In this document: one piece after another, positions 1 through 46,784 of the stretch
Position numbering within the stretch: the stretch's first letter is position 1
Layout of the letters: every line of letters starts with the position of its first letter
IMG/VR virus record: IMGVR_UViG_3300045988_077852
Reading direction: 5' to 3' (one strand)
Length of the DNA stretch: 46,784 nucleotides
Source of the DNA: a virus
Program-made: the position numbers and the translations under genes
Notes under the pieces: model-generated
The model's database searches: none
Told to the model about the DNA's origin: nothing
Seen by the model: only the letters and a program-made list of their open reading frames with translations

Positions 1-1484
1 GGGAGTATCCCAAAGTTTGTGTAAACCTTCAAACTGATGTAAGATAATATTACTCAGTTTGGAGGTTTTTTTATGGGAAGAAGAAAAGGAGACACACCAC
101 AAAAAGCAGCATTAAGACAATTAATGCAAGGATATTTAAAGGACAATGATATCAGTGTAAAAAATGGAACAGATGTTAATGCAATCATGCGTGATATGAT
201 GTCAGTGATCCTTGAAGGTGCTCTGGATGAAGAACTCAATGAGGAACTAGGCTATTCCAGATATGATTATCGTAATAAAGATACCAATAACAGTCGCAAT
301 GGTCATTCTGGGAAAACCATGCATACCAGTTATGGGGATATGGAAATCGCTGTTCCTCGTGATCGTAATGGCGAATATGAACCCAGATTAATCAAAAAAT
401 ATCAGAATACTGTTACCCAGGACATGGAGGAAAAGATTCTCTCCATGTATGCAAAAGGCATGACGACCGGAGATATTGAATCTCACATGAAAGAACTCTA
501 CGACATTGATATATCAGACAGTACGATCAGCAGGATTACAGATAAGATCCTTCCGATCGTAAAAGAATGGCAGGAAAGACCTTTGGAAGAAGTCTATGCA
601 GTTGTTTATATGGATGCAATCCACTATCATGTGCGAAGTGAAGGCCGAATTGTAAAACGTGCTGTTTATATCGCTCTTGGGGTCAACATGGATGGTAAAA
701 AAGAAGTCCTTGGAATGTATGTGGGTGATAATGAAAGTGCTAAATTTTGGCTTTCTATCATCAATGGGCTGAAAAATCGTGGCGTTGAAGATATTCTGAT
801 CACATGTGTGGATGGACTGACAGGATTTCCACAGGCAATCGAAGCTGTATTTCCACAGACAGAGATACAACAGTGCATCATTCATCAGATACGAAATACC
901 ACAAGATATGTATCTTATAAAGACAATCGAAAAGTAATGGCTGACCTAAAGGCAGTCTATGCTGCACCAACGGAAGAGATCGCTTTAGAAAATCTTGAAG
1001 ATTTCGGAGAAAAGTGGAACTCAAAATATCCAAAAATCTATAAATCATGGAGCGAACGCTGGGCAACACTGGCTACTTATTTTAAATATCCAGAACAGGT
1101 TAGAAAACTTATTTATACAACAAATGCCATCGAAGGATTCAATCGTCAGTTGCGAAAAGTGACAAAAAGCAAAACTGTATTTCCAACTGATGACAGCTTA
1201 TTAAAAATGCTTTATTTGGCAACGATGGACATCACAAAAAAATGGACTGGTCGCAGAAGAGACTGGAGCCAGATCCGTGCACAATTAGATATATTTTTTG
1301 AAGAACGATTAGAAAAATATATGTATTAAAAATCTGTGTTTTTAGACAGGTTTATTTGACATGCCTAAAATCTTTTGTATAATGCAGATAAGGGCTATGA
1401 GTCAAAATTTGACTCATAACCCTCATAACTATTGATTAATCTTATATCAGTTTTTTGTGTTTACACAAAACTTGAAACAGTCTC
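1..1484 (+). mobile_element. IS256-family insertion sequence, complete copy
   Basis: Carries a single IS256/mutator-type transposase ORF. Imperfect terminal inverted repeats: 1-26 gggagtatcccaaagtttgtgtaaac vs reverse complement of 1459-1484 gagactgtttcaagttttgtgtaaac. Flanked by an 8-bp direct repeat ATAAAGAA (46658-46665 and 1485-1492). Confidence 0.85.
73..1329 (+). CDS. IS256 family transposase (418 aa)
   Basis: Full-length ORF with GGAGG RBS 8 nt upstream. Sequence pattern typical of IS256 transposases (YMDAIHYHVR, ITCVDGLTGFPQAIEAVFP, CIIHQIRN, TTNAIEGFNRQLRKVTK). Confidence 0.9.
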   Translation: MGRRKGDTPQKAALRQLMQGYLKDNDISVKNGTDVNAIMRDMMSVILEGALDEELNEELGYSRYDYRNKDTNNSRNGHSGKTMHTSYGDMEIAVPRDRNGEYEPRLIKKYQNTVTQDMEEKILSMYAKGMTTGDIESHMKELYDIDISDSTISRITDKILPIVKEWQERPLEEVYAVVYMDAIHYHVRSEGRIVKRAVYIALGVNMDGKKEVLGMYVGDNESAKFWLSIINGLKNRGVEDILITCVDGLTGFPQAIEAVFPQTEIQQCIIHQIRNTTRYVSYKDNRKVMADLKAVYAAPTEEIALENLEDFGEKWNSKYPKIYKSWSERWATLATYFKYPEQVRKLIYTTNAIEGFNRQLRKVTKSKTVFPTDDSLLKMLYLATMDITKKWTGRRRDWSQIRAQLDIFFEERLEKYMY

Positions 1485-1552
1485 ATAAAGAACACGCATT
1501 AAGTTATATAAATGTCTTAGAACGTCTGCCAGTGCCTTTTGACGTGATATAA
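1485..1552 (+). pseudogene. 3' fragment of the small phage gene split by the IS (continues ORF 46492-46665)
   Basis: Removing the IS and one copy of the 8-bp duplication joins ...CKDKE (46665) in frame to HALSYINVLERLPVPFDVI*. The stop is at 1550-1552, immediately before a terminator. Confidence 0.6.
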
Positions 1553-1585
1553 AAAAGAGCCGTAGGTTAATTCCTACGGCTTATT
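1551..1585. terminator. Bidirectional intrinsic terminator between convergent genes
   Basis: Stem gccgtagg (1559-1566) / cctacggc (1573-1580). An A6 tract lies upstream, which gives a T-run on the minus strand for gene 1586-1828. TTATT lies downstream on the plus strand. Confidence 0.7.
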
Positions 1586-1828
1586 CTATGCGTTCAAATA
1601 CAATTTTTTTAATGATTCATTATCTGGATAGTCTAAATCCAACCACTTATCAAAAGCTTCTGGATTTCTCTTTTCCAGTTCATCCATAATCCAACCACGG
1701 ACCATGGACAATTCAAGACTAATTGGTATAGCTTCGGTCATGTCAAATTCTTTTATAAGCTGTTCTATTGATAATCTACTCAGCATAGCTCTTGCGTTCT
1801 TTTCTGCGTTCTTAGTCATATTTCCCAA
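1586..1828 (-). CDS. hypothetical protein (80 aa; TTG start, alternative ATG at 1819)
   Basis: ORF track. GAGGG RBS 7 nt upstream of the TTG. Last gene of a three-gene leftward operon ending at the terminator. Confidence 0.55.
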   Translation of the reverse strand: MGNMTKNAEKNARAMLSRLSIEQLIKEFDMTEAIPISLELSMVRGWIMDELEKRNPEAFDKWLDLDYPDNESLKKLYLNA

Positions 1829-1866
1829 CTTTCTACCCTCGTAACCTCCGGGGTGGGTGGTGTATG

Positions 1867-2127
1867 TTATGCAGGTATTACAAGACTGTCACGATCAGCC
1901 TTGACAAGACGATTTTTATTAAGTCTATCTTTCCACTGTTCAACAAGTGATTCATGGAGCTTTAAGGCTTCTTTCTTGCTGCAGGTTGTATAAGAATCAA
2001 TTTCTTCAAAATCATCCATATACATTACAACGGTTTGGTATTCGTGTAATACTTCCACATAAGCTGTGGAAATATTACATTCTGTTTGATGTAACCAAAA
2101 TTTGTGTCTTGCGATTACTTTATTCAT
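1867..2127 (-). CDS. hypothetical protein (86 aa)
   Basis: ORF track, trimmed to the ATG at 2127, which has an AGGAGGG RBS 7 nt upstream. Overlaps the upstream gene by 8 nt. Confidence 0.6.
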   Translation of the reverse strand: MNKVIARHKFWLHQTECNISTAYVEVLHEYQTVVMYMDDFEEIDSYTTCSKKEALKLHESLVEQWKDRLNKNRLVKADRDSLVIPA

Positions 2128-2332
2128 TTTCAATCCCTCCTAAAATCTTTTTACAAGCTTCTACATATCCGTCTGGAAGTGTTTCAGTGTTCATCTTCCC
2201 ACCGTTTGCTCTCCATTCGAGATATTTTTTAACTTCTTCTTTTTCTTCTTCCAGTTCGTAAATAAATTCTTCGTAGGAAACGAAGTCCTCATTTTCGACT
2301 AACTTTTCAATTTCTTTTCTTAATTCTTTCAT
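2120..2332 (-). CDS. hypothetical acidic protein (70 aa)
   Basis: ORF track. AGGGAGA RBS. First gene of the leftward operon, downstream of a consensus-like promoter. Confidence 0.6.
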   Translation of the reverse strand: MKELRKEIEKLVENEDFVSYEEFIYELEEEKEEVKKYLEWRANGGKMNTETLPDGYVEACKKILGGIENE

Positions 2333-2376
2333 CTTCTTTTCTCCCTTTTAAATGCTTTTCGTTTATCTTTAACTAG

Positions 2377-2405
2377 AGTATAAATGATTTTAGTTTAAAT
2401 GTCAA
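2377..2405 (-). promoter_or_regulatory. Sigma-A-type promoter for leftward operon 2332-1586
   Basis: On the minus strand: TTGACA (2405-2400), 17 nt spacer, TATACT (2382-2377). Confidence 0.55.
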
Positions 2406-2428
2406 TGGTAAAAATAAACTTTTTTCGT

Positions 2429-2457
2429 TTGACATATGATATATTTTAAATTATAAT
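2429..2457 (+). promoter_or_regulatory. Consensus sigma-A promoter for HTH gene 2487-2732
   Basis: TTGACA (2429-2434), 17 nt spacer, TATAAT (2452-2457). Back-to-back with the leftward promoter. Confidence 0.6.
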
Positions 2458-2486
2458 GATTTAAAAACAGAAAAGAGGTGTGGTTG

Positions 2487-2732
2487 ATGGAATACAATAT
2501 AAACTTTACTTACAAGGACAACAAGCAATTAAAAGAAATCTACAAAGAACTACTAAAAAGGAACGGCATGACAATGACAGAAGCGTCACAGCTCTTAGGA
2601 TTGTCAACACCGCAGCAGCTAAACAACAAATTTAATAATAAAAAAGTATCCTTAAGTGATTTAAAGGATTTTTTGGGTATAATGGGATATGATTACGAGA
2701 TAATAATAAAAAAGAGATCTGGGAGCTTTTGA
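2487..2732 (+). CDS. small HTH DNA-binding protein (81 aa)
   Basis: ORF track, trimmed to the ATG at 2487 (GAGGTG RBS). Segment MTMTEASQLLGLSTPQQLNNKFN looks like a helix-turn-helix. Divergent from the leftward operon. Confidence 0.6.
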   Translation: MEYNINFTYKDNKQLKEIYKELLKRNGMTMTEASQLLGLSTPQQLNNKFNNKKVSLSDLKDFLGIMGYDYEIIIKKRSGSF

Positions 2733-2749
2733 GTTCTTCCAGATCTCTT
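2712..2749. terminator. Bidirectional hairpin terminator between convergent genes 2487-2732 and 2753-3226
   Basis: 11-bp perfect stem aagagatctgg (2712-2722) / ccagatctctt (2739-2749). A-run upstream and T-run downstream. Confidence 0.6.
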
Positions 2750-2752
2750 TTA

Positions 2753-3226
2753 CTATGCAATTCTTGAAACATTGGAAGTCTTTACTTTTTCACTTCCGTA
2801 TTTTCTTTGAATGTCCTCGAAAGACATTTTCTTTTTATGCCACTTTCCAGATGGCTCTGTTGAGAAGTGCCACTTTTTACGATTCTTAGACCACTTAAAG
2901 CCTAACTTCTTTAGCTCTTCTTTGTACGGGAATGTATTACCATCTACCCAAATCCAAGAGCCTACTACCTCGATATTTACACCATCGAAAGAAACAATAT
3001 TATTAATAACATTTCTTAAGGCTTCGTCTGCCTTGTAATCAAATGTATTTTTCTTTTCTTCTTCTGGTGTCTGCCCTGCCTTGAACATGTCAAACAGTTT
3101 CTTGTATTCGGCTGTAATCTCTTGACATGTAACAACGTCTCCACCGTTGTCCGGGTGGTTGGCTACCATTAATTTTTTGTATTCTTTTCTGAGTTCCTGT
3201 AAGTTTTTGGCTGTAAAATATTTCAT
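2753..3226 (-). CDS. J-domain (DnaJ-like co-chaperone) protein with non-DnaJ C-terminal domain (157 aa)
   Basis: N-terminus LRKEYKKLMVANHPDNGGD carries the HPD tripeptide in a J-domain helix II-III context. AGGAGG RBS. The C-terminal part (GSWIWVDGNTFPYKEELKKLGFKWSKNRKKWHF) is unrelated to DnaJ Gly/Phe or zinc-finger regions. Confidence 0.85.
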   Translation of the reverse strand: MKYFTAKNLQELRKEYKKLMVANHPDNGGDVVTCQEITAEYKKLFDMFKAGQTPEEEKKNTFDYKADEALRNVINNIVSFDGVNIEVVGSWIWVDGNTFPYKEELKKLGFKWSKNRKKWHFSTEPSGKWHKKKMSFEDIQRKYGSEKVKTSNVSRIA

Positions 3227-3257
3227 GATAACACCTCCTAAATTGTCTAGCAGAGAC

Positions 3258-3425
3258 TTATAAAATCTCTGCTAAGCTAATAACCTGTGATTCTGATAAA
3301 TTATCCATGACGATCTCGTCTCCTTTGTGGAGTTCGAATCTGTCTGGAAAAGTTCCAAACCATCCGTCAAACTGATTGTCAATGTAGTATCCTTTTGATT
3401 CTAATTTTTTGATTGCTTCTTTCAT
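3258..3425 (-). CDS. small hypothetical protein (55 aa; below the ORF-track cutoff)
   Basis: My translation of the minus strand: MKEAIKKLESKGYYIDNQFDGWFGTFPDRFELHKGDEIVMDNLSESQVISLAEIL*. AAGGAGA RBS. First gene of the operon that also holds the J-domain gene. Confidence 0.5.
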   Translation of the reverse strand: MKEAIKKLESKGYYIDNQFDGWFGTFPDRFELHKGDEIVMDNLSESQVISLAEIL

Positions 3426-3471
3426 CTTATTATCTCCTTTTCTGATTGCTTTGTTCTCTTAACTTACTTTT

Positions 3472-3500
3472 ATTATACATAGAATCTATGTATACGTCAA
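3472..3500 (-). promoter_or_regulatory. Promoter for leftward operon 3425-2753, with a palindrome in the spacer
   Basis: On the minus strand: TTGACG (3500-3495), 17 nt spacer, TATAAT (3477-3472). The spacer contains the palindrome CATAGA-A-TCTATG (3478-3490). Confidence 0.55.
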
Positions 3501-3508
3501 TAGAAAAG

Positions 3509-3525
3509 TGCATAAAAATTATGCA
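3509..3525. promoter_or_regulatory. 17-bp palindromic operator, copy 1 (TGCATAA-AAA-TTATGCA)
   Basis: Perfect 7-bp inverted arms. Lies between the -35 boxes of two divergent promoters. A second copy is at 3830-3846. Confidence 0.55.
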
Positions 3526-3533
3526 TAAAATTC

Positions 3534-3562
3534 TTGATGTAAAATCATGAGTATGCTATAAT
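3534..3562 (+). promoter_or_regulatory. Promoter for HTH gene 3585-3815
   Basis: TTGATG (3534-3539), 17 nt spacer, TATAAT (3557-3562). Confidence 0.55.
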
Positions 3563-3584
3563 GATGTAAAAGGAGGGAAAAACG

Positions 3585-3815
3585 ATGATAAAATACAAAT
3601 TAGATGTGCAGGAAGAATTGAAGAAAAAAGGGTATACTTCTTATATAATAAGAAAAAACAAGTATTTAAGCGAGGGAACACTTGCAAAGATAAAGCGAGG
3701 AGAACCAATAAATATGAAAAGTCTTAATGCTATTTGCTGTATGCTCAGAAAAAATGTAGATGATGTAATTGATATAGAAATAACAGATGATGAAAAAATA
3801 AAATATTTTATCTAA
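3585..3815 (+). CDS. Xre/Cro-type HTH transcriptional regulator (76 aa)
   Basis: ORF track. AGGAGGG RBS. Pattern LSEGTLAKIKRGEPINMKSLNAICCML is typical of short Xre-family HTH proteins. Flanked on both sides by the same palindromic operator. Confidence 0.7.
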   Translation: MIKYKLDVQEELKKKGYTSYIIRKNKYLSEGTLAKIKRGEPINMKSLNAICCMLRKNVDDVIDIEITDDEKIKYFI

Positions 3816-3821
3816 AAAGTG

Positions 3822-3850
3822 TTGACTTATGCATAAACATTATGCATAAT
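3822..3850 (+). promoter_or_regulatory. Rightward promoter with operator copy 2 filling the spacer
   Basis: TTGACT (3822-3827), 17 nt spacer, CATAAT (3845-3850) preceded by TG. The palindrome TGCATAA-ACA-TTATGCA (3830-3846) occupies the spacer. Confidence 0.5.
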
Positions 3851-4049
3851 AAAGACAGTTAAAGGAGACACAAGAGAAGCAAGAGAGAAAGCCGAAAAAG
3901 AAATGTTCGGGAAATTTTTAGAAGAGCGCAAAGAGTATGTAAAGGATAAGAAAAACTGAAAGACGGTAAAAGAATCAAATAAAAAGAGTGTAAACAAAGG
4001 CACTTTCTACTATGGTATAATTATATTAGATAATAACCATAGTCGGGAG

Positions 4050-4235
4050 GTGTCTTTTTTGATTAATAACAAACTAAAGAATTGCTGTAACGATTGCGTA
4101 CATTGCGAGATCGTGACGGAGACAAAGAGAAGAGCAATCCCAGAAAACAAAACAGAAGTGGTACTGGTAAACATAAAGTGTAGTCATATGTGCGTATGCA
4201 GTAGATACCAGAAAGAGGTGCAGAATGGAAGATAG
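4050..4235 (+). CDS. small Cys-rich protein (61 aa; start uncertain, GTG 4050 or TTG 4059)
   Basis: ORF track. GGGAGG RBS. Contains CCNDCVHC ... CSHMCVC, suggesting a zinc-binding mini-protein. Confidence 0.45.
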   Translation: MSFLINNKLKNCCNDCVHCEIVTETKRRAIPENKTEVVLVNIKCSHMCVCSRYQKEVQNGR

Positions 4236-4395
4236 AAGTATATGCTGTGCTGAATGTATGTATCTACTAGGAAGTAATACAAAGAACTACTATATGTGTA
4301 ACGTAGGCAAGTATGACAGAATAGACAACGCATATCTATGCACCTGCGACAAATATAAAAGCAGGAATCCAAGCACAAAAGAATATAAGAGATAA
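4225..4395 (+). CDS. small Cys-rich protein (56 aa; below the ORF-track cutoff)
   Basis: My translation: MEDRSICCAECMYLLGSNTKNYYMCNVGKYDRIDNAYLCTCDKYKSRNPSTKEYKR*. AAGAGGTG RBS. Overlaps the previous ORF by 11 nt. Confidence 0.45.
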   Translation: MEDRSICCAECMYLLGSNTKNYYMCNVGKYDRIDNAYLCTCDKYKSRNPSTKEYKR

Positions 4396-4524
4396 TAACA
4401 GATCGTTAGAGGTGGTAAATTTCGTTGCAACCACGCACCCTATGGGTTAAAAGAGATGCAAGAGATGTGACGCTTGCCTAACGGTCTGTTTAAATATATA
4501 TAAACCTAGAAAGGATGTGAGAAG

Positions 4525-4800
4525 ATGAATCTAAATAGAATTATGCGAAAACTACAAAGAGCAATAGTATCAAACGGATTTGTAATAAGCTTAGACACAA
4601 CACAATTCTATTCAGAGGACCAGAAACGAATGATAACAATGTACATCCTGTCTATAAAAGCATATGAGAATACAAGAAAAGGTTGGAAAGACACACGGTA
4701 TGAGATACTAAGAACTGCTTCACAAGTGGACATAATTAAATGCCTGTCTGATATATGGGCAAGTATACGAGAAAGGAATTGGCAAATAAATGCGGAATGA
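4525..4800 (+). CDS. hypothetical protein upstream of terminase (91 aa)
   Basis: ORF track. AAAGGA RBS. Overlaps the terminase start by 11 nt. Confidence 0.6.
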   Translation: MNLNRIMRKLQRAIVSNGFVISLDTTQFYSEDQKRMITMYILSIKAYENTRKGWKDTRYEILRTASQVDIIKCLSDIWASIRERNWQINAE

Positions 4801-6421
4801 ACTTACACAGAAGCAAAGAACATTTGCTCATGCATGGATAAAAAACGGTGGGAATGATTATCAAGCCGCTATCGAAGCAGGATATTCCCCTGCAACAGCG
4901 AAGAACGCAAAAAAGAACATCATTGAAAAGCATGGAGTGAAAGAATATATAGCAGAACTACAAGCCAAAACAGACAAGGAAAACGGCTATGATATTATGA
5001 GTCTTGCAGACATACAGCGAAGACGGTCAATGATCGCCACTGGTGCGTTGCAAGATTCTTTTGGATTTACCCCAGATTTCCCAGACCAGTTAAAAGCCAT
5101 GAATGACTTAGAAAAGGCTTTGACGGTGCAGACAAAGGAAGAGGAAGAAAAGAAAGCAAGAGAAGAAGCATTAAGGAATAAGACATATCACATGGACCTT
5201 GATATAATCCCCGATGTGTTCCATCCAATGGTTAGAGATATAAGGAATCATGGCCATACAGAATATGTATTACCAGGGGGACGTGGTTCGAGTAAATCTT
5301 CTACGATACCTAACATTATAACGGAGCTTATGAGGAATGATCATAACATGCACGCACTTGTTGTAAGACAGGTGTACAACACTGTAAAGGATTCTGTGTA
5401 TGCTAAAACTAAGTGGGCAATAACAAAGCAGGAGTTCACGGAAAAAGAATATAAGTACACAAGCTCGCCTTATGAAATTACCATGAAAGACACAGGGCAA
5501 AAAGTATATTTTCGTGGTGCTGATGACCCAGACAAGATTAAATCAATTTCCCCAGAGTTCGGATATATCGGCATACTGTGGTTTGAAGAACTGGACCAGT
5601 TCGCAGGACCCGAAGCAGTGAGAAATATTGAACAGTCCGCTATTCGTGGTGGAGATAAGGCATATATATTTAAGAGCTTCAACCCACCGAAAAGTGCTAA
5701 CAATTGGGCAAATCAATATTTGCAAGAACCAAAAGACAACAGAATGATTGTAAGAAGCACATATCTAGACGTACCTAAAGAGTGGTTAGGCAAACCGTTT
5801 ATCGAAGAAGCGGAACACCTAAAAGAGATCAGACCCGAAGCGTATGAACATGAATACATGGGCATTGCTAACGGTAACGGTGGGGCAGTATTTGAGTATG
5901 TAGAAGTAAGAAAAATTACAGACAAAGAAATATCACAGATGGACCGCATATATCAAGGCGTTGACTGGGGATGGTATCCAGACAAGTACGCATTTACGAG
6001 GACATACTACGATGCGGCAAGAGAAACGATCTATTTAATAGATGAGCATTGCGTAAATAAGCGATCGAATGAGCAAACAGCCGAATGGATAAAGAAAAAA
6101 GGCTATAACGATTATGCAATCATTTGTGATAGTGCAGAGCCTAAATCTGTAGAGGACTATAGAAACTTAGGTCTTGTGGCACAGGCAGCAGTTAAAGGCC
6201 CAGGGTCAGTTGAATACGGCATGAAATGGCTACAACGTAGGAAGATTGTGATTGACCCACGGAGAACACCATACGCATACAAAGAAATTACAACGTATGA
6301 GTATGATAGAGACAAAGACGGTAATATAATAAGCGGATACCCAGACAGAGACAATCATGCTATTGATTCGTTGAGATACGCATACAACAGAGTGATCATG
6401 AGGAGAGGAGAGAACGCATAA
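4790..6421 (+). CDS. terminase: N-terminal small-subunit-like domain fused to a PBSX-type large subunit (543 aa)
   Basis: Residues 1-~115 (LTQKQRTFAHAWIKNGGNDYQAAIEAGYSPATAKNAKKNIIEKHGVKEYI) match the Terminase_2/P27-type TerS pattern. A K/E-rich linker follows. The TerL part has Walker A GGRGSSKS (nt 5276-5299) and a C-terminal nuclease-type region (DSAEPKS, NHAIDSLRY). There is no stop codon between the two parts. Confidence 0.88.
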   Translation: MRNELTQKQRTFAHAWIKNGGNDYQAAIEAGYSPATAKNAKKNIIEKHGVKEYIAELQAKTDKENGYDIMSLADIQRRRSMIATGALQDSFGFTPDFPDQLKAMNDLEKALTVQTKEEEEKKAREEALRNKTYHMDLDIIPDVFHPMVRDIRNHGHTEYVLPGGRGSSKSSTIPNIITELMRNDHNMHALVVRQVYNTVKDSVYAKTKWAITKQEFTEKEYKYTSSPYEITMKDTGQKVYFRGADDPDKIKSISPEFGYIGILWFEELDQFAGPEAVRNIEQSAIRGGDKAYIFKSFNPPKSANNWANQYLQEPKDNRMIVRSTYLDVPKEWLGKPFIEEAEHLKEIRPEAYEHEYMGIANGNGGAVFEYVEVRKITDKEISQMDRIYQGVDWGWYPDKYAFTRTYYDAARETIYLIDEHCVNKRSNEQTAEWIKKKGYNDYAIICDSAEPKSVEDYRNLGLVAQAAVKGPGSVEYGMKWLQRRKIVIDPRRTPYAYKEITTYEYDRDKDGNIISGYPDRDNHAIDSLRYAYNRVIMRRGENA

Positions 6422-6600
6422 TGATGATAAATTTAAAAGATGTAACTTGTATACAAATTGGAAATGTAATGTTAGGCATCAAGGATATAGAAAAAATATC
6501 TATCCATGATGGTGGGGTTTGGCTTACGATTAATGGCGATTTGATACAAGGAGATATAGAAACAAAAATCGGAAACGTTAAACTGATAGCGGTGGAATAG
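6421..6600 (+). CDS. small hypothetical protein (59 aa; below the ORF-track cutoff)
   Basis: ATG overlaps the terminase stop (TAATG), and the stop at 6598-6600 abuts the portal ATG at 6601. My translation: MMINLKDVTCIQIGNVMLGIKDIEKISIHDGGVWLTINGDLIQGDIETKIGNVKLIAVE*. Confidence 0.5.
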   Translation: MMINLKDVTCIQIGNVMLGIKDIEKISIHDGGVWLTINGDLIQGDIETKIGNVKLIAVE

Positions 6601-8019
6601 ATGGGTATAATAAGCAGAATGAAAGAGATATTAAGTGCCCTTTTTAAACAAAGGGCAAGAGAAGAATTTAAGATTGATACTGTTACCAGTCCAGAGATGC
6701 AGAGAGTTATAGAAAAATGTGCATACATCTATAAGGGCAGTCCGTACTGGTTAGACAAGGACGAACATATCAAGACTATCAACTTTGCAAAAGCGGTGTG
6801 TTCGGAGACAGCACGTCTTGCTACACTTGCAATAGGTATAGAGATAGATGGCAGTGCAAGAGCTGATTGGTTGCAGGAGCAGATAGACAAGGAACTGGAA
6901 CAGGTACGACATCACGTAGAATATGGCTGTGCATACGGTACAGTTGTATTAAAGCCTAACGGTGCAAGTGTGGACTTGATTACACCAGAGAACTTTATAG
7001 TAACAGACGAAAGCAACGGAGAAATTCAAGGAATTGTATTTGTGCATCGTGAAATCTCCAGTGATGGCAAGACGTATTACACGAAGCTAGAGTATCATAG
7101 GTACATCGAGGACGTGTATCAGATTACAAATCGTTGCTATGCTTCTAAGGATGCAAACGATACAGGAAAGCCAATTGACATAGACGAGACACCTTGGAGG
7201 GGAGAACTGGAAAATGTAGGACTTACAAACCTAAACGGACAACGTCTGTATGCAGTTCTTAGGACACCGCAGGCGAACAATGTAGACTTGCATTGTAGTT
7301 TAGGATTGCCTATCTTTTACGAAGCAATAGAAGAACTAAAAGATTTAGACACTGCATACAGCAGGAACGCAACAGAGATATTCGACAGCCGAAGAATGTT
7401 GTTACTAGACTCCGACAAGCTGTTAGAGACTGGTACAAGGGTAAATAATACACAGGATGGATTTGAGAGAAGCAAGAAGCGGTTAAGACTGCCAGAGTAC
7501 GTCAAGAATGTAAATAGCTCAGACATTAAAGGATTCTATCAAGAGGTAAACCCAAGTCTCAACACAGATACACGATTGACAGGAATCAATGCCCTGCTGT
7601 CACAGATTGGGTATAAGTGCGGATTCTCTAACGGATACTTTGTGTTTAACGAAACAACAGGCATCCAGACAGCAACAGGAGTTGAAGCAGAGCAACAGAG
7701 GACGATACAATTTGTTAAGGACGTAAGAGACAAATTACAAGCCTGCATGGATGATCTGATTGCAGCACTTAATATATTCGCTGATCTGTACCAATTAGCA
7801 CCAAGCGGACCGTATGAAACCGTGTATGACTTTGGAGACATTACATATAACGAAGATGAAGATAGAGCGAGATGGTACAGCTATGTTACTTCCAACAAGA
7901 TTCCATTCTGGTACTATCTAGTTAAATTTGAGGGATTCAGTGAAGAAGAAGCAAAAGCACTTGAAGAAGAAGCACAACCGAAAGAGCCAGACTTATTCGG
8001 TGCAAGCGGAGAGGAGTGA
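6601..8019 (+). CDS. portal protein (472 aa)
   Basis: Position immediately after the terminase, size, and an acidic C-terminus. Resembles SPP1 gp6-type portals by eye. Confidence 0.75.
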   Translation: MGIISRMKEILSALFKQRAREEFKIDTVTSPEMQRVIEKCAYIYKGSPYWLDKDEHIKTINFAKAVCSETARLATLAIGIEIDGSARADWLQEQIDKELEQVRHHVEYGCAYGTVVLKPNGASVDLITPENFIVTDESNGEIQGIVFVHREISSDGKTYYTKLEYHRYIEDVYQITNRCYASKDANDTGKPIDIDETPWRGELENVGLTNLNGQRLYAVLRTPQANNVDLHCSLGLPIFYEAIEELKDLDTAYSRNATEIFDSRRMLLLDSDKLLETGTRVNNTQDGFERSKKRLRLPEYVKNVNSSDIKGFYQEVNPSLNTDTRLTGINALLSQIGYKCGFSNGYFVFNETTGIQTATGVEAEQQRTIQFVKDVRDKLQACMDDLIAALNIFADLYQLAPSGPYETVYDFGDITYNEDEDRARWYSYVTSNKIPFWYYLVKFEGFSEEEAKALEEEAQPKEPDLFGASGEE

Positions 8020-8023
8020 AAGC

Positions 8024-8254
8024 ATGGGAAAGTACAGGATTGAAAAATACCTTGAATACCTTAATGGCGAAGATGTAAAACTGCCCGAACCATTTACAAA
8101 ACAAGAAAAGCTGTTGTACAACATCTGCGAAAAAGGAGTTACAGGCAGTACAGAAACAGACAAAACATTATCGCAAGAGGGCAAGCCTGCGGATGCGGCA
8201 GTAGTTGGGAAGATGCTAGATGCGGCACTAATGGTAAAAGACCCAGAAGAATAG
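8024..8254 (+). CDS. small hypothetical protein (76 aa) sharing a DKTL..KPAD..VGK motif with the fibre/esterase
   Basis: ORF track, trimmed to the ATG at 8024 (GGAGAGGAG RBS). Motif TDKTLSQEGKPADAAVVGKML (nt 8156-8218). Confidence 0.55.
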   Translation: MGKYRIEKYLEYLNGEDVKLPEPFTKQEKLLYNICEKGVTGSTETDKTLSQEGKPADAAVVGKMLDAALMVKDPEE

Positions 8255-8266
8255 GCAGGTGGGATT

Positions 8267-9484
8267 ATGTTAACACCTACCTATCTCTGGTATGTGCCAG
8301 AAAAGGCAGAGAAGCAAGCGGAAGAATTGCATAACAAAATTGTATCTGTAATCATTGAACGAATGATGATAAGGCTAGGACGTGGGGAAGATTACCTTTT
8401 CACACCTGTTGACAAGTGGCAGATGGATGTATTGCAGGATGCAGGGTATATCTTGCAAGCGGTGCAGGAAGAGATAGCACAAACGACAAAGATAAGTATT
8501 GCAGAGATCGCACGCACTATGAAAGAAGCAGGAATCAAGGCTCTTGAATGGGATGATGCAGTATATAAGAAAGCAGGTCTTGAACCAACACCCCTTAATG
8601 AGAGTCCTTATATGCAACGATTGATCCAGAGGAATTATGAAAAGACCAATGGAGAGATGCATAACTACACCGGTACAATGCCGAACGCCTGCCACGATAA
8701 TTACATAGATGCAGTAGACAAGGCATACAACCAAACTGCAAGCGGTACAACAAGCTACACAGAAGCTGTCAAAGAAGCGGTTAACGACATTATAGACAAA
8801 GGGGCAGACGTAACCTATCCAAGTGGACGTAGAGACAGCATAGAGACAGCTACAGCGAGAGCGGTCCGTACTGGTGTAAGTCAAATGGCAGCAGATATTA
8901 CAGACGCACGTATGGACGAGATGGATTGGGATATTATCCTAACATCTGCCCATCTGGGAGCCAGAATCGGAAACGGTGGGGATAATTTAACCAATCATTT
9001 CTGGTGGCAAGGCAAGTTTTACAGCAAAAGCGGTAATGACCCAAGATTTCCGCCTTTTTCAGTCTGCGGTATGGGAAACGTGCAGGGAATCCATGGGGCA
9101 AACTGCCGACACTCCCACGGCCCGGGGGATGGAATAAACAATCCGTTTGAGGACTACGACAGCGAAGAGAATCGCAAAGAATACGAGAAACGGAAACGAC
9201 AGAGAGAGCTTGAAAGACGTATCAGAAAGACGAAACGACAGTTAATCGGCATGAAAACGGCTGTGGATAATGCAAAGGACGAAGCCTTAAAGCACGATCT
9301 TGACATGGAGTATCAGAAAAAGGCGGCACTATTGCAGAAGCAAAACAAAGCCTACAATGATTACTGCAAAGAGAACAATCTTAAGAAGCAGAGCGAACGA
9401 CTAAACACAGCAGATTGGAACAGGAGTCAAGCATCATCAGCACGAGGTGCAGCGACACGATACAATAATGCACGAGGTAAATAA
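8267..9484 (+). CDS. minor capsid / head morphogenesis protein (405 aa)
   Basis: Position after the portal. Central region TSAHLGARIGNGGDNLTNHFWWQGKFY...GANCRHSHGPG resembles the phage minor capsid protein 2 / SPP1 gp7-like class. Basic coiled-coil tail. Confidence 0.7.
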   Translation: MLTPTYLWYVPEKAEKQAEELHNKIVSVIIERMMIRLGRGEDYLFTPVDKWQMDVLQDAGYILQAVQEEIAQTTKISIAEIARTMKEAGIKALEWDDAVYKKAGLEPTPLNESPYMQRLIQRNYEKTNGEMHNYTGTMPNACHDNYIDAVDKAYNQTASGTTSYTEAVKEAVNDIIDKGADVTYPSGRRDSIETATARAVRTGVSQMAADITDARMDEMDWDIILTSAHLGARIGNGGDNLTNHFWWQGKFYSKSGNDPRFPPFSVCGMGNVQGIHGANCRHSHGPGDGINNPFEDYDSEENRKEYEKRKRQRELERRIRKTKRQLIGMKTAVDNAKDEALKHDLDMEYQKKAALLQKQNKAYNDYCKENNLKKQSERLNTADWNRSQASSARGAATRYNNARGK

Positions 9485-9816
9485 TGGATACTATAAACAA
9501 AATTATGGTAGCCTGTGGGTGGATTATAACAATTGGTAGTGCGATAGGAGTCTTATATACTGCCTATAAGCATTACAAGAAGCCTACGGACGATTTGAAA
9601 CATCGAATAGATCATATAGAGACAGATATTAAAGAAATTAAACAAAAGCTAAATAGTGACTACAGTGCTATTAATAATCAACGTGATGATATGAACCTAG
9701 TCATGAAAAGCATGTTTAATTTGATTGAGAACAAGATCACAGGAAACAACATTGAGGGTCTAAAAAAAACCAGAGACGATCTGATAAATGCGTTGACAAC
9801 ACACGACAAACAGTGA
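9484..9816 (+). CDS. membrane-anchored coiled-coil protein (110 aa)
   Basis: ORF track. N-terminal hydrophobic helix IMVACGWIITIGSAIGVLYTAY. ATG overlaps the upstream stop (TAATG). Confidence 0.55.
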   Translation: MDTINKIMVACGWIITIGSAIGVLYTAYKHYKKPTDDLKHRIDHIETDIKEIKQKLNSDYSAINNQRDDMNLVMKSMFNLIENKITGNNIEGLKKTRDDLINALTTHDKQ

Positions 9817-10028
9817 GGTGTTTGCTTTTGAAAGTATATGATTTTACCGTACCCGAACTAAATATGTTCCGTACTGATTGCAACTTCACAGATGTTGAAA
9901 GAACATTGTTCGAGTATCGGGCAAAGAATATACCACTAGAGAAATGTGCAGAGCTTATGAACGTAAGTCTGTCTACAGCAAAGAGAATCAGCAGGAGAGT
10001 TAATAACAAGATTATTAGAGTATGTTAA
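9813..10028 (+). CDS. sigma-70 region-4-like HTH protein, possible late-gene regulator (71 aa; start uncertain)
   Basis: ERTLFEYRAKNIPLEKCAELMNVSLSTAKRISRRV resembles a sigma region 4 / LuxR-type HTH. GTG start overlaps the upstream stop. Confidence 0.45.
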   Translation: MRCLLLKVYDFTVPELNMFRTDCNFTDVERTLFEYRAKNIPLEKCAELMNVSLSTAKRISRRVNNKIIRVC

Positions 10029-10039
10029 GGAGAAACATA

Positions 10040-10297
10040 ATGGCTAAATATGTAAAGAAACCAGTTGTGATTGAAGCAGTTACATATGAAGAACTTATAA
10101 AAAATGGACATGGTAAACCAATAGAACTTGAATACAATGGATATATTATCAAAAAATATGATGATGATCGCTATATCATTCCAACATTAGAGGGAGATAT
10201 GTTACTTGGAAAAGATGATATGCTTATAACTGGTGTGGACGGGGAAATCTACCCATGTAAGAAAGAAATCTTTGAAAAGACTTACGAAAAGGCGTAA
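10040..10297 (+). CDS. small phage protein resembling the N4 gp49 / Sf6 gp66 family (85 aa)
   Basis: Trimmed to the ATG at 10040 (AAGGAGA RBS). Pattern KKPVVIEAVTYEE...IPTLEGDMLLGKDDMLITGVDGEIYPCKKEIFEKTYE matches my recollection of that family. Confidence 0.5.
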   Translation: MAKYVKKPVVIEAVTYEELIKNGHGKPIELEYNGYIIKKYDDDRYIIPTLEGDMLLGKDDMLITGVDGEIYPCKKEIFEKTYEKA

Positions 10298-10336
10298 AAA
10301 AGAGGGTATTGAAAAGGCAAAAATCCATGATACAAT
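10294..10336 (+). promoter_or_regulatory. Promoter P1 inside a 26-nt repeat (copy 1) upstream of the tRNA
   Basis: GTAAAAAAGAGGGTATTGAAAAGGCA (10294-10319). TTGAAA (10309-10314), 16 nt spacer, TGa-TACAAT (10331-10336). A near-identical repeat is at 13814-13840. Confidence 0.6.
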
Positions 10337-10504
10337 ATAAATGTAACAAGTAATAAGTTGTTGAATAAATTATTATAAGATTTCATTTTTAGTTTTAAAT
10401 GAGAGTGGTTTGTTTCGGAGATACTTTTTCATGTTATAATACTTTAATCCTTTCTTTATTGTTTTGTTATGTATATAGTACGGTGGATTCCTCACGGAGT
10501 CCGT

Positions 10505-10578
10505 GGAAGTATAACTCAGTTGGTCAGAGTAGTCGGCTCATAACCGACCTGTCACAGGTTCGAGCCCTGTTGCTTCCA
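10505..10578 (+). tRNA. tRNA with CAU anticodon (elongator Met or lysidine-modified Ile2; not initiator-like)
   Basis: Hand-folded cloverleaf. Acceptor GGAAGTA/TGCTTCC (one G-U). D arm ACTC-AGTTGGTCA-GAGT. Anticodon arm GTCGG-CTCATAA-CCGAC. Variable loop CTGTC. T arm ACAGG-TTCGAGC-CCTGT. Discriminator A. No encoded CCA. Confidence 0.9.
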
Positions 10579-10705
10579 TTTGCTCACTGTTGTGAGCATG
10601 AGAAATCATTTTTGAATTTCCTCAATTTTTTGGTTTAAATTTCATTTTTCAACACGACACCTTTTTTCATCAATTGGTGTTCCTCAATCTTATCCTTATT
10701 GTTCA

Positions 10706-10739
10706 AGCACCATGACCCCTATCATGGTGCTAATTTTTT
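10706..10739 (+). terminator. Intrinsic terminator downstream of the tRNA
   Basis: Stem agcaccatga (10706-10715) / tcatggtgct (10722-10731), followed by aaTTTTTT. Confidence 0.7.
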
Positions 10740-10760
10740 AATTTAATATGATACTTTTAT

Positions 10761-10793
10761 GAGACTTTAACGACCTGTTAGAGTCTCTTTTTT
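10761..10793 (+). terminator. Second intrinsic terminator
   Basis: Stem gagact (10761-10766) / agtctc (10782-10787), followed by T6. Confidence 0.55.
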
Positions 10794-10829
10794 AATGCGA
10801 TAATTTACACATAAAAGGGAGGTGGAAGA

Positions 10830-11270
10830 GTGAACGGATATAACTATAATCCTTATGCACCGATGTATCAAGACACGATGCAATTGCAGGATAGGCTAAA
10901 TCAGTTACAACAGATGCAACAGCAGTACAATAAACCGATGCAAGAACCAGTCAATCCAGTACCTACGCAAAACGTGAACTGGATACAAGTTGCAGGTATA
11001 GAGGGAGCAAAGAACCAGATTGTACAGCCAGGGGCTACAGCATGGATGATGGATAACAATGCACCTTTCTTTTATGTAAAGAGTGTAGATGGAATGGGCA
11101 GTGCAACTTTTAAGGTGTTTAGGTTTGAAGAGATACCACCAGAAGCCACGCAGACAGTCCAAAAACAGAATGTAAACTATGATAATAGATATGTTACAAG
11201 AACAGAGTTTGAAGAGCTTCTAGCAAAACTAGGAGAGCAACCAGAGAAAGGAGAGTTAAGCAATGAGTAA
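10830..11270 (+). CDS. hypothetical protein: Q/N/M/P-rich N-terminus plus a compact C-terminal domain (146 aa; GTG start)
   Basis: ORF track. GGGAGG RBS. N-terminus NGYNYNPYAPMYQDTMQLQDRLNQLQQMQQQYNKPMQ. C-terminal part WIQVAGIEGAKNQIVQPGATAWMMDNNAPFFYVKSVDGMGSATFKVFRFEE. Confidence 0.6.
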   Translation: MNGYNYNPYAPMYQDTMQLQDRLNQLQQMQQQYNKPMQEPVNPVPTQNVNWIQVAGIEGAKNQIVQPGATAWMMDNNAPFFYVKSVDGMGSATFKVFRFEEIPPEATQTVQKQNVNYDNRYVTRTEFEELLAKLGEQPEKGELSNE

Positions 11271-11520
11271 TCCTTTAATGAACATGATAGGCGGTATGAT
11301 GGGAAACAACAATCCTATGCAGATGGTACAGCAGGTAATGGGCATGGTAAGAGGGTCTAACAATCCGCAGTCTATGGTTGAGAGCATGGCACAGACAAAC
11401 CCCGCGATCAAGCAGGCAATGGAAATGTGCAAGGGAAAGAACCCACAAGAAGTGTTTAATAGCCTATGTCAACAGCAGGGCATGAATCCACAGGATATTG
11501 TGGACAAAGTGAACAAATAG
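11263..11520 (+). CDS. Met/Gln/Asn-rich small protein with five NPxx(M/V/F) repeats (85 aa)
   Basis: ORF track. AAGGAGAG RBS. Sequence NNPMQMV..NNPQSMV..TNPAIKQAM..KNPQEVF..MNPQDIV. Confidence 0.6.
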   Translation: MSNPLMNMIGGMMGNNNPMQMVQQVMGMVRGSNNPQSMVESMAQTNPAIKQAMEMCKGKNPQEVFNSLCQQQGMNPQDIVDKVNK

Positions 11521-11570
11521 ATATTAAGCGGTGCACAGCTTGGTAAATAAATTTATGGAGGACAACAACA

Positions 11571-12260
11571 ATGAATGAAGCAATGGGACTCACTGCGGCA
11601 GATGTAGCGGCAGTGACAAAAAATGACGGATATGATAACGGCTTCGGCAACGGTGGTTGGTGGATTTGGATTATTTTAATTGCTTTTCTTTTCTGTGGTA
11701 ACGGATGGGGAAGAAATAACGATACCGCAACGACCGCAGGCGAAAACGCTTTCTTATCCGATGAGTTTGTAAAGAGAGATATTTTCAATACAAACCAGAA
11801 CGTATCTAATACAGCTTGTCAGACACAGAGAGACGTATTAGAAAGCAGATACACAACACAGTTAGGATTACAGCAGATGCAGGCACAACAGCAGGCTTGT
11901 TGCTGTGAAACACAGAAAGAAGTGCTACAGAACCGCTATGATGCGGCTTTAATGGCACAGAATATGCAGGCACAGATGGCACAGTGTTGCTGTGATATTA
12001 AGGAAACAATCCTCGCAGACGGACAGGCTACACGCCAGTTGATGCAGGACAACACAATCCAGAATCTTAGAGATAAACTTGCGGACAGAGATAGAGACTT
12101 ACAGTTATCTAACTTCCAGATTTCGCAGGTATCACAGACTAAGAACATTGTGGATGCTGTTAGACCATTCCCAACACCTGCATACATTACAGCAAGTCCT
12201 TATGTATCCTATAATGGGTATGCATACGGTGGTTGTAACTGCGGAAGTGTAAATGTGTAA
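11571..12260 (+). CDS. single-pass membrane protein with a duplicated CCC-containing Q-rich repeat and a Cys-rich C-terminus (229 aa)
   Basis: ORF track. GGAGG RBS. TM segment GGWWIWIILIAFLFCGNGWG. Tandem ~29-aa repeat C..TQ(R/K)(D/E)VL(E/Q)(S/N)RY...MQAQ..(CCC) at nt 11817-11993. Tail PFPTPAYITASPYVSYNGYAYGGCNCGSVNV. Confidence 0.65.
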   Translation: MNEAMGLTAADVAAVTKNDGYDNGFGNGGWWIWIILIAFLFCGNGWGRNNDTATTAGENAFLSDEFVKRDIFNTNQNVSNTACQTQRDVLESRYTTQLGLQQMQAQQQACCCETQKEVLQNRYDAALMAQNMQAQMAQCCCDIKETILADGQATRQLMQDNTIQNLRDKLADRDRDLQLSNFQISQVSQTKNIVDAVRPFPTPAYITASPYVSYNGYAYGGCNCGSVNV

Positions 12261-12366
12261 ATAATTCAAAGCTTGTTGGAGAATCCATATCTACTAAGTA
12301 GACTAGCAATATATTGACGATAGGGTGTCGGGTTCGGCATCCTATTTTTGTTTAGGAGGGAAAATT

Positions 12367-12795
12367 ATGTTAAATGCGGTAAATGTAGCACAGCAGGATG
12401 TAAACAGTGGTGCAAACGTACTATTTGCGAATACACGATATAGTAGCAGACGTTGTACTTGTAATTATGGGTGGCTGAATCATGTAGAGGGGTCTGGTCT
12501 GTTTACGTTAACGAATAGATCGAACTGCCCTATGACTGTAGAGGTAGAATTTAACGGAAATGTATCCGCTAATGCAACAGGAGCAACGGCACTTGCTGTA
12601 GAGCTTAACGGAGAAGCTATTGGTGGAACAGAAATGGACTATACAGTAGTTACAGCGAACACATTTCAGAACGTGGGAGCAACAACGGTTGTAACTGTAC
12701 CATCTGGCGGTAGCTTAATCGTAAGCATCGGAAATGTAGGAACAACAACGGCAATAGTAAAAGATGCGAATATTATTATAAAGCGTATCTCTTAA
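12367..12795 (+). CDS. small protein resembling BclA C-terminal / BxpB-type (C1q/TNF-like jelly-roll) exosporium domains (142 aa)
   Basis: Trimmed to the ATG at 12367 (AGGAGGG RBS). Beta-rich pattern ...LFTLTN...TVEVEFNGNVSANATGATALAVELNGEAIGGTE...VVTVPSGGSLIVSIGNVGTTTAIVKDANIIIKRIS. This parallels the BclA-CTD segments LTIQVNGVPVPGTG and ASIIIEKVA as I recall them. Confidence 0.45.
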   Translation: MLNAVNVAQQDVNSGANVLFANTRYSSRRCTCNYGWLNHVEGSGLFTLTNRSNCPMTVEVEFNGNVSANATGATALAVELNGEAIGGTEMDYTVVTANTFQNVGATTVVTVPSGGSLIVSIGNVGTTTAIVKDANIIIKRIS

Positions 12796-12807
12796 GGAGG
12801 TGCGATC

Positions 12808-13398
12808 ATGATTGAATTTACAAACAATCTTGAAGTAACAAAAACAGAAGATATCTTTGACGAGATCAACAAAAGATATGTAGCGGCTATGATGATACAC
12901 GGTCAAATGGCAGACTATTTCAACTTCTTAGGTTTGAAAGGCTACAAAAGATTACATGAATACCAGTTTCTTACAGAAAGCTTGGAGAGACGTGAAATAT
13001 GCAGGTATTTTGTAGATCATCACGGCAAGCTTTTAAAAGATTCTTTTAGCGGTACTATAAAAGTGATTCCCGACTCTTGGTATACAGCCAGTAGACTAAG
13101 TATCGGAAAATCCACAAAGCAGAAAGCCGTAGAGGATGGCTTTATAGAGTATCACAACTGGGAGAAAGAGACAAAAGAAGCCTATGAGAAGTACGCACAG
13201 CAACTTAGAACGAACGGAAACGTATCGGATGCACTATTTGTAGAATGTCTGGTAAAAGACGTATCTAAAGAGCTAGAAACGGTTGAAAAGATGGTTACTG
13301 ATCTAATCTCTGTAGGATACGACATGGTGTATATTACAGAGACACAGGACTGCATACATGAGAAATACAAAAAGAAGCTTAAGGAGGTCAAATTATGA
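12808..13398 (+). CDS. helical protein, possibly a ferritin-like four-helix bundle (196 aa)
   Basis: ORF track. AAGGAGG RBS. AAMMIHGQMADYFNFLGLKGYKRLHEYQFLTESLERREICRYFVDHHGK loosely parallels the ferritin helix A-B region (YF...L.GfakfF.hqs.EEreHa.kl). Metal ligands are only partly conserved. Confidence 0.3.
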   Translation: MIEFTNNLEVTKTEDIFDEINKRYVAAMMIHGQMADYFNFLGLKGYKRLHEYQFLTESLERREICRYFVDHHGKLLKDSFSGTIKVIPDSWYTASRLSIGKSTKQKAVEDGFIEYHNWEKETKEAYEKYAQQLRTNGNVSDALFVECLVKDVSKELETVEKMVTDLISVGYDMVYITETQDCIHEKYKKKLKEVKL

Positions 13399-13817
13399 GT
13401 GAAATCAAACATGTTCTGGAAGAACAGCTAGAAAGAGAAAAAAACTCAGCATTAAAACAGCTCACAACATCTAATCTTGATGCAATGTATAAGATTACAA
13501 CAACATTATGCAATCTTGAAAAGATGGAGCATGGAGACATAGCGGAAACCGTCATGGATGCAGGAGAGAATCTTATTAAGAAGTACAGCAATGGCAAGTA
13601 TGATAAAAATATAGATGCATTGTATGACAACTACTTAAGTGCTAAAATGGCATACAAAGAAAACGGAGATCAAGGACACCGTGATAAGCTTATGGAATCG
13701 GTCGGTAGATTGATGGTGGAAGTGTATGATATGCTTTCTTCTATGGTTATTGATTCCGACTTTATGGACGAGAGAAAAGAGATACAGCGACAGATAAAGA
13801 AACTTGCGGAAATGTAA
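13395..13817 (+). CDS. hypothetical helical protein (140 aa)
   Basis: ORF track. AAGGAGG RBS. ATGA overlap with the upstream gene. Last gene of the cassette. Confidence 0.6.
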   Translation: MSEIKHVLEEQLEREKNSALKQLTTSNLDAMYKITTTLCNLEKMEHGDIAETVMDAGENLIKKYSNGKYDKNIDALYDNYLSAKMAYKENGDQGHRDKLMESVGRLMVEVYDMLSSMVIDSDFMDERKEIQRQIKKLAEM

Positions 13818-13858
13818 AAAAAGAGGGTATTGAAACGGCATATTTTAGGGTTTACAAT
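13814..13858 (+). promoter_or_regulatory. Promoter P2 inside repeat copy 2
   Basis: GTAAAAAAAGAGGGTATTGAAACGGCA (13814-13840). TTGAAA (13830-13835), 17 nt spacer, TACAAT (13853-13858). Confidence 0.6.
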
Positions 13859-13961
13859 AAATATGTAGGAATTATGCAGATTTGCTACAGCCTCCTTGTA
13901 AGTACAGAGTTTTTTAAGCGTTTTTGGTTACATGACGACAGGAAAAGAGTTCGAGGCTCGA

Positions 13962-13980
13962 GTGGGGTTCAAGTCCCCAC
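13962..13980 (+). other. Orphan tRNA-like T-arm (GTGGGG-TTCAAGT-CCCCAC) in the scaffold-gene leader
   Basis: Canonical GGTTCAAGTCC T-loop sequence. I could not build an acceptor, D or anticodon arm around it. Confidence 0.4.
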
Positions 13981-14064
13981 ATTTCTTTTACCTTGACTTA
14001 GGTATATAAGTCTTAATCCATTACCGCAGACATAGCGGTATACAAACAATGTAGGAGGATATAT

Positions 14065-14694
14065 ATGCAGAATTACGAACAGATTTTAGCAGAATTAGGA
14101 ATCGAAATCCCAGAAGAGAAAAAGGCAGAGCTTAAAAAAAGACATGCCGAAAATTACAAGACTGTAGCTGACTACAATAAACAGGTAGAGAAAAAAGATG
14201 AATACAAAACATCTTTAGACGATGTACAGACCAGATTAGCAGAATTAGAGAAAGAAGATGTTGACGGTCTTAAGACTAAGATTACAACATTAACACAGGA
14301 GCTTGCAGACGAAAAAGAAGCAAGAGCAAAAGAAGCTAAGCAGACAGAGTTAAGAGACAAGGTAAAAGATTTCTTATCTGATAAAAAATTTGTAAATGCA
14401 ATCACAGAAGACTCTATCCGTTCCCAGATGATTCAGAAGTTAGAAGAAGAGAATGGGAAAAATGCAGAAGATGTATTTAAAGAACTTACTACTAAAGATG
14501 GGAAACCAATTGAGAATATCTTGGTTGACGAAAAGAAAGCACCAGCTCCTAATATCCCAAGCTTTACGACTAAGTTCAACAGCGGAGAGCAGAAAAAGGG
14601 AACACAGAAGTTAAGGGAAATGTCTTTAGACGACAGAATGAAGCTTAAGGCAGAGGACCCAGACTACTATGCAACCTTATTAAATGACAGATAG
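14065..14694 (+). CDS. scaffolding protein (209 aa)
   Basis: Highly charged coiled-coil sequence, located immediately upstream of the major capsid gene. Resembles the GP20-type scaffold class. AGGAGG RBS. Confidence 0.7.
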   Translation: MQNYEQILAELGIEIPEEKKAELKKRHAENYKTVADYNKQVEKKDEYKTSLDDVQTRLAELEKEDVDGLKTKITTLTQELADEKEARAKEAKQTELRDKVKDFLSDKKFVNAITEDSIRSQMIQKLEEENGKNAEDVFKELTTKDGKPIENILVDEKKAPAPNIPSFTTKFNSGEQKKGTQKLREMSLDDRMKLKAEDPDYYATLLNDR

Positions 14695-14771
14695 ATAATA
14701 CCGACTCACAGTATGGAAGTGAGCCGCTAACCTAAAAATCCCTTAATAGTTGTAGGTAGATGGGACAAAGA

Positions 14772-14816
14772 AAAGTCCTTATCTATTCTTATTTAGGGGT
14801 AGAAAGGACTTTTTTT
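14772..14816 (+). promoter_or_regulatory. Hairpin plus T7 tract overlapping the major-capsid RBS (attenuator or partial terminator)
   Basis: 9-bp stem aaagtcctt (14772-14780) / aaggacttt (14804-14812), with a T-run to 14816. The capsid ATG is at 14817. The GAAAGGA RBS lies in the 3' arm. Confidence 0.45.
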
Positions 14817-15836
14817 ATGCCAAGAACAGGATCATTTGGTGGTTTTGATTTTGACCCAGAGGTTTTCGCTGAGTTTATGTCAGAAAACCCAACATGGAAT
14901 GATGTGATTATTGCATCTGGTGTGTTAGCACAGGACAATACAATCATGGACTTAATCGGAGAAAAAGGAAACGTTGCAACAATTCCTTTTTATACACCGA
15001 TTGATGAACAAGACTCACAGGCTTTGAACAACGATGGAGAAACAAACAATACACCTGTTGAAATCACAGGAAAGAAACAGACTTGTATGTTAATTCAGAG
15101 AATGAAAGCTTGGAAAGCAAAAGACTTTACAAAAGAGTTAACAGGTGCAGACCCTATGACTCATGTTGCAAACTCTGTTGCAGGATTTTATAAGCAAGTA
15201 AGAACACGTGACTTAATGACTACAGTTGATGCAGTTTTAAGCCTGTCTGGTATGGAAAACCATATTACAGACTTATCTTTAACTGGCGAGGGCACTGTAG
15301 GAGATGCAAACAAAATTGATGATACAACACTTATCTTCGCACAGCAGAAAGCTTTAGGAGATTCCGCTGACAAGATGGGATTACTTGTATTAAACTCTTA
15401 CATCTACGCAAAGTACAAAGCAATGGGACTTGTTGATTACAACAAATACACTATTACTAACGCAGTAGAAAGAGAAGTAAATCTTCCTACAATCGGTGGA
15501 TTTATTCCACTGGTAACAGACAGATTTACAGTTGATACAACAGGAACAAACCCAGTATACAAAACTTATATGCTTGGTACAGGTTCAGTATTGACTTGTG
15601 ATAAGACTAACTATGAAAATCCTTATTATACAGACTATGACCCAGAAACATCTGCCGGTATTGAAAAGCTGTATACAAAACAGGGTTATGTATTACATCC
15701 TAACGGATTTTCTATCAATGCTAACAAGATTGCAAAAGAGTCTCCTACAAACGCAGAGTTAGGAGCTAAAGGAAACTGGTCTTTAGCATTTAACCAGAAG
15801 AATATCCGCATGGGTGTTATTAAATCCAACGGATAA
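14817..15836 (+). CDS. major capsid protein (339 aa)
   Basis: Trimmed to the ATG at 14817. Position after the scaffold, and size. The upstream in-frame extension lies in the hairpin region. Confidence 0.75.
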   Translation: MPRTGSFGGFDFDPEVFAEFMSENPTWNDVIIASGVLAQDNTIMDLIGEKGNVATIPFYTPIDEQDSQALNNDGETNNTPVEITGKKQTCMLIQRMKAWKAKDFTKELTGADPMTHVANSVAGFYKQVRTRDLMTTVDAVLSLSGMENHITDLSLTGEGTVGDANKIDDTTLIFAQQKALGDSADKMGLLVLNSYIYAKYKAMGLVDYNKYTITNAVEREVNLPTIGGFIPLVTDRFTVDTTGTNPVYKTYMLGTGSVLTCDKTNYENPYYTDYDPETSAGIEKLYTKQGYVLHPNGFSINANKIAKESPTNAELGAKGNWSLAFNQKNIRMGVIKSNG

Positions 15837-15852
15837 AAAGGAGTGTGATTTC

Positions 15853-16353
15853 ATGGCGTACATTGACTATGAATATTACAAAACCCTTTTTGGAGAGAAA
15901 GCAATCCCAGAAGCAGACTTTAATCGTCTGGTCTGGGATTCTTGCAAGAAGATAGATAATGCCACAACAGGCGTGGACAATGTCAAAAAGCTTAAGATTG
16001 CTTTTCCAACAGATGAAGATGATGCAGAAGCAGTTAAAAGATGTGTTTGCGAACTTCTGTCAATCACATATAAGATTGAACAGGCAGAAACGAGAGTTGA
16101 AGCATCACAGGGTTATATCACATTAGAAGATGGGACAGTGATGAGCAAGCAGGTAGCATCTAAGAGTGCAGGAAACGAGAGTATAAGCTATGTGACTTCC
16201 AGTAACGCAGGTACGGCTACATTGATAGATAAGTGTCTGGCAGACAAAGAAGCACAGAAGCAACTATACGATGATAAGATAAGAGATTATCTGTCTGGCA
16301 TCACTGATGCTAACGGAGTTAACTTGCTGTACATGGGAATATATCCAAGATAA
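15853..16353 (+). CDS. head-tail connector / DNA-packaging adaptor (166 aa)
   Basis: Trimmed to the ATG at 15853 (AAGGAG RBS). Position after the capsid. N-terminus YIDYEYYKTLFGEKAIPEADFNRL is typical of gp6-like connectors as I recall them. Confidence 0.5.
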   Translation: MAYIDYEYYKTLFGEKAIPEADFNRLVWDSCKKIDNATTGVDNVKKLKIAFPTDEDDAEAVKRCVCELLSITYKIEQAETRVEASQGYITLEDGTVMSKQVASKSAGNESISYVTSSNAGTATLIDKCLADKEAQKQLYDDKIRDYLSGITDANGVNLLYMGIYPR

Positions 16354-16371
16354 AAAAAACGGAGGGATACG

Positions 16372-16824
16372 ATGTATAACGATACAATCACACTTTTTAA
16401 TAGGTATGAAAGTAAATTAGGAGATACATGGTATCCCTCTATTTTGCATAATACAAACCTAAACATGGATAAAGCAAGCATCGTTGCAAAGTACGGTTCT
16501 GACTCACAGGACAATGCTGTATTAAACGTGCAGTATAGCCTAAAAAGCGGTCAAAAGATGGTAGGGAGTAAATTATGGCTACCGCCTAAAGAATGGTGTA
16601 AACAGACGAATGATAAGTTGTCAGAAGCACTTACGTTTAGTTCTAAGGCAAACGGTTTTGATTTCTTTATCGTTGGCGAATGGAAGAATGAAGAACCGAT
16701 TGCAGAGGATGATTATATTGACGGATTCTATGAAGAAATGAAACTTAAGTATGATTATGTCTTTGCAATAACTGGAAGTGCCTTTTACGACATAATCCCG
16801 CACTTTGAGGTAATGGCTAAGTAG
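16372..16824 (+). CDS. head closure / head-tail joining protein (150 aa)
   Basis: Gene order. GGAGGG RBS. Confidence 0.45.
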   Translation: MYNDTITLFNRYESKLGDTWYPSILHNTNLNMDKASIVAKYGSDSQDNAVLNVQYSLKSGQKMVGSKLWLPPKEWCKQTNDKLSEALTFSSKANGFDFFIVGEWKNEEPIAEDDYIDGFYEEMKLKYDYVFAITGSAFYDIIPHFEVMAK

Positions 16825-16834
16825 GTGGTTATAT

Positions 16835-17302
16835 ATGGCTAAGAAAAAATTAGGAAATGTTAATGTGAATACACAGAACATGAGAGCTAATATCAGTCTG
16901 GCGAGATTCGATGAACAAATACAAAGTGCTCAATATTGGTTAGATAGTCAAGTTATGACTGATATGGTTCCATATATGCCACATGAAACAGGTACATTCA
17001 TTAACGTAACGAGAGCAAAAAGTGCTTCTCTTGCAGGTACTGGAATGGTGTGTGCAGGTACTGGACCGATGGGACGTTTCTTATACTATGGTAAAGGTAT
17101 GGTTGACGAATTAACAGGGTCTCCGTGGGCGAGAAAAGGTGCTAAGAAAGTATTAGTCACTGAATTTGCAGGACATACAAATGCAAAAGTTGACTTAAGC
17201 TACCAGAATCCAAAAGCAACTCCAAAATGGTTTGAAACAGCAAAGAAGAATCACGGTAAAGCATGGGTTACTCATGTTAAAAAGCAGGCAGGAGGAAGTT
17301 GA
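16835..17302 (+). CDS. minor capsid / neck protein (155 aa)
   Basis: QYWLDSQVMTDMVPYMPHETGTF resembles the Firmicute-phage minor capsid / HK97 gp10-like class. Supported by gene order. Confidence 0.5.
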   Translation: MAKKKLGNVNVNTQNMRANISLARFDEQIQSAQYWLDSQVMTDMVPYMPHETGTFINVTRAKSASLAGTGMVCAGTGPMGRFLYYGKGMVDELTGSPWARKGAKKVLVTEFAGHTNAKVDLSYQNPKATPKWFETAKKNHGKAWVTHVKKQAGGS

Positions 17303-17808
17303 TGGCAGAAGAAAAGAAACTAGTCAAGTATGACATTGATGGTTTTGACGTGATCACAACAGCATTGCAAGAACTGGTAAATCAATTCCCAGAACTAAGA
17401 GAGGGAGACGAAATTGCATTTTCTACATTAGATGATGCAAGCGGAAAAGCAATGTTCCCAGTAAGCGGTGCAGTGATTGAATCAGAAAAAGAGAGTATCA
17501 CTGGACACGTCACACAGGTATGTCTGTATCCGTTTTGCGTGATATATCGTGCAAGCGGTACAAAACCAAAGAGGAAAGCAGACATTAAGGAGTGGTTGGA
17601 TAACCTTGGTAAATGGTTGGAAAAGCAAACAATCACAATTAAAAACAACACATATAAACTAGAAGAATATCCAGTGCTGACAGGCAATCGAAAGTTTTTA
17701 ACGATTGACAGACAGACACCTGCATATTTGGACAGTATAAACGAAAACAAGTCTGAGAATTGGGCTATCAATATTTCTGCCCGATATCAAAACGACTTTG
17801 ATAGATAA
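17302..17808 (+). CDS. tail completion / neck protein (168 aa)
   Basis: Gene order. ATG overlaps the upstream TGA. AGGAGG RBS. Confidence 0.4.
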   Translation: MAEEKKLVKYDIDGFDVITTALQELVNQFPELREGDEIAFSTLDDASGKAMFPVSGAVIESEKESITGHVTQVCLYPFCVIYRASGTKPKRKADIKEWLDNLGKWLEKQTITIKNNTYKLEEYPVLTGNRKFLTIDRQTPAYLDSINENKSENWAINISARYQNDFDR

Positions 17809-17875
17809 ATTAACTATTAACTGGTCTACGACAGGATGTAGATCACTGACCTTGAAAAGATAAAGGAGAATCATA

Positions 17876-18415
17876 ATGGCAGTTACAACAGGTAAAATTG
17901 ACCGTAAGTATATGGCTCATTTCTTAGATGCAGGCTCTTTGTGCGGTGGTAAAACACCATCCTATGAACGTCTTGGAAAAGACTTAGAAGAGTACAATGT
18001 CGAACTTAATCCCGATACAGAAACAAGTAAAAATATTATCGGAGAATCTACATTCAAACACAACGGATATGAGGTTTCCTCAGAAGCCGACCCTTATTAT
18101 GCAGAAGCTGACAGCACATTAAGCCAGAAGTTGCAGGAGATTATCGACAATCGTTACAAAGACGATAATCTGAAAACTACCGCAGTAGAAGTACACCTAT
18201 GGAAAGAAGCATCAAGCGGAGCTTATGAAGCATACGCAGAAGATTGTTATATTGTTCCAACATCCTACGGTGGAGACACAAGTGGTTACCAGATTCCATT
18301 TACAGTTAACTACGCAGGAAACCGCAGAAAAGGTACTTACAACGTAACATCCGGAACATTTTCAGAAAGTGCTACACAGGACTTAAAAGACAACAGCAAA
18401 GCAGTTTTATCATAA
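17876..18415 (+). CDS. major tail protein (179 aa)
   Basis: Position upstream of the chaperones and tape measure, and size. AAGGAGA RBS. Confidence 0.65.
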   Translation: MAVTTGKIDRKYMAHFLDAGSLCGGKTPSYERLGKDLEEYNVELNPDTETSKNIIGESTFKHNGYEVSSEADPYYAEADSTLSQKLQEIIDNRYKDDNLKTTAVEVHLWKEASSGAYEAYAEDCYIVPTSYGGDTSGYQIPFTVNYAGNRRKGTYNVTSGTFSESATQDLKDNSKAVLS

Positions 18416-18430
18416 CAAGGAGTGCAGGAT

Positions 18431-18844
18431 ATGGAAGAACTTAGACGAAAAGTCAAAACTGGGGCATTAAATGTAATTTTAACGAATGAAGATGATGAGG
18501 AAATCGGAAGATTCCCATTCAACCCAGTTGATTTAAATATCGTAAGAAGATACGAAGAAGTTGTTACTAATTTGGAAAAGATGGAACTTCCAGAGGATGC
18601 TACAGAACAGGATATCTTAGAACTGTCTGACAAATTAGAGGGGCAGATTGATTACTTGCTTAACTCTAAAGCTTCTAAGTCTGTATTTGCTATTTGCAAT
18701 CCGCTAACTCTTACAGAAAGCGGAGATTTCTTCATCGAGAACATCATCGTGGAAATCGCAGATATTATTGAGCAGGTAACAGACCAGAGAATTAAGAAGA
18801 AACAGGCGAAAATTAAAAGGGCAACGTCTAAATATCACAAATAA
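18431..18844 (+). CDS. tail assembly chaperone (137 aa)
   Basis: Acidic protein between the major tail and tape measure genes. Trimmed to the ATG at 18431 (AAGGAG RBS). Confidence 0.5.
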   Translation: MEELRRKVKTGALNVILTNEDDEEIGRFPFNPVDLNIVRRYEEVVTNLEKMELPEDATEQDILELSDKLEGQIDYLLNSKASKSVFAICNPLTLTESGDFFIENIIVEIADIIEQVTDQRIKKKQAKIKRATSKYHK

Positions 18845-19416
18845 TGGAAGTTTGGGAACTTCCTACATCCATAGTAGTTGGTGGCATAGATTATGAAATA
18901 CGCACAGATTTTCGTGCAGTTCTGGACATTTTAAAAACATTTAATGACCCAGACTTTGAGAACGATGAAAAGTGGATTGTTTGCCTTACCATTTTATACG
19001 TTGATTTTGGAAATATGCCACCACAAGACTATGAAGAAGCTATTGAAAAAGCCATCGAATTTATTGACATGGGTATCAAAGATGATGGGAAGAAACAACC
19101 TCATGTGATGGATTGGGAACATGATGCACCAGTTATCATCCCATCTGTTAACCGTGTACTTGGAAAAGAAATACGAGCTATGCAGTATTTACATTGGTGG
19201 ACTTTTTTAGGAGCTTACATGGAAATTGGAGAGTCTTTGTTTTCGCAGATTCTTAGTGTTCGCATGAAGAAAGCCAAAGGAAAGAAACTGGAAGATTGGG
19301 AAAGAGAGTTCTACAAAGAAAATAAAACGCTTATTGACCTAGATGTTAAATATTCCGAAGAGGAATTAGAAGAACAGAAACGTTTGAACGATTTACTGAA
19401 TGGGAAAGGGGCGTGA
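18844..19416 (+). CDS. Gp15-like tail assembly protein (190 aa)
   Basis: Position directly upstream of the tape measure. N-terminal pattern GGIDYEIRTDFRAVLDIL resembles the phage Gp15 family as I recall it. Confidence 0.5.
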   Translation: MEVWELPTSIVVGGIDYEIRTDFRAVLDILKTFNDPDFENDEKWIVCLTILYVDFGNMPPQDYEEAIEKAIEFIDMGIKDDGKKQPHVMDWEHDAPVIIPSVNRVLGKEIRAMQYLHWWTFLGAYMEIGESLFSQILSVRMKKAKGKKLEDWEREFYKENKTLIDLDVKYSEEELEEQKRLNDLLNGKGA

Positions 19417-19420
19417 TTGA

Positions 19421-22400
19421 ATGGCTACACAAAAAGCGGATGGAAGTATTTATATCAAAACAGAAATTGATACAACCGAAGCAAAAGCAAGTGTGAAAGA
19501 AATCGCATCTCTTTTAAAACGTTTATCCAATCAAGTAAAAACCATTGGAAAATCAATGGAAAAAGCCATAAGTGGCGGTATAAAAGCACCAGATACAAAA
19601 GGTATGGATGTTGTCGAAGAAAAAGCAAAGACCGTGGCTGAGGAACTGGAAAAGACCGCACAGGCAGAAAAGAAGCTAGAAAGCATAGATATTAAATCTA
19701 ATGCACTTGATACGTTAGATAAAGCGATAGAAACCACAGGACAGAAGCTTGCAGAGTTGGAAAAAGCACAGATGGATGTATTCAACAGAAATCAGAGTGC
19801 AACTTCTTCCCCTGCATTTCAAGCAATGGAGAGTGCCGCTTCTAAATTAGATCAGCAATATGAACAGTTGATTGCAAAAAAGAAGCAGTTGGAAACATCT
19901 ACAACAGGAAAGACTGGACTGCCTAAGACTGGAAAGTTGACAGGTGGAACAGGTCTGGCAAGTGAGGAAAGTGCTAACGCATTAGCTAAACTTAATGCAG
20001 AGATCACAGGCACAGAAACAAAAGTAGAACTGTTAAATAACAGCTTGGAGCAAACAGCACAGGCACAACAAAAGATAAGTGACAGCTCTATCAATACTAC
20101 AGCTTATCAGATTCTTGAGCAGACACTACAGCAGGTAGAATCACAGTTTAATCAAGTTGCACAGACTCAGCAAGAGTTGTTCGCAAGGAATCAGAGTGTT
20201 ACTTCATCTCCTGCTTTTATGGCATTAGAGAGTGCGGCAGAGAAGCTTGGTCGGCAGTATGATTCATTACTTGCTAAGAAACGGCAGTTAGAAAGCGGTG
20301 GGGGAGCAGTACAAACACCTGCGATCAAGACAGCCCCTATGACTGGTGCATATTCTGCCACGGCATCTAGTGCAAGTCAAAAAGCTTTGGATGCCTTAAA
20401 CAAAGAAATAACACAGACAGATGCAAAAGAAAAAGGACTTGTTAACACAAATAGTAGGCTTGGTTCATCATTTAAGAATGTCAGTCAGTCTGTGGACAGT
20501 GCTAAGACAAAGACAGGCGGTATTTCATCTATCTTTAGTAGAATGGGTGGAGTAGTATCTGGACTTGGAAAACGTCTTGCAGGACTGGCACAGAACTTCA
20601 CAAGCACTACAAACAGTGCTAACAATGCAAGATTTTCAATCGGTCGAATGGTTGGAATGAGTATCTTATATTCTACTGTTTTTGGTATGATTTCTAAAGT
20701 AAATAGTGGAATCATGACAGGTATAAATAACCTTGCTCAATATTCGTCTGCTACTAATGCTTCGATATCTTCTATGATGTCGGCATTAACACAGCTACAG
20801 AACAGTTTAGCAACAGCATTTGCACCAATACTGTCTGTAGTAGCACCTATATTAACGGCATTTATAAATATGCTGTCAAGAGCGATTACTTATGTAGGTA
20901 TGTTCATAGCAGCACTGACAGGACAGAAATCTTTTACAAAAGCAAAAGCTGTACAAGAAGATTATGCTGCATCGTTGCAAAAGACTTCTAAGAGTTCTAA
21001 TAGTGCAGCGAAGTCTACAAAGAAAAACGCAAATGCAACAAAAAAAGCAAATAAAGAGATGCAGACATATCTTTCTGGTCTGGACGAAATCAGACAGTAT
21101 CAGAAAGAAAAAGACAATACACCTAGTTCAAACTCAACGCCATCAACAGGTGGCGGAGGTGGTGGCGGATACACGGGACCATCCATTGGAGATATGTTTG
21201 AGAAAGTTCCTATTGAATCTTCTATTGCAGACATTGCTAAGAAGATTAAGAACCTCATAAAGAAAGAGGACTGGGAGGGACTTGGGACTTACATTGCATC
21301 TGGTATCAATAAAGGATTGCAAAAAATCTATGATGCCATCAATTGGGATAATGTAGGCCCGAAGATTACATATTTTGTGAACGCATTTACACGGACATTC
21401 AATAGTCTTGTTGATCACATAGACTGGGATTTAATGGGACGTACTGTGGGTGCAGGTATTAATACAATTGTCAACACACTGAATCTGTTGATAGAGGGAA
21501 TCAATTGGAAAAATCTTGGTTCAAAAATTGCAACAGGTATCAACGGCTTATTCAATGAAGTGAATTGGAATAATGTAGGGCGGTTGTTTACGAATAAAAT
21601 AAATGTTCCGTTTCAAATGTTAGAGGGAGCTGTAAATACTCTTAACTGGGCAAAAATAGGAACGTCAATAGGTGGATTTTTGAATGGTGCGATCAACCAG
21701 ATAGATGTTAAGTCTATTGGTACAAGCTTATCTGGATTAGCATTAGGAATATTAACAACATTAGATAATGCACTTACTACAACAAACTGGTCACAGCTTG
21801 GCACAAAATTAGCAACATTATTAACATCTATTGATTGGGTTGGAATATTTGTTAGTGCAATATCTGTTGCAGGAAAAGCAATCACGGCATTAACACAGCT
21901 TGGTGTGTCTTTTATGGATAACTTGGCAAAAGGTATTACAAATGGGACACAGCAGTTTATTAGTAAGGGATTATCAGCATTGACGAGTTTTACTGCAAAC
22001 TTAAGAATAAATGCAGGAAAATTAGTAGATTCTGGTCTAAATCTTATGTTGAATCTTGCAAAAGGTATTGCTAATTCGCTTCCAGACATAATCAAAAATG
22101 TTCCACAGATTGTTAGCAATATTGCAAATACAATCAATGACAATGCACCTAAAATATTGATGGCAGGCATACAACTTATTGGGATATTGATTAAAGGATT
22201 GATTCAAGCAATCCCTACTCTTATTGCGAGTATTCCACAAATTATAGTAGCTATGGTTAATGTATTTACAGCGTATAACTGGTTATCACTTGGTAAAAGT
22301 TTAATTACAGGTATTAAAAACGGTATTGTAGCTGCAAAAAGTACAGCAGTTGAAGCTATGACAAATACATATAATGGGTTGCTTAATGCGATAAAGAATT

Positions 22401-23155
22401 TACCATCTAAACTTAAAGGACTTGGAGAGAATGGACTTAAGGAGATGGGGAACGGAATTACTGGAAAATTATCCGGATTAAAAACAACGGCAGAGAAAAT
22501 ATTGACCAATATCATAGAAGCGGTTAAAAATCTTCCTAAAGAATTATCAAAAAAAGCTACATCTGCGATAAGAGATATGAAAACTACATTTAAAAATGTC
22601 GATTGGGGCAGTGTTGGAATGAATGTAGTAAAAGGTATTGCAAAAGGTGTTGGAGATTTTGCATGGATTTTGGTTGATAAAATGACAGGTCTTGCACAAA
22701 AGGCGTGGGAGGGTGTGAAAGATTTCTTTGGAATCCATTCTCCATCACGACTTATGAGAGATACAGTAGGTAAGATGATTCCTGCGGGTATCACAGTAGG
22801 TTTGGAAAAAGCTTTTCCAGATACGATTGATACATTACTAGATCAGTCAAAGCAGTTGGCGAATGTACCATTTACATCACCGTATGTAGCAAGTGGAGCG
22901 GTAATACCTGCGAAAGCATCCGCAGTGATCGCACAAAAGCAACACAGTACAGATAGCAACAACAATGACGTACTTAATCTACTAGAACAGCTATTATCTG
23001 TTATGAAGTCCTTAGAATCAGACAACAGCGGTAACGATGGTGGGGATTATCATTTCACAGCACAGATTAACCGCAGGACGTTATTTGATGAATTTATCGA
23101 AGAAGCAAAACTAAGACAAATGAGTAATGGTAGAAATCCATTCAGCCTTGCGTAG
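19421..23155 (+). CDS. tape measure protein (1244 aa)
   Basis: Largest ORF. Coiled-coil N-terminus, hydrophobic central segments, Gly6 tract, and the canonical position. Confidence 0.9.
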   Translation: MATQKADGSIYIKTEIDTTEAKASVKEIASLLKRLSNQVKTIGKSMEKAISGGIKAPDTKGMDVVEEKAKTVAEELEKTAQAEKKLESIDIKSNALDTLDKAIETTGQKLAELEKAQMDVFNRNQSATSSPAFQAMESAASKLDQQYEQLIAKKKQLETSTTGKTGLPKTGKLTGGTGLASEESANALAKLNAEITGTETKVELLNNSLEQTAQAQQKISDSSINTTAYQILEQTLQQVESQFNQVAQTQQELFARNQSVTSSPAFMALESAAEKLGRQYDSLLAKKRQLESGGGAVQTPAIKTAPMTGAYSATASSASQKALDALNKEITQTDAKEKGLVNTNSRLGSSFKNVSQSVDSAKTKTGGISSIFSRMGGVVSGLGKRLAGLAQNFTSTTNSANNARFSIGRMVGMSILYSTVFGMISKVNSGIMTGINNLAQYSSATNASISSMMSALTQLQNSLATAFAPILSVVAPILTAFINMLSRAITYVGMFIAALTGQKSFTKAKAVQEDYAASLQKTSKSSNSAAKSTKKNANATKKANKEMQTYLSGLDEIRQYQKEKDNTPSSNSTPSTGGGGGGGYTGPSIGDMFEKVPIESSIADIAKKIKNLIKKEDWEGLGTYIASGINKGLQKIYDAINWDNVGPKITYFVNAFTRTFNSLVDHIDWDLMGRTVGAGINTIVNTLNLLIEGINWKNLGSKIATGINGLFNEVNWNNVGRLFTNKINVPFQMLEGAVNTLNWAKIGTSIGGFLNGAINQIDVKSIGTSLSGLALGILTTLDNALTTTNWSQLGTKLATLLTSIDWVGIFVSAISVAGKAITALTQLGVSFMDNLAKGITNGTQQFISKGLSALTSFTANLRINAGKLVDSGLNLMLNLAKGIANSLPDIIKNVPQIVSNIANTINDNAPKILMAGIQLIGILIKGLIQAIPTLIASIPQIIVAMVNVFTAYNWLSLGKSLITGIKNGIVAAKSTAVEAMTNTYNGLLNAIKNLPSKLKGLGENGLKEMGNGITGKLSGLKTTAEKILTNIIEAVKNLPKELSKKATSAIRDMKTTFKNVDWGSVGMNVVKGIAKGVGDFAWILVDKMTGLAQKAWEGVKDFFGIHSPSRLMRDTVGKMIPAGITVGLEKAFPDTIDTLLDQSKQLANVPFTSPYVASGAVIPAKASAVIAQKQHSTDSNNNDVLNLLEQLLSVMKSLESDNSGNDGGDYHFTAQINRRTLFDEFIEEAKLRQMSNGRNPFSLA

Positions 23156-23168
23156 AAAGGAGTAAAAA

Positions 23169-23549
23169 ATGGCACAGGATTATATAAAAATCAATAATAA
23201 AAAAGTCTGGCAACCAGATTCAGACACAGCTGTAGCATTTGAAACTACCTATACGCAAGGTAGCACAAGGGCACAGTCTGGTAAAGGAAAGTTTACCCCG
23301 ATGTTCACAGTAGAGCGATTTACATACAGTGCATCGGATGTGCCAATGTCTAAGGTTACGGAAATATTAGAAATGGTGGCACGTGGTAAATCTTTTGATT
23401 TACATTATTTTTCTGTATTTTACGGAGAGTGGAGAACAGCAAAGTTTTATGTCGGACAGGTATCGGACATTAAGATAAAAACACTTAAAAATAACCATGA
23501 AAAAGTATCAAGTATATCTTTCAATATGCAGGGGGTTAACCCGATATGA
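23169..23549 (+). CDS. putative distal tail protein (126 aa, short)
   Basis: Position immediately after the tape measure. AAGGAG RBS. Confidence 0.4.
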   Translation: MAQDYIKINNKKVWQPDSDTAVAFETTYTQGSTRAQSGKGKFTPMFTVERFTYSASDVPMSKVTEILEMVARGKSFDLHYFSVFYGEWRTAKFYVGQVSDIKIKTLKNNHEKVSSISFNMQGVNPI

Positions 23550-26500
23550 TAAATGTAAGTGATGAATTTAAACAGCTAATGACAGAACGACAAGATTTTA
23601 AATGCAATGCAGAAGTAACGCTTGCGAATGGAACTGTACTGCCATTAGGAGAAGATGATTTTTCAATAGATAACAATAGTCTGGTCGATGCGGCAGGTGC
23701 TAACACCATTCCTTTAGGTGTTGCACTCAGCCGTAATGTCCAGTTAGAAATCATGAATGACGATGATCACTTATCCAATTATGACTTCTTTGGAGCAAAA
23801 ATAAGACTGTATATAACATTTGAATTATCAGAGACAACAGAAAAAATTGAATACGGTACATTTACAGTTACACAGCCAGAGGGCTACGGAAACGTTGTAA
23901 CTATTGTCGGATACGATGATATGTACAAAGCTGATAAGGCATACAGCACAACATTGACGTTCCCTGCGACAGCAAAGAGCGTGTTAATTGATAGTTGTGA
24001 TACCTGCGGTATCTTGATTGGAAATAGTAACTTTTTACATAATGACTTCCAGATACCAACCATGCCATCTAGTGAGTATACACACCGACAGATTATAGGT
24101 TTTATCGCTATGATTGCCTGCGGAAACGCAAGAATTGACCGTACAGGACATTTACAGATAATGACCTATGATTTTAACTATGACAGCGGCAATGTTCATA
24201 CTTTGACCGATTACAACACTCTGACGAATGATACAAACGATGTGCAGGTAACAGGCGTGCAAATGACAAAGACTGTCACTAAGACAACAACCGATGAAGA
24301 TGGTAACGAAAATGAAGAAGATGTGGAAGAATTAGTCAAATACGGTTCAGATGGCTACGTTTTAGAAATAGAGAATCCGTTAGTTGCAGGTCATGAAGAA
24401 ACATTAGTTTCTTGGATTTATGAAAGATTCAAGGATGTAACGTTTCGTGGATTTACGATGGATTATATTTCTTATCCAATTGCAGAGTTTGGAGACAAGA
24501 TAAAGATTACAGACTGGCGAGGTAAAAGCTTCTATTCTGTATTAACAGATGTAAACTTTGTATTCTTTGGATATACAACACTTAAAAATAGTGCAGAATC
24601 TCCAATGAGAAATCAAAGCAATTACACGTCAAGTGAACAAAAAGCACTGATTCAAGGGAAAGAATTAGTTGAACGTGAAAAGACAAATCGTGAAATTGCA
24701 GTTAAAAAGTTAAATGATACATTAAAAAACAGCTCTGGCATGTATTCTACAGCAGAAAAACAACCAGACGGCTCTACTATTTACTATTTGCACGATAAAC
24801 CAACAATCGCAGAATCACAGAATGTTATCAAACTAACAGCCGAAACAATTGGTTTTTCCACGGATGGAGGTAAAAATTATCCATATGGTTTTACAATCAC
24901 AGGCGAAATGATAACAAGATTGCTTTATGTAGAGGGAATTAATGCAGATTATATTAATACTGGTGCATTGACAGTCAAGGATAAATCTGGAAATATTATC
25001 TTTTTTGCAGACATAGAAACTGGTACTGTAAGGATTTCTGGAGATAACGTCACAATAGGTGGAAAGACTGCAACAGAAGCGATTAATGACGCAATCAATG
25101 AAGCGAAAAAGTCTCGTGCTATGATTATAAATCTTGACAAGGACTATCAAGCAATCACAACAGATTACAAAGGAGAATACACAGCGTTTCCAGAATGTCA
25201 CACGACAGCACAAGTGTTGTGGGGGCATACAGATATATCTAACGATTGCAGTTATAGTATTCAGAAATCTAGTGGAATTGTAGGCTCTTGGGATAATACA
25301 ACTCATACTTACACTGTAACAGCATTGATTGCAGATACAGGGTGGATTGATATTACAGCAAATTACCTTGATACATATACAGTTACAAAGCGTTTTGATG
25401 TTGCAAAGGTTAAAAGTGGTGCACCGGGTGCACAAGGAGACGGTACTTACCTACACATTAAGTATAGCAACGATGGTGGTAAGACGTTTACGGATGCAAC
25501 AGTAGGCTCATGGATAGGAACTTGCGTAGATAGCAACGTAGAAGCACCCCTCGATGTTAATGCGTATACTTGGGCGAAAATCGAGGGAAAAGCAGGTCGT
25601 ACATACTTTATGGAAACATCATCTAGTATTGTAAAAATGTCAGCGGACAGTACAATAGTTCCAAACTTCATTACATTGTCTGGTTATTATCGTGACGGAA
25701 CAGAAACAGCACGTACAGCTTATAAGTGCCGATTTAAGATTGAAGAGACAGCAGACAATGAGACGTACAACACTGTATACACATCGACAGAAGATGAAAC
25801 TGATATTACTCATGCATTGTACTCTGCATTAGCAACAGGCTCAAATGGAATTAGTGCTGATGAAACTAACGGAATCGCAATTTCACGAAATCTTACAGCA
25901 CTTAGATGTACGATGTATGCAGCAGGTGGATTCACACAGATTCTTGACATTGAGACAATCCCAGTTGCAATAGACGTTGATGCACTAACACACGAAGATA
26001 TATTTAATCTGTTGACGAATAATGGAGCATGGCAAGGTATTTATCGTGGCTCTGACGGTAAGTTGTATATCAACTTTACTTATGCTAGAGGTGGAACATT
26101 AAATCTTGGTGGAAAAGCTGATACATATGGAGACGGGGAATTACACGTTTATAATTATTTCGACAAAGAAGTTGTGACGATAGACAATAAAGGGATTATA
26201 GTACTGAATTATTCACTTGGAATTTCGGCTGATGAAAAGCCAATATCATATGTGTGTATAACACCAGACGTGTTCGGTGGTATATATATATCTGAAAACA
26301 AGGATGGAACTGGTGCATGTGCGATTTTGTCCCCAGATGAGATTATATTAAAAAATAACAGCAGTGGACCACTTACAGTACAAACAGACATAACAATGCA
26401 TATGACGGATGAATCACTTTATCTTGGGTCGACAAGTGAATATAAATTTCATTTTGGAAAAGAAAGATCAAGTTTTTATCAGCCAGTTACTATTGGCGGA

Positions 26501-26953
26501 AGTTTGTCTGTTACCGGAGAAAAAAACAGAATAATAGATACAGAAAATTATGATACAAGAAAGCAGTATTGTTATGAAACAGCAACCCCATATTTTGGAG
26601 ACATCGGAACAGCACAAACTGATGAAACAGGAAAATGTTACATAGACATTGACGATATATTTGCAGAAACAGTAAACACAGGTGTTGAATACCAAGTATT
26701 CTTGCAGAAAGAGGGACAAGGCGACATATGGGTAGAAGAAAAGACCGATAGTTACTTTGTCGTAAAAGGTACTGAAAATCTTAAGTTTTCATGGGAAATC
26801 AAAGCAATTCAGAGAGATTATGAGTTTGAACGACTTGAAAAATTCGACAACTCAGAGAAAGAAGAAGTAATTGACTACGAGAAAGAATACATGGAAGAAA
26901 TCAACGATTTGATTAAAGAACAGGAGGAAATGTTAAATGAAACAGTTGAGTAG
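23546..26953 (+). CDS. tail tip / baseplate protein, prophage-tail (Tal-like) N-terminus with long C-terminal extension (1135 aa)
   Basis: Size and position. ATGA overlap with the upstream gene. Acidic C-terminus. Confidence 0.7.
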   Translation: MINVSDEFKQLMTERQDFKCNAEVTLANGTVLPLGEDDFSIDNNSLVDAAGANTIPLGVALSRNVQLEIMNDDDHLSNYDFFGAKIRLYITFELSETTEKIEYGTFTVTQPEGYGNVVTIVGYDDMYKADKAYSTTLTFPATAKSVLIDSCDTCGILIGNSNFLHNDFQIPTMPSSEYTHRQIIGFIAMIACGNARIDRTGHLQIMTYDFNYDSGNVHTLTDYNTLTNDTNDVQVTGVQMTKTVTKTTTDEDGNENEEDVEELVKYGSDGYVLEIENPLVAGHEETLVSWIYERFKDVTFRGFTMDYISYPIAEFGDKIKITDWRGKSFYSVLTDVNFVFFGYTTLKNSAESPMRNQSNYTSSEQKALIQGKELVEREKTNREIAVKKLNDTLKNSSGMYSTAEKQPDGSTIYYLHDKPTIAESQNVIKLTAETIGFSTDGGKNYPYGFTITGEMITRLLYVEGINADYINTGALTVKDKSGNIIFFADIETGTVRISGDNVTIGGKTATEAINDAINEAKKSRAMIINLDKDYQAITTDYKGEYTAFPECHTTAQVLWGHTDISNDCSYSIQKSSGIVGSWDNTTHTYTVTALIADTGWIDITANYLDTYTVTKRFDVAKVKSGAPGAQGDGTYLHIKYSNDGGKTFTDATVGSWIGTCVDSNVEAPLDVNAYTWAKIEGKAGRTYFMETSSSIVKMSADSTIVPNFITLSGYYRDGTETARTAYKCRFKIEETADNETYNTVYTSTEDETDITHALYSALATGSNGISADETNGIAISRNLTALRCTMYAAGGFTQILDIETIPVAIDVDALTHEDIFNLLTNNGAWQGIYRGSDGKLYINFTYARGGTLNLGGKADTYGDGELHVYNYFDKEVVTIDNKGIIVLNYSLGISADEKPISYVCITPDVFGGIYISENKDGTGACAILSPDEIILKNNSSGPLTVQTDITMHMTDESLYLGSTSEYKFHFGKERSSFYQPVTIGGSLSVTGEKNRIIDTENYDTRKQYCYETATPYFGDIGTAQTDETGKCYIDIDDIFAETVNTGVEYQVFLQKEGQGDIWVEEKTDSYFVVKGTENLKFSWEIKAIQRDYEFERLEKFDNSEKEEVIDYEKEYMEEINDLIKEQEEMLNETVE

Positions 26954-27137
26954 CTTTATGGTATTAAACATTGACGGTGGAGACAGAGTAACATACACAT
27001 ACAACAAGATTGACGATAGCACAGGCGAACCAATCAGCAGAAATAATAAGGGTAATTTCTATGTAGTTGACGATGAATTGAAAGTGCATATTGATGCTAT
27101 TAGAAACTTTGTTAAAGATAACAAACTGAATGATTAA
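26937..27137 (+). CDS. hypothetical protein (66 aa)
   Basis: ORF track. AGGAGG RBS. Confidence 0.5.
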   Translation: MKQLSSFMVLNIDGGDRVTYTYNKIDDSTGEPISRNNKGNFYVVDDELKVHIDAIRNFVKDNKLND

Positions 27138-27148
27138 GGAGTGATATT

Positions 27149-27610
27149 ATGGCAATTAATATACCTTTAATACATATCTCAGATTTAACAGAGAAAAAGA
27201 CTATCTCAGATTCAGACTACATGCTTACTGGTGGGAGTACTGCTAGTAAGGTTAAGTGGTCAACAATCGTGTCCTTAATTAAAACTAAATTAGGGATTGG
27301 AAATATAGAAAACAATATAAGTGAAATACAATCAGATATTTCTACGTTAAAGTCTGACTTAAAAGATGCATTTGTAACGCAATATGCCGAATTGAATGGT
27401 AATGGAAACAACTATTTTTATATTGATCGTAAACAAGGTTATCGCTTGAGTTCTGCGATATTGCATGTATATGATACTGGTTATATACGTGTTGAAGCAA
27501 TATCTCAGGAAGTTAACAATGAGAATCTTTATGTGTTATGGACAAATAATAGTTATCCAAAAAACAAAAAAATTGGCTGTGATCTTGTATGGATCAAAGA
27601 AAACTTCTGA
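27149..27610 (+). CDS. small fibre-like protein sharing an N-terminal motif with the next fibre gene (153 aa)
   Basis: AAGGAG RBS. N-terminus ISDLTEKKTISDSDYMLTGGSTASKVKWSTIVSLI parallels INDLPLLPNPTEDMYCLVGKDNLKKVPWSAIMGQI of ORF 27803. Confidence 0.45.
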   Translation: MAINIPLIHISDLTEKKTISDSDYMLTGGSTASKVKWSTIVSLIKTKLGIGNIENNISEIQSDISTLKSDLKDAFVTQYAELNGNGNNYFYIDRKQGYRLSSAILHVYDTGYIRVEAISQEVNNENLYVLWTNNSYPKNKKIGCDLVWIKENF

Positions 27611-27802
27611 TTTTGATACGATTATAGTAGGAACATCTGTCTCAACAGTAAGTCAAACGGTATAAGTGCCGATTGTAGAAAGTATCGAAACATTAACCGA
27701 TGGTGAATTAAGGAGGGTATATGAACGTAGACATGACGTTTTCCGTTTTGTCGGAAAATTTTAGCACAAAAATCATTACAGAAGTAAAAGAGGTGGATAC
27801 AA

Positions 27803-29239
27803 ATGGCAAAGATAAATGATTTACCGCTGTTGCCTAATCCGACAGAAGATATGTATTGTCTGGTTGGAAAAGATAATTTAAAGAAAGTACCGTGGTCTGC
27901 GATTATGGGGCAGATTGGAGCACCTTATATTGCAACTACTGTCGCAGGTATGACAGACAAAACAAGAGTCTATGTCTATCAAGGTAGTGAGTCTGGTTAT
28001 ACAAGTGGCAATTGGTATTACTGGAATGGGTCTGCATGGACTTCTGGTGGTGTTTATAATTCGGCTGCGGTAAACACAGATAAAACACTTACACAATCAG
28101 ATAAACCTGCGGATTCGGCTATAGTTGGAAAGGAAATTGGTTCACTAAAGGGAGATTTAGAAATCGAAAAAAATCATACGGAAACAGAATACAAAGAAGA
28201 AGTTGTACAATTAGAAATAACGGAAGGACAGGCAATTAGTACAGATGGAGAGCTGTACTCTTCTGCGTATGCAAGATGGGGGAAAGCTTCGGTAGAAGGA
28301 TTGTGTAAAATAAAAGTGAGTGGACGCTCGCAACAAAACAAAAAATATCCATTAATATCATATTTTGACACTAACGATAAATTGTTAGGTAGTGATTGTG
28401 GGGATGGAACTGCCAAAAACTATGTAGATATCGAATTGACAACACCATTAAGAACGGCATATGTAAAAATTAATGGTGCACAAGGAACTAGTACATCTGT
28501 AGGACCCAAATTGACAAAAGTATCACAACTAACAGTAAAAGAATTTTTGAACAAAAATAAAAATAATGATAATCCTTTATATGGTAAAAAAATAGTATGT
28601 ATGGGAGACAGTATAGTAAAAGGACAAGGCTATAACGGGGATACAAAAGGTAACAAATCATATGTTGACATGATTGCAGAAAAAAACAACATGACTTGTA
28701 TAAATTATGCTGTATCAGGTGCTACGATTATGTCTGGGACAAACGAAACAGTATTTCACATCTGCGATAATATTGAAACAATGGATGAAGATGCCGATTA
28801 TATTATTGTTGGTGGTGGATATAACGATCATATCTATAGAGGAACTATTGGAAGTCTTACAGATGATTATACTAGCGAAATAACAAATACATCAAGAATA
28901 ATCGGTGGAACTGAATATATGTGTCGAAAACTATTGGAAAGATATGAAGGAAAAAAGATTCTTTTTGTGTTTTCTCACAAAATTAAAGATACGCCATATA
29001 CAAAAATAAATGATTATAATAATGGTTCGCACACAATGACAGAAGTACACGATGCTATTGAGAGCGTGTTGAAAAAATACAGTATGCCATATTGTGACCT
29101 ATACAACATAAGTTGTTTCAATACAGCTATATCAAGTTATCTCAAATATACAGCTAATAATGATGGTACACATCCAACCAAAGAAGGTTATGAAAAATTT
29201 TACGTACCATACGTAGAAGCAAAATTAAAATTATTATAA
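27803..29239 (+). CDS. tail fibre/spike with C-terminal SGNH/GDSL hydrolase (esterase) domain (478 aa)
   Basis: Block I is GKKIVCMGDSIVKGQG (GDS). Block V is NNDGTHPTKEGYEKF (D-x-x-H). Fibre-type N-terminus. Confidence 0.8.
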   Translation: MAKINDLPLLPNPTEDMYCLVGKDNLKKVPWSAIMGQIGAPYIATTVAGMTDKTRVYVYQGSESGYTSGNWYYWNGSAWTSGGVYNSAAVNTDKTLTQSDKPADSAIVGKEIGSLKGDLEIEKNHTETEYKEEVVQLEITEGQAISTDGELYSSAYARWGKASVEGLCKIKVSGRSQQNKKYPLISYFDTNDKLLGSDCGDGTAKNYVDIELTTPLRTAYVKINGAQGTSTSVGPKLTKVSQLTVKEFLNKNKNNDNPLYGKKIVCMGDSIVKGQGYNGDTKGNKSYVDMIAEKNNMTCINYAVSGATIMSGTNETVFHICDNIETMDEDADYIIVGGGYNDHIYRGTIGSLTDDYTSEITNTSRIIGGTEYMCRKLLERYEGKKILFVFSHKIKDTPYTKINDYNNGSHTMTEVHDAIESVLKKYSMPYCDLYNISCFNTAISSYLKYTANNDGTHPTKEGYEKFYVPYVEAKLKLL

Positions 29240-29396
29240 TTAACTAAAGGAAAATTTAGTTAATCAAAAGAAGTTTTATCAAGTATAAAAAAACCCCCTA
29301 CAAACTGTAGTGGGGAAAGTATAAAATTGAAGATTAAGTATGAAAAATCTTCAAATACATATTAACATATATTTCCACAAAATGAAAGGAGAAATC

Positions 29397-29663
29397 ATGA
29401 ATCTTAAATTACGTTTCAAGAATAAAGCAACATTAGTAGCATTGGCTTCTGCCTTAATTGCATTTATCTATCAGATTCTAGGAATCTTAGGTATCACAGC
29501 ACCAATCGCACAGGATGAAGTATCACAGCTTGTAGGTATCATCCTTAATATCTTAGTGGCTGTCGGGGTATTGGTGGACCCAACAACAAAGGGAATCGGG
29601 GATAGCGAGCTTGCAAAGAACAAGACGGATATTGCTGAGGTAATCGAATATAAGGAGGACTAA
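29397..29663 (+). CDS. holin (88 aa)
   Basis: Trimmed to the ATG at 29397 (AAGGAGA RBS). KLRFKNKATLVALASALIAFIYQILGILGI...ILNILVAVGVLVDPTTKGIGDS matches the Firmicute phage holin pattern. Immediately upstream of the endolysin. Confidence 0.75.
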   Translation: MNLKLRFKNKATLVALASALIAFIYQILGILGITAPIAQDEVSQLVGIILNILVAVGVLVDPTTKGIGDSELAKNKTDIAEVIEYKED

Positions 29664-29664
29664 T

Positions 29665-30420
29665 ATGGCACATACGGTAGACAAGCTTCTTACAGTAGCA
29701 AAAGGAGAAGTCGGATACTTAGAGAAGAAAAGCAAGAAGAATCTAAACAGTAAGACAAAAAACGCAGGTAGCAACAACTACACTAAGTACGGAGCATACT
29801 TTGGTATTAACGGACCAGATGCTTACTGGTGTGACATGTTTGTGGATTGGTGTATGGTGCAGGCATACGGCAGGGATGTAGCAAAAAAACTCTTACATGG
29901 ATTTAGTGCATACACTCCAACATCGGCGCAAAAATTCAAAGACAATGACCAGTGGCATAAAACACCGCGGATTGGAGATCAGATTTTCTTCAAAAACTCT
30001 CAAAGAATCTGTCACACTGGGATTGTGTATGCAGTAACTGATGAGATGGTGTTCACGATCGAGGGAAACACATCTAATGGAACAGCCGTTGTACCAAACG
30101 GTGGTGCTGTATGCAAGAAATCCTACGCAAAGAGTAACAGCCGTATCGCAGGATATGGACGACCTAAATATGATAACGTAAAAGTATCATACAGCGTTGT
30201 AAAAAAGAACTCTTCCAAGAATGCGATCAAGTGGTTACAGAAGAAGCTGAACGCAAATTGTACATATGCAAACGAACATCCATTAGCGGTTGACGGAATC
30301 TGGAAAGCAAAGACAACGCAAGCCTTGAAGAAATACTGGAAACAGTTAGGATGGAACACGTCTGGAACATATGCAGGAAAGAAAACTTGCACAGCTTTGA
30401 AAAAAAATCGAAAAAAGTAG
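29665..30420 (+). CDS. endolysin: CHAP/NlpC-P60-type N-terminal domain plus a peptidoglycan-binding repeat (251 aa)
   Basis: Catalytic Cys context YWCDMFVDWC and His context ICHTGIVYAV...IEGNTS. C-terminal IKWLQKKLN...LAVDGIWKAKTTQALKKYW resembles PG_binding_1. Confidence 0.85.
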   Translation: MAHTVDKLLTVAKGEVGYLEKKSKKNLNSKTKNAGSNNYTKYGAYFGINGPDAYWCDMFVDWCMVQAYGRDVAKKLLHGFSAYTPTSAQKFKDNDQWHKTPRIGDQIFFKNSQRICHTGIVYAVTDEMVFTIEGNTSNGTAVVPNGGAVCKKSYAKSNSRIAGYGRPKYDNVKVSYSVVKKNSSKNAIKWLQKKLNANCTYANEHPLAVDGIWKAKTTQALKKYWKQLGWNTSGTYAGKKTCTALKKNRKK

Positions 30421-30469
30421 TTGCAATGTCGAAAATGATATGATATTATAAACAACGTTGAAGCGAGAA

Positions 30470-30488
30470 TGTTCCATTTTCGTTCCAA
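30470..30488 (+). repeat. Two GTTCCA iterons on the left (P) arm of attP
   Basis: TGTTCCAT (30470-30477) and CGTTCCAA (30481-30488), spaced 11 bp. Confidence 0.6.
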
Positions 30489-30537
30489 CCAAAATTGAGA
30501 AAACATGAGTTTATGCGGTTTGAGAGCATTTTGACCC

Positions 30538-30584
30538 CTTGACTTTTAATCAAGTTGTCCGGGGTTCGAATCCCCGCACGCTCA
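30538..30584 (+). other. attP core: 3' two-thirds of a tRNA-Lys(UUU) gene (anticodon arm to discriminator)
   Basis: CTTGA-CTTTTAA-TCAAG (anticodon TTT), variable loop TTGTC, T arm CGGGG-TTCGAAT-CCCCG, 3' acceptor strand CACGCTC plus A. There is no matching 5' acceptor strand or D arm upstream. Adjacent to the integrase. Confidence 0.7.
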
Positions 30585-30592
30585 CTTTAAAA

Positions 30593-30630
30593 AGCACGGT
30601 TGCCAAATGGCTAAATACCGTGCTTTTCTT
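30593..30630 (+). terminator. Intrinsic terminator following the tRNA-like attP core
   Basis: Stem agcacggt (30593-30600) / accgtgct (30617-30624), followed by TTTTCTT. Confidence 0.65.
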
Positions 30631-30705
30631 GTATTTATGCGGTTTTTAAGGATATGACTTATCTAAAAATCATACCCTTAAAAGTAACCGAAAGTAACTT
30701 GAAGT

Positions 30706-31959
30706 TTAGGGAAGTATTTGTTCCATAGCTGTTCCATGTTCCATTTTTGTTCCAGAAACATTCTTGAAAAGCCATGATAATAAATCTCTGAGTTGTTCCA
30801 TTTTTTGTTCCACTGGTTGTTCCATTTTTTGTTCCAAATCTACGAAACTTAATGCATTATTTACAGCAGACACTTTATCTTCTTTTTCCATCATGATATG
30901 GTTGTATACTTTCATTACAACTTCTTCTGAATCTCCAACTAATTTAGCAACCATCTTGATACTGATAAGTGGAATCTGGTAGCATAAACAAGAACAATAA
31001 TTATGTCTGAAAACATGGCTTGTCAATCCCTCGATGATACTAGGGCTGACTGCCTGCATAGCTTTTAATATTCTGTCAAACATTCTTCGAAAACCAGATT
31101 TTGTCATAGGTTTGTAGTTTTGGTTTACAAAAAGATATTTTCTTTTGTCTTTCCTCAGCATAGATATATAGTCGGCTATATAATCAAATACACTGTTAGG
31201 AATTGGAAGTATTCTTTCTCCGTTAGTTATATTTTTTACCGTTTTTACAAAAGGAATATTATCTGATATGTCGTGAGATTTAGTGATAGATACTGTATGG
31301 GCTTCTAAGTCGAAGTCACTTTCTGTTAGTGCTAGAGCTTCTCCACGCCTTAATCCACAGCCGTAAAGGATGTAGGCATACAATTTATCCATTGGTTTAA
31401 AATCTGCCGTAAAAACGGCTCTCTGTTCGTCTGGTGTCAAAGCACGTTGTTCGTCTGCTTTATATTTGATTCCCTCAAAATCGTCAAAAACGTCTGCGAA
31501 TGTTTGAGCAGAGAAAATACGATCACGTACAGCACTACGCAATATTTGCTTGAATGTCATAGCAATCTGCTGTTGAGTTCGTGGATGCCCTGTAGCATGG
31601 TTTAATAGCAATTGGAAATGTTTTCGCTCAATGTCTTGCAATTTGGTATAAGCTATCGGAATAAAATGTACGTTGATAATGTTTTCATACATTTTGTTTG
31701 TATTATTAGCACGACTAAATTCTTTGTATAAATGTCTCCATTGTACAGCATATTCAATAAATAATATGTCAGTTTCAATGATTCCACGACGTTCATCCCT
31801 TAATCGTTCAAATTCTTTTACTTTCTTTTCAAGGTCCTTAGAGCTTTTTGGAGATCGCAGGTGTTTATATTTTTTTTTACCGTTATCCTTGTATGTACCA
31901 TCCCACACGTTGGTAGAATAGTAACCGTCTTTACCTTTTTTGAATTTAGCTGTTGCCAT
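30706..31959 (-). CDS. int: tyrosine integrase with a ~45-aa C-terminal extension encoded by iteron DNA (417 aa)
   Basis: GLRRGEALAL (Arg), HVFRHNYCS (H-x-x-R), VMKVYNH (Tyr). Arm-binding-type basic N-terminus. AAGGAG RBS. The C-terminal KMEQPVEQKMEQ...GTKMEHGTAMEQ is encoded by GTTCCA repeats. Confidence 0.9.
   Translation of the reverse strand: MATAKFKKGKDGYYSTNVWDGTYKDNGKKKYKHLRSPKSSKDLEKKVKEFERLRDERRGIIETDILFIEYAVQWRHLYKEFSRANNTNKMYENIINVHFIPIAYTKLQDIERKHFQLLLNHATGHPRTQQQIAMTFKQILRSAVRDRIFSAQTFADVFDDFEGIKYKADEQRALTPDEQRAVFTADFKPMDKLYAYILYGCGLRRGEALALTESDFDLEAHTVSITKSHDISDNIPFVKTVKNITNGERILPIPNSVFDYIADYISMLRKDKRKYLFVNQNYKPMTKSGFRRMFDRILKAMQAVSPSIIEGLTSHVFRHNYCSCLCYQIPLISIKMVAKLVGDSEEVVMKVYNHIMMEKEDKVSAVNNALSFVDLEQKMEQPVEQKMEQLRDLLSWLFKNVSGTKMEHGTAMEQILP
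30719..30837 (+). repeat. Eight GTTCCA iterons in two clusters within the 3' end of int
   Basis: Cluster 1 starts at 30719, 30730, 30738 and 30748. Cluster 2 starts at 30794, 30806, 30818 and 30830, with an exact 12-bp period. 30793-30829 is an inverted near-copy of 39242-39278. Confidence 0.8.
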
Positions 31960-32036
31960 TGTATCACTCCTTAGTTATAAATTAGTTAAAAATTGGTACA
32001 AAAATAACAGCCATGCAAGAGTAGTTTTTAAAAAGA

Positions 32037-32064
32037 TTGAAAAATAACATAGATGTGTTACAAT
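32037..32064 (+). promoter_or_regulatory. Promoter P3 (same family as P1/P2)
   Basis: TTGAAA (32037-32042), 16 nt spacer, TGt-TACAAT (32059-32064). The downstream TATAAATG matches P1. Confidence 0.5.
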
Positions 32065-32069
32065 ATAAA

Positions 32070-32162
32070 TGAACTTTCTATAATTTAATATTTTATAATC
32101 CAACGATGTTATGGAAAAAGGAGTTACCGATTCTTATTAGTCTTCACGGTGGCTCTTTTTTT
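32070..32162 (+). ncRNA. Candidate small RNA 1 (~90 nt, promoter P3 to terminator)
   Basis: No RBS-preceded ORF. Ends in hairpin GAGTTACCG (32121-32129) / CGGTGGCTC (32147-32155; two G-U pairs) plus T7 (32156-32162). Confidence 0.35.
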
Positions 32163-32168
32163 ATACCC

Positions 32169-32197
32169 TTGCGTGACCGCACTGTTAATGATACAAT
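32169..32197 (+). promoter_or_regulatory. Promoter P4
   Basis: TTGCGT (32169-32174), 17 nt spacer, TGa-TACAAT (32192-32197). Confidence 0.4.
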
Positions 32198-32203
32198 AAT
32201 AGT

Positions 32204-32278
32204 TGGCTAGACTTTATTAAATCAAAAACAGTGTTTTTGGAGACTGTACCACATTCGGGCGTGGTACGGTCTTTTTTT
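32204..32278 (+). ncRNA. Candidate small RNA 2 (~75 nt, promoter P4 to terminator)
   Basis: Ends in a 12-bp stem agactgtaccac (32241-32252) / gtggtacggtct (32261-32272; one mismatch) plus T7. Convergent with the 3' end of gene 32283-33098. Confidence 0.3.
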
Positions 32279-32282
32279 ATTG

Positions 32283-33098
32283 TTATTTAACTTCCCAAGA
32301 TTTACCGCAGTCTTGGCAAATTGCCATTTGTTTACTGTTAATATCTGTCTTAGATGATTTCTTTTCTTTGTATTTAGACTTTTTAGGTGTTAATGCCCAC
32401 AGACCGCCAGTCGCTGCGATCATACCTGCACGTCCCAGACTGTTACCTGCACGAGTCACAACACTCTTTTTACGGACCTCAGATTTTCCCTTTGTTTTAG
32501 CTGAGTCCTGCACAAACTCATATCCTATATTCAAGCTGTGACACTTAGGACAGTATGGTGCATCCAGATAAAAAATCTTATAAAAATCTTCGGCTTTTTT
32601 GCTGTCTACCTTTTTCAAAATTTCATAGTAAGCATCCCTAGACCTGTCTTTATCCGCTTTGATTTTACTTGCATTAAAACCAAAATTACCGTTAAATTTA
32701 CGCATTTCATAATCATAAGTTAACTGATTAATAGCATCATTTGTATAATCCAGTTTGACAATAATATCTTCTTTTGGATTCTCTTCTGCCTTATCAAAAC
32801 GGCATAAATAGAAGCTGTCTTTTGCTACATAAAGTATATGTGTTAGCGTAGAAAGAAAACCACTATCTGTATATTTACCTGCTGTGATAATTAAATCACT
32901 AGGTTCATTAACAATACCTTTTTCTATAGCAATCTCAATCGTTTTTTCATCAATTTCATACTGCGGAACTTCATTATCAGCAGTAGAAACAGTAGCTAAT
33001 TCTTTTAATATTTCCTCTGTTGGGCATCCACAATTTGGGCAAGCAGAAGCTTTTTCAGAGAACTCTTTCCCACATTCAGTACAAGTTATTAATGCCAT
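32283..33098 (-). CDS. double zinc-ribbon protein of unknown function in the int-repressor moron slot (271 aa)
   Basis: Trimmed to the ATG at 33098 (AAGGAGGG RBS). N-terminal ribbon CTECGKEF...CPNCGCP. C-terminal ribbon CPKCHS...CQDCGKSW. A short hydrophobic segment GRAGMIAATGGLWAL lies between basic stretches. Confidence 0.7.
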   Translation of the reverse strand: MALITCTECGKEFSEKASACPNCGCPTEEILKELATVSTADNEVPQYEIDEKTIEIAIEKGIVNEPSDLIITAGKYTDSGFLSTLTHILYVAKDSFYLCRFDKAEENPKEDIIVKLDYTNDAINQLTYDYEMRKFNGNFGFNASKIKADKDRSRDAYYEILKKVDSKKAEDFYKIFYLDAPYCPKCHSLNIGYEFVQDSAKTKGKSEVRKKSVVTRAGNSLGRAGMIAATGGLWALTPKKSKYKEKKSSKTDINSKQMAICQDCGKSWEVK

Positions 33099-33126
33099 GT
33101 AAAAACCCTCCTTTTTATAACAATCA

Positions 33127-33246
33127 CAGGCAAGGTGGCAACCACAATCGCAGGCAAATCGCAGGCAAGAAACCACGTATTTATGCGGTTTTCAAGACTT
33201 TTTGCATAGTTGCATCACAGGCAAATCGCAGGCAAATGACAGGCAA
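33127..33246 (+). repeat. Iteron-like CAGGCAA heptamers (six exact, one degenerate), mostly at 11-bp phase
   Basis: Exact copies at 33127, 33151, 33162, 33218, 33229 and 33240. Degenerate GTGGCAA at 33136. Located upstream of gene 32283-33098. Confidence 0.75.
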
Positions 33247-33313
33247 ACATCAATCAACTATGCATTTTCTTTTTTTAAAGTCCAAGAAACAACGGTTTTA
33301 TGCGGTTTTCAGC
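33165..33313 (+). repeat. Two ~32-nt direct repeats CAAGAAAC-N-ACG-NN-TTTATGCGGTTTTCA, each followed by one arm of an 11-bp inverted repeat
   Basis: Units at 33165-33196 and 33283-33313. ACTTTTTGCAT (33197-33207) is the exact reverse complement of ATGCAAAAAGT (33317-33327). The 8-bp IR TGCATAGT (33203-33210) / ACTATGCA (33257-33264) flanks the triple iteron. Confidence 0.75.
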
Positions 33314-33495
33314 ACCATGCAAAAAGTTTTTTAAATTTGTGATTGACAAAACAATGTTTTTAGTGTATTTTTATTTTCTTTTATATAAATATATAGTATC
33401 TAAAGACTATAGTTATATATAACCTATATAGTATTATAATAATTAATATTTATATTTAATTAAAAAGAAAAAAATAAAACAAAAAAAGAAAAACA

Positions 33496-33951
33496 TTAGA
33501 GCTGTTTGAATGCAATTAGCTGAGGGGTGTATCCTGTCAGCATTGCAAGTTGCTCTTTTGTATAATCTTTGTGTTCAAGTATCACTTCGTCTGGTATCAA
33601 AAGTTCAGAAGCAAATGTCTGTGCTTCTTGTTCGATAGAGTTCTCATAACAGTTCTTGCCGAATGAGAAGAAATAAAAATCTTCTTTGTGCAGGACCGCA
33701 TGACCTAACTCATGAGCTAAGACCTCGTGATACTTTTTTTCGTTTTCTAATAATTTTTCGTTTATGTAAATAAAATCTCTTTCGTGAATCTTTAAATAGC
33801 AACCAGATATTTTTTTTAAGTCCCCAATCTGGATGATTATGTCTAATTCTTTTGCAAGCCTAACAGGGTTTCTGGTTTCGTATTTTTTAATCAAATTGTA
33901 TACAATAGATTTAATTTGATTATGATTCATACATTCATATCCTTTCTTCAC
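33496..33951 (-). CDS. ImmA/IrrE-family zinc metallopeptidase, probable anti-repressor protease (151 aa)
   Basis: HEXXH motif AHELGHAVLH. Overlaps the 3' end of the repressor gene (GTGA). Classic repressor-protease pairing. Confidence 0.85.
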   Translation of the reverse strand: MKKGYECMNHNQIKSIVYNLIKKYETRNPVRLAKELDIIIQIGDLKKISGCYLKIHERDFIYINEKLLENEKKYHEVLAHELGHAVLHKEDFYFFSFGKNCYENSIEQEAQTFASELLIPDEVILEHKDYTKEQLAMLTGYTPQLIAFKQL

Positions 33952-34331
33952 TTATTTTTCTGTTTAAGATATATAAGTGACATTTCATACTGAGCTAATA
34001 TCGCATCAAGAGATTCATCGTCAAGTTTTTCCCCATCGTAGTAGATAAGGTGTCTAGTCCTGTTTTTAAGTAAATCTCTCATTCTCTCCAGTTCGTCTTT
34101 GATGTCTATTACACGGTTATCTTTTTCTTTTTTATCTTCCTCCTTTCCCGTCATTAGGTAATCAACTGTTACACCGAAAAAATCGGCAATCTTCTGTAAC
34201 TTTTTGATGCCTGGTTTACTTCTACCAACTTTCCAATCAGAAAAAGTTGACTTAGAAACGCTAGCTTCTCTTGCTACATCAGAATCTTTCAGACCTCTTT
34301 CGTCACGCAGTTTTTGATAAATTTCGTACAT
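33948..34331 (-). CDS. Xre-family phage repressor (CI/ImmR-like, 127 aa)
   Basis: Trimmed to the ATG at 34331. HTH LKDSDVAREASVSKSTFSDWKVGRSKPGIKKLQKIADFFGVTVDYL. Divergent from the cro-like gene. Confidence 0.8.
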   Translation of the reverse strand: MYEIYQKLRDERGLKDSDVAREASVSKSTFSDWKVGRSKPGIKKLQKIADFFGVTVDYLMTGKEEDKKEKDNRVIDIKDELERMRDLLKNRTRHLIYYDGEKLDDESLDAILAQYEMSLIYLKQKNK

Positions 34332-34378
34332 AAAGCACCGCCTTTTTAAAAAAAGTTCCAAAATCCGTACAAAAACTA

Positions 34379-34407
34379 TTGACAAGTTCTAGAATCCGAA
34401 TTATAAT
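34379..34407 (+). promoter_or_regulatory. Rightward early promoter, consensus
   Basis: TTGACA (34379-34384), 17 nt spacer, TATAAT (34402-34407). Confidence 0.6.
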
Positions 34408-34476
34408 ATAACCATAAGTTCGGAAAAAAGAACAGCCATTGGTAAGTTCTTGTTATGATTTTTCTTTACATTTCAT

Positions 34477-34505
34477 ATTATAACTGATTTCCGAACTAAA
34501 ATCAA
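34477..34505 (-). promoter_or_regulatory. Leftward repressor promoter, face-to-face with the rightward promoter
   Basis: On the minus strand: TTGATT (34505-34500), 17 nt spacer, TATAAT (34482-34477). The spacer contains GTTCGGAA. 8-mers GTTCGGAA at 34418-34425 and 34513-34520. Inverted TTCCGAAC at 34489-34496. Confidence 0.45.
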
Positions 34506-34530
34506 TAGAAACGTTCGGAAAGGAGTAAAT

Positions 34531-34725
34531 ATGTATAAAAAATATTGTGCGTTAAGGGACAAAAGGAATCTGACAGATTACAGAGTGTCAGAAGATACAG
34601 GAATTGTAAGGTCTACGTTTACGGATTGGAAAACAGGAAGAAGTAAACCGGGCATCAAAAAGTTAAAGGCATTAGCTGATTACTTTGGTGTGACAGTAGA
34701 TTATTTTTTAGAGGAGAGTGAGTAG
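34531..34725 (+). CDS. Cro-like Xre-family HTH protein (64 aa)
   Basis: AAGGAG RBS. The HTH TDYRVSEDTGIVRSTFTDWKTGRSKPGIKKLKALADYFGVTVDYF is very similar to the repressor HTH. Confidence 0.75.
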   Translation: MYKKYCALRDKRNLTDYRVSEDTGIVRSTFTDWKTGRSKPGIKKLKALADYFGVTVDYFLEESE

Positions 34726-34850
34726 TGAAGAAAAGATATTCTCATAAAAAAATGAGAGCATGGTCAGAGTACCCATTGATTACAAGAATATCTTTTGTGC
34801 TTTCTTGTACAGCATTGGTACTTGCGATTGCGAGATTGCTACTTAAATAG
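34725..34850 (+). CDS. possible small membrane peptide (41 aa, GTG start)
   Basis: My translation: VKKRYSHKKMRAWSEYPLITRISFVLSCTALVLAIARLLLK*. The start overlaps the cro stop. Confidence 0.3.
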   Translation: MKKRYSHKKMRAWSEYPLITRISFVLSCTALVLAIARLLLK

Positions 34851-34901
34851 ACTGACGATAAGAGCTATGAAGCTTAGAAGATAGCAGAAAAGAGGGTGTA
34901 T

Positions 34902-35066
34902 ATGAATTTTGATGATTTGTTCTACTACCTAAATTACGGCAGAACGAGAAAACAAAAAAAGAGAGACTTAATGTTTTTAAGAACTCTCTTCTTCATAAAG
35001 CTTGCTACATTGATTTTGATGATAGTAATGCTTGCTATTTATGTATATCTACTAATAGCGAAATAA
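34902..35066 (+). CDS. possible small membrane peptide (54 aa)
   Basis: AGAGGGTG RBS. My translation: MNFDDLFYYLNYGRTRKQKKRDLMFLRTLFFIKLATLILMIVMLAIYVYLLIAK*. The 3' end overlaps convergent gene 35035-35289 by 32 nt. Confidence 0.35.
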   Translation: MNFDDLFYYLNYGRTRKQKKRDLMFLRTLFFIKLATLILMIVMLAIYVYLLIAK

Positions 35067-35289
35067 AAGCAATGACAACAGAAATAAAAGCTAAAGCAGT
35101 ATTGATAAGGACCATACCTTTAGTCCATAACCATTCTTTACGAATTGCTTTGATAAGCTGTTTATCATTTTCTAAAAATTTTAAAATTTCATCTTGAACC
35201 TTTTGATTTTTGGAATAGTCAGAAGATTTCATTTTATCAATGGTTTCTTCATCTGGTTTATCAAGATGTGGTAAAGGATTTTTAGACAT
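35035..35289 (-). CDS. C-terminally membrane-anchored protein, lone leftward gene in the early region (84 aa)
   Basis: Trimmed to the ATG at 35289 (AGGAGG RBS). TGtTATAAT extended -10 upstream. C-terminal TM MVLINTALAFISVVIAFISLLV. Confidence 0.55.
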   Translation of the reverse strand: MSKNPLPHLDKPDEETIDKMKSSDYSKNQKVQDEILKFLENDKQLIKAIRKEWLWTKGMVLINTALAFISVVIAFISLLVDIHK

Positions 35290-35333
35290 AGTATACCTCC
35301 TAAGGAGATTATAACACAGAAAGGAGTACAGAA

Positions 35334-35459
35334 ATGTATATTCCACCATTTCAATTAGGAATATTTGTAGGAGCTGTAGGAGTAATTGCATTTGAAATCA
35401 CAGCTGTATTAATCGACAACTACAGAAGTAAAAAGAGAAGAGAAGCACAAAAGAAATAA
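35334..35459 (+). CDS. possible small hydrophobic peptide with basic tail (41 aa)
   Basis: AAAGGAG RBS. My translation: MYIPPFQLGIFVGAVGVIAFEITAVLIDNYRSKKRREAQKK*. The start region overlaps the promoter of the leftward gene. Confidence 0.4.
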   Translation: MYIPPFQLGIFVGAVGVIAFEITAVLIDNYRSKKRREAQKK

Positions 35460-35575
35460 AAATGCCCCATGCGGTACTAGAACTACCACACAGGGCGAAT
35501 GTAACCACTAACCATAGCTTAGCGGTAAGGAAATTATAACACAATTTTTTTAACACCGCAAGAAAGAGGTGCGGA

Positions 35576-35824
35576 ATGGAAGATAAAACAAAGCAGTGGA
35601 AAGACTTAGAAGAATACTTTGCAACAGAGGTAATTGAGCAAAGTAAACGGACAGCAAAAAGATGGTTTGCAATCTGGTTAATTACATTCATTGCATTGGT
35701 TACGACAAATACAGTGTGGATATATGTGTTCAACTCATATGAATACGTTCAGCAGGACGGAAGCGGAGTTAACAACTATCACACCGATATTGATGGAGAC
35801 TTAGAGAATGGGACAAAGAATTAA
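35576..35824 (+). CDS. single-pass membrane protein (82 aa)
   Basis: ORF track. AGAGGTG RBS. TM WFAIWLITFIALVTTNTVWIYVF. Confidence 0.55.
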   Translation: MEDKTKQWKDLEEYFATEVIEQSKRTAKRWFAIWLITFIALVTTNTVWIYVFNSYEYVQQDGSGVNNYHTDIDGDLENGTKN

Positions 35825-35927
35825 AGCTAAGAAGAACGGCAAATACAAGAAAGTGGCGTTCAGACAGGCAGGAATGAAGAAAAGAGGATACTACCGCAGG
35901 AAGAAGCGGAGAAAGTGAGGTAAACAC

Positions 35928-36146
35928 ATGGAGTACCCGAAACCAGTTATGAAGATGGGAGAGCTTGTGAAAATGGGGTTCCCGAGGTCGTTTCTGGATG
36001 AAGCTTATCGGGAACGTGGACAAGACTTTGCACAAAAAGGTCCTAAGTCCAATTCTCCTATATTTTTCGATACAGAAAGATTTGAAAAATGGAGAATAAG
36101 AAAGCTAACAAATGAGAACCAAGCAATGCAGAGAGGAGGGTTTTAA
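35928..36146 (+). CDS. small DNA-binding protein, possible excisionase/RDF (72 aa)
   Basis: GTGAGG RBS. Size and pattern (MGELVKMGFPRSFLDEAY...PIFFDTERFEKW) are reminiscent of Xis/MerR-type HTH_17 proteins. Confidence 0.35.
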   Translation: MEYPKPVMKMGELVKMGFPRSFLDEAYRERGQDFAQKGPKSNSPIFFDTERFEKWRIRKLTNENQAMQRGGF

Positions 36147-36281
36147 ATGAAAATGGGAGCATTCATGATGGGGTGTGGACTGTTAGTCTGCGGATTAGAT
36201 TTAATGCCATTCTGGTTTATGGGTACTTGTGTAGCCGCAGGACTGGCATTAATCGCACAAGAGCGTGATGGATGGAAATGA
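36147..36281 (+). CDS. possible small membrane peptide (44 aa)
   Basis: AGGAGGG RBS. The ATG abuts the upstream stop. My translation: MKMGAFMMGCGLLVCGLDLMPFWFMGTCVAAGLALIAQERDGWK*. Confidence 0.4.
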   Translation: MKMGAFMMGCGLLVCGLDLMPFWFMGTCVAAGLALIAQERDGWK

Positions 36282-36358
36282 AAAAAAGCACCCAGACGTG
36301 CAGGTCTAAAGTGCTTAACAAAAAATGTATAACAACAGTATAGCAAGAAAAGGAGATT

Positions 36359-36772
36359 ATGACAATGATTATTACAAAAAAAGAGTTCAAAGATGCAGTT
36401 AAGAAAGTAATTATTGAAGCAGTGAAAGAAACTAGAGACCCAAACTTTACAGAAGAGGAAAACAAGGTAGCAGATAAAAATATCGCAACAGGCATGACAG
36501 AGTTTTATAGCAAACTTATTGTAAAACTTTACGGACAAGATAATGAAGAATGGATATACAACAAAGAAGAAGCATTTGATAACGCAAATACAATCTTAAA
36601 TGAAAGAATGGCGAATAACGATGCTATTAAAACCATTTTTGAAAATTTAGCATATACAGCAAGCGTACTTAGACTTTTTACAATGCTTAAAGAAAATGAG
36701 CAGGAAGAAACAGTACCAAAAGAATTTGATGTAGAAGAGATTCTGAAAGAAGCAGGGAGTGAGCAGGAATGA
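36359..36772 (+). CDS. hypothetical protein (137 aa)
   Basis: ORF track. AAGGAGA RBS. Confidence 0.6.
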   Translation: MTMIITKKEFKDAVKKVIIEAVKETRDPNFTEEENKVADKNIATGMTEFYSKLIVKLYGQDNEEWIYNKEEAFDNANTILNERMANNDAIKTIFENLAYTASVLRLFTMLKENEQEETVPKEFDVEEILKEAGSEQE

Positions 36773-37032
36773 TCGTAACAGGATACACAAACGAATATGG
36801 CGAAGTAATCCCAATGGAAGATGCAGACGATTATATCCAAAAGAGAATAAAAGGAAATGAAGAAGATAGAGAGTGGTTCATCGACTATATGTGGGATGTA
36901 CTGGAAAACAATATGGATGAACTCTTAAAACTTAGAGAAGCATTTTTTGACGATGTATGCAGTGACAAAGAATGTGACGAGCAGGGGAATGAAATTCCGT
37001 ATAACGGAGAATATGAACCAGAGGGGAGATAG
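36769..37032 (+). CDS. hypothetical acidic protein (87 aa)
   Basis: ORF track. ATGA overlap with the upstream gene. Confidence 0.6.
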   Translation: MIVTGYTNEYGEVIPMEDADDYIQKRIKGNEEDREWFIDYMWDVLENNMDELLKLREAFFDDVCSDKECDEQGNEIPYNGEYEPEGR

Positions 37033-37037
37033 ATAAC

Positions 37038-37673
37038 ATGACAATACATGAAAAGATGATGAAGATTCAGACAACATTGAAAGCACCGAAGAACCTAAGA
37101 AATTCTTTCGGTGGGTATATGTACCGCAACGCAGAGGGAATCTTAGAAGCTGTGAAACCACTTCTGGAAGAACAGAAGCTTGCGATGTACATAACAGATG
37201 ATGTGATAGCCGTTGGCGATCGTGTCTATGTAAAAGCAACGGTAAAGGTGCAGGACATTGAAACAGAAGCAAGCGTAGAAGCAACAGCACTCGCAAGAGA
37301 AGCACTTAATAAAAAGGGAATGGATGATTCTCAGATAACAGGGACGGCATCATCTTATGCACGTAAGTATGCCTTAAATGGAATCTTCTTACTGGATGAT
37401 ACAAAAGATGCTGATACGGACGAAAATCAGAAAGAACGCAAAGCAAGAGCGGACAAGCAAGCAGACGATAACAATGCGGATGCAATCAGAGCTATGAAGA
37501 TTTCAAAAATCAAGCAGGACACACTTTTAAGCTTATGTGATGAAATGGCATTTGATATTAACAAGATTCTTGCATCTTATCATCGTGAATCCATTTCAGA
37601 AATTACTGAGGGAGAATATCAATATATAGTCTCTAATAAAGATAAGGCTAACGTAAGAAAGATTTGGAGCTGA
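37038..37673 (+). CDS. erf: Erf-family single-strand annealing protein (211 aa)
   Basis: KMMKIQTTLKAPKNLRNSFGGYMYRNAEGILEAVKPLL...TGTASSYARKYALNGIFLLDD matches the ERF superfamily pattern. Confidence 0.8.
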   Translation: MTIHEKMMKIQTTLKAPKNLRNSFGGYMYRNAEGILEAVKPLLEEQKLAMYITDDVIAVGDRVYVKATVKVQDIETEASVEATALAREALNKKGMDDSQITGTASSYARKYALNGIFLLDDTKDADTDENQKERKARADKQADDNNADAIRAMKISKIKQDTLLSLCDEMAFDINKILASYHRESISEITEGEYQYIVSNKDKANVRKIWS

Positions 37674-37677
37674 TTAG

Positions 37678-38238
37678 ATGGAAACTAAAGCCAAAATTCA
37701 TGATATATCCATTGATTTTGAAAGCGGTAAGCAGGTTATTTCCCTTGTGTGTGAAAAAGACATACGAGGGGAATATGATCGACTAAAAGATAAGGAATGT
37801 AGGCTTAAGGTTGTTCATTACCGTGAGGGCAGGTCTTTAGATGCCAATGCATACTTTCATGTATTGGTTGGAAAAATCGCAGAAGTAATGGATTGTAGCA
37901 AGGTGTTTATAAAAAACAAAATGATAGCGGAATATGGGCAGTATGAAAAGATAAACGGAAAGCTGATAACTATTCCGTTAGATGATGATATAGAAGCTTA
38001 CGACGTAGAGTTTTGCCACCTACAACCAACAACGCAGACGACAATCAATACGGCAGGAAAGATTTTTAGAATTAATATTGTTATGAGAGGAAGCCACACA
38101 TACGATACGAAAGAAATGTCTGAATTGATAAAAGGAACGGTGCAAGAAGCAAAGGCATTAGGTATAGAAACAGCAACACCGCAGGAGATAAAAGAAATGG
38201 AAGAAAGGTGGAGAGTAAAACTTGAAAAAGCTAACTAG
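37678..38238 (+). CDS. NinB/Orf-like recombination mediator (186 aa)
   Basis: REGRSLDANAYFHVLVGKIA parallels the lambda NinB segment RNRSLDQNRKLWACLGDVS. Sits next to erf. Confidence 0.4.
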   Translation: METKAKIHDISIDFESGKQVISLVCEKDIRGEYDRLKDKECRLKVVHYREGRSLDANAYFHVLVGKIAEVMDCSKVFIKNKMIAEYGQYEKINGKLITIPLDDDIEAYDVEFCHLQPTTQTTINTAGKIFRINIVMRGSHTYDTKEMSELIKGTVQEAKALGIETATPQEIKEMEERWRVKLEKAN

Positions 38239-38509
38239 TGTATTTACAGAAAATATGGACTGTTGCATTTACACAGGTTCTTACATAGTGGAAAGACATC
38301 ATATTTTCGGAGGTTCTAATAGGAAGAAAAGTGAAAAATATGGATTTGTCGTACCACTAAGACCAGACTTCCATCCGAACGGTGTACATTTTAACAGAAA
38401 AAATGGAGACATAGATACAAAGCTTAAGACGATGGCTCAAACGTATTATGAAGAGCATATCGGTAGCAGGGAAGAGTTCAGAAAGGAGTTTGGCAAGTCA
38501 TGGCTGTAA
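38222..38509 (+). CDS. small HNH-like (degenerate) phage protein (95 aa; TTG start)
   Basis: ERHHIFGGSNRKKSEKYGFVVPLRPDFHPNGVH...REEFRKEFGKSWL resembles a common Firmicute-phage family. The usual zinc Cys pairs are partly missing. Confidence 0.4.
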   Translation: MKKLTSVFTENMDCCIYTGSYIVERHHIFGGSNRKKSEKYGFVVPLRPDFHPNGVHFNRKNGDIDTKLKTMAQTYYEEHIGSREEFRKEFGKSWL

Positions 38510-38877
38510 CATACACGATCCAAGGCAGGCTGGACGGATTAAACGATTATACACAATCATGCAGGACTAACGCATATAAAGGTGCTGACTGCAAGAAAAA
38601 AAACCAAAGAATCTGTAAATACAGCATACCGTTATGGTTACGAAAAAAGAAATTGAATTTCCCAGTGATCGTTGAGATTACATGGTATGAAAAAAATAAA
38701 AGACGTGATCCAGACAATGTTGCATTTGCTAAGAAATTTGTCTTAGACAGTCTAGTAGAATCTGGAACATTCCCCGGAGACGGACAGAGGTATGTACTAG
38801 GATTTATAGACCACTTTAGAGTAGATTCGAAAAATCCAAGGATAGAAATTACTATTCATGAGGATAACGATAAATAA
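38500..38877 (+). CDS. rusA: RusA-family Holliday junction resolvase (125 aa)
   Basis: RRDPDNVAFAKKFVLDSLVESGTFPGDGQRYV contains the conserved D-x-D-N / D-D signature. Size fits. Confidence 0.7.
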   Translation: MAVTYTIQGRLDGLNDYTQSCRTNAYKGADCKKKNQRICKYSIPLWLRKKKLNFPVIVEITWYEKNKRRDPDNVAFAKKFVLDSLVESGTFPGDGQRYVLGFIDHFRVDSKNPRIEITIHEDNDK

Positions 38878-38894
38878 ATGTAGGAGGGCAGTGA

Positions 38895-39689
38895 ATGAAC
38901 ATAAATATAAATACAGACTGGGAATGGTATGAAAATACAAATGTATTTAGATTATTTTATCATTGCCTACTACATACAAATTTAGAGGATAAACGGTACT
39001 GCGGAAAAGAAATCAAGGCAGGACAATTTGTTTCTTCTATAACAAGAATCAGTGCAGAGACAGGATTGACAGAATCGCAGGTACGAACAGCACTAAAGAA
39101 ACTAAAAGACACTGGGTACATATCCACAAAAAGCACAAATAAATACACGATATACACAGTAAATGAGTATCAGAAGTACATAGATTGTGGACAAGTTGCA
39201 GAAACAACTACCGAGGAAAACACGATGGTTGAAAATGGAACAAAAATGGAACAACCAGTGGAACGAAAAATGGAACAAACAGAGGAAAAAGTAAAGGAAA
39301 CTTGCGAGAAATCAAAAGAAAATTGCGAAAAGTCGAACAAAAAAGCAATCAATGAATGTTTTGAAAGACTCTGGAAACAGTACCCGAATAAACGTGGTAA
39401 AGGACAGGTATCCGACACAAAGAAAAAGACTCTGTATGAGATAGGAGAAGAAAAAATAGAAAGAGCTTTGAAAAGGTATCTGGATGATTTATCTAAGGAC
39501 AGTAGTTGGAGAAAACCACAGAACGGAAGTACATTCTTCAATTCTGGTTACGTGGATTATCTGGACGAGAACTACGAGAAACCACCAGAACCGAAGCCAC
39601 AGAGGAATCCTGCAAGTGTCTTAGAATGCGAGAGAGATTATGACTTTGATGATTTAGAAATGCAGTTACTACATAAGCAATTAGAGTAA
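38895..39689 (+). CDS. replication initiator / replisome organiser (264 aa) with internal iterons
   Basis: N-terminal winged-helix-like region (FVSSITRISAETGLTESQVRTALKKLKDTGYIS). C-terminal FERLWKQYPNKRGKG motif, common in phage DnaD-like/replication proteins. Iterons at 39235-39277. Confidence 0.6.
   Translation: MNININTDWEWYENTNVFRLFYHCLLHTNLEDKRYCGKEIKAGQFVSSITRISAETGLTESQVRTALKKLKDTGYISTKSTNKYTIYTVNEYQKYIDCGQVAETTTEENTMVENGTKMEQPVERKMEQTEEKVKETCEKSKENCEKSNKKAINECFERLWKQYPNKRGKGQVSDTKKKTLYEIGEEKIERALKRYLDDLSKDSSWRKPQNGSTFFNSGYVDYLDENYEKPPEPKPQRNPASVLECERDYDFDDLEMQLLHKQLE
39235..39277 (+). repeat. Four TGGAAC(A) iterons inside the replication gene (candidate ori), followed by an 18-bp-period direct repeat
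   Basis: ATGGAACA at 39235, 39246 and 39270. GTGGAACG at 39258. Downstream direct repeat TTGCGAGAAATC / TTGCGAAAAGTC (39302-39331) in an A-rich stretch. Confidence 0.6.
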
Positions 39690-39709
39690 GGAAAAAGGAG
39701 TGATGGAAA

Positions 39710-40045
39710 ATGTATCAAATGAGTTTTTTTGGTAATGAAACAGCACTTAGAAGCCATTCCATTACCAAGCAGACTAGAAGAGAATCCCACAAAAAAATTA
39801 ATAAAGAAGCAATACATATCTTAATTCTTGAACAGCTTGAATACGAAGCTATGACAGCACGAGAGATCGCAACGGTATTGTATAAGCATAAAAAAGTTTT
39901 AGAACCGACAAGGCAGCAGGTACAACCACGGCTAACGGAGTTAGTGCAGGACGGACGTATTGAGGTATGCGGTAAACGTCATGACAGTTTGACAGGCAGG
40001 AATGTAGCAATATACAGAAAGGTGGTGGAAGAAGATGGGGTATAA
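39710..40045 (+). CDS. winged-helix DNA-binding protein (111 aa)
   Basis: MTAREIATVLYKHKKVLEPTRQQVQPRLTELVQDGRIEVCGKR is MarR/wHTH-like. AAGGAG RBS. Confidence 0.5.
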   Translation: MYQMSFFGNETALRSHSITKQTRRESHKKINKEAIHILILEQLEYEAMTAREIATVLYKHKKVLEPTRQQVQPRLTELVQDGRIEVCGKRHDSLTGRNVAIYRKVVEEDGV

Positions 40046-40421
40046 GAAATTCACAACAGAATTTAAAAGAAAAGTTGTTGCGGAAAGTAACGCAAGACAT
40101 GAGGTAAAGAGCGTTGCGAAAGAATACGGTATTGATTCATCCACCCTTTTTAAATGGAAAAAACAAAACTTAGATGAAGACAAAGAAGAAAACGTCCCAT
40201 ATTCTCGTGAATACATAAAAATGGTAGTAAAGACAAGACTGACAAAAAACAATACGTCAAAATCTTGCTCACAAATGTTTAAGATTCCAGAGTATTTGAT
40301 TACATTTTGGACAGAAAAATTTGGGGATGAAGTAAGAAAAGAAATTGAAGCAGAACAGCAACGTAACAAAAGGAAACCTAGAGGTATTCATGTCACATCT
40401 AGTGCAGTCTATTGGAAATAA
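40035..40421 (+). CDS. IS3-OrfA-like (HTH_Tnp_1-type) double-HTH protein (128 aa)
   Basis: FTTEFKRKVVAESNARHEVKSVAKEYGIDSSTLFKWKKQ resembles the transposase-8 / OrfA HTH. No cognate transposase catalytic ORF follows. Confidence 0.5.
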   Translation: MGYKKFTTEFKRKVVAESNARHEVKSVAKEYGIDSSTLFKWKKQNLDEDKEENVPYSREYIKMVVKTRLTKNNTSKSCSQMFKIPEYLITFWTEKFGDEVRKEIEAEQQRNKRKPRGIHVTSSAVYWK

Positions 40422-40439
40422 GAAAAGGAGATTAAAAAA

Positions 40440-40861
40440 ATGAAAAATTTGAATTAACAACAGAATTTATTACTAACTTTTTAGGAACTAAGTTATTCAG
40501 AATTAAAGCTCTTGTAGAGTTTGGAGAAGTAGAAAAAGGAGAGCTAGGTGGTTTTGTAGAGAAAGAAGAAAATCTGGATCATGATGGAGATGCATGGGTG
40601 TCTGGAGATGCAAGGGTGTCTGGAGATCAGATGTATGCAACAGTAAAAGGCTTTGGCAGTGAGTATAGAAACACCACATTTTTTATTACTAAAGACGGAA
40701 ATGTTTGTGTAAATTGCGGATGCTTTAGCGGTACATTAGAGCAATTCAGAGAAAAAGTGGAAGAAACACATAAGGATACTAAGTACGCAAAAGAGTATTT
40801 GATGATCGCAGACCTTATGGAAATGCATTTCAAAGAAGAATTAGAAAAGATTAAGAAGTAG
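40440..40861 (+). pseudogene. phage protein with (D/N)A.VSG repeats, reading frame broken in an A5 run right after the ATG
   Basis: ATG at 40440 has an AAGGAG RBS but stops after 5 codons. The long frame is open from 40436 (KNEKFELTTEFITNFLGTKLFRIKALVEFGEVEKGELGGFVEKEENLDHDGDAWVSGDARVSGD...) and has no ATG until far downstream. One extra A in the run at 40443-40447 restores MKKFELTTEF... Confidence 0.55.
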
Positions 40862-40873
40862 TAACTAAATAAC

Positions 40874-40983
40874 CCTTTTCTGGTTTGATTCTCTGCCTAA
40901 GTAACTGTAAATAATGTTTTTTTGTATTTTCCAATTCTTCCATTTTTCATTTTTTATTAGGCAGAGACTCAAGCCAGAAAAGG
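40874..40983. repeat. 27-bp inverted repeat (25/27) with a 56-nt T-rich loop
   Basis: ccttttctggtttgattctctgcctaa (40874-40900) vs ttaggcagagactcaagccagaaaagg (40957-40983). Confidence 0.8.
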
Positions 40984-41130
40984 CTTGTTGCATAGCAGGA
41001 TTTTTATATACCACACGACAACTAAATAAAAGAATCCTCGCAACGCATAAGTACAATATAGCTATTGTATAAGTCATGATTTCCCCTGCTATTAACAGCA
41101 GGGGAGAGAATGGACAGTAAAGGAGTAAAA

Positions 41131-41532
41131 ATGCAAATTTATAATATAGAAACGAAAGCAATTATAAGCGGAGAAGAAATAAAAGAATTAGATGATTGTT
41201 TTATTTTGCAAAATGTTGATGAGAGAAACGATACACATACAACTATTAGATGTTTGAAACCAACATGGAACAAAGTAATTTGTAAAGAAACGTGTTTACA
41301 GCGTATTACAAGTCAGCTAAATCAACTTACACAAAACACGGTTTTAGGAGTTGATGAGTTAAGCAATAATACAGATACACTCATGATGAGAATAACATTG
41401 AAAAATGTTAAAAACAAAAGTCTATTGATATATAACAAACAAAATAAAACAACATACATTGATTGTTGGTTTATCAGTAGTAGATTTTTAGATCAAGCCA
41501 TAGAAGATTATTTAACAAATAAGGAGGATTAA
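41131..41532 (+). CDS. hypothetical protein (133 aa)
   Basis: Trimmed to the ATG at 41131 (AAGGAG RBS). Confidence 0.6.
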   Translation: MQIYNIETKAIISGEEIKELDDCFILQNVDERNDTHTTIRCLKPTWNKVICKETCLQRITSQLNQLTQNTVLGVDELSNNTDTLMMRITLKNVKNKSLLIYNKQNKTTYIDCWFISSRFLDQAIEDYLTNKED

Positions 41533-41534
41533 AT

Positions 41535-42038
41535 ATGGGAATTAAAAATCTAACAGAAGCAGAAGAAAAAGAGTTTTACAGACTCGTTGGGAAGATGAAT
41601 GGAAAAGAACCAGACAAGAAACAGGATGTAAAGGTAAAGAAACCACAACCATCAGAAGGATATTTTTGCATTAGTGAAGGAACTGTTGGAAAAAGCATGT
41701 GGACGAATGATTATTTGGATGAAGCAAGGTGGGAATTAGGAAACGTCTTTTTTACGGAAGAAGAAGCGGAGTTTGCAAGAGAGAAAAGAAAAGTAGAAGT
41801 TGAACTTGAACGGTATGCAGATGAACACAATGATCCCGATTATAGCGGAAATGATTATTACCATATAATTATGCATACAGGAGTAAAAATTACAAATGTT
41901 TTTGGATATTGGAAAGGGAAAGTTGCAGGAGCAACATATTTTACATCTGAAAAAGTTGCCAAAGATGCAATCGAAGCAGTAGGAAAAGAAAGAATACTTA
42001 AATACATCTTTGGGGTAGAAAGTGAGGGAGAAGAATGA
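41535..42038 (+). CDS. hypothetical protein (167 aa)
   Basis: ORF track. AAGGAGG RBS. Confidence 0.6.
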   Translation: MGIKNLTEAEEKEFYRLVGKMNGKEPDKKQDVKVKKPQPSEGYFCISEGTVGKSMWTNDYLDEARWELGNVFFTEEEAEFAREKRKVEVELERYADEHNDPDYSGNDYYHIIMHTGVKITNVFGYWKGKVAGATYFTSEKVAKDAIEAVGKERILKYIFGVESEGEE

Positions 42039-42271
42039 AGATTAATACAAAAACACCAAGTATTAAAACATATACATTAAGTGATTTCAAAATCGGAGAT
42101 GTTTGTATGGGCGTAAAAAATGAACATTATTATCTTGTAGTTGAATCAGAAAAAGAAAAGAAACAAATCGTGGATTTAACAGAAAATGAGATTATAAGAG
42201 ATGCAGGATATATGAGATTTATACCGGCAACGGCAGAACTTAATATCAAGGATGTGGGGCAAAGTTTATGA
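42035..42271 (+). CDS. hypothetical protein (78 aa)
   Basis: ORF track. ATGA overlap with the upstream gene. Confidence 0.55.
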   Translation: MKINTKTPSIKTYTLSDFKIGDVCMGVKNEHYYLVVESEKEKKQIVDLTENEIIRDAGYMRFIPATAELNIKDVGQSL

Positions 42272-42564
42272 AAAAAATATTATTTATTGTGTTTTCGATA
42301 GCAATAATGAGTTGCATGTTGGCAGGCTGCGAGGAGAAAGAAAGTAATACATATAAGGATGAAAGTGATACACAGCAGAGTGCAGCGTTAATTAATATTA
42401 ACAACATCTTATCTTATGACAACTCAACAAGGATTGTTTATTGGTATTTTGAAGATGGAGCAGGCAGAACAAGTACAGGATTTATGTCTCCGTACATTAG
42501 CAAAGACGGTAGCTATTGCAGGTATGAGAAAGGCAAGATCGTGCCGATTGAAAGGAGAGAATAA
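42268..42564 (+). CDS. putative lipoprotein (98 aa)
   Basis: Signal peptide MKKILFIVFSIAIMSCMLAGC with the lipobox LAGC. Confidence 0.6.
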   Translation: MKKILFIVFSIAIMSCMLAGCEEKESNTYKDESDTQQSAALININNILSYDNSTRIVYWYFEDGAGRTSTGFMSPYISKDGSYCRYEKGKIVPIERRE

Positions 42565-42740
42565 TGCCAGTAGCAAGATGTAAATATTGTAATAATTGGT
42601 TATTCAATGAAGACGTTGGAAGAGAGTATATACAAATAAATTCAGATATGAAAATACAAAGCAGTTTTATTTGTCTTAAATGTGAAATGGAGTTAAGAAA
42701 AGAAGATTTCTTTGGGCCGTACAGAAACATGATGAAGTAA
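42564..42740 (+). CDS. small zinc-ribbon protein (58 aa; below the ORF-track cutoff)
   Basis: AAGGAGAG RBS. My translation: MPVARCKYCNNWLFNEDVGREYIQINSDMKIQSSFICLKCEMELRKEDFFGPYRNMMK* (CxxC...CxxC). Confidence 0.5.
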   Translation: MPVARCKYCNNWLFNEDVGREYIQINSDMKIQSSFICLKCEMELRKEDFFGPYRNMMK

Positions 42741-42750
42741 AGGAGTATCA

Positions 42751-43655
42751 ATGGACTTAGAACAAAAAGCAATAGAAAGAATCAAAACAGCATCAGAAAT
42801 GAGCCTTGAGTATTACAAACAACCACTTATCTGTACATACAGCGGTGGTAAGGATTCAGATGTATTATTAGAGCTATTCAAACGTTCTGGAGTTCCTTTT
42901 GAAGTACAGCACAGTCACACCACAGCGGATGCACCACAAACAGTGTGGCACGTCCGTGACAATTTCAAGAAATTGGAAGAGGGGGGGGGATAAAGTGCAG
43001 TATTAACTATCCAAGGAAGCCAGACGGAACCAGAATCACAATGTGGAATCTTATCCCTAAGAAACTTATACCGCCTACACGGCTTGTAAGATATTGTTGT
43101 CAAGAACTTAAGGAAAATAACAGCAATGGAAGATATATTGCAACAGGTGTTAGGTGGGACGAAAGCACAAAACGAAAAAATATGTGGGATGAGTTCGAAA
43201 GAATCGGAAGTAGTAAAAAGACAGCAGAAAAATTCAATACAGTAATGCTTAGCAATGATAATGATTCCAAAAGAAGAATCACGGAATTGTGCATGCAGAA
43301 AGCAAAAATGACCGTAAATCCTATTGTTGACTGGAAAGAGAAAGATATATGGAATTACATAGATCAAGAACATATATGCACTAATGAACTGTATCAATGT
43401 GGATATAAAAGAGTTGGATGCATCGGTTGCCCAATGGCAGGCAGAAAAGGAAGATTAAAGGAATTTTACGACTTTCCAACATTCAAACTAAATTATATCA
43501 GAGCATTTGACAGGATGTTAGAAGCAAGAAAAGCAAAGAATCTCCCTACACAGTGGGAATCTGGAGAAGAAGTATTTCTGTGGTGGATAGAAGATAAGAA
43601 TGTTGCAGGGCAAAGAGAATTTAAGGTAGCAGAAAACGGACAACTTATGTGGTAA
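42751..43655 (+). pseudogene. PAPS-reductase-like (PP-loop ATP pyrophosphatase) gene interrupted by a frameshift in a G9 tract
   Basis: N-terminal ORF 42751-42993 carries SGGKDS (PP-loop) and stops just after G9 (42981-42989). The -1/+2 frame continues ...GGGIKCSINYPRKPDGTRITMWNLIPKKLIPPTRLVRYCCQELKE... to 43655. A G10 tract would give one ~300-aa ORF. Confidence 0.75.
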
Positions 43656-43667
43656 AGGAGTGATAAC

Positions 43668-44039
43668 ATGAGCTACGCATGGTCAACAGAAGAATATAGC
43701 GATCATTACAGCACAGATTTTGACACAATAGAAGAATGTATCAAAGAAGCTAAAGACATGGGATGCAAAGCAGGTACAGCTATCTGGATTGGAAAAGTAG
43801 AAGAAGTGGATATAAGACGGGTAGACCTAACAAGCATACTAGAAGATTTACACAATGCTGTATATGATGATGTAGGAGAATTTGCCGAAGATTGGTACAT
43901 AGAAGATATAGACAGCAAAGAAGCCTACGAAAAGTGTGAAAATGCTATAAATGATCTGGTTGTTAAATATATCGAAGAAAACGGCATGAAACCAACGTTT
44001 GCAAAAGTAGTAGATGCAGAACTGTATGTTATCAAGTAG
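43668..44039 (+). CDS. hypothetical acidic protein (123 aa)
   Basis: ORF track. AAGGAG RBS. Confidence 0.6.
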   Translation: MSYAWSTEEYSDHYSTDFDTIEECIKEAKDMGCKAGTAIWIGKVEEVDIRRVDLTSILEDLHNAVYDDVGEFAEDWYIEDIDSKEAYEKCENAINDLVVKYIEENGMKPTFAKVVDAELYVIK

Positions 44040-44050
44040 GAGGAAAGAAC

Positions 44051-44278
44051 ATGGACGTTATCAAACAAATAGATTACATGATTGCTTGCCTAGAGATGGC
44101 AAAAGAAGAATATCAGTATGAGAAAAGTTATGAAACAAAGAAAAAAGCAAGAGAGGACAACGACTGGAACTGGTACGACAGAAACAGGACACCGAAAAAG
44201 ACGCTAATTAAAGAAAATCTTAGAAATGTTGGGAGAACAGGATTCAAGCTTGCGAAAGATTTAGAGGTGGGAGAATGA
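44051..44278 (+). CDS. hypothetical protein (75 aa)
   Basis: ORF track. AGGAGG RBS. Confidence 0.55.
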   Translation: MDVIKQIDYMIACLEMAKEEYQYEKSYETKKKAREDNDWNWYDRNRTPKKTLIKENLRNVGRTGFKLAKDLEVGE

Positions 44279-44604
44279 AAATATATTCAAATCGAGCTGA
44301 TAAAAATGTGGACTGTATAAGAGCAAGCATGAGAACAGAAAAACACAATAGTTTGCACGTAACATTAAATTTTAGGAGAACTGTTGGTGGACCAGTTACC
44401 ATGGAAGAAGAAACAGGCAGTGAAGTGATAATAAATTTTACGGATACCTGCGAACTTGAAAATTTCATCATGGCACTGACACAGCTAAAGGAAATGACAA
44501 AAGGTTACTACGGTAAATGGGAGATTGAAAAGGAGAACGACTATGACAATAGCGGAGCAGGTAGCACAGTGTTTTTTAGAAAGCATAGAAAAGACAATCA
44601 ATGA
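44275..44604 (+). CDS. hypothetical protein (109 aa)
   Basis: ORF track. ATGA overlap with the upstream gene. Confidence 0.55.
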   Translation: MKIYSNRADKNVDCIRASMRTEKHNSLHVTLNFRRTVGGPVTMEEETGSEVIINFTDTCELENFIMALTQLKEMTKGYYGKWEIEKENDYDNSGAGSTVFFRKHRKDNQ

Positions 44605-44908
44605 AAACAAGATGGATGTCGGAGCGTTAGAATCAAATACTTATTATCGTTCTGAAAAAGCAAAAATGGTAGTGACAGATACAAAGACAGGGATAGTTAT
44701 TGCAACAATGACCTGTGACATGAATCCAAAAAGAAGAAAACAGGAAAAAGATTTAAATGATTATTGCCGTAAAAGAGTATGCCCTGTTTGTATTTTTAAA
44801 AATCAAGAACCTTGTATAACGAACAAAATTGCCTATGGAGTAGCTACTAATAAAGAGGTAGAGGAAAACTATAAAAAGATGTTAGAAGAAGTGGAGATGA
44901 AAGAATGA
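44543..44908 (+). CDS. hypothetical protein (121 aa)
   Basis: Trimmed to the ATG at 44543 (AAGGAGA RBS 7 nt upstream). Confidence 0.55.
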   Translation: MTIAEQVAQCFLESIEKTINENKMDVGALESNTYYRSEKAKMVVTDTKTGIVIATMTCDMNPKRRKQEKDLNDYCRKRVCPVCIFKNQEPCITNKIAYGVATNKEVEENYKKMLEEVEMKE

Positions 44909-45207
44909 TACTAAAAATCTTACTTGTTATCATAGGTGTTTTCTTAGGACTGGTGGGCAGTGGTTTCTGCCAGTCCGCTAAAGCAAGAGATACGATCACA
45001 ATGACGTTAGAAGATTATAAGCATATGGGAGAAATATTACACAGTCTGCCACTAAGAGAACGGCACAAAAGTCTTAAAGGGAAAGACGTGGCGTTATACA
45101 GATGTCCTAAATGTAAAAGTTATGTAGCGGAATGGACAGAAGTTTGTGAGTGTGGGAATCGGTTAGACTGGGGAGAAAGTGAGGACTTGAGTGTTAATAA
45201 GAATTAG
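44905..45207 (+). CDS. membrane-anchored zinc-ribbon protein (100 aa)
   Basis: N-terminal TM ILKILLVIIGVFLGLVGSGF. C-terminal CPKCKS...CECGN. Confidence 0.55.
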   Translation: MILKILLVIIGVFLGLVGSGFCQSAKARDTITMTLEDYKHMGEILHSLPLRERHKSLKGKDVALYRCPKCKSYVAEWTEVCECGNRLDWGESEDLSVNKN

Positions 45208-45379
45208 TGATGCAAAGGTTATAAATATACAACAGGCTACTGGTTTATATATTGCAAAAACATATAAAGGATATGAAATACGGTGCAATATGATAGACAA
45301 CGAATACGTGATTGAAAAATGTACAACAAGACAGTATGCAGTAGCTGTATTAGATAAGATACTCTGTCATACTGACTGA
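45191..45379 (+). CDS. hypothetical protein (62 aa; GTG start)
   Basis: ORF track. GTGAGGA RBS. Confidence 0.45.
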   Translation: MLIRISDAKVINIQQATGLYIAKTYKGYEIRCNMIDNEYVIEKCTTRQYAVAVLDKILCHTD

Positions 45380-45416
45380 GGACAAAGGGTTATCAAGTTA
45401 TAAAGGAGTGTTATAA

Positions 45417-45629
45417 ATGAATAACAAAAAAGAAATAAAGGAAAATGACAGCCAATCTTTAGCACTTGTAAACACCGTAAGAGTTTGGGAACAACCAGAA
45501 GATATTAATAAGATTGAATCTAAAAAAGAAATAGATGATATTATCAAAGAAATTTTAGATAAAGCACCGAAACATCCTAAGGCAACAGGTTATCTAAGAA
45601 TGAAAGAGGAACGTTATCATGAGAAGTAA
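45417..45629 (+). CDS. hypothetical protein (70 aa)
   Basis: ORF track. AAGGAG RBS. Confidence 0.55.
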   Translation: MNNKKEIKENDSQSLALVNTVRVWEQPEDINKIESKKEIDDIIKEILDKAPKHPKATGYLRMKEERYHEK

Positions 45630-45897
45630 ATACTTTAACAACAGACAAGTACCTGCACAACAACGCAGGGTTAAGAATCGCAGGGATGCAGATAAATTAA
45701 TACATAGCAGTTACACAGCATTTCTTTTATTGGGCACGATGGCACTACACGACCAATTTGGATTTGGTGGTGCCAGACTTGGGAAATGGATTGATAAAAT
45801 GAACGAACTAAAGGAATGTTACGAAAAAGGCCTTGTCACTGTGCAGGACATGCAATCCATGATTAAGAATGAAACAGGAATCGAGATCAAGTTTTAG
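45619..45897 (+). CDS. hypothetical protein (92 aa)
   Basis: ORF track. AGAGGA RBS. Confidence 0.55.
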   Translation: MRSKYFNNRQVPAQQRRVKNRRDADKLIHSSYTAFLLLGTMALHDQFGFGGARLGKWIDKMNELKECYEKGLVTVQDMQSMIKNETGIEIKF

Positions 45898-45907
45898 AAG
45901 TGATTAT

Positions 45908-46114
45908 ATGAAATGTGCTTGTATGGGATGCACAGAAGCAACCGGCAGGAGTTGGGATTGCCACACTAGATGTGATGGTTACAAAGAGTTCCAAGCCAAA
46001 AACAAGGAAGAGAAGAACGTTATCAAAAGGAAAAATCCTTATTATAAGTCGTTATCAAAAGAAAAATTTATGAAAAGAAATGCTTTAAACAGGAACAGGA
46101 GGGGAAGAAAATGA
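45908..46114 (+). CDS. small Cys-rich basic protein (68 aa; alternative start 45869)
   Basis: MKCACMGCTEATGRSWDCHTRCDGYKEF followed by a basic tail. Confidence 0.5.
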   Translation: MKCACMGCTEATGRSWDCHTRCDGYKEFQAKNKEEKNVIKRKNPYYKSLSKEKFMKRNALNRNRRGRK

Positions 46115-46338
46115 CAGGGTTATCAATAGACGTTATCAAAAATCAGATACAATTATCAAAAATGTTTGTAGGAAGTGAAGCGGTATCAACTAAGGCATTG
46201 AAAGAACTTCTTGAGTACAAAGAAACAGGATTGACACCGCAGGACATAAAAGAAATGGACAAGATGTATCTTGAAAAATGTAAAGAAGTAAATGCACTTG
46301 TAAAGACCTGTGAACGGCTAGAAAAGGAGAAAAGATGA
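46111..46338 (+). CDS. hypothetical coiled-coil protein (75 aa)
   Basis: ORF track. AGGAGGGG RBS. Confidence 0.55.
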   Translation: MTGLSIDVIKNQIQLSKMFVGSEAVSTKALKELLEYKETGLTPQDIKEMDKMYLEKCKEVNALVKTCERLEKEKR

Positions 46339-46502
46339 ATAAGCAAGACATATATACTCTATGTACATTAATTCCATCTATGGACGATTACAGCGGTCAC
46401 AACATGTATCTATGCGGTAAACGTGACGGATTCAACGAGTGTGTGCAGATGTTAAAAGAAAATCTTGAAAGCATCAGCGAGGAGCAGGGACATGAATCGT
46501 GA
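46335..46502 (+). CDS. small hypothetical protein (55 aa; below the ORF-track cutoff)
   Basis: ATGA overlap with the upstream gene. My translation: MNKQDIYTLCTLIPSMDDYSGHNMYLCGKRDGFNECVQMLKENLESISEEQGHES*. Confidence 0.45.
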   Translation: MNKQDIYTLCTLIPSMDDYSGHNMYLCGKRDGFNECVQMLKENLESISEEQGHES

Positions 46503-46689
46503 TCAGTTCCAAAAGTGGATAGACGAACACGGAACAGGGCAGAGAGAAAACAAGAGCCGCAACGGTATAGACTGGGTATTTGTTACTATGAAAGATACGT
46601 GGATAGCTTTATTTGAGTACGTGAACGGCTCATATATCCCTTATATCCAGTGCAAGGATAAAGAAGGGAGTATCCCAAAGTTTGTGTAA
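46492..46689 (+). pseudogene. 5' part of the small phage gene disrupted by the IS256-family element
   Basis: ATG at 46492 (GAGGAG RBS). From 46666 the frame runs into the IS left end and stops after 8 IS-encoded codons (GSIPKFV*). The original 3' end is at 1485-1552. Confidence 0.65.
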
Positions 46690-46784
46690 ACCTTCAAACT
46701 GATGTAAGATAATATTACTCAGTTTGGAGGTTTTTTTATGGGAAGAAGAAAAGGAGACACACCACAAAAAGCAGCATTAAGACA
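46666..46784 (+). repeat. 119-nt exact duplicate of window positions 1-119 (contig-closure overlap)
   Basis: Direct comparison of the first and last 119 nt shows identity. Confidence 0.95.

Follow-up and report, generated by a model that had tools for sequence, protein, structure and literature searches.

A widespread, strongly conserved phage gene module situated between the minor-capsid and scaffold genes of a gut prophage

Organization of the locus

The window analysed here is the whole stretch of 46 784 nucleotides of IMG/VR virus record IMGVR_UViG_3300045988_077852, from a temperate phage (an integrase is present). It contains one copy of a six-gene module (positions 10830-13817); the module and all other features described below lie on the + strand. 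The genes encode pA (10830-11270; 146 residues, GTG start), pB (11263-11520; 85 residues), pC (11571-12260; 229 residues), pD (12367-12795; 142 residues), pE (12808-13398; 196 residues) and pF (13395-13817; 140 residues). All six open reading frames carry GGAGG-type ribosome-binding sites, in line with the strong sites originally predicted from the sequence. The tight coupling proposed at the same time applies to A/B and E/F, which overlap by 8 and 4 nt, respectively, but not to B and C, which are separated by 50 nt, or to C and D, which are separated by 106 nt that include a hairpin.

Three small genes precede the module. up110 (9484-9816), which is found ahead of the module in window-type and L003-type phages, encodes a small protein with a coiled coil and a hydrophobic helix at its N-terminus and has only weak matches, including spanin and holin PHROGs (phrog_1009, 1.6e-5; the Rz-like spanin phrog_739, 3.8e-4; DUF7365, 5e-4). 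up71 (9813-10028) encodes a 71-residue helix-turn-helix protein resembling sigma-70 region 4; it matches phrog_1190 ('RNA polymerase sigma factor') with an E value of 3.5e-6, and members of its family give weak yet consistent matches to Sigma70_r4/r4_2. In relatives, up71 is located directly upstream of the module with 54-76% identity. up91 (10022-10297; phrog_419, unknown function) is a variable cargo gene of an accessory slot and is outside the conserved module: it is missing or replaced in many close relatives, and a Tad2-like gene (PF11195) occupies its place in locus L163. A tRNA(CAU) follows at 10504-10579 (called Met by ARAGORN; Rfam score of 65.4 bits), which agrees with the original prediction. 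It is also a variable accessory element and is absent from the equivalent position in diverged relatives, in which pA begins 94-150 nt after the up71 terminator with no tRNA, up91 or repeat in between.

The two terminators expected after the tRNA were both found: an intrinsic-terminator-like hairpin at 10706-10731 and a terminator at 10761-10787 that is conserved in alignment A10. The counterpart of the latter in diverged relatives is directly behind up71, and it is the true left boundary of the transcription unit of the module. It is followed by an extended -10-like element, TGCGATAAT (10796-10804), a putative promoter that is located about 25-45 nt 5' of pA in six of seven aligned lineages and about 100 nt in the seventh (L070); its A..AAT columns are invariant in alignment A10. 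Within the module, a terminator-like hairpin with a U-run (12319-12346), just 5' of the pD ribosome-binding site, is present in 12 of 13 diverse loci with differing stem sequences and preserved pairing, and separates A-B-C from D-E-F. Downstream of the module, the scaffold and capsid genes have a promoter-like element and a structured leader of their own. The module thus looks like its own transcription unit, starting at the extended -10-like element behind the conserved terminator that closes the preceding portal, minor-capsid, up110 and up71 genes.

The block had been proposed to be bounded by a direct repeat. The repeat itself, AAAAAAGAGGGTATTGAAA[A/C]GGCA, is real: its two 24-nt copies (10296-10319 and 13817-13840) are identical at 23 of 24 positions and are the only matches in the window, compared with none in 100 shuffles. 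The start originally given for copy 2 was off by one, since the 26-nt string of the original prediction fits copy 2 at 13815-13840 with two mismatches. As predicted, both copies are at a stop codon and carry promoter-type hexamers; each overlaps a TAA (10295-10297 in up91 and 13815-13817 in pF) and holds the TTGAAA of a promoter-like site, in copy 1 as the -35-like hexamer of site 1 preceding the tRNA (10309-10336; TTGAAA-16-TACAAT, with TG) and in copy 2 as part of site 2 preceding the scaffold leader (13830-13858; TTGAAA-17-TACAAT). Over the whole region, promoter-like matches are not above chance (33 found, 29.4 expected). Copy 1 is present in 99 of 100 close loci, always right behind the stop codon of whichever gene precedes it. 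It adjoins the variable tRNA/up91 slot rather than the conserved block, and the arrangement in diverged relatives shows that it is not the left edge of the block. The repeat, which occurs only in the close clade of the window, is a promoter-like element that has been duplicated.

Downstream of copy 2, an 'orphan T-arm' had been noted; it is real (approximately 13941-13986) and turns out to be the remnant of a decayed tRNA. The same slot before the scaffold gene holds zero to three intact tRNAs in relatives; of eight relatives scanned, five have a RAGATH-21 RNA ahead of it. The structured leader of the scaffold gene (13995-14064) contains two conserved hairpins (13995-14012 and 14023-14039); compensatory changes are seen in 12 of 21 predicted pairs. 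An AATCC stretch (14015-14019) is predicted to pair with the Shine-Dalgarno sequence; this pairing is invariant, so covariation is uninformative about it.

Conservation of the module

About 160 relatives, all recovered through pC or pD, display the gene order minor capsid, up110, up71, A-B-C-D-E-F and scaffold. The position of the block is unchanged in every one of them, down to 25-35% identity; the expectation that the portal and minor-capsid genes of relatives run straight into the scaffold gene holds for none of those recovered in this way. The six proteins also exceed the portal, minor-capsid and scaffold proteins in conservation. In some relatives, identities are 52-55% for the portal, 48-54% for the minor capsid protein and 44-46% for the scaffold, compared with 72-77% for pC, 56-74% for pF and 61-67% for pD. 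In about 100 close loci, pC is 97-100% identical (mostly 99-100%) while the portal and scaffold are mosaic. The six genes are therefore an old conserved module copy in a gut prophage rather than a recent insertion, and the proposal that they were acquired as a unit bounded by direct repeats does not hold. The variable parts of the locus are up91 and the tRNA, which are local additions in the upstream accessory slot.

The six proteins had no match in Pfam, NCBIfam or PADLOC, and searches of PHROGs returned only families of 'unknown function' (phrog_16490, 9288, 20016, 21718, 17879 and 28802, to which all six, or at least five, belong). The original description of these proteins as unlike standard virion or assembly proteins is thus upheld; the block does occupy the same position in related phages, but not as ordinary decoration or assembly families. 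The PHROGs catalogue lists these families separately, whereas fixed synteny joins them here as one module; we found no account in the literature of this synteny or of its reach.

Features of the module proteins

pA (phrog_21718) consists of a Q/N/P-rich N-terminus, a conserved β-rich core and a C-terminal 'YVTREEF' helix, and has no match in Pfam or the PDB. pB is Q/N-rich with NPxxM-type repeats; its methionine content (16.5%, with MxxM-like spacing) and the ten cysteines of pC bear out the compositions noted originally. B-like genes occupy the same position in L003, Ceridwen and Clostridium perfringens types. pF is helical (phrog_28802), and F-like proteins end the module in most lineages.

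pC (phrog_16490) is the most conserved protein of the module. A conserved N-terminus is followed by a W-rich hydrophobic stretch of 12-14 residues with Gly-rich segments on either side, three long helices, a CCC triplet that is invariant in the family, a VRPxPxPAY motif and a Cys-rich tail with CxC. The helices are taken from a low-confidence AF2 model (pLDDT of 44); the model itself is unusable.

pD (phrog_20016) is β-rich, has a conserved Cys pair and resembles the C-terminal domain of BclA. In Bacillus, the latter forms the C1q/TNF-like trimeric knob of this exosporium glycoprotein, and members of BclA-C/C1q-TNF-type families form trimers. The resemblance, which had been suspected originally, holds at the family level: seven of 14 sampled members match Pfam BclA_C (PF18573; best E value of 2.3e-8), some database homologs carry PF18573 and one UniRef entry is named 'BclA C-terminal domain-containing protein'. 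The pD of the window itself falls below Pfam significance, a profile search of PDB sequences returned no BclA entry, and no BclA_C similarity is detectable in the D-position proteins of C. perfringens and crAss-like phages. pD shares the size (about 140 residues) and β-rich pattern of the BclA domain; unlike BclA, it is a stand-alone protein with neither a collagen-like stalk nor an exosporium-targeting N-terminus, and is encoded by a phage beside a Cys-rich helical protein.

pE is predicted to adopt a ferritin fold with helices A and B, a long loop and helices C, D and E, in line with an earlier guess. Its AF2 model (pLDDT of 84, pTM of 0.83) superimposes on ferritins with TM scores of 0.75-0.82 over 170-183 columns; the long B-C loop and the short E helix are both covered. 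The top 50 matches in a PDB search are all ferritins, its BFVD neighbours include phage Dps/ferritin-like proteins and profile searches give weak ferritin matches at the corresponding helices. Pfam returns no ferritin match, and identity to ferritins is only 12-18%. Compared with classical prokaryotic ferritins (Archaeoglobus fulgidus 1s3q/3kx9 and Escherichia coli FtnA), pE shares the fold, the B-C loop and the E helix, but the diiron ligands that can be mapped are replaced (Glu17 by an invariant Arg23 and His53 by Glu60) and an invariant motif of its own, GKSTKQKAVEDGF, differs from that of ferritin. pE is absent from L003-type and Ceridwen-type modules and is thus not part of the core.

These features could suit a metal or redox module, in which iron, copper or zinc ions would be bound or buffered by pE, pC, pB and the paired cysteines of pD, or in which these would guard phages of strict anaerobes against oxygen; the hosts named in the records are all gut anaerobes, and the ferritin fold, the CCC triplet with its Cys-rich tail and the Met-rich pB would fit. 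We regard such a role as unlikely, given the replaced ferroxidase ligands, the modules that lack pE and the failure to detect a metal-binding family in any of the proteins.

Distribution and genome contexts

The order A-(B)-C-(x)-D-(E)-F, amounting to five to seven genes, recurs across lineages in at least four genome contexts (head module, beside lysis genes, early region and near an integrase), so the genes do co-occur elsewhere as a unit. We conclude that the window contains one copy of a widespread, strongly conserved and relocatable phage gene module. Among the carriers are phages of Clostridia and crAss-like phages of Bacteroides, phages that have Butyrivibrio, Megasphaera or Bacteroides as hosts, and archaea-assigned viruses. 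The pC family alone comprises 1355 representative clusters, among them crAss-like phages and archaea-assigned viruses, one homolog from the latter being itself annotated as phrog_16490. Sample sources, where named, are all gut or faecal.

In window-type and L003-type phages the module is inside the head module, and in the two largest clades and the crAss-like cr116_1 it is immediately upstream of the scaffold and capsid genes. Lysis genes adjoin it in at least five lineages: it is right behind the endolysin gene in many Ceridwen-type loci and 3' of amidase, holin and antirepressor genes in C. perfringens phages, a holin and an amidase gene directly follow it in L182, and holin and lysis-regulator genes precede it in cr116_1 and cr53_1. 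In the C. perfringens phages, the surrounding region is one of early, replication or recombination genes, and this also applies to Bacteroides phage C3_41T2LP, in which the module is situated amid recombination genes. The integrase is nearby in vir215, a virus assigned to Methanomassiliicoccales.

This distribution bears on the original reading of the block as a recent, repeat-flanked cassette for lysogenic conversion acting on the spore coat or exosporium. In favour of that reading are fold resemblances (the BclA_C-like pD, the Cys-rich proteins and the ferritin fold, which is also that of the CotJC and CotF classes of coat proteins), a moron-like promoter and terminator architecture and the temperate nature of the phage. 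However, the resemblance is one of fold only, and Butyrivibrio, Megasphaera and Bacteroides, whose phages carry the module, are hosts that are not known to sporulate. The module also occurs in archaea-assigned viruses, no integrase was seen in the regions read of the crAss-like and C. perfringens phage genomes, and pC relatives in bacterial genomes are in phage contexts in all cases, never in sporulation loci. Together with the constant position of the block, its conservation above that of the head genes and a clade-specific repeat bordering the tRNA/up91 slot, comparative genomics largely refutes this reading, which we consider to be very improbable. Morons are autonomous promoter-gene-terminator units in late operons of lambdoid phages (Hendrix and colleagues); each comprises one gene or a small unit and varies from one closely related phage to the next. 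The module resembles them in lying between head genes with an upstream terminator, a promoter-like element and another such element downstream, but is a fixed-order block of five to seven genes that outconserves the flanking head genes and is common to phage groups of different host phyla.

Placement in the early region of C. perfringens phages and C3_41T2LP, the appearance of an independent transcription unit and the adjacent slot of swappable small genes, including the Tad2-like gene, could also point to counter-defence or host takeover, for example by neutralizing a membrane-associated defence system. Counter-defence genes are typically variable and patchy even between close relatives, whereas the order of the module is fixed and its conservation high over about 340 loci; five to seven genes would be large for a known anti-defence locus, and no PADLOC or other defence-related matches were found. 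We therefore judge this improbable.

Functional implications

Two readings deserve more weight. In the first, pC would be a trimeric coiled-coil stalk plugged into the capsid or neck of the virion through its conserved N-terminus and hydrophobic segment, and pD a distal C1q/TNF-like knob, with A, B, E and F as chaperones or minor components. The cysteines would cross-link the structure once particles exit the anaerobic cell, and the ligand of the knob would be an environmental one, for example gut glycans, rather than a host receptor, which would explain both the conservation and the spread across phyla. A stalk with a trimeric knob is a common viral fibre design (for example, adenovirus fibre and PRD1 P5). 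The location directly before the scaffold and capsid genes in window-type, L003-type and cr116_1 genomes, the BclA-C-like pD, the gut or faecal sources and the lack of plasmid copies among those loci found are consistent with this. By inspection, all six proteins lack a signal peptide, so that release by lysis or on virions would be the simplest route outside; for pD, whose known BclA_C relatives are extracellular or virion-borne, this favours a virion location. The labels 'outer capsid protein/viral fiber' and 'spike protein/glycoprotein' have been given to pC homologs by other annotators, but probably rest on generic coiled-coil similarity. Against a virion fibre are the early-region contexts, the separate transcription unit with its own terminator, promoter-like element and internal terminator, and the standing of pC as the most conserved protein here, since the fibres of phages usually rank with their most variable proteins. 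Virions do not typically contain ferritin-fold or Met-rich proteins, and the tail-fibre genes of the window have no paralog in the module.

Our best guess, of low confidence, is that late in infection pC and pD form a Cys-linked stalk-and-knob assembly anchored in the membrane of the host, with a virion fibre only slightly less likely. pC would form an oligomeric stalk comprising a hydrophobic W/G-rich anchor, about 150 residues of long helices, the CCC triplet and a Cys-rich tip, and pD a knob joined to it through cysteines. The Q/M-rich pA and pB, the ferritin-fold pE and the helical pF would be assembly or accessory factors; the model offers no specific explanation for the ferritin fold. 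Hydrophobic segments in pC, x and up110, the weak spanin and holin matches of up110 and the lysis-gene neighbours are hints of a membrane location and of a link to lysis. pC is comparable to i-spanins (lambda Rz class) and viral class I fusion proteins in its N-terminal hydrophobic segment, long helices and functionally conserved cysteines, in the nearby holin and endolysin genes of several lineages and in the 'spike protein/glycoprotein' annotation of crAss-like homologs. It differs from them in a hydrophobic stretch of only 12-14 residues and in having no spanin or holin match in PHROGs, and inspection revealed no o-spanin or lipoprotein partner among A-F; monoderm Clostridia make up most of the hosts and archaea some of them, which leaves no outer membrane for fusion. 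A stretch of this length is short for a transmembrane helix, which argues against the model, as do the missing signal peptide of pD, the D-position proteins with no detectable BclA_C similarity and, in the two largest clades and cr116_1, a location directly ahead of scaffold and capsid genes; the lysis genes could be neighbours simply because the block was placed at a junction between modules.

The membrane-anchored assembly would be made late in infection, would be anchored in the host cytoplasmic membrane and would take no part in capsid building. The spread of the module over viruses of monoderm and diderm bacteria and archaea-assigned viruses fits a shared target such as the cytoplasmic membrane, at which the assembly would modulate the end of the infection cycle, either through the timing of lysis or egress or through exclusion of incoming phage.

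Genome context and layout of the block

The window is the genome of a temperate siphovirus or a prophage. An 8 kb megablast comparison with GenBank phages gave no match. Functions were named by PHROGs, and the portal gene was named by its position and its homology to relatives. A transposase gene (73–1329; phrog_2331, E 4e-159) occupies the left end, inside or beside the phage genome. The terminase gene (4790–6421) encodes a 543-residue protein matched by small-subunit PHROGs at residues 2–126 and by large-subunit PHROGs at residues 71–540, and so looks like a fused small–large terminase; the terminase of the relative L164 is likewise fused (Terminase_2 with Terminase_3/6N), and L161–L163 have two separate genes. 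The portal gene (6601–8019) and the gene for minor capsid protein 2 (8267–9484; PF06152) flank a further ORF, p108 (7928–8254), the product of which shares a 24-residue motif with the N-terminal part of the tail fibre (58% identity, E 1.6e-5). Three small ORFs follow: up110 (9484–9816), up71 (9813–10028) and up91 (10022–10297; phrog_419). Downstream of the block lie the genes for the scaffold (14065–14694; PF06810), the major capsid protein (MCP; 14760–15836; phrog_247), the tape-measure protein (19421–23155), a tail protein (23546–26953), the tail fibre (27803–29239), the holin (29340–29663), the endolysin (29665–30420) and, on the minus strand, the integrase (30706–31959).

The block itself comprises pA (10830–11270), pB (11263–11520), pC (11571–12260), pD (12367–12795), pE (12808–13398) and pF (13395–13817), preceded by a tRNA-CAU gene (10504–10579) and two terminators (10706–10731 and 10761–10787). 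Re-examination confirmed the tRNA gene, the pair of terminators and the six ORFs, the ribosome-binding sites of which are of the GGAGG type. The tight coupling ascribed to the ORFs holds for pA/pB and pE/pF, which overlap, and for pD and pE, which are 12 nt apart; it does not hold for pB and pC, separated by 50 nt, or for pC and pD, separated by 106 nt that include a hairpin with a U-run.

This terminator-like hairpin (12319–12346) lies directly 5′ of the pD ribosome-binding site in 12 of 13 diverse loci, its position being kept while the stem sequences differ; a conserved AGTAGTCTTGCAA motif stands ahead of it. Such an arrangement suggests attenuation or processing between pA–pB–pC and pD–pE–pF. 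Many relatives carry between pC and pD an additional ORF, x, of ∼70 residues with an N-terminal hydrophobic segment and a coiled coil (L067 7737–7943, L137 8356–8571, L165 6694–6891), which would fall on the same side of the hairpin as pC; x is absent from the window, in which the corresponding interval is 12261–12366. Homing-endonuclease-like genes interrupt the module at the B|C, C|D and D|F junctions and also interrupt neighbouring head genes. Genes resembling QHJ73770 of Butyrivibrio phage Ceridwen, which we take to be a homing endonuclease, occur in L170 (8241–8798, minus strand), L178, L198, L199, L205, L292–L301 and others.

Conservation of the block and its occurrence elsewhere

A tblastn search and two IMG/VR scans yielded ∼160 loci carrying pC or pD. 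Every relative was recovered through one of these two genes. All loci with intact flanks have the order minor capsid > up110 > up71 > (variable) > A–B–C–D–E–F > scaffold > MCP. The original prediction had regarded the block as a cassette inserted into the head genes. This is not borne out by the relatives: not one block-free relative was recovered in the sample, drawn as it was through pC or pD, and in the diverged relatives, those of lower identity, pA directly follows the terminator of up71. In these diverged loci the portal, minor capsid and scaffold proteins are 52–55%, 48–54% and 44–46% identical to those of the window, respectively, and the corresponding values are 72–77% for pC, 56–74% for pF, 61–67% for pD, 56–67% for pE and 53–67% for pA. 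Across ∼100 close relatives, whose portal, scaffold and MCP show mosaicism, pC is 97–100% identical (mostly 99–100%).

The co-occurrence of the six genes in other phages, proposed as a check, was found: the gene order recurs, and bacterial copies of pC lie in prophage contexts. An HMM survey that took in 176 further IMG/VR loci found the same order and strand throughout, in several contexts, among them contigs of ∼55–117 kb. One is the head module (terL > portal > minor > pre > up110 > up71 > A–B–C–D–F > scaffold); others are straight after the endolysin or, in L182, straight before holin and amidase. The gene termed 'pre' (125–130 aa, phrog_3754) lies directly 5′ of pA in loci arranged as in Ceridwen and before up110 and up71 in those arranged as in L003 (L003 5364–5756, L001 6047–6424 and many other loci of the two types), and is absent from the clade of the window. 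Ceridwen has pre–A–B–C–D, one intervening gene and an F-like gene, all downstream of the endolysin. In Clostridium perfringens phages (PMQ04, 17DYC and others) an A-like protein, a Met-rich B-like protein, pC (E 2e-27), a Cys-containing β-rich protein and x are followed by an F-position protein and an E-like protein (E 9e-6); there the block is 3′ of amidase, holin and antirepressor genes and 5′ of recombination, thyX and SSB genes.

The reach of pC is wider still. At 50% identity the family numbers 1355 representative clusters when E ≤ 1e-3 is applied and 513 when E ≤ 1e-10 is applied; the exact pC sequence of the window occurs on 231 contigs. Members of the family come from many crAss-like phages, from C3_41T2LP, a phage of Bacteroides uniformis in culture, and from viruses that have been assigned to Methanomassiliicoccales. 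Matches of the crAss-like proteins to the pC HMM reach ∼1e-33. These proteins share the architecture of pC, are annotated as 'spike protein/glycoprotein' or 'outer capsid protein/viral fiber' and are followed at the D position by a Cys-containing β-rich protein. In cr116_1 and cr53_1 the gene is 3′ of holin and lysis-regulator genes, and in cr116_1 it is just 5′ of a scaffold-like gene and the MCP gene; in C3_41T2LP it sits amid recombination genes, and in vir215 between tail/DGR genes and the integrase. In bacterial genomes, scanned with an alignment of the closer pC sequences, relatives are always prophage-borne (Coprococcus comes, Marvinbryantia, Megasphaera and others), and none was found on plasmids.

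These comparisons show the block to be a conserved, autonomous-looking and relocatable module, not a strain-specific cassette. A moron has its own promoter and terminator within a late operon; the module has, as judged by consensus matches, a conserved terminator and a TGCnATAAT element 5′ of pA and a promoter-like site downstream. The presence of a moron varies among close relatives, whereas the module is found in every relative with intact flanks, as sampled through pC or pD. We file it as an autonomous-looking accessory unit within a late operon.

The direct repeat and the accessory slot

The direct repeat (10296–10319 and 13817–13840) was reproduced: the copies are identical at 23 of 24 positions, only two occur in the whole window, and none arose in 100 shuffles. 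Each copy overlaps a stop codon and carries TTGAAA, followed 16 or 17 nt on by TACAAT; both hexamers had been noted. Its proposed role as the boundary of the block did not survive comparison. Both copies are present in 99 of 100 close loci, in which copy 1 borders a variable tRNA/up91 slot and starts right at the end of the variable upstream gene in at least four different upstream contexts; the repeat is absent from the diverged relatives. Because copy 1 tracks the end of the upstream gene and the diverged relatives lack it, the repeat is a duplicated promoter-like element and not a recombination scar around the six genes. In many diverged loci up71 and pA are separated by only 94–150 nt, comprising a terminator homologous to 10761–10787 and then the conserved TGCnATAAT element, and this short spacer identifies the tRNA and up91 as additions in an accessory slot. 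The direct repeats and the tRNA are thus signs of a promoter-like element that has been duplicated and of an accessory slot; they do not bound an inserted island.

Among close relatives the slot between up71 and the tRNA (window 10022–10500; L161–L164) is a hot-spot for small cargo genes: up91 here, a Tad2-like gene (PF11195) in L163 and other genes of 85–120 codons in L161, L162 and L164. The tRNA folds as a cloverleaf with anticodon, is identified as tRNA-Met(CAT) by ARAGORN and scores 65.4 bits with the Rfam tRNA model; a CAU anticodon is compatible with elongator Met, initiator or lysidine-modified Ile2. A tRNA(CAU) is close to the module in the window and lies 3′ of pF in L077 and L073. 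The cassette is ∼2.1-fold enriched in ATG codons over the other late genes (4.6% versus 2.2%), which may account for a tRNA(CAU) near the module.

The pF–scaffold spacer

Repeat copy 2 is followed by the 250 nt leader of the scaffold gene. In relatives the spacer between pF and the scaffold gene measures 400–790 nt and holds 0–3 tRNAs (Ile-UAU, Met, Tyr, Ser, Lys). The orphan tRNA T-arm recognized earlier in the window aligns with the T-arms of these intact tRNAs and is therefore a decayed tRNA gene. A RAGATH-21 RNA (RF03097) was detected in the spacer of five of eight relatives scanned (72.6–86.3 bits, against a gathering score of 70.3), at L002 5745–5831, L073 9592–9665, L003 9121–9205, L070 9558–9652 and L066 9584–9669, counterparts of window 13841–14064; in these loci it lies between pF and the scaffold gene, 5′ of the 0–3 tRNAs and the scaffold–capsid genes. 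The covariance model has no match in the window even at E ≤ 10; the window has lost its RAGATH-21, and the same result rules out the repeat as a remnant of this RNA. The end of the leader (13995–14064) contains two conserved hairpins that show compensatory substitutions (covariation at 12 of the 21 pairs predicted) and an invariant AATCC predicted to pair with the Shine–Dalgarno sequence of the scaffold gene. The leader could be a translational control element.

The proteins of the block

Searches of Pfam, NCBIfam and PADLOC with the six proteins and their flanks returned nothing credible, and relatives of pA, pB and pF were found in none of the three. Pfam searches with diverged members of the A, B, C, x, E and F families and with the D-position protein of the C. 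perfringens phages gave noise alone. PDB profile searches with pA and pF gave nothing. Met accounts for 16.5% of pB. The F-like proteins of L003 (8435–8989) and of L001 (9301–9687), the latter arranged as in Ceridwen, contain low-complexity inserts rich in R/G/Y/D/S, as does the protein 5′ of pC in L355 (cr53_1; 4628–5263); window pF has none. Upstream, up71 encodes a 71-residue helix–turn–helix protein (phrog_1190, E 3.5e-6) with weak Sigma70_r4 matches across its family, on which basis it resembles σ70 region 4.

In pC the N-terminus is conserved, a hydrophobic stretch of 12–14 residues is rich in W and has Gly-rich flanks, and there are three long helices, an invariant CCC, a conserved ADGxATRxLxQxNTIQxLRDKL/VRPxPxPAY region and a Cys-rich tail. 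Its AF2 model (pLDDT 44) was too poor for a structure search. A spanin combines a membrane coiled coil with an outer-membrane lipoprotein in a diderm host; the named hosts of close relatives, by contrast, are monoderm Lachnospiraceae. No spanin PHROG matched pC, and no protein bearing a lipobox was seen by inspection among pA–pF.

A likeness of pD to the C-terminal domain of the exosporium protein BclA had been proposed. It stands at the level of the family: BclA_C (PF18573) was matched by seven of 14 members (best E 2.3e-8), and database homologs either carry PF18573 (P0091, P0110 and P0113) or are named 'BclA C-terminal domain-containing protein'. It does not extend to window pD itself, which has no Pfam match at E ≤ 1 and gave nothing in a PDB sequence-profile search. 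BclA has an exosporium-targeting N-terminus and collagen-like GXX repeats, whereas pD (142 residues) has neither and is globular from its start, a stand-alone domain without a collagen stalk. It is not a copy of the tip of the phage's own fibre, as pD has no paralog within the window.

The suggestion that pE might be a ferritin-like helical protein is upheld by its AF2 model (pLDDT 84, pTM 0.83), a four-helix bundle with a long B–C loop and a C-terminal E helix (helices 13–40, 44–72, 101–135, 139–168 and 173–194). The top 50 PDB matches in Foldseek are all ferritins aligned over the full length including the E helix (target-normalized TM scores 0.75–0.82), and the BFVD neighbours are phage Dps/ferritin-like proteins. 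Where the diiron ligands (E17, Y24, E50, H53, E94, Q127 and E130, E. coli FtnA numbering) can be mapped, pE does not reproduce the ferroxidase site. HMM alignment pairs E17 with R23 (invariant), Y24 with H31, E50 with E57 and H53 with E60; hhalign, in a weak alignment with FtnA, pairs E130 with E155 and Q127 with V152 and leaves E94 in a gap. Of the ligands, pE keeps E57 and E155.

Possible functions

One tentative reading is that pC and pD form a membrane-anchored assembly, in which pC would be a stalk and pD a knob joined to it by Cys residues, and that this assembly would be made late in infection and act on lysis, egress or exclusion. It draws on the hydrophobic segments found in pC, in x and in up110, on the recurrence of lysis genes as neighbours, on the predicted independent transcription signals and on a conservation as extreme as that of holins. 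The range of hosts, in addition, points to something universal, for example the cytoplasmic membrane, as the target. The same conservation would be unusual for a fibre, and positions in the early region of other phages also speak against a virion fibre or decoration; such a virion component, which is also possible, is favoured by the location of the module in the largest clades, where the scaffold and MCP genes follow it, by a knob of BclA-C type and by the lack of signal peptides. We regard the anchored stalk and the virion component as about equally likely, the former slightly ahead. Roles in the spore coat, in metal handling or in anti-defence are less likely.

More broadly, the block may, though this is doubtful, be an undescribed virus-encoded machine built from a fusion-peptide-like, Cys-locked helical pC and a β-sandwich partner, pD. 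It is equally tentative that such a machine would be conserved among tailed viruses infecting Firmicutes, Bacteroidota and perhaps archaeal methanogens. With similar reserve, its place of action might be the cytoplasmic membrane (or the particle), and its task a step of infection outside the known categories of holin, endolysin and spanin, superinfection exclusion and decoration. That the module is a genuinely new kind of system is, on balance, unlikely but conceivable.

PHROGs already lists the families one by one, none of the libraries searched gives the block a function, and BclA_C-like and ferritin folds are familiar. New here are the constant linkage of these families in a single module, the predicted anatomy of its transcription and its spread over viruses of different phyla; no description of the module was found in the literature searched. 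The comparison also corrects a tempting misreading, that of direct repeats and a tRNA as the ends of an island. About seven separate 'hypothetical protein' families become one testable unit, with cultured carriers in Butyrivibrio phage Ceridwen, C. perfringens phages such as PMQ04 and CPD1, Bacteroides phage C3_41T2LP and a Coprococcus comes prophage. Phages bearing the module are abundant in gut viromes, and a block of five to seven genes that is conserved above portal and scaffold, keeps its order while moving and reaches so widely very likely has an important role.

Follow-up and report, generated by a model that had tools for sequence, protein, structure and literature searches.

The DNA analysed here (the window, 46,784 nt; IMG/VR record IMGVR_UViG_3300045988_077852) is the genome of a temperate phage of gut Clostridia, with an intact attP. 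An endolysin gene is followed by a tRNA-Lys-like core, a terminator-like hairpin and then, on the minus strand, the integrase gene int (Table 1). Beyond int lies a lysogeny module made up of genes for an M78 peptidase, a cI-like repressor and a cro-like protein, and after it come rightward early genes encoding ERF, a NinB/Orf-like protein, RusA and the replication initiator, Rep. The named relatives of Int are from Anaerostipes, Lachnospiraceae and Clostridiales. When both the int and the rep regions were compared with the phage collection by megablast, the sole DNA-level match was a Clostridium scindens phage, and this was confined to the tRNA-like core. With Rep as the query, 3,089 proteins score at E <= 1e-5; the best 120 of these 3,089 are 88-95% identical to it.

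Table 1. Features of the attP-int region and of rep in the window.
Feature	Position	Strand	Remarks
Endolysin gene, CHAP/PG-binding	29665-30420	+	
Distal P-arm TGGAAC pair (30352, 30363)	30352..30368	+	Inverted relative to all other attP sites; at the endolysin 3' end
P-arm pair of putative arm-type sites, 11 bp apart	30471..30487	-	About 50-60 nt from the core
Two exact copies of TTATGCGGTTT	30511-30521, 30635-30645	+	One on either side of the core, inward of the arm clusters
attP core	30538..30584	+	Matches the 3' portion of tRNA-Lys(UUU) without a mismatch over 47 nt, from the anticodon arm to the acceptor end
Terminator-like hairpin with T-run	30590..30627	.	Between the core and cluster B; -18.1 kcal/mol, z = -4.0
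int, tyrosine integrase, 417 aa	30706..31959	-	PF00589, phrog_1
Cluster B, four putative arm-type sites, 11/7/11 bp	30720..30754	-	Family-wide P' arm set
Cluster A, four tandem TGGAAC units, 12-bp period	30795..30836	-	Extra P' arm array
rep, replisome organizer / replication initiation protein	38895..39689	+	N-terminal wHTH, low-complexity linker, conserved C-terminal domain
Four TGGAAC iterons, 11/12/12 bp	39236..39276	+	In the rep linker

The hexamer TGGAAC occurs 41 times in the window, where shuffled sequences contain 21.2±4.4 copies and none of 100 shuffles reaches 41. Twelve copies lie around attP in a stretch of about 485 bp (30352-30836) and four lie within 41 bp of rep (39236-39276). 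On the minus strand there are eight sites inside int, at 30720, 30731, 30738, 30749, 30795, 30807, 30819 and 30831, and two beyond the core, at 30471 and 30482; the rep sites are on the plus strand, at 39236, 39247, 39259 and 39271. The initial annotation counted ten copies near attP, all of which are present, but it overlooked the plus-strand pair at 30352 and 30363. The 11-12-bp period that it gave for the repeats differs in fact by array: it fits cluster A, a 12-bp tandem, and rep, at 11/12/12, but it does not fit cluster B, where the spacing is 11/7/11.

Cluster A alone is block-homologous to the array in rep; cluster B is not. The segments 30793-30829 and 39242-39278 form an inverted repeat of 37 nt that is 97% complementary, as had been claimed from its single mismatch, and the expected extension of this match to around 50 nt was also borne out: the four-unit arrays of the int 3' end and of rep, where the four copies reported for the replication gene are indeed found, can be aligned for about 48 nt if a 1-nt gap is allowed, and then differ by a single mismatch. 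Their three spacers, AAAAA(A), AACCAG and rAAAAA, are common to both places. The block is read as KMEQPVEQKMEQ in Int and as KMEQPVERKMEQ in Rep. The statement that both genes read the same peptide in the same frame holds for three of the four units and fails for the first rep site, which is read in another frame (AAT GGA ACA). In the literature that we searched there is no description of TGGAAC shared by arm sites and origin repeats together with a copied block.

The core of attP is the crossover region, and in prophage relatives a full-length tRNA-Lys(ttt) gene ends with the same core. The hairpin next to it was missed by a simple terminator scan because its loop is long. Repeated sites unrelated to the core are found on both arms, eight in P' and two pairs in P. 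The P-arm pair closer to the core is kept in every Int lineage with an intact attP that was available to us, while the distal pair is found in many relatives and is missing in some. The two copies of TTATGCGGTTT may be where an accessory or directionality factor binds.

Relatives of Int with 47-100% identity were taken from viral contigs, metagenomes and phage records. They make up nine lineages, all of which target tRNA-Lys(UUU) and share a common plan: cluster B, with four direct sites spaced at 11/7-8/11 bp, comes directly after int, and it is followed by the core and a pair of sites 11 bp apart. Cluster B lies 150-190 nt from the core, a distance that includes the hairpin, and the core lies 60-70 nt from the P-arm pair. 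The repeated word itself varies. It is TGGAAC in the classes of the window and in lineages L476-478 (56% identity) and L479 (52%), TGAGAC/TGAGAT in L480 and L481, TGATAC/TGACAC in L141 and TGGACA/TGAGACA in phage phiCs5676-1. In the lineages other than that of the window, clusters of the word in one orientation are found at attP only. The arm word tracks the Int lineage, and the arrays at attP are unchanged when the replication module differs. Given their fixed positions on both arms, a word unlike the core and the variation of that word with the integrase, the TGGAAC clusters at attP read as arm-type sites of the integrase.

This attP resembles those of lambda and of the heterobivalent integrases of Tn916/Tn1549 in its tyrosine recombinase and in its non-core repeats on both arms. 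The likeness to the lambda type extends to an int 3' end that abuts the P' arm, to integration at a tRNA 3' end with restoration of the terminator and to an arm word that co-varies with the Int lineage. The lambda attP has five arm sites (P1, P2 and P'1-3) over about 240 bp, whereas here there are 12 over about 485 bp. The int ORF reads through four to eight of its putative arm sites, again unlike lambda, and four of these sites form a 12-bp tandem that is homologous to the presumed origin iterons of the same phage.

Int has a tyrosine recombinase catalytic domain (PF00589, 63 bits against a cut-off of 27.1; phrog_1 integrase, 7e-53), and its nearest solved relative by PDB profile is chain 6emy ('Int protein', 9e-20), over the catalytic part only. 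In heterobivalent integrases the arms are bound by a separate N-terminal domain, a three-stranded sheet with a helix. In Int the N-terminal 60 residues are predicted to form a beta-hairpin and a helix; an AF2 model of residues 1-80, with a pLDDT of 83, places strands at 14-23 and 29-36 and a helix at 40-62. For this N-terminus there was no Pfam match, no PDB profile match and nothing below E = 1 in a Foldseek comparison with the PDB. L479 and L141 both carry 'TARVWDGTY' at the N-terminus, yet their arm words are TGGAAC and TGATAC, respectively, which suggests that the N-terminal residues are not a simple predictor of the arm word.

The conserved part of Int ends in ...EKED..AVNxAL near residue 372 of 417, so the C-terminal tail of about 45 amino acids noted in the initial annotation is confirmed. 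In relatives with 59% identity or less the stop codon follows immediately after the conserved end and cluster B is intergenic. In the classes with 64-74% identity the ORF crosses cluster A and stops before cluster B, giving proteins of 384-392 aa. It is only in the window's own class, at 417 aa, that the ORF reads through cluster B as well; in all the others this cluster lies 3' of the stop codon. On that strand none of the three frames of TGGAAC contains a stop codon, which lets ORFs extend easily through arrays of this kind. The tail is the result of ORF read-through of clusters A and B, where conservation is seen in the DNA sites but not in the peptide. The position of the Int stop shifts between classes while the DNA sites stay where they are, and the peptide that Int shares with Rep is a by-product: the match is incidental and the tail that contains it is not conserved. 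There is a more general caution here, namely that a repeated peptide in the tail of an ORF may be no more than a reflection of sites in the DNA.

Rep matches phrog_270 ('replication initiation protein') at 1e-23 and also DnaD-like/O-like PHROGs. The Pfam families for its wHTH fall just under the cut-off (HTH_36, 22-24 bits against 25); no Pfam family above cut-off and no solved structure was matched. The C-terminal domain is kept across the representatives of the family. No phage helicase or loader gene was recognised next to rep in the window. The cluster to which this Rep belongs is tight, with at least 80% identity, and the next clusters in a 50%-cluster search are at most 48% identical; that search and phage records supplied the distant relatives. 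Repetitive low-complexity linkers were seen in all ten distant representatives for which the linker was printed. The Rep of Dulem virus 39 (49% identity) has six copies of GACAA at 11-12 bp in the same linker position, a Vibrio phage with a Rep N-domain 53% identical to ours has four copies of GCAAACGAAT there, and the L476 Rep (44% identity) has CGACAGT repeats in its linker. The initial annotation had proposed iterons inside the initiator gene, as in lambda O, and this is upheld by relatives that carry their own 11-12-bp repeats exactly there. Comparison with these relatives places the TGGAAC block of rep at the family's 11-12-bp iteron position, in what looks like the arrangement of lambda O and SPP1 gp38. 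The likeness to lambda O and to SPP1 gp38 (G38P) includes the N-terminal wHTH, the C-terminal domain and the 11-12-bp direct repeats in the DNA that encodes the linker; the difference is that here the iteron word is also the arm word of the integrase.

Within the cluster the number of TGGAAC copies in rep ranges from two to four, and the variants with only two sites have few for an origin. Degenerate AGGAAA units flank the rep iterons with the same period, at about 39214, 39283 and 39295. Inside the repeats the codon GAA is used in 179 of 179 cases and CAA in 126 of 127, against 61% and 40%, respectively, elsewhere in rep. A test of synonymous columns found one of four polymorphic in the block and 16 of 36 elsewhere, numbers of columns that are too small for a firm result. 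Origins of the lambda O type have an AT-rich unwinding element beside their iterons; here the DNA downstream of the iterons is A-rich, and a 2-kb composition profile gives a G+C content of about 0.36-0.37 for this region. The GC skew of the window tracks the direction of transcription and does not point to an origin.

The arrays at attP can be found in the company of quite different replication genes. Six contigs have an Int of the TGGAAC type (97-99% and 65% identity) and clusters A and B together with an unrelated replisome organizer (phrog_10469/5968) and a loader resembling DnaC, and about 20 kb of these contigs contained no further TGGAAC cluster. In L476 the TGGAAC arms lie beside the 44%-identical Rep that uses other repeats. 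Since they are kept with an unrelated organizer and with the L476 Rep, the attP arrays go with Int, and a coupling between attP and rep is not obligatory for keeping them. Binding of the initiator near attP, one of the explanations put forward initially, finds no support as a requirement, full arrays having persisted beside both the unrelated organizer and the CGACAGT-type Rep. Nor do relatives always keep both clusters, as the six phages retain the attP array beside an unrelated organizer that has no TGGAAC cluster. In the other direction the TGGAAC-type Rep is always paired with a TGGAAC-type Int in approximately 100 int-rep intervals; because all of these come from one phage cluster, a dependence of this type of Rep on this attP and Int may hold.

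Loci that seemed to have Rep without Int were considered as cases with different integrases and were rejected, the contigs being trimmed at the prophage edge. Two further apparent exceptions, the metagenome loci L502 and L547, have other cargo upstream. A scan of GTDB genomes with Rep found nothing, and a GTDB scan for RTGGAACAACCARTGGAAC gave 46 stretches, none of which encodes a relative of Int or Rep. Five clustered stretches from that scan were examined and proved to be low-complexity coding repeats, three of the five being Gly/Thr-rich and of the NGTT type. A scan of viral contigs for three TGGAAC copies at 11-12 bp returned at least 120 stretches and was uninformative, because most of those listed are on contigs unrelated to this phage group.

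How did the same block come to be in two places? The number of cluster A units changes along the Int tree, from none at 59% identity or less, through two at 64-72%, to three or four in the 65%, 74% and 97-100% classes; cluster A is limited to classes with at least 64% identity. Its middle spacer is AACCAG, AACCTA or AAAGCA, depending on the class, and the block in rep carries AACCAG, the version found in the window's own Int class. The shared spacers, AACCAG among them, indicate that DNA was copied between attP and rep, a short segment having passed from one place to the other by copying or gene conversion. Transfer from attP to rep would be favoured by the way in which cluster A grows in steps (0, 2, 4 units); the canonical position of the iterons and the decaying flanks of the rep array would favour conversion of cluster A by a native array in rep. 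Of the three initial explanations, the one in which arm-type sites of Int had been copied into the replication gene comes closest: it survives in its reading of the sites as arm-type and in the exchange of DNA between attP and rep, with attP to rep as one of two possible directions. Within genomes the variants seen in cluster A do not correlate with those in the rep block, so there is no sign that gene conversion is ongoing.

From the anatomy, the pattern of conservation and the independence of the arrays we infer which protein binds which of them, and we consider it probable that two ordinary arrays, one of Int arm sites and one of origin iterons, have come to share a single recognition word and a block that was copied. 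On this reading a heterobivalent tyrosine integrase would use the 12 TGGAAC(A) sites on either side of the tRNA-Lys-like core as its arm-type sites, with the N-terminal domain of Int binding the arms and its catalytic domain acting at the core in an intasome for integration and excision. The int ORF would simply run on through the P' arm sites, and its non-conserved tail of about 45 aa would happen to read as MEQ repeats. The TGGAAC sites in the rep linker would be origin iterons to which the replisome organizer binds through its N-terminal wHTH, in the manner of lambda O and SPP1 gp38, and the identity over about 48 nt, which joins cluster A alone with these iterons, would have arisen by copying or gene conversion. 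Each array on its own is a textbook element; it is the use of the same word in both, together with the copied block of about 48 nt, that is unusual.

Were both proteins to read TGGAACA, each would be likely to occupy the other's array. This leads to an alternative that we regard as possible though decidedly less probable, in which the array of sites is shared and integration and excision are coupled to the initiation of replication by Int bound at the origin iterons, by Rep bound at the P' arm or by the two together. At the same low level of likelihood, Int might silence ori during lysogenization, or Rep at the P' arm might block re-integration or stall forks. It is in keeping with such cross-talk that the word, its flanks and three spacers are identical at both places, that synonymous positions in both genes preserve the sites and that the TGGAAC-type Rep is found with a TGGAAC-type Int only, although this last association may reflect common descent of one phage cluster. 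There is also a precedent in SPP1, whose gp38 binds at oriR as well as at oriL within gene 38, so that a second cluster can matter, and where gp38 at oriR is proposed to stall forks (PMC6316719, PMC3485210). On the other side, the full attP array, cluster A included, persists with an unrelated replisome organizer, eight other Int lineages have no copy of their own arm word in their replication genes, and the variants of the two blocks do not correlate within genomes.

It is unlikely, in our judgement, that the block in rep is a passenger, a copy of cluster A that was inserted in frame into a tolerant, disordered linker and is not an origin; equally unlikely is its corollary that the true Rep sites are elsewhere, for example in the flanking AGGAAA units or in a 21-bp TTGCGArAArTC pair. 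Cluster A does seem to have expanded where it stands as the Int lineage diverged, from none to two to three or four units, the arm word TGGAAC is much more widespread (Ints of 52-100% identity) than is this cluster of Rep proteins, and the copy number in rep varies from two to four. Yet the block is exactly at the iteron position of the family and shares its 11-12-bp period, two or more TGGAAC sites are present in all the Rep variants seen and no other repeat is universal, the 21-bp pair being missing in some Rep variants.

The initial annotation called a second, larger cluster of iterons 'not classic', and in doing so it overlooked the precedent of SPP1 oriL and oriR (PMC6316719). The likeness lies in having one cluster inside the initiator gene and a second one kilobases away (PMC6316719), and here the word at attP is the same as that of the rep iterons. 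Even so, we think it very improbable that the attP clusters are a second, oriR-like origin or a region of initiator binding in place of integrase sites. Homologous clusters are found at the same positions beside replication genes of unrelated kinds, both rolling-circle REP_ORF2-G2P types and different organizers, and the words used in those lineages are absent from their replication genes. The attP clusters show no dependence on the initiator, persisting as they do with another organizer and with the L476 Rep. Unlike oriR, the second cluster in our phage is placed and conserved as a set of putative Int arm sites would be, and this is true with other initiators too.

Conservation of the repeats for the sake of a peptide, with a KMEQ motif that is useful in both proteins, is an idea to which we attach scarcely any credence. 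Int and Rep do contain the same peptide, but the sites are read in all three frames, as cluster B and the first rep site show, the latter being read as NGT, half of the sites come after the stop in most Int classes, some others fall between genes or on the opposite strand, and the synonymous positions are frozen; the data on frames and stop codons already contradict this reading.

Invertible DNA segments of the Gin/Hin/Cin type are bounded by inverted repeats, and the initial annotation had raised an 8.4-kb segment of this kind, at 30.8-39.3 kb. Were it to invert, int and rep would exchange their 3' parts in frame. The 37-nt, 97% inverted repeat is read in the same frame at both ends and flanks a multi-kb segment as in those systems, but the likelihood that it inverts is negligible: in all 100 distinct int-to-rep intervals, which come from contigs of viral and metagenome collections and measure 5.9-8.1 kb from one gene start to the other, the genes are in the same divergent order, with no inverted isomer and no Int-Rep chimeric ORF, no dedicated invertase is evident, and the repeats can be explained by other functions.

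Annotation of both arrays will be of service for a very abundant family of phages, those of the Lachnospiraceae type in the human gut. If there is no cross-binding, the preferred reading of two ordinary arrays makes this locus a case of phage mosaicism at a scale of about 50 nt. If both Int and Rep read TGGAACA, a simple link would exist between the lysogeny decision and replication, and binding-site arrays could be said to move between unrelated DNA-binding systems. True cross-talk would provide a direct, cis-acting link from site-specific recombination to the initiation of replication and an example of an iteron set that was captured from, or donated to, the arm array of an integrase; whether replication starts would then be gated directly by the choice between integration and excision.

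The tRNA-like attP core is followed directly by a strong hairpin and T-run (-18.1 kcal/mol, z = -4), and the sequences of several relatives likewise show a GC-rich hairpin and then a T-run in the stretch that separates the core from the arm sites. This hairpin probably terminates the transcripts of the restored tRNA gene, as well as those of the late operon and int. Some 20 kb upstream of attP and the lysis genes there is also a gene for tRNA-Met (CAT).

A further short repeat, TTATGCGGTTT, occurs in four exact copies in the window, where six matches were found at a tolerance of at most one mismatch and 0.9 were expected. Two of the four exact copies flank the attP core, one to the left and one to the right; the other two are intergenic, between the ORF on the int side and the gene for the M78 peptidase. 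This distribution would fit a Cox/Apl-like directionality factor that acts also at a promoter. On the endolysin side of attP the distal TGGAAC sites form an inverted pair within the 3' end of the endolysin gene; some close relatives (e.g. the loci L083, L097 and L363) lack this pair or keep a single site of it, and it may be dispensable.

Positions of repeats, structures and genes in the window and in two relatives
Feature	Sequence	Position
tRNA-Met (CAT) gene	window	10504-10579
Distal inverted TGGAAC pair	window	30352-30368
TTATGCGGTTT, exact copies	window	30511-30521, 30635-30645, 33181-33191, 33298-33308
Hairpin and T-run	window	30590-30627
ATC[GA]CAGGCAA array	window	33124-33246
93-nt inverted repeat	window	34159-34251 / 34611-34703
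21-bp pair	window	39296-39340
Type III-A CRISPR-Cas genes	L547	60-6180
Large ORFs	L502	630-6623

The motif ATC[GA]CAGGCAA is present six times in tandem runs with a period of 11 bp, and its copies form a composite direct repeat of about 117 bp, both halves of which end in GAAACnACG..TTTATGCGGTTTTCA. This is a third iteron-like array in the window. The ORFs of the cI-like repressor and of the cro-like gene each contain one arm of an imperfect inverted repeat of 93 nt (77% complementary). The rep linker holds a second repeat, a 21-bp pair (TTGCGAGAAATCAAAAGAAAA / TTGCGAAAAGTCGAACAAAAA) that encodes the peptides CEKSKEN and CEKSNKK and is represented in relatives by two copies, one or none.

In the metagenome relative L547, type III-A CRISPR-Cas genes (Cas6, Cas10/Csm1 and Csm3-5-like RAMPs) adjoin the early genes on their upstream side, occupying the place that int and the lysogeny module have in the window; they may be cargo of the phage or part of a host locus next to it, or may have been placed there by misassembly. 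In another relative, L502, the 10 kb upstream of the early genes contain large ORFs, one of them for a Double-GTPase 2 (DO-GTPase2) protein, and this stretch yielded no Int homologue. The interval from int to the repressor seems to be a hot-spot for cargo.

What the first reader, a model, noticed from the sequence alone, without database searches (positions are those of the whole stretch)
32283..33098. Lone double zinc-ribbon protein in the classic moron / defence slot between integrase and repressor
The 271-aa product has an N-terminal zinc ribbon (CTECGKEF-x9-CPNCGCP). The ~170-aa central region is one I cannot assign. The C-terminal part has a second split ribbon (CPKCHS ... CQDCGKSW) interrupted by a basic stretch and a short hydrophobic segment (GRAGMIAATGGLWAL). 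The gene is transcribed in the lysogenic direction, as are int and the repressor. It has its own elaborate upstream repeat array and is convergent with the candidate sRNAs. In temperate phages this position typically holds lysogenic-conversion, superinfection-exclusion or abortive-infection genes. With its private regulatory architecture, it is the second-best candidate here for an undescribed system.
Basis: inference. Interest (0 to 1): 0.7.

Follow-up and report, generated by a model that had tools for sequence, protein, structure and literature searches.

The report
Prophage zinc-ribbon protein with membrane-hairpin module
This is a real gene of a gut temperate phage whose conserved tail end defines an undescribed, phage-only protein family. 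The family sits in the two genome positions where phages usually keep genes that stop rival phages from injecting DNA, but its function has not been tested.

Summary
A 271-aa ORF (minus strand, 33098→32283, strong SD) lies between the ImmA/repressor pair and the integrase, and is under strong purifying selection (dN/dS 0.06).

It has three parts:
- an N-terminal 4-Cys zinc ribbon;
- a rare PH-like central domain (9 hits among 1.84 billion representative proteins);
- an ~88-aa C-terminal module: a TFIIS-type zinc ribbon with a long, very basic β-hairpin capped by the conserved GRAGMIAATGGLWALTPKKS helix-turn-helix.

No Pfam, PHROG, PADLOC or NCBIfam model and no PDB or BFVD fold matches the central domain or the C module.

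The C module is the mobile, defining element. About 115 protein clusters carry it behind variable front ends, 23 of 96 with transmembrane helices. At least 545 clusters are a homologous 77-aa stand-alone form whose cap is plainly hydrophobic.

Relatives occupy two slots: repressor–X–integrase, with tyrosine or serine recombinases, and directly upstream of the tape-measure gene (the HK97 gp15 position). My best reading (about 0.4) is a prophage-expressed protein anchored on the inner membrane face that excludes superinfecting phages.

The "private" upstream array is real, but its 12-mer is shared with both attP arms.

No function was tested. Interest is moderate.

The parts
32283..33098 (-). 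CDS of the 271-aa three-part zinc-ribbon protein (stop codon 32283-32285)
   Evidence: Homologues of 268-275 aa at 48-99% identity. dN/dS 0.06 vs L001. AF2 mean pLDDT 90.9.
33106..33113 (-). Shine-Dalgarno AAGGAGGG, 7 nt upstream of the ATG
   Evidence: Sequence read. Conserved in L001 and L003.
33021..33092 (-). N-terminal 4-Cys zinc ribbon (residues 3-26; C6, C9, C20, C23)
   Evidence: Sub-threshold Pfam DZR and Zn_ribbon hits. Cysteines at least 90% conserved. The MALITCTECGKEFSDKAxACPNCGCP head is shared by many gut-phage proteins.
32559..32966 (-). Central PH-like beta-sandwich plus two C-terminal helices (residues 45-180). Rare, and swapped as a cassette between related phages.
   Evidence: Domain-only AF2 model pLDDT 91.4, pTM 0.87. 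Only weak PH-domain fold hits: TM 0.45 or less, E at least 0.2. 9 hits in 1.84e9 representative proteins. No nucleotide similarity to L003 between window 32990 and 32471, while both flanks align.
32292..32555 (-). C-terminal ~88-aa module (residues 182-269): a TFIIS-type zinc ribbon (C183, C186 / C261, C264). Its beta-hairpin is extended to about 20-residue strands. Net charge of residues 183-271 is +12.
   Evidence: AF2 strands 191-210 and 243-261. Alignment A4: 63% mean column identity across otherwise unrelated proteins. 95 of 96 complete modules are C-terminal. Weak TFIIS ribbon matches.
32385..32462 (-). Conserved cap of the hairpin (residues 213-238, VVTRAGNSLGRAGMIAATGGLWALTP). Helix-turn-short helix; inferred membrane-dipping tip.
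   Evidence: AF2 helices 213-229 and 233-236. Near-invariant N219, R223, M226, T230, G232, L233, W234, L236, T237, P238. The equivalent segment in the 77-aa short form is 15 uncharged hydrophobic residues.
33123..33168 (-). Proximal cluster of 11-nt direct repeats TTGCCTG(C/T)(G/C)AT (3 copies)
   Evidence: Conserved in L001 and L003.
33214..33246 (-). Distal cluster of the same 11-nt repeats (3 copies at 11-nt phase)
33166..33194 (-). Proximal 29-nt repeat containing AAACCGCATAAA (33180-33191), the motif shared with the attP arms
33283..33311 (-). Distal 29-nt repeat containing AAACCGCATAAA (33297-33308)
33340..33495 (.). Very A+T-rich spacer between the immA stop and the repeat array. Almost invariant among related phages.
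32239..32274 (.). 14-bp hairpin directly after the stop codon. It is a clean intrinsic terminator for the convergent + strand RNA, and a hairpin without a T-run for the gene itself.
   Evidence: The hairpin is retained, with sequence changes, in L001 and L003.
32037..32280 (+). Two tandem sRNA-like units convergent with the gene. Unit 1: promoter 32037-32064 to hairpin about 32123-32168. Unit 2: extended -10 TGATACAAT 32188-32198 to terminator 32239-32274.
   Evidence: RNA fold z-score -4.72. No Rfam match. Specific to this lineage, not to the protein family.
30510..30521 (-). attP far-arm copy of AAACCGCATAAA (linked cis element, not part of the gene)
   Evidence: It lies just beyond the prophage junction at 30538.
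30634..30645 (-). attP int-side arm copy of AAACCGCATAAA

Best explanation
**Gene and product (shown).** The gene is a lysogeny-module accessory gene (moron) of a temperate phage of gut Lachnospiraceae/Eubacterium. The phage integrates into a tRNA gene. In the prophage the integrase is the first gene and this is the second.

**Architecture (shown by sequence and predicted structure).** The product is a cytoplasmic three-part protein:
- an N-terminal zinc ribbon;
- a variable PH-like domain;
- a conserved C-terminal zinc ribbon whose beta-hairpin is a long basic stalk with a small-residue/hydrophobic helix-turn-helix at its tip.

**Location (inferred).** I infer that the tip dips into the inner leaflet of the cytoplasmic membrane and the basic stalk lies on the anionic lipid surface. 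The protein would then be a monotopic membrane protein. This is built like the eukaryotic LITAF domain but is not demonstrably related to it.

**Function (inferred).** It would be expressed from the prophage by read-through from the repressor-immA operon and/or from a promoter within the repeat array. The most likely role is superinfection exclusion: interfering, from the cytoplasmic face, with the membrane channel that an incoming siphophage builds with its tape-measure protein. The cassette-swapped central domain would set specificity.

**Regulation (inferred).** The upstream array carries a motif also present on both attP arms. Transcription of this gene, and of int downstream, is therefore probably modulated by the integrase arm-binding domain or by an excision factor.
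For: **Real, constrained gene.** dN/dS 0.06. AF2 pLDDT 90.9. P0001, 99% identical to the window protein, is a cluster of 821 member sequences. About 45 IMG/VR contigs carry a near-identical gene.

**Prophage geometry.** Prophage-type contigs break at window 30538, inside a tRNA-like hit at 30524-30584.

**Membrane inference.**
- 23 of 96 proteins with the module have Kyte-Doolittle (KD) transmembrane helices between the two ribbons, or after the module.
- Relatives of the central domain end either in a glycine-zipper split ribbon or in a true transmembrane helix in place of this module.
- The 77-aa stand-alone form is homologous (hhalign 99.6%, E 1.7e-23). Its cap is 15 uncharged residues, with a 15-residue KD median of 2.26, and basic residues on both sides.
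- Residues 183-271 carry net charge +12.

**Exclusion inference from position.**
- Repressor(-ImmA)-X-integrase recurs in L001, L003, L006, L009, L069, L072 and L075. The recombinase is a tyrosine or a serine type.
- The short form also recurs immediately upstream of PHROG-confirmed tape-measure genes. This is the slot of HK97 gp15, an inner-membrane exclusion protein (PMC3594210).
- The lysogeny-module slot is that of Ltp (PMC3952083).

**Cassette swap.** The central domain has no nucleotide similarity to L003 while the flanks are conserved.

**Regulatory link.** The exact 12-mer occurs four times only: two copies in the array and one on each attP arm. This layout recurs in the related phages examined.
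Against: - No experiment and no homology to any known exclusion or defence protein.
- The tip in this long form is only moderately hydrophobic (best 15-residue KD 1.07). Its many invariant polar residues would equally suit a specific protein or nucleic-acid contact.
- The very basic hairpin could bind nucleic acid.
- No sigma-70-like promoter was found upstream on the gene's strand. Expression in the lysogen is assumed, not shown.
- Fewer than half of the 80 short-form loci could be assigned to either exclusion-type slot with my low-sensitivity screen.
- Genes next to the tape-measure gene could be true tail or ejection components rather than morons.
Confidence: 0.4

Rival explanations
1. Abortive-infection or toxic membrane effector. 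The N-terminal ribbon and PH-like domain sense a phage component. The C-terminal hairpin then oligomerises through its small-residue helix and damages the membrane, killing the infected cell.
For: - A variable front end joined to a conserved membrane-active module is the usual layout of single-protein abortive systems.
- GxxxG-like spacing in the tip helix.
- Glycine-zipper variants in relatives.
- An Abi_alpha gene lies in the same element as one relative.
Against: - No PADLOC hit.
- The 77-aa minimal form has no sensor domain, yet sits in the same slots.
- A hairpin held by a zinc ribbon cannot span the bilayer, so pore formation is hard to picture.
Confidence: 0.17
2. A helper for the phage's own life cycle at the membrane. 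It would be a partner of the tape-measure protein in genome delivery or tail assembly, or a lysis-timing factor, and not a host-protecting gene.
For: The short form recurs directly upstream of tape-measure genes and inside the tail operon on the same strand. Long forms P0046 and P0165 sit next to proteins of more than 1100 aa.
Against: The window gene and many relatives lie in the lysogeny module, transcribed away from the late genes. Positions vary, which suggests a dispensable gene.
Confidence: 0.1
3. A DNA-binding recombination or regulatory factor (excision factor or architectural protein). It would bind the repeats upstream of its own gene and the attP arms through its basic hairpin.
For: - It is adjacent to the integrase in many lineages.
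- Net charge of residues 183-271 is +12.
- The 12-mer is shared between its upstream region and both attP arms.
- No Pfam-recognisable excisionase was found in the window.
Against: - The same module occurs far from any integrase, in tail and head modules.
- It is fused to transmembrane helices in 23 of 96 proteins.
- Its short form has a plainly hydrophobic cap.
- Relatives lacking the array keep the gene.
- The integrase has a long N-terminal region that could itself read arm sites.
Confidence: 0.07
4. An addiction (type I toxin-antitoxin-like) module. A membrane-active protein would be held in check by the convergent small RNAs, stabilising the prophage.
For: Two structured + strand RNA units converge on the gene, z-score -4.72. 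The product has a membrane-active-looking tip.
Against: - Predicted overlap with the mRNA is limited to the shared terminator hairpin.
- The protein is 271 aa, far larger than type I toxins.
- The sRNA region is specific to this lineage and absent from most relatives.
- The RNAs lie equally well placed to act on read-through into int.
Confidence: 0.05
5. A lysogeny-switch accessory. It would sense a membrane or envelope state and feed into ImmA-mediated repressor cleavage or integrase expression.
For: It lies immediately downstream of immA in five lineages (window, L001, L003, L006, L009). Its upstream region shares a motif with the attP arms.
Against: Several relatives sit next to a repressor with no ImmA. 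Many sit outside the lysogeny module altogether.
Confidence: 0.05

Closest known systems
HK97 gp15 (inner-membrane superinfection-exclusion protein encoded by the first-named moron)
   Same: Both are small prophage accessory genes. The 77-aa relatives of this module sit directly upstream of the tape-measure gene, with upstream neighbours that were mostly not identified. HK97 gene 15 lies between the tail assembly chaperone and tape-measure genes (PMC3594210). Both are predicted or known to act at the cytoplasmic membrane.
   Different: There is no sequence relationship; gp15 belongs to the enterobacterial YebO family. gp15 has no zinc ribbon. The window gene is in the lysogeny module and carries two extra domains. 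Exclusion has not been tested here.
Ltp of Streptococcus thermophilus phage TP-J34 (Sie2009 of lactococcal P335 phages is cited from memory only)
   Same: Each is a single gene inside the lysogeny module of a Gram-positive siphophage. [quoted passage not shown]
   Different: Ltp is a lipoprotein on the outer face of the membrane. This protein has no signal peptide, and its zinc ribbons argue for a cytoplasmic location. No PHROG or Pfam hit links them.
LITAF / SIMPLE-like domain (Pfam PF10601), a eukaryotic monotopic zinc-ribbon membrane anchor
   Same: Both are built as two CxxC knuckles of one zinc ribbon separated by a membrane-embedded segment, so that both ends stay on the cytosolic side (PMC5142333). 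The 77-aa and glycine-zipper relatives reproduce this layout closely.
   Different: - The window module has no PF10601 hit.
- Only 3 of 22 relatives give sub-threshold hits, best 21.1 bits against a cut-off of 23.8.
- hhalign against the human LITAF domain gives 2.5% probability.
- The window form has a roughly 20-residue two-stranded basic stalk and only a moderately hydrophobic tip.
TFIIS-type zinc ribbon (Pfam PF01096)
   Same: Both show the CPxC...N(I/V) and CxxCGxxW signature. Sub-threshold matches occur in 20 of 22 modules. The profile hits TFIIS chains in the PDB at E 0.04. Both have a protruding beta-hairpin.
   Different: All scores for the window are below the gathering cut-off (14.3 against 21 bits). 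The hairpin tip is basic and hydrophobic, with a roughly 30-residue insert, instead of the acidic DE loop. There is no link to RNA polymerase.
PHROG phrog_2546, phrog_3845 and phrog_6837 (phage proteins of unknown function: N-terminal zinc ribbon plus a C-terminal split ribbon with a glycine-zipper insert)
   Same: They have the same overall layout and the same MALITCTECGKEFSDKA head. Distant relatives of the window's central domain (P0123, P0125, P0126) belong here. The window protein hits phrog_2546 weakly, E 1.1e-5.
   Different: The window's C module aligns with the glycine-zipper module only over the first knuckle. The link runs through the 77-aa short form. These PHROGs have no known function either.

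Membership tests
LITAF-like zinc ribbon (PF10601) | Pfam HMM score at or above the gathering cut-off (23.8 bits) | tested here: not met
   There is no hit for the window protein or its isolated C module at E up to 1-5. The best relative is P0090 at 21.1 bits. 3 of 22 modules match at E up to 1.
LITAF-like zinc ribbon (PF10601) | Two cysteine knuckles of one zinc ribbon flanking a hydrophobic segment of about 22 residues | tested here: inconclusive
   The knuckles are present and conserved. The segment between them is 74 residues, and its best 15-residue hydropathy is 1.07. The homologous 77-aa form has a 15-residue uncharged stretch, KD 2.26.
LITAF-like zinc ribbon (PF10601) | Monotopic membrane insertion with both termini cytosolic | not testable with these tools
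   This needs fractionation or protease-protection experiments, as done for LITAF (PMC5142333).
TFIIS-type zinc ribbon (PF01096) | HMM match above the cut-off (21 bits), and an acidic hairpin tip | tested here: not met
   The window module scores 14.3 bits. 20 of 22 relatives match at E up to 1, and at least three score close to the 21-bit cut-off when scanned as whole proteins (19.7-22.1 bits). The tip is basic and hydrophobic. The shared scaffold signature CxxC...CxxCGxxW is present.
Superinfection-exclusion proteins (Ltp, HK97 gp15) | Sequence or profile homology to a known exclusion protein | tested here: not met
   PHROGs, Pfam and NCBIfam give only zinc-ribbon or unknown-function hits.
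Superinfection-exclusion proteins (Ltp, HK97 gp15) | Gene position: lysogeny module, or moron next to the tape-measure gene | tested here: met
   Lysogeny slot in the window and seven relatives. The tape-measure-adjacent slot is recurrent for the short form.
Superinfection-exclusion proteins (Ltp, HK97 gp15) | Expressed from the prophage; blocks genome entry without blocking adsorption | not testable with these tools
   This needs lysogen transcriptomics and infection assays.
Known anti-phage defence systems (PADLOC-DB v2) | Match to any defence-protein model | tested here: not met
   The only hit is a chance-level match of the zinc ribbon to a type II REase model, E 0.059.
Bacterial PH domain (central region) | Pfam bPH match or a significant fold match | tested here: inconclusive
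   There is no Pfam hit. The best Foldseek hits include PH domains (3hsa, TBC1D23, Dbs), but E is at least 0.2 and TM at most 0.45. The topology, a beta-sandwich followed by helices, is PH-like.
Moron (independent transcription unit in a prophage) | Own promoter and own terminator | tested here: inconclusive
   A hairpin follows the stop codon directly. No sigma-70-type promoter was found on the gene's strand in 33100-33500. A 385-nt conserved intergenic region precedes the gene.
Recombination directionality factor / excisionase | Small winged-helix or HTH_17-type DNA-binding protein | tested here: not met
   There is no such domain. The predicted fold is two zinc ribbons plus a PH-like domain.
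Type I toxin-antitoxin | Small hydrophobic toxin whose mRNA is overlapped by an antisense RNA | tested here: not met
   The product is 271 aa. The convergent RNA units end at the hairpin just outside the coding sequence.

The most novel reading that the evidence does not exclude
The C-terminal module would be a new phage-borne class of monotopic membrane anchor: a zinc ribbon holding a re-entrant hairpin, a prokaryotic-virus counterpart of the eukaryotic LITAF design. It would define a large, unrecognised family of exclusion proteins in gut Firmicutes phages. These proteins would act from the cytoplasmic face on tape-measure-mediated genome entry. In the window form, a swappable PH-like domain would set target specificity. 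Expression would be wired to the integration state through integrase or excision-factor sites shared with attP.
Probability: 0.2. Interest if true: 0.75.

Novelty: new variant of a known kind. Interest (0 to 1): 0.5.

Why it matters
Temperate phages of Lachnospiraceae and related gut anaerobes are abundant and almost unstudied experimentally. Which prophage genes shape phage-phage competition in the gut is an open question.

This gene is common: the cluster of its 99%-identical relative P0001 has 821 member sequences, and about 45 viral contigs carry a near-identical copy. Its C-terminal module defines a family of at least 660 protein clusters that no domain or phage-family library describes.

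If the family is an exclusion or defence function, it adds a new protein type and a testable tape-measure link to a field built largely on a small set of model phages.

If the tip is a membrane anchor, it is an independent invention or a distant relative of the LITAF design, and a compact tool for tethering proteins to the inner membrane face.

The motif shared between the gene's upstream array and the attP arms is also a concrete handle on how integrase expression and accessory genes are coupled in these phages.

Tried and rejected
- **Curated libraries.** Pfam, PHROGs, PADLOC and NCBIfam on the whole protein gave only sub-threshold zinc-ribbon hits.
- **PDB by sequence.** Profiles of the central domain and the C module gave nothing for the centre (prefoldin, E 2) and TFIIS at E 0.04 for the C module.
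- **Fold search.** Foldseek of the full model against PDB and BFVD, and of the centre alone against PDB, gave no match with E below 0.01.
- **Exhaustive HMMER search with the central-domain profile.** It returned 9 hits in 1.84 billion representative proteins, so there is no deeper family to lean on.
- **LITAF homology.** Rejected as membership and kept as an analogy.
- **Upstream array as an RNA element.** Rejected: z-score -0.49.
- **Array as repressor operators.** Rejected: the cI-cro region uses a different TTCCGAAC-type motif.
- **Array as attP itself.** Rejected: prophage contigs break at 30538, next to a tRNA-like core.
- **Array as a replication origin.** Iterons next to an A+T-rich stretch would fit, but I could not test this.
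- **Rfam.** No match for the sRNA region.
- **A recognisable excisionase elsewhere in the window.** None found by Pfam.
- **Literature.** Searches for zinc-ribbon exclusion or defence proteins in this slot found nothing relevant.
- **P0019 and P0020.** These are chimeras of the N-terminus with a segment unrelated to the rest of this protein, probably assembly artefacts, and were ignored.
Full report
**1. The observation**

The ORF is on the minus strand, from the ATG at 33098 to the stop at 32283-32285, and encodes 271 aa. An AAGGAGGG ribosome-binding site lies 7 nt upstream. The mechanical ORF runs on to a GTG at 33176, but that extension is only the translated repeat array. Every homologue starts at MALI(T/K)C.

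C261, C264. All eight are at least 90% conserved in a 65-sequence alignment. Two small corrections apply:
- The spacer inside the first ribbon is 6 residues, not 9.
- The unassigned centre is about 155 aa, not about 170.

The gene is clearly coding. Against the orthologue in L001, pS is 0.71 and pN is 0.12, giving dN/dS about 0.06. All three parts are constrained.

The neighbours are as described. All lie on the minus strand:
- a tyrosine integrase at 31959-30706;
- an ImmA-like Peptidase_M78 at 33951-33496;
- an XRE/CI repressor at 34385-33948.

A cro-like gene, ERF and RusA follow on the plus strand. A CHAP endolysin precedes the integrase.

**2. Where the gene sits in the prophage**

The window is in the phage (circular) arrangement. 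About 45 IMG/VR contigs carry a near-identical gene. When aligned to the window, most contigs stop at 30538. This is inside a tRNA-like Rfam hit at 30524-30584.

The phage therefore integrates into a tRNA gene. In the prophage the integrase is the first gene and the zinc-ribbon gene is the second. The genome records that hold relatives are an uncultured Eubacterium sp. and a Lachnospiraceae bacterium from the human gut.

**3. Anatomy of the protein**

AlphaFold2 on the 65-sequence alignment gives mean pLDDT 90.9 and pTM 0.71. The predicted parts are:
- the N-terminal ribbon, residues 3-24;
- a helix, 27-42;
- a domain of one helix, six strands and two C-terminal helices, about 45-180;
- a C-terminal module.

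In the C-terminal module the two CxxC knuckles clamp the base of a very long beta-hairpin, with strands 191-210 and 243-261. A helix (213-229) and a short helix (233-236) cap the hairpin.

Predicted alone, the central domain gives pLDDT 91.4 and pTM 0.87.

Foldseek finds nothing significant in the PDB or BFVD. Among the least-bad hits for the centre, several are PH domains, with TM at most 0.45. I therefore call it PH-like in topology only.

Charge is polarised. Residues 1-182 carry -11 and residues 183-271 carry +12.

**4. What is conserved: a mobile C-terminal module**

The homologue search shows three layers:
- About twelve clusters are full-length orthologues at 48-99% identity.
- Dozens of others share only the first ribbon and the last ~88 residues.
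- A third group shares only the first ribbon.

The consensus of the last ~88 residues is CPxCxSxNI...KGxSEVRKKSxVTRAGNxxGRAGMIxATGGLWALTPKKSKYKE...CQDCGxSW. Mean column identity is 63% across proteins that are otherwise unrelated.

What lies between the two shared ends varies: it can be nothing, extra zinc ribbons, the PH-like domain, or one or two transmembrane helices.

Of 96 complete modules:
- 95 are at the C-terminus;
- 80 follow another zinc ribbon;
- 23 are in proteins with hydropathy-predicted transmembrane helices.

A profile search adds 54 more clusters. No Pfam or PHROG model covers the module. The only consistent, sub-threshold resemblance is to TFIIS- and TFIIB-type ribbons. These appear in 20 and 16 of 22 modules, and as TFIIS chains in the PDB at E 0.04.

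The central domain is rare. An exhaustive HMMER search of 1.84 billion representative proteins gives 9 hits.

**5. Evidence that the cap of the hairpin meets the membrane**

Four observations point the same way.

(a) Some long-form proteins place two transmembrane helices between the two ribbons. That keeps both ribbons on the cytoplasmic side, next to the membrane. One places a transmembrane helix and an outside domain after the module.

(b) The distant relatives of the window's central domain end differently. Three end in a split ribbon whose insert is a glycine zipper. P0127 ends in a true transmembrane helix plus an outside domain. These endings appear to be interchangeable.

(c) A 77-aa stand-alone protein is homologous to the module (hhalign 99.6%, E 1.7e-23 over 75 columns).
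- In it the cap reads GCLWxxGRxxLIxCTCGLWLLVGKRKG.
- That is 15 uncharged residues, with a 15-residue hydropathy median of 2.26.
- Basic residues lie on both sides, and net charge is +10.
- Both ends of this segment return to the same zinc ribbon, so it can only dip into the membrane, not cross it.

(d) The stalk is strongly basic, as expected for a surface that lies on anionic lipid.

The design is that of the eukaryotic LITAF domain, a monotopic zinc-ribbon anchor (PMC5142333). Membership fails, however:
- There is no PF10601 hit for the window.
- Only 3 of 22 relatives give sub-threshold hits.
- hhalign against the human domain gives 2.5% probability.

One caveat applies. In the window's long form the cap is only moderately hydrophobic (1.07), and many polar residues are invariant: E207, R209, K211, S212, N219, R223, K239, S241, Y243. 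A specific protein or nucleic-acid contact is therefore not excluded.

**6. Genomic contexts**

The repressor(-ImmA)-X-integrase order recurs for the following:

| Locus (protein) | Form | Recombinase |
|---|---|---|
| L001 (P0004) | full length | tyrosine |
| L003, L004 (P0008) | full length | tyrosine |
| L006 (P0013, 158 aa) | long form without the centre | tyrosine |
| L009 (P0026) | extra ribbons | tyrosine |
| L069 (P0129) | long form | serine |
| L072 (P0180) | 77-aa form | tyrosine |
| L075 (P0182) | 77-aa form | serine, at the end of an element beside cotJ |

A distant relative in Anaerostipes phage AC844P2 also lies between a CI-like gene and a likely integrase (398 aa, not checked), next to a secreted Ig-like protein.

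Other members lie elsewhere in phage genomes:
- P0138 sits between a minor head protein gene and the scaffold gene.
- P0148 sits alone on the opposite strand near an antirepressor gene.
- P0062 sits near a ParE toxin gene.
- P0046 and P0165 sit beside proteins of more than 1100 aa.

The 77-aa form is a large family of 545 clusters. I examined 80 IMG/VR loci with a deliberately simple phmmer screen:
- 18 have a recombinase within 2.5 kb downstream on the same strand.
- 24 have an XRE gene upstream.

In the remaining loci a layout recurs: small ORFs, then the 77-aa gene, then a protein of 840-1250 aa. PHROGs identifies that large protein as the tape-measure protein. Thirteen of 108 neighbour proteins match, and the top-ranked families are nearly all tape-measure families.

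[quoted passage not shown] It is an inner-membrane protein that blocks genome injection (PMC3594210). The lysogeny-module position is that of Ltp (PMC3952083).

No relative was found in a housekeeping context.

**7. Mosaic structure**

Between the window and L003 the 385-nt upstream region and the first ~35 codons are about 90% identical. For codons 1-27, pS is only 0.12. The last ~60 codons and the integrase are about 74% identical.

Nothing aligns at the nucleotide level between 32990 and 32471. The central domain is thus exchanged as a cassette between conserved ends. This is the pattern expected of a specificity-determining part.

**8. The regulatory surroundings**

The upstream array is real and conserved, but it is not private.
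- Its two 29-nt repeats contain AAACCGCATAAA.
- This 12-mer occurs exactly four times in the window, all in the same orientation.
- Two copies are in the array (33180-33191 and 33297-33308).
- One copy lies on each side of the attP core (30510-30521 and 30634-30645).
- The same two-plus-two layout holds in L001 (73-77% nucleotide identity), L029, L047, L049, L055 and L060. L015 shows only the far-arm att copy. L003-L005 end before the far arm.

The cI-cro operators use a different motif. As RNA the array is unstructured, z-score -0.49.

The simplest reading is a DNA site for the integrase arm-binding region or for an excision or architectural factor. Such a site would couple transcription through this gene and int to the recombination machinery. 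What binds the 11-nt repeats is unknown.

No sigma-70-type promoter was found on the gene's strand. Read-through from the repressor-immA operon is therefore a live possibility.

Downstream, two plus-strand units with promoters and terminators converge on the gene. They are strongly structured (z-score -4.72), and their hairpins are kept with base changes in L001 and L003. They overlap the gene only at the shared hairpin, and they are equally well placed to act on read-through into int.

Both the array and the RNAs belong to this phage lineage, not to the protein family.

**9. Most likely function**

What is shown:
- a real, constrained, abundant prophage gene;
- a new three-part architecture;
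- a mobile C-terminal module;
- a phage-only distribution;
- two recurrent genomic slots.

What is inferred:
- The cap is a monotopic membrane anchor on the cytoplasmic face (about 0.6).
- The gene is expressed in the lysogen.
- The protein excludes superinfecting phages by interfering with tape-measure-mediated genome entry (about 0.4 for the exclusion reading as a whole).

The rivals are:
- an abortive membrane effector (0.17);
- a helper for the phage's own delivery or assembly (0.10);
- a DNA-binding recombination factor (0.07);
- a toxin controlled by the small RNAs (0.05);
- a lysogeny-switch accessory (0.05).

**10. Novelty and score**

The kind of thing, a prophage accessory membrane protein in an exclusion-type slot, is known. 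The protein family, its C-terminal domain and the attP-linked array are not described in any library or paper I could search.

I rate it a new variant of a known kind, with interest 0.5. It is a good, cheap experimental lead with an unusually clear structural hypothesis. It is a single gene, not a multi-gene system, and its function is untested.

Noticed in passing
window 30496-30650: This is the attP region. A tRNA-like 61-nt segment lies at 30524-30584 on the + strand (Rfam tRNA, 32.6 bits; ARAGORN does not call it). Most of the prophage-type IMG/VR contigs break at 30538. One exact AAACCGCATAAA lies on each side, and the int terminator hairpin is at about 30597-30622.
   Followed up: partly
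window 30469-30487, 30736-30754, 30792-30836: A second set of direct repeats (ATGTTCCATTTTYGTTCCA-type, TGGAAC on the int strand) flanks the attP core. The largest cluster lies inside the 3' end of the integrase gene, where it encodes a repeated (K)MEQ motif. These may be further arm-type sites.
   Followed up: no
window 32037-32280 (+): Two tandem sRNA-like units, each with its own promoter-like site and terminator hairpin, lie between int and the zinc-ribbon gene. The RNA fold z-score is -4.72 and there is no Rfam family. The hairpins are kept with base changes in L001 and L003. They could act on read-through into int rather than on the zinc-ribbon gene.
   Followed up: partly
window 33340-33495: A stretch of about 155 nt of extreme A+T content with palindromic TATA runs lies between immA and the repeat array. 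It is almost invariant among related phages, even where the coding genes differ. Iterons next to an A+T-rich stretch would also fit a replication origin. This was not tested.
   Followed up: no
window 32471-32990 versus L003: Only the central domain of the gene has been replaced as a cassette. Both flanks align at 74-90% nucleotide identity and the middle not at all.
   Followed up: partly
window 35035-35391 (-): A minus-strand ORF sits inside the plus-strand early region. Its C-terminus is a clear hydrophobic helix (LINTALAFISVVIAFISLLV). It has no Pfam hit and may be a second moron-like membrane protein.
   Followed up: no
window 10504-10579 (+): A complete tRNA-Met (CAT) gene lies inside the structural-gene region of the phage.
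   Followed up: no
L001 6163-7368: A related phage (43-kb contig) carries a reverse transcriptase (RVT_1) between the lysis genes and a large tail-region protein. This suggests a diversity-generating retroelement. I did not check whether the window has one.
   Followed up: no
P0176-P0295 (77-aa relatives): The hydrophobic cap of the short form carries three further cysteines (GCLW ... CTCG). They are invariant in the five short-form sequences aligned in A7 and at least 80% conserved in 82 sequences, but are absent from the long form. Their role inside a supposed membrane segment is unexplained.
   Followed up: no
L075/L076 1077-3931: The element carrying the 77-aa relative P0182 has a run of about eight consecutive small XRE-type HTH genes upstream of it, ending at a serine recombinase beside the host cotJ operon.
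   Followed up: no
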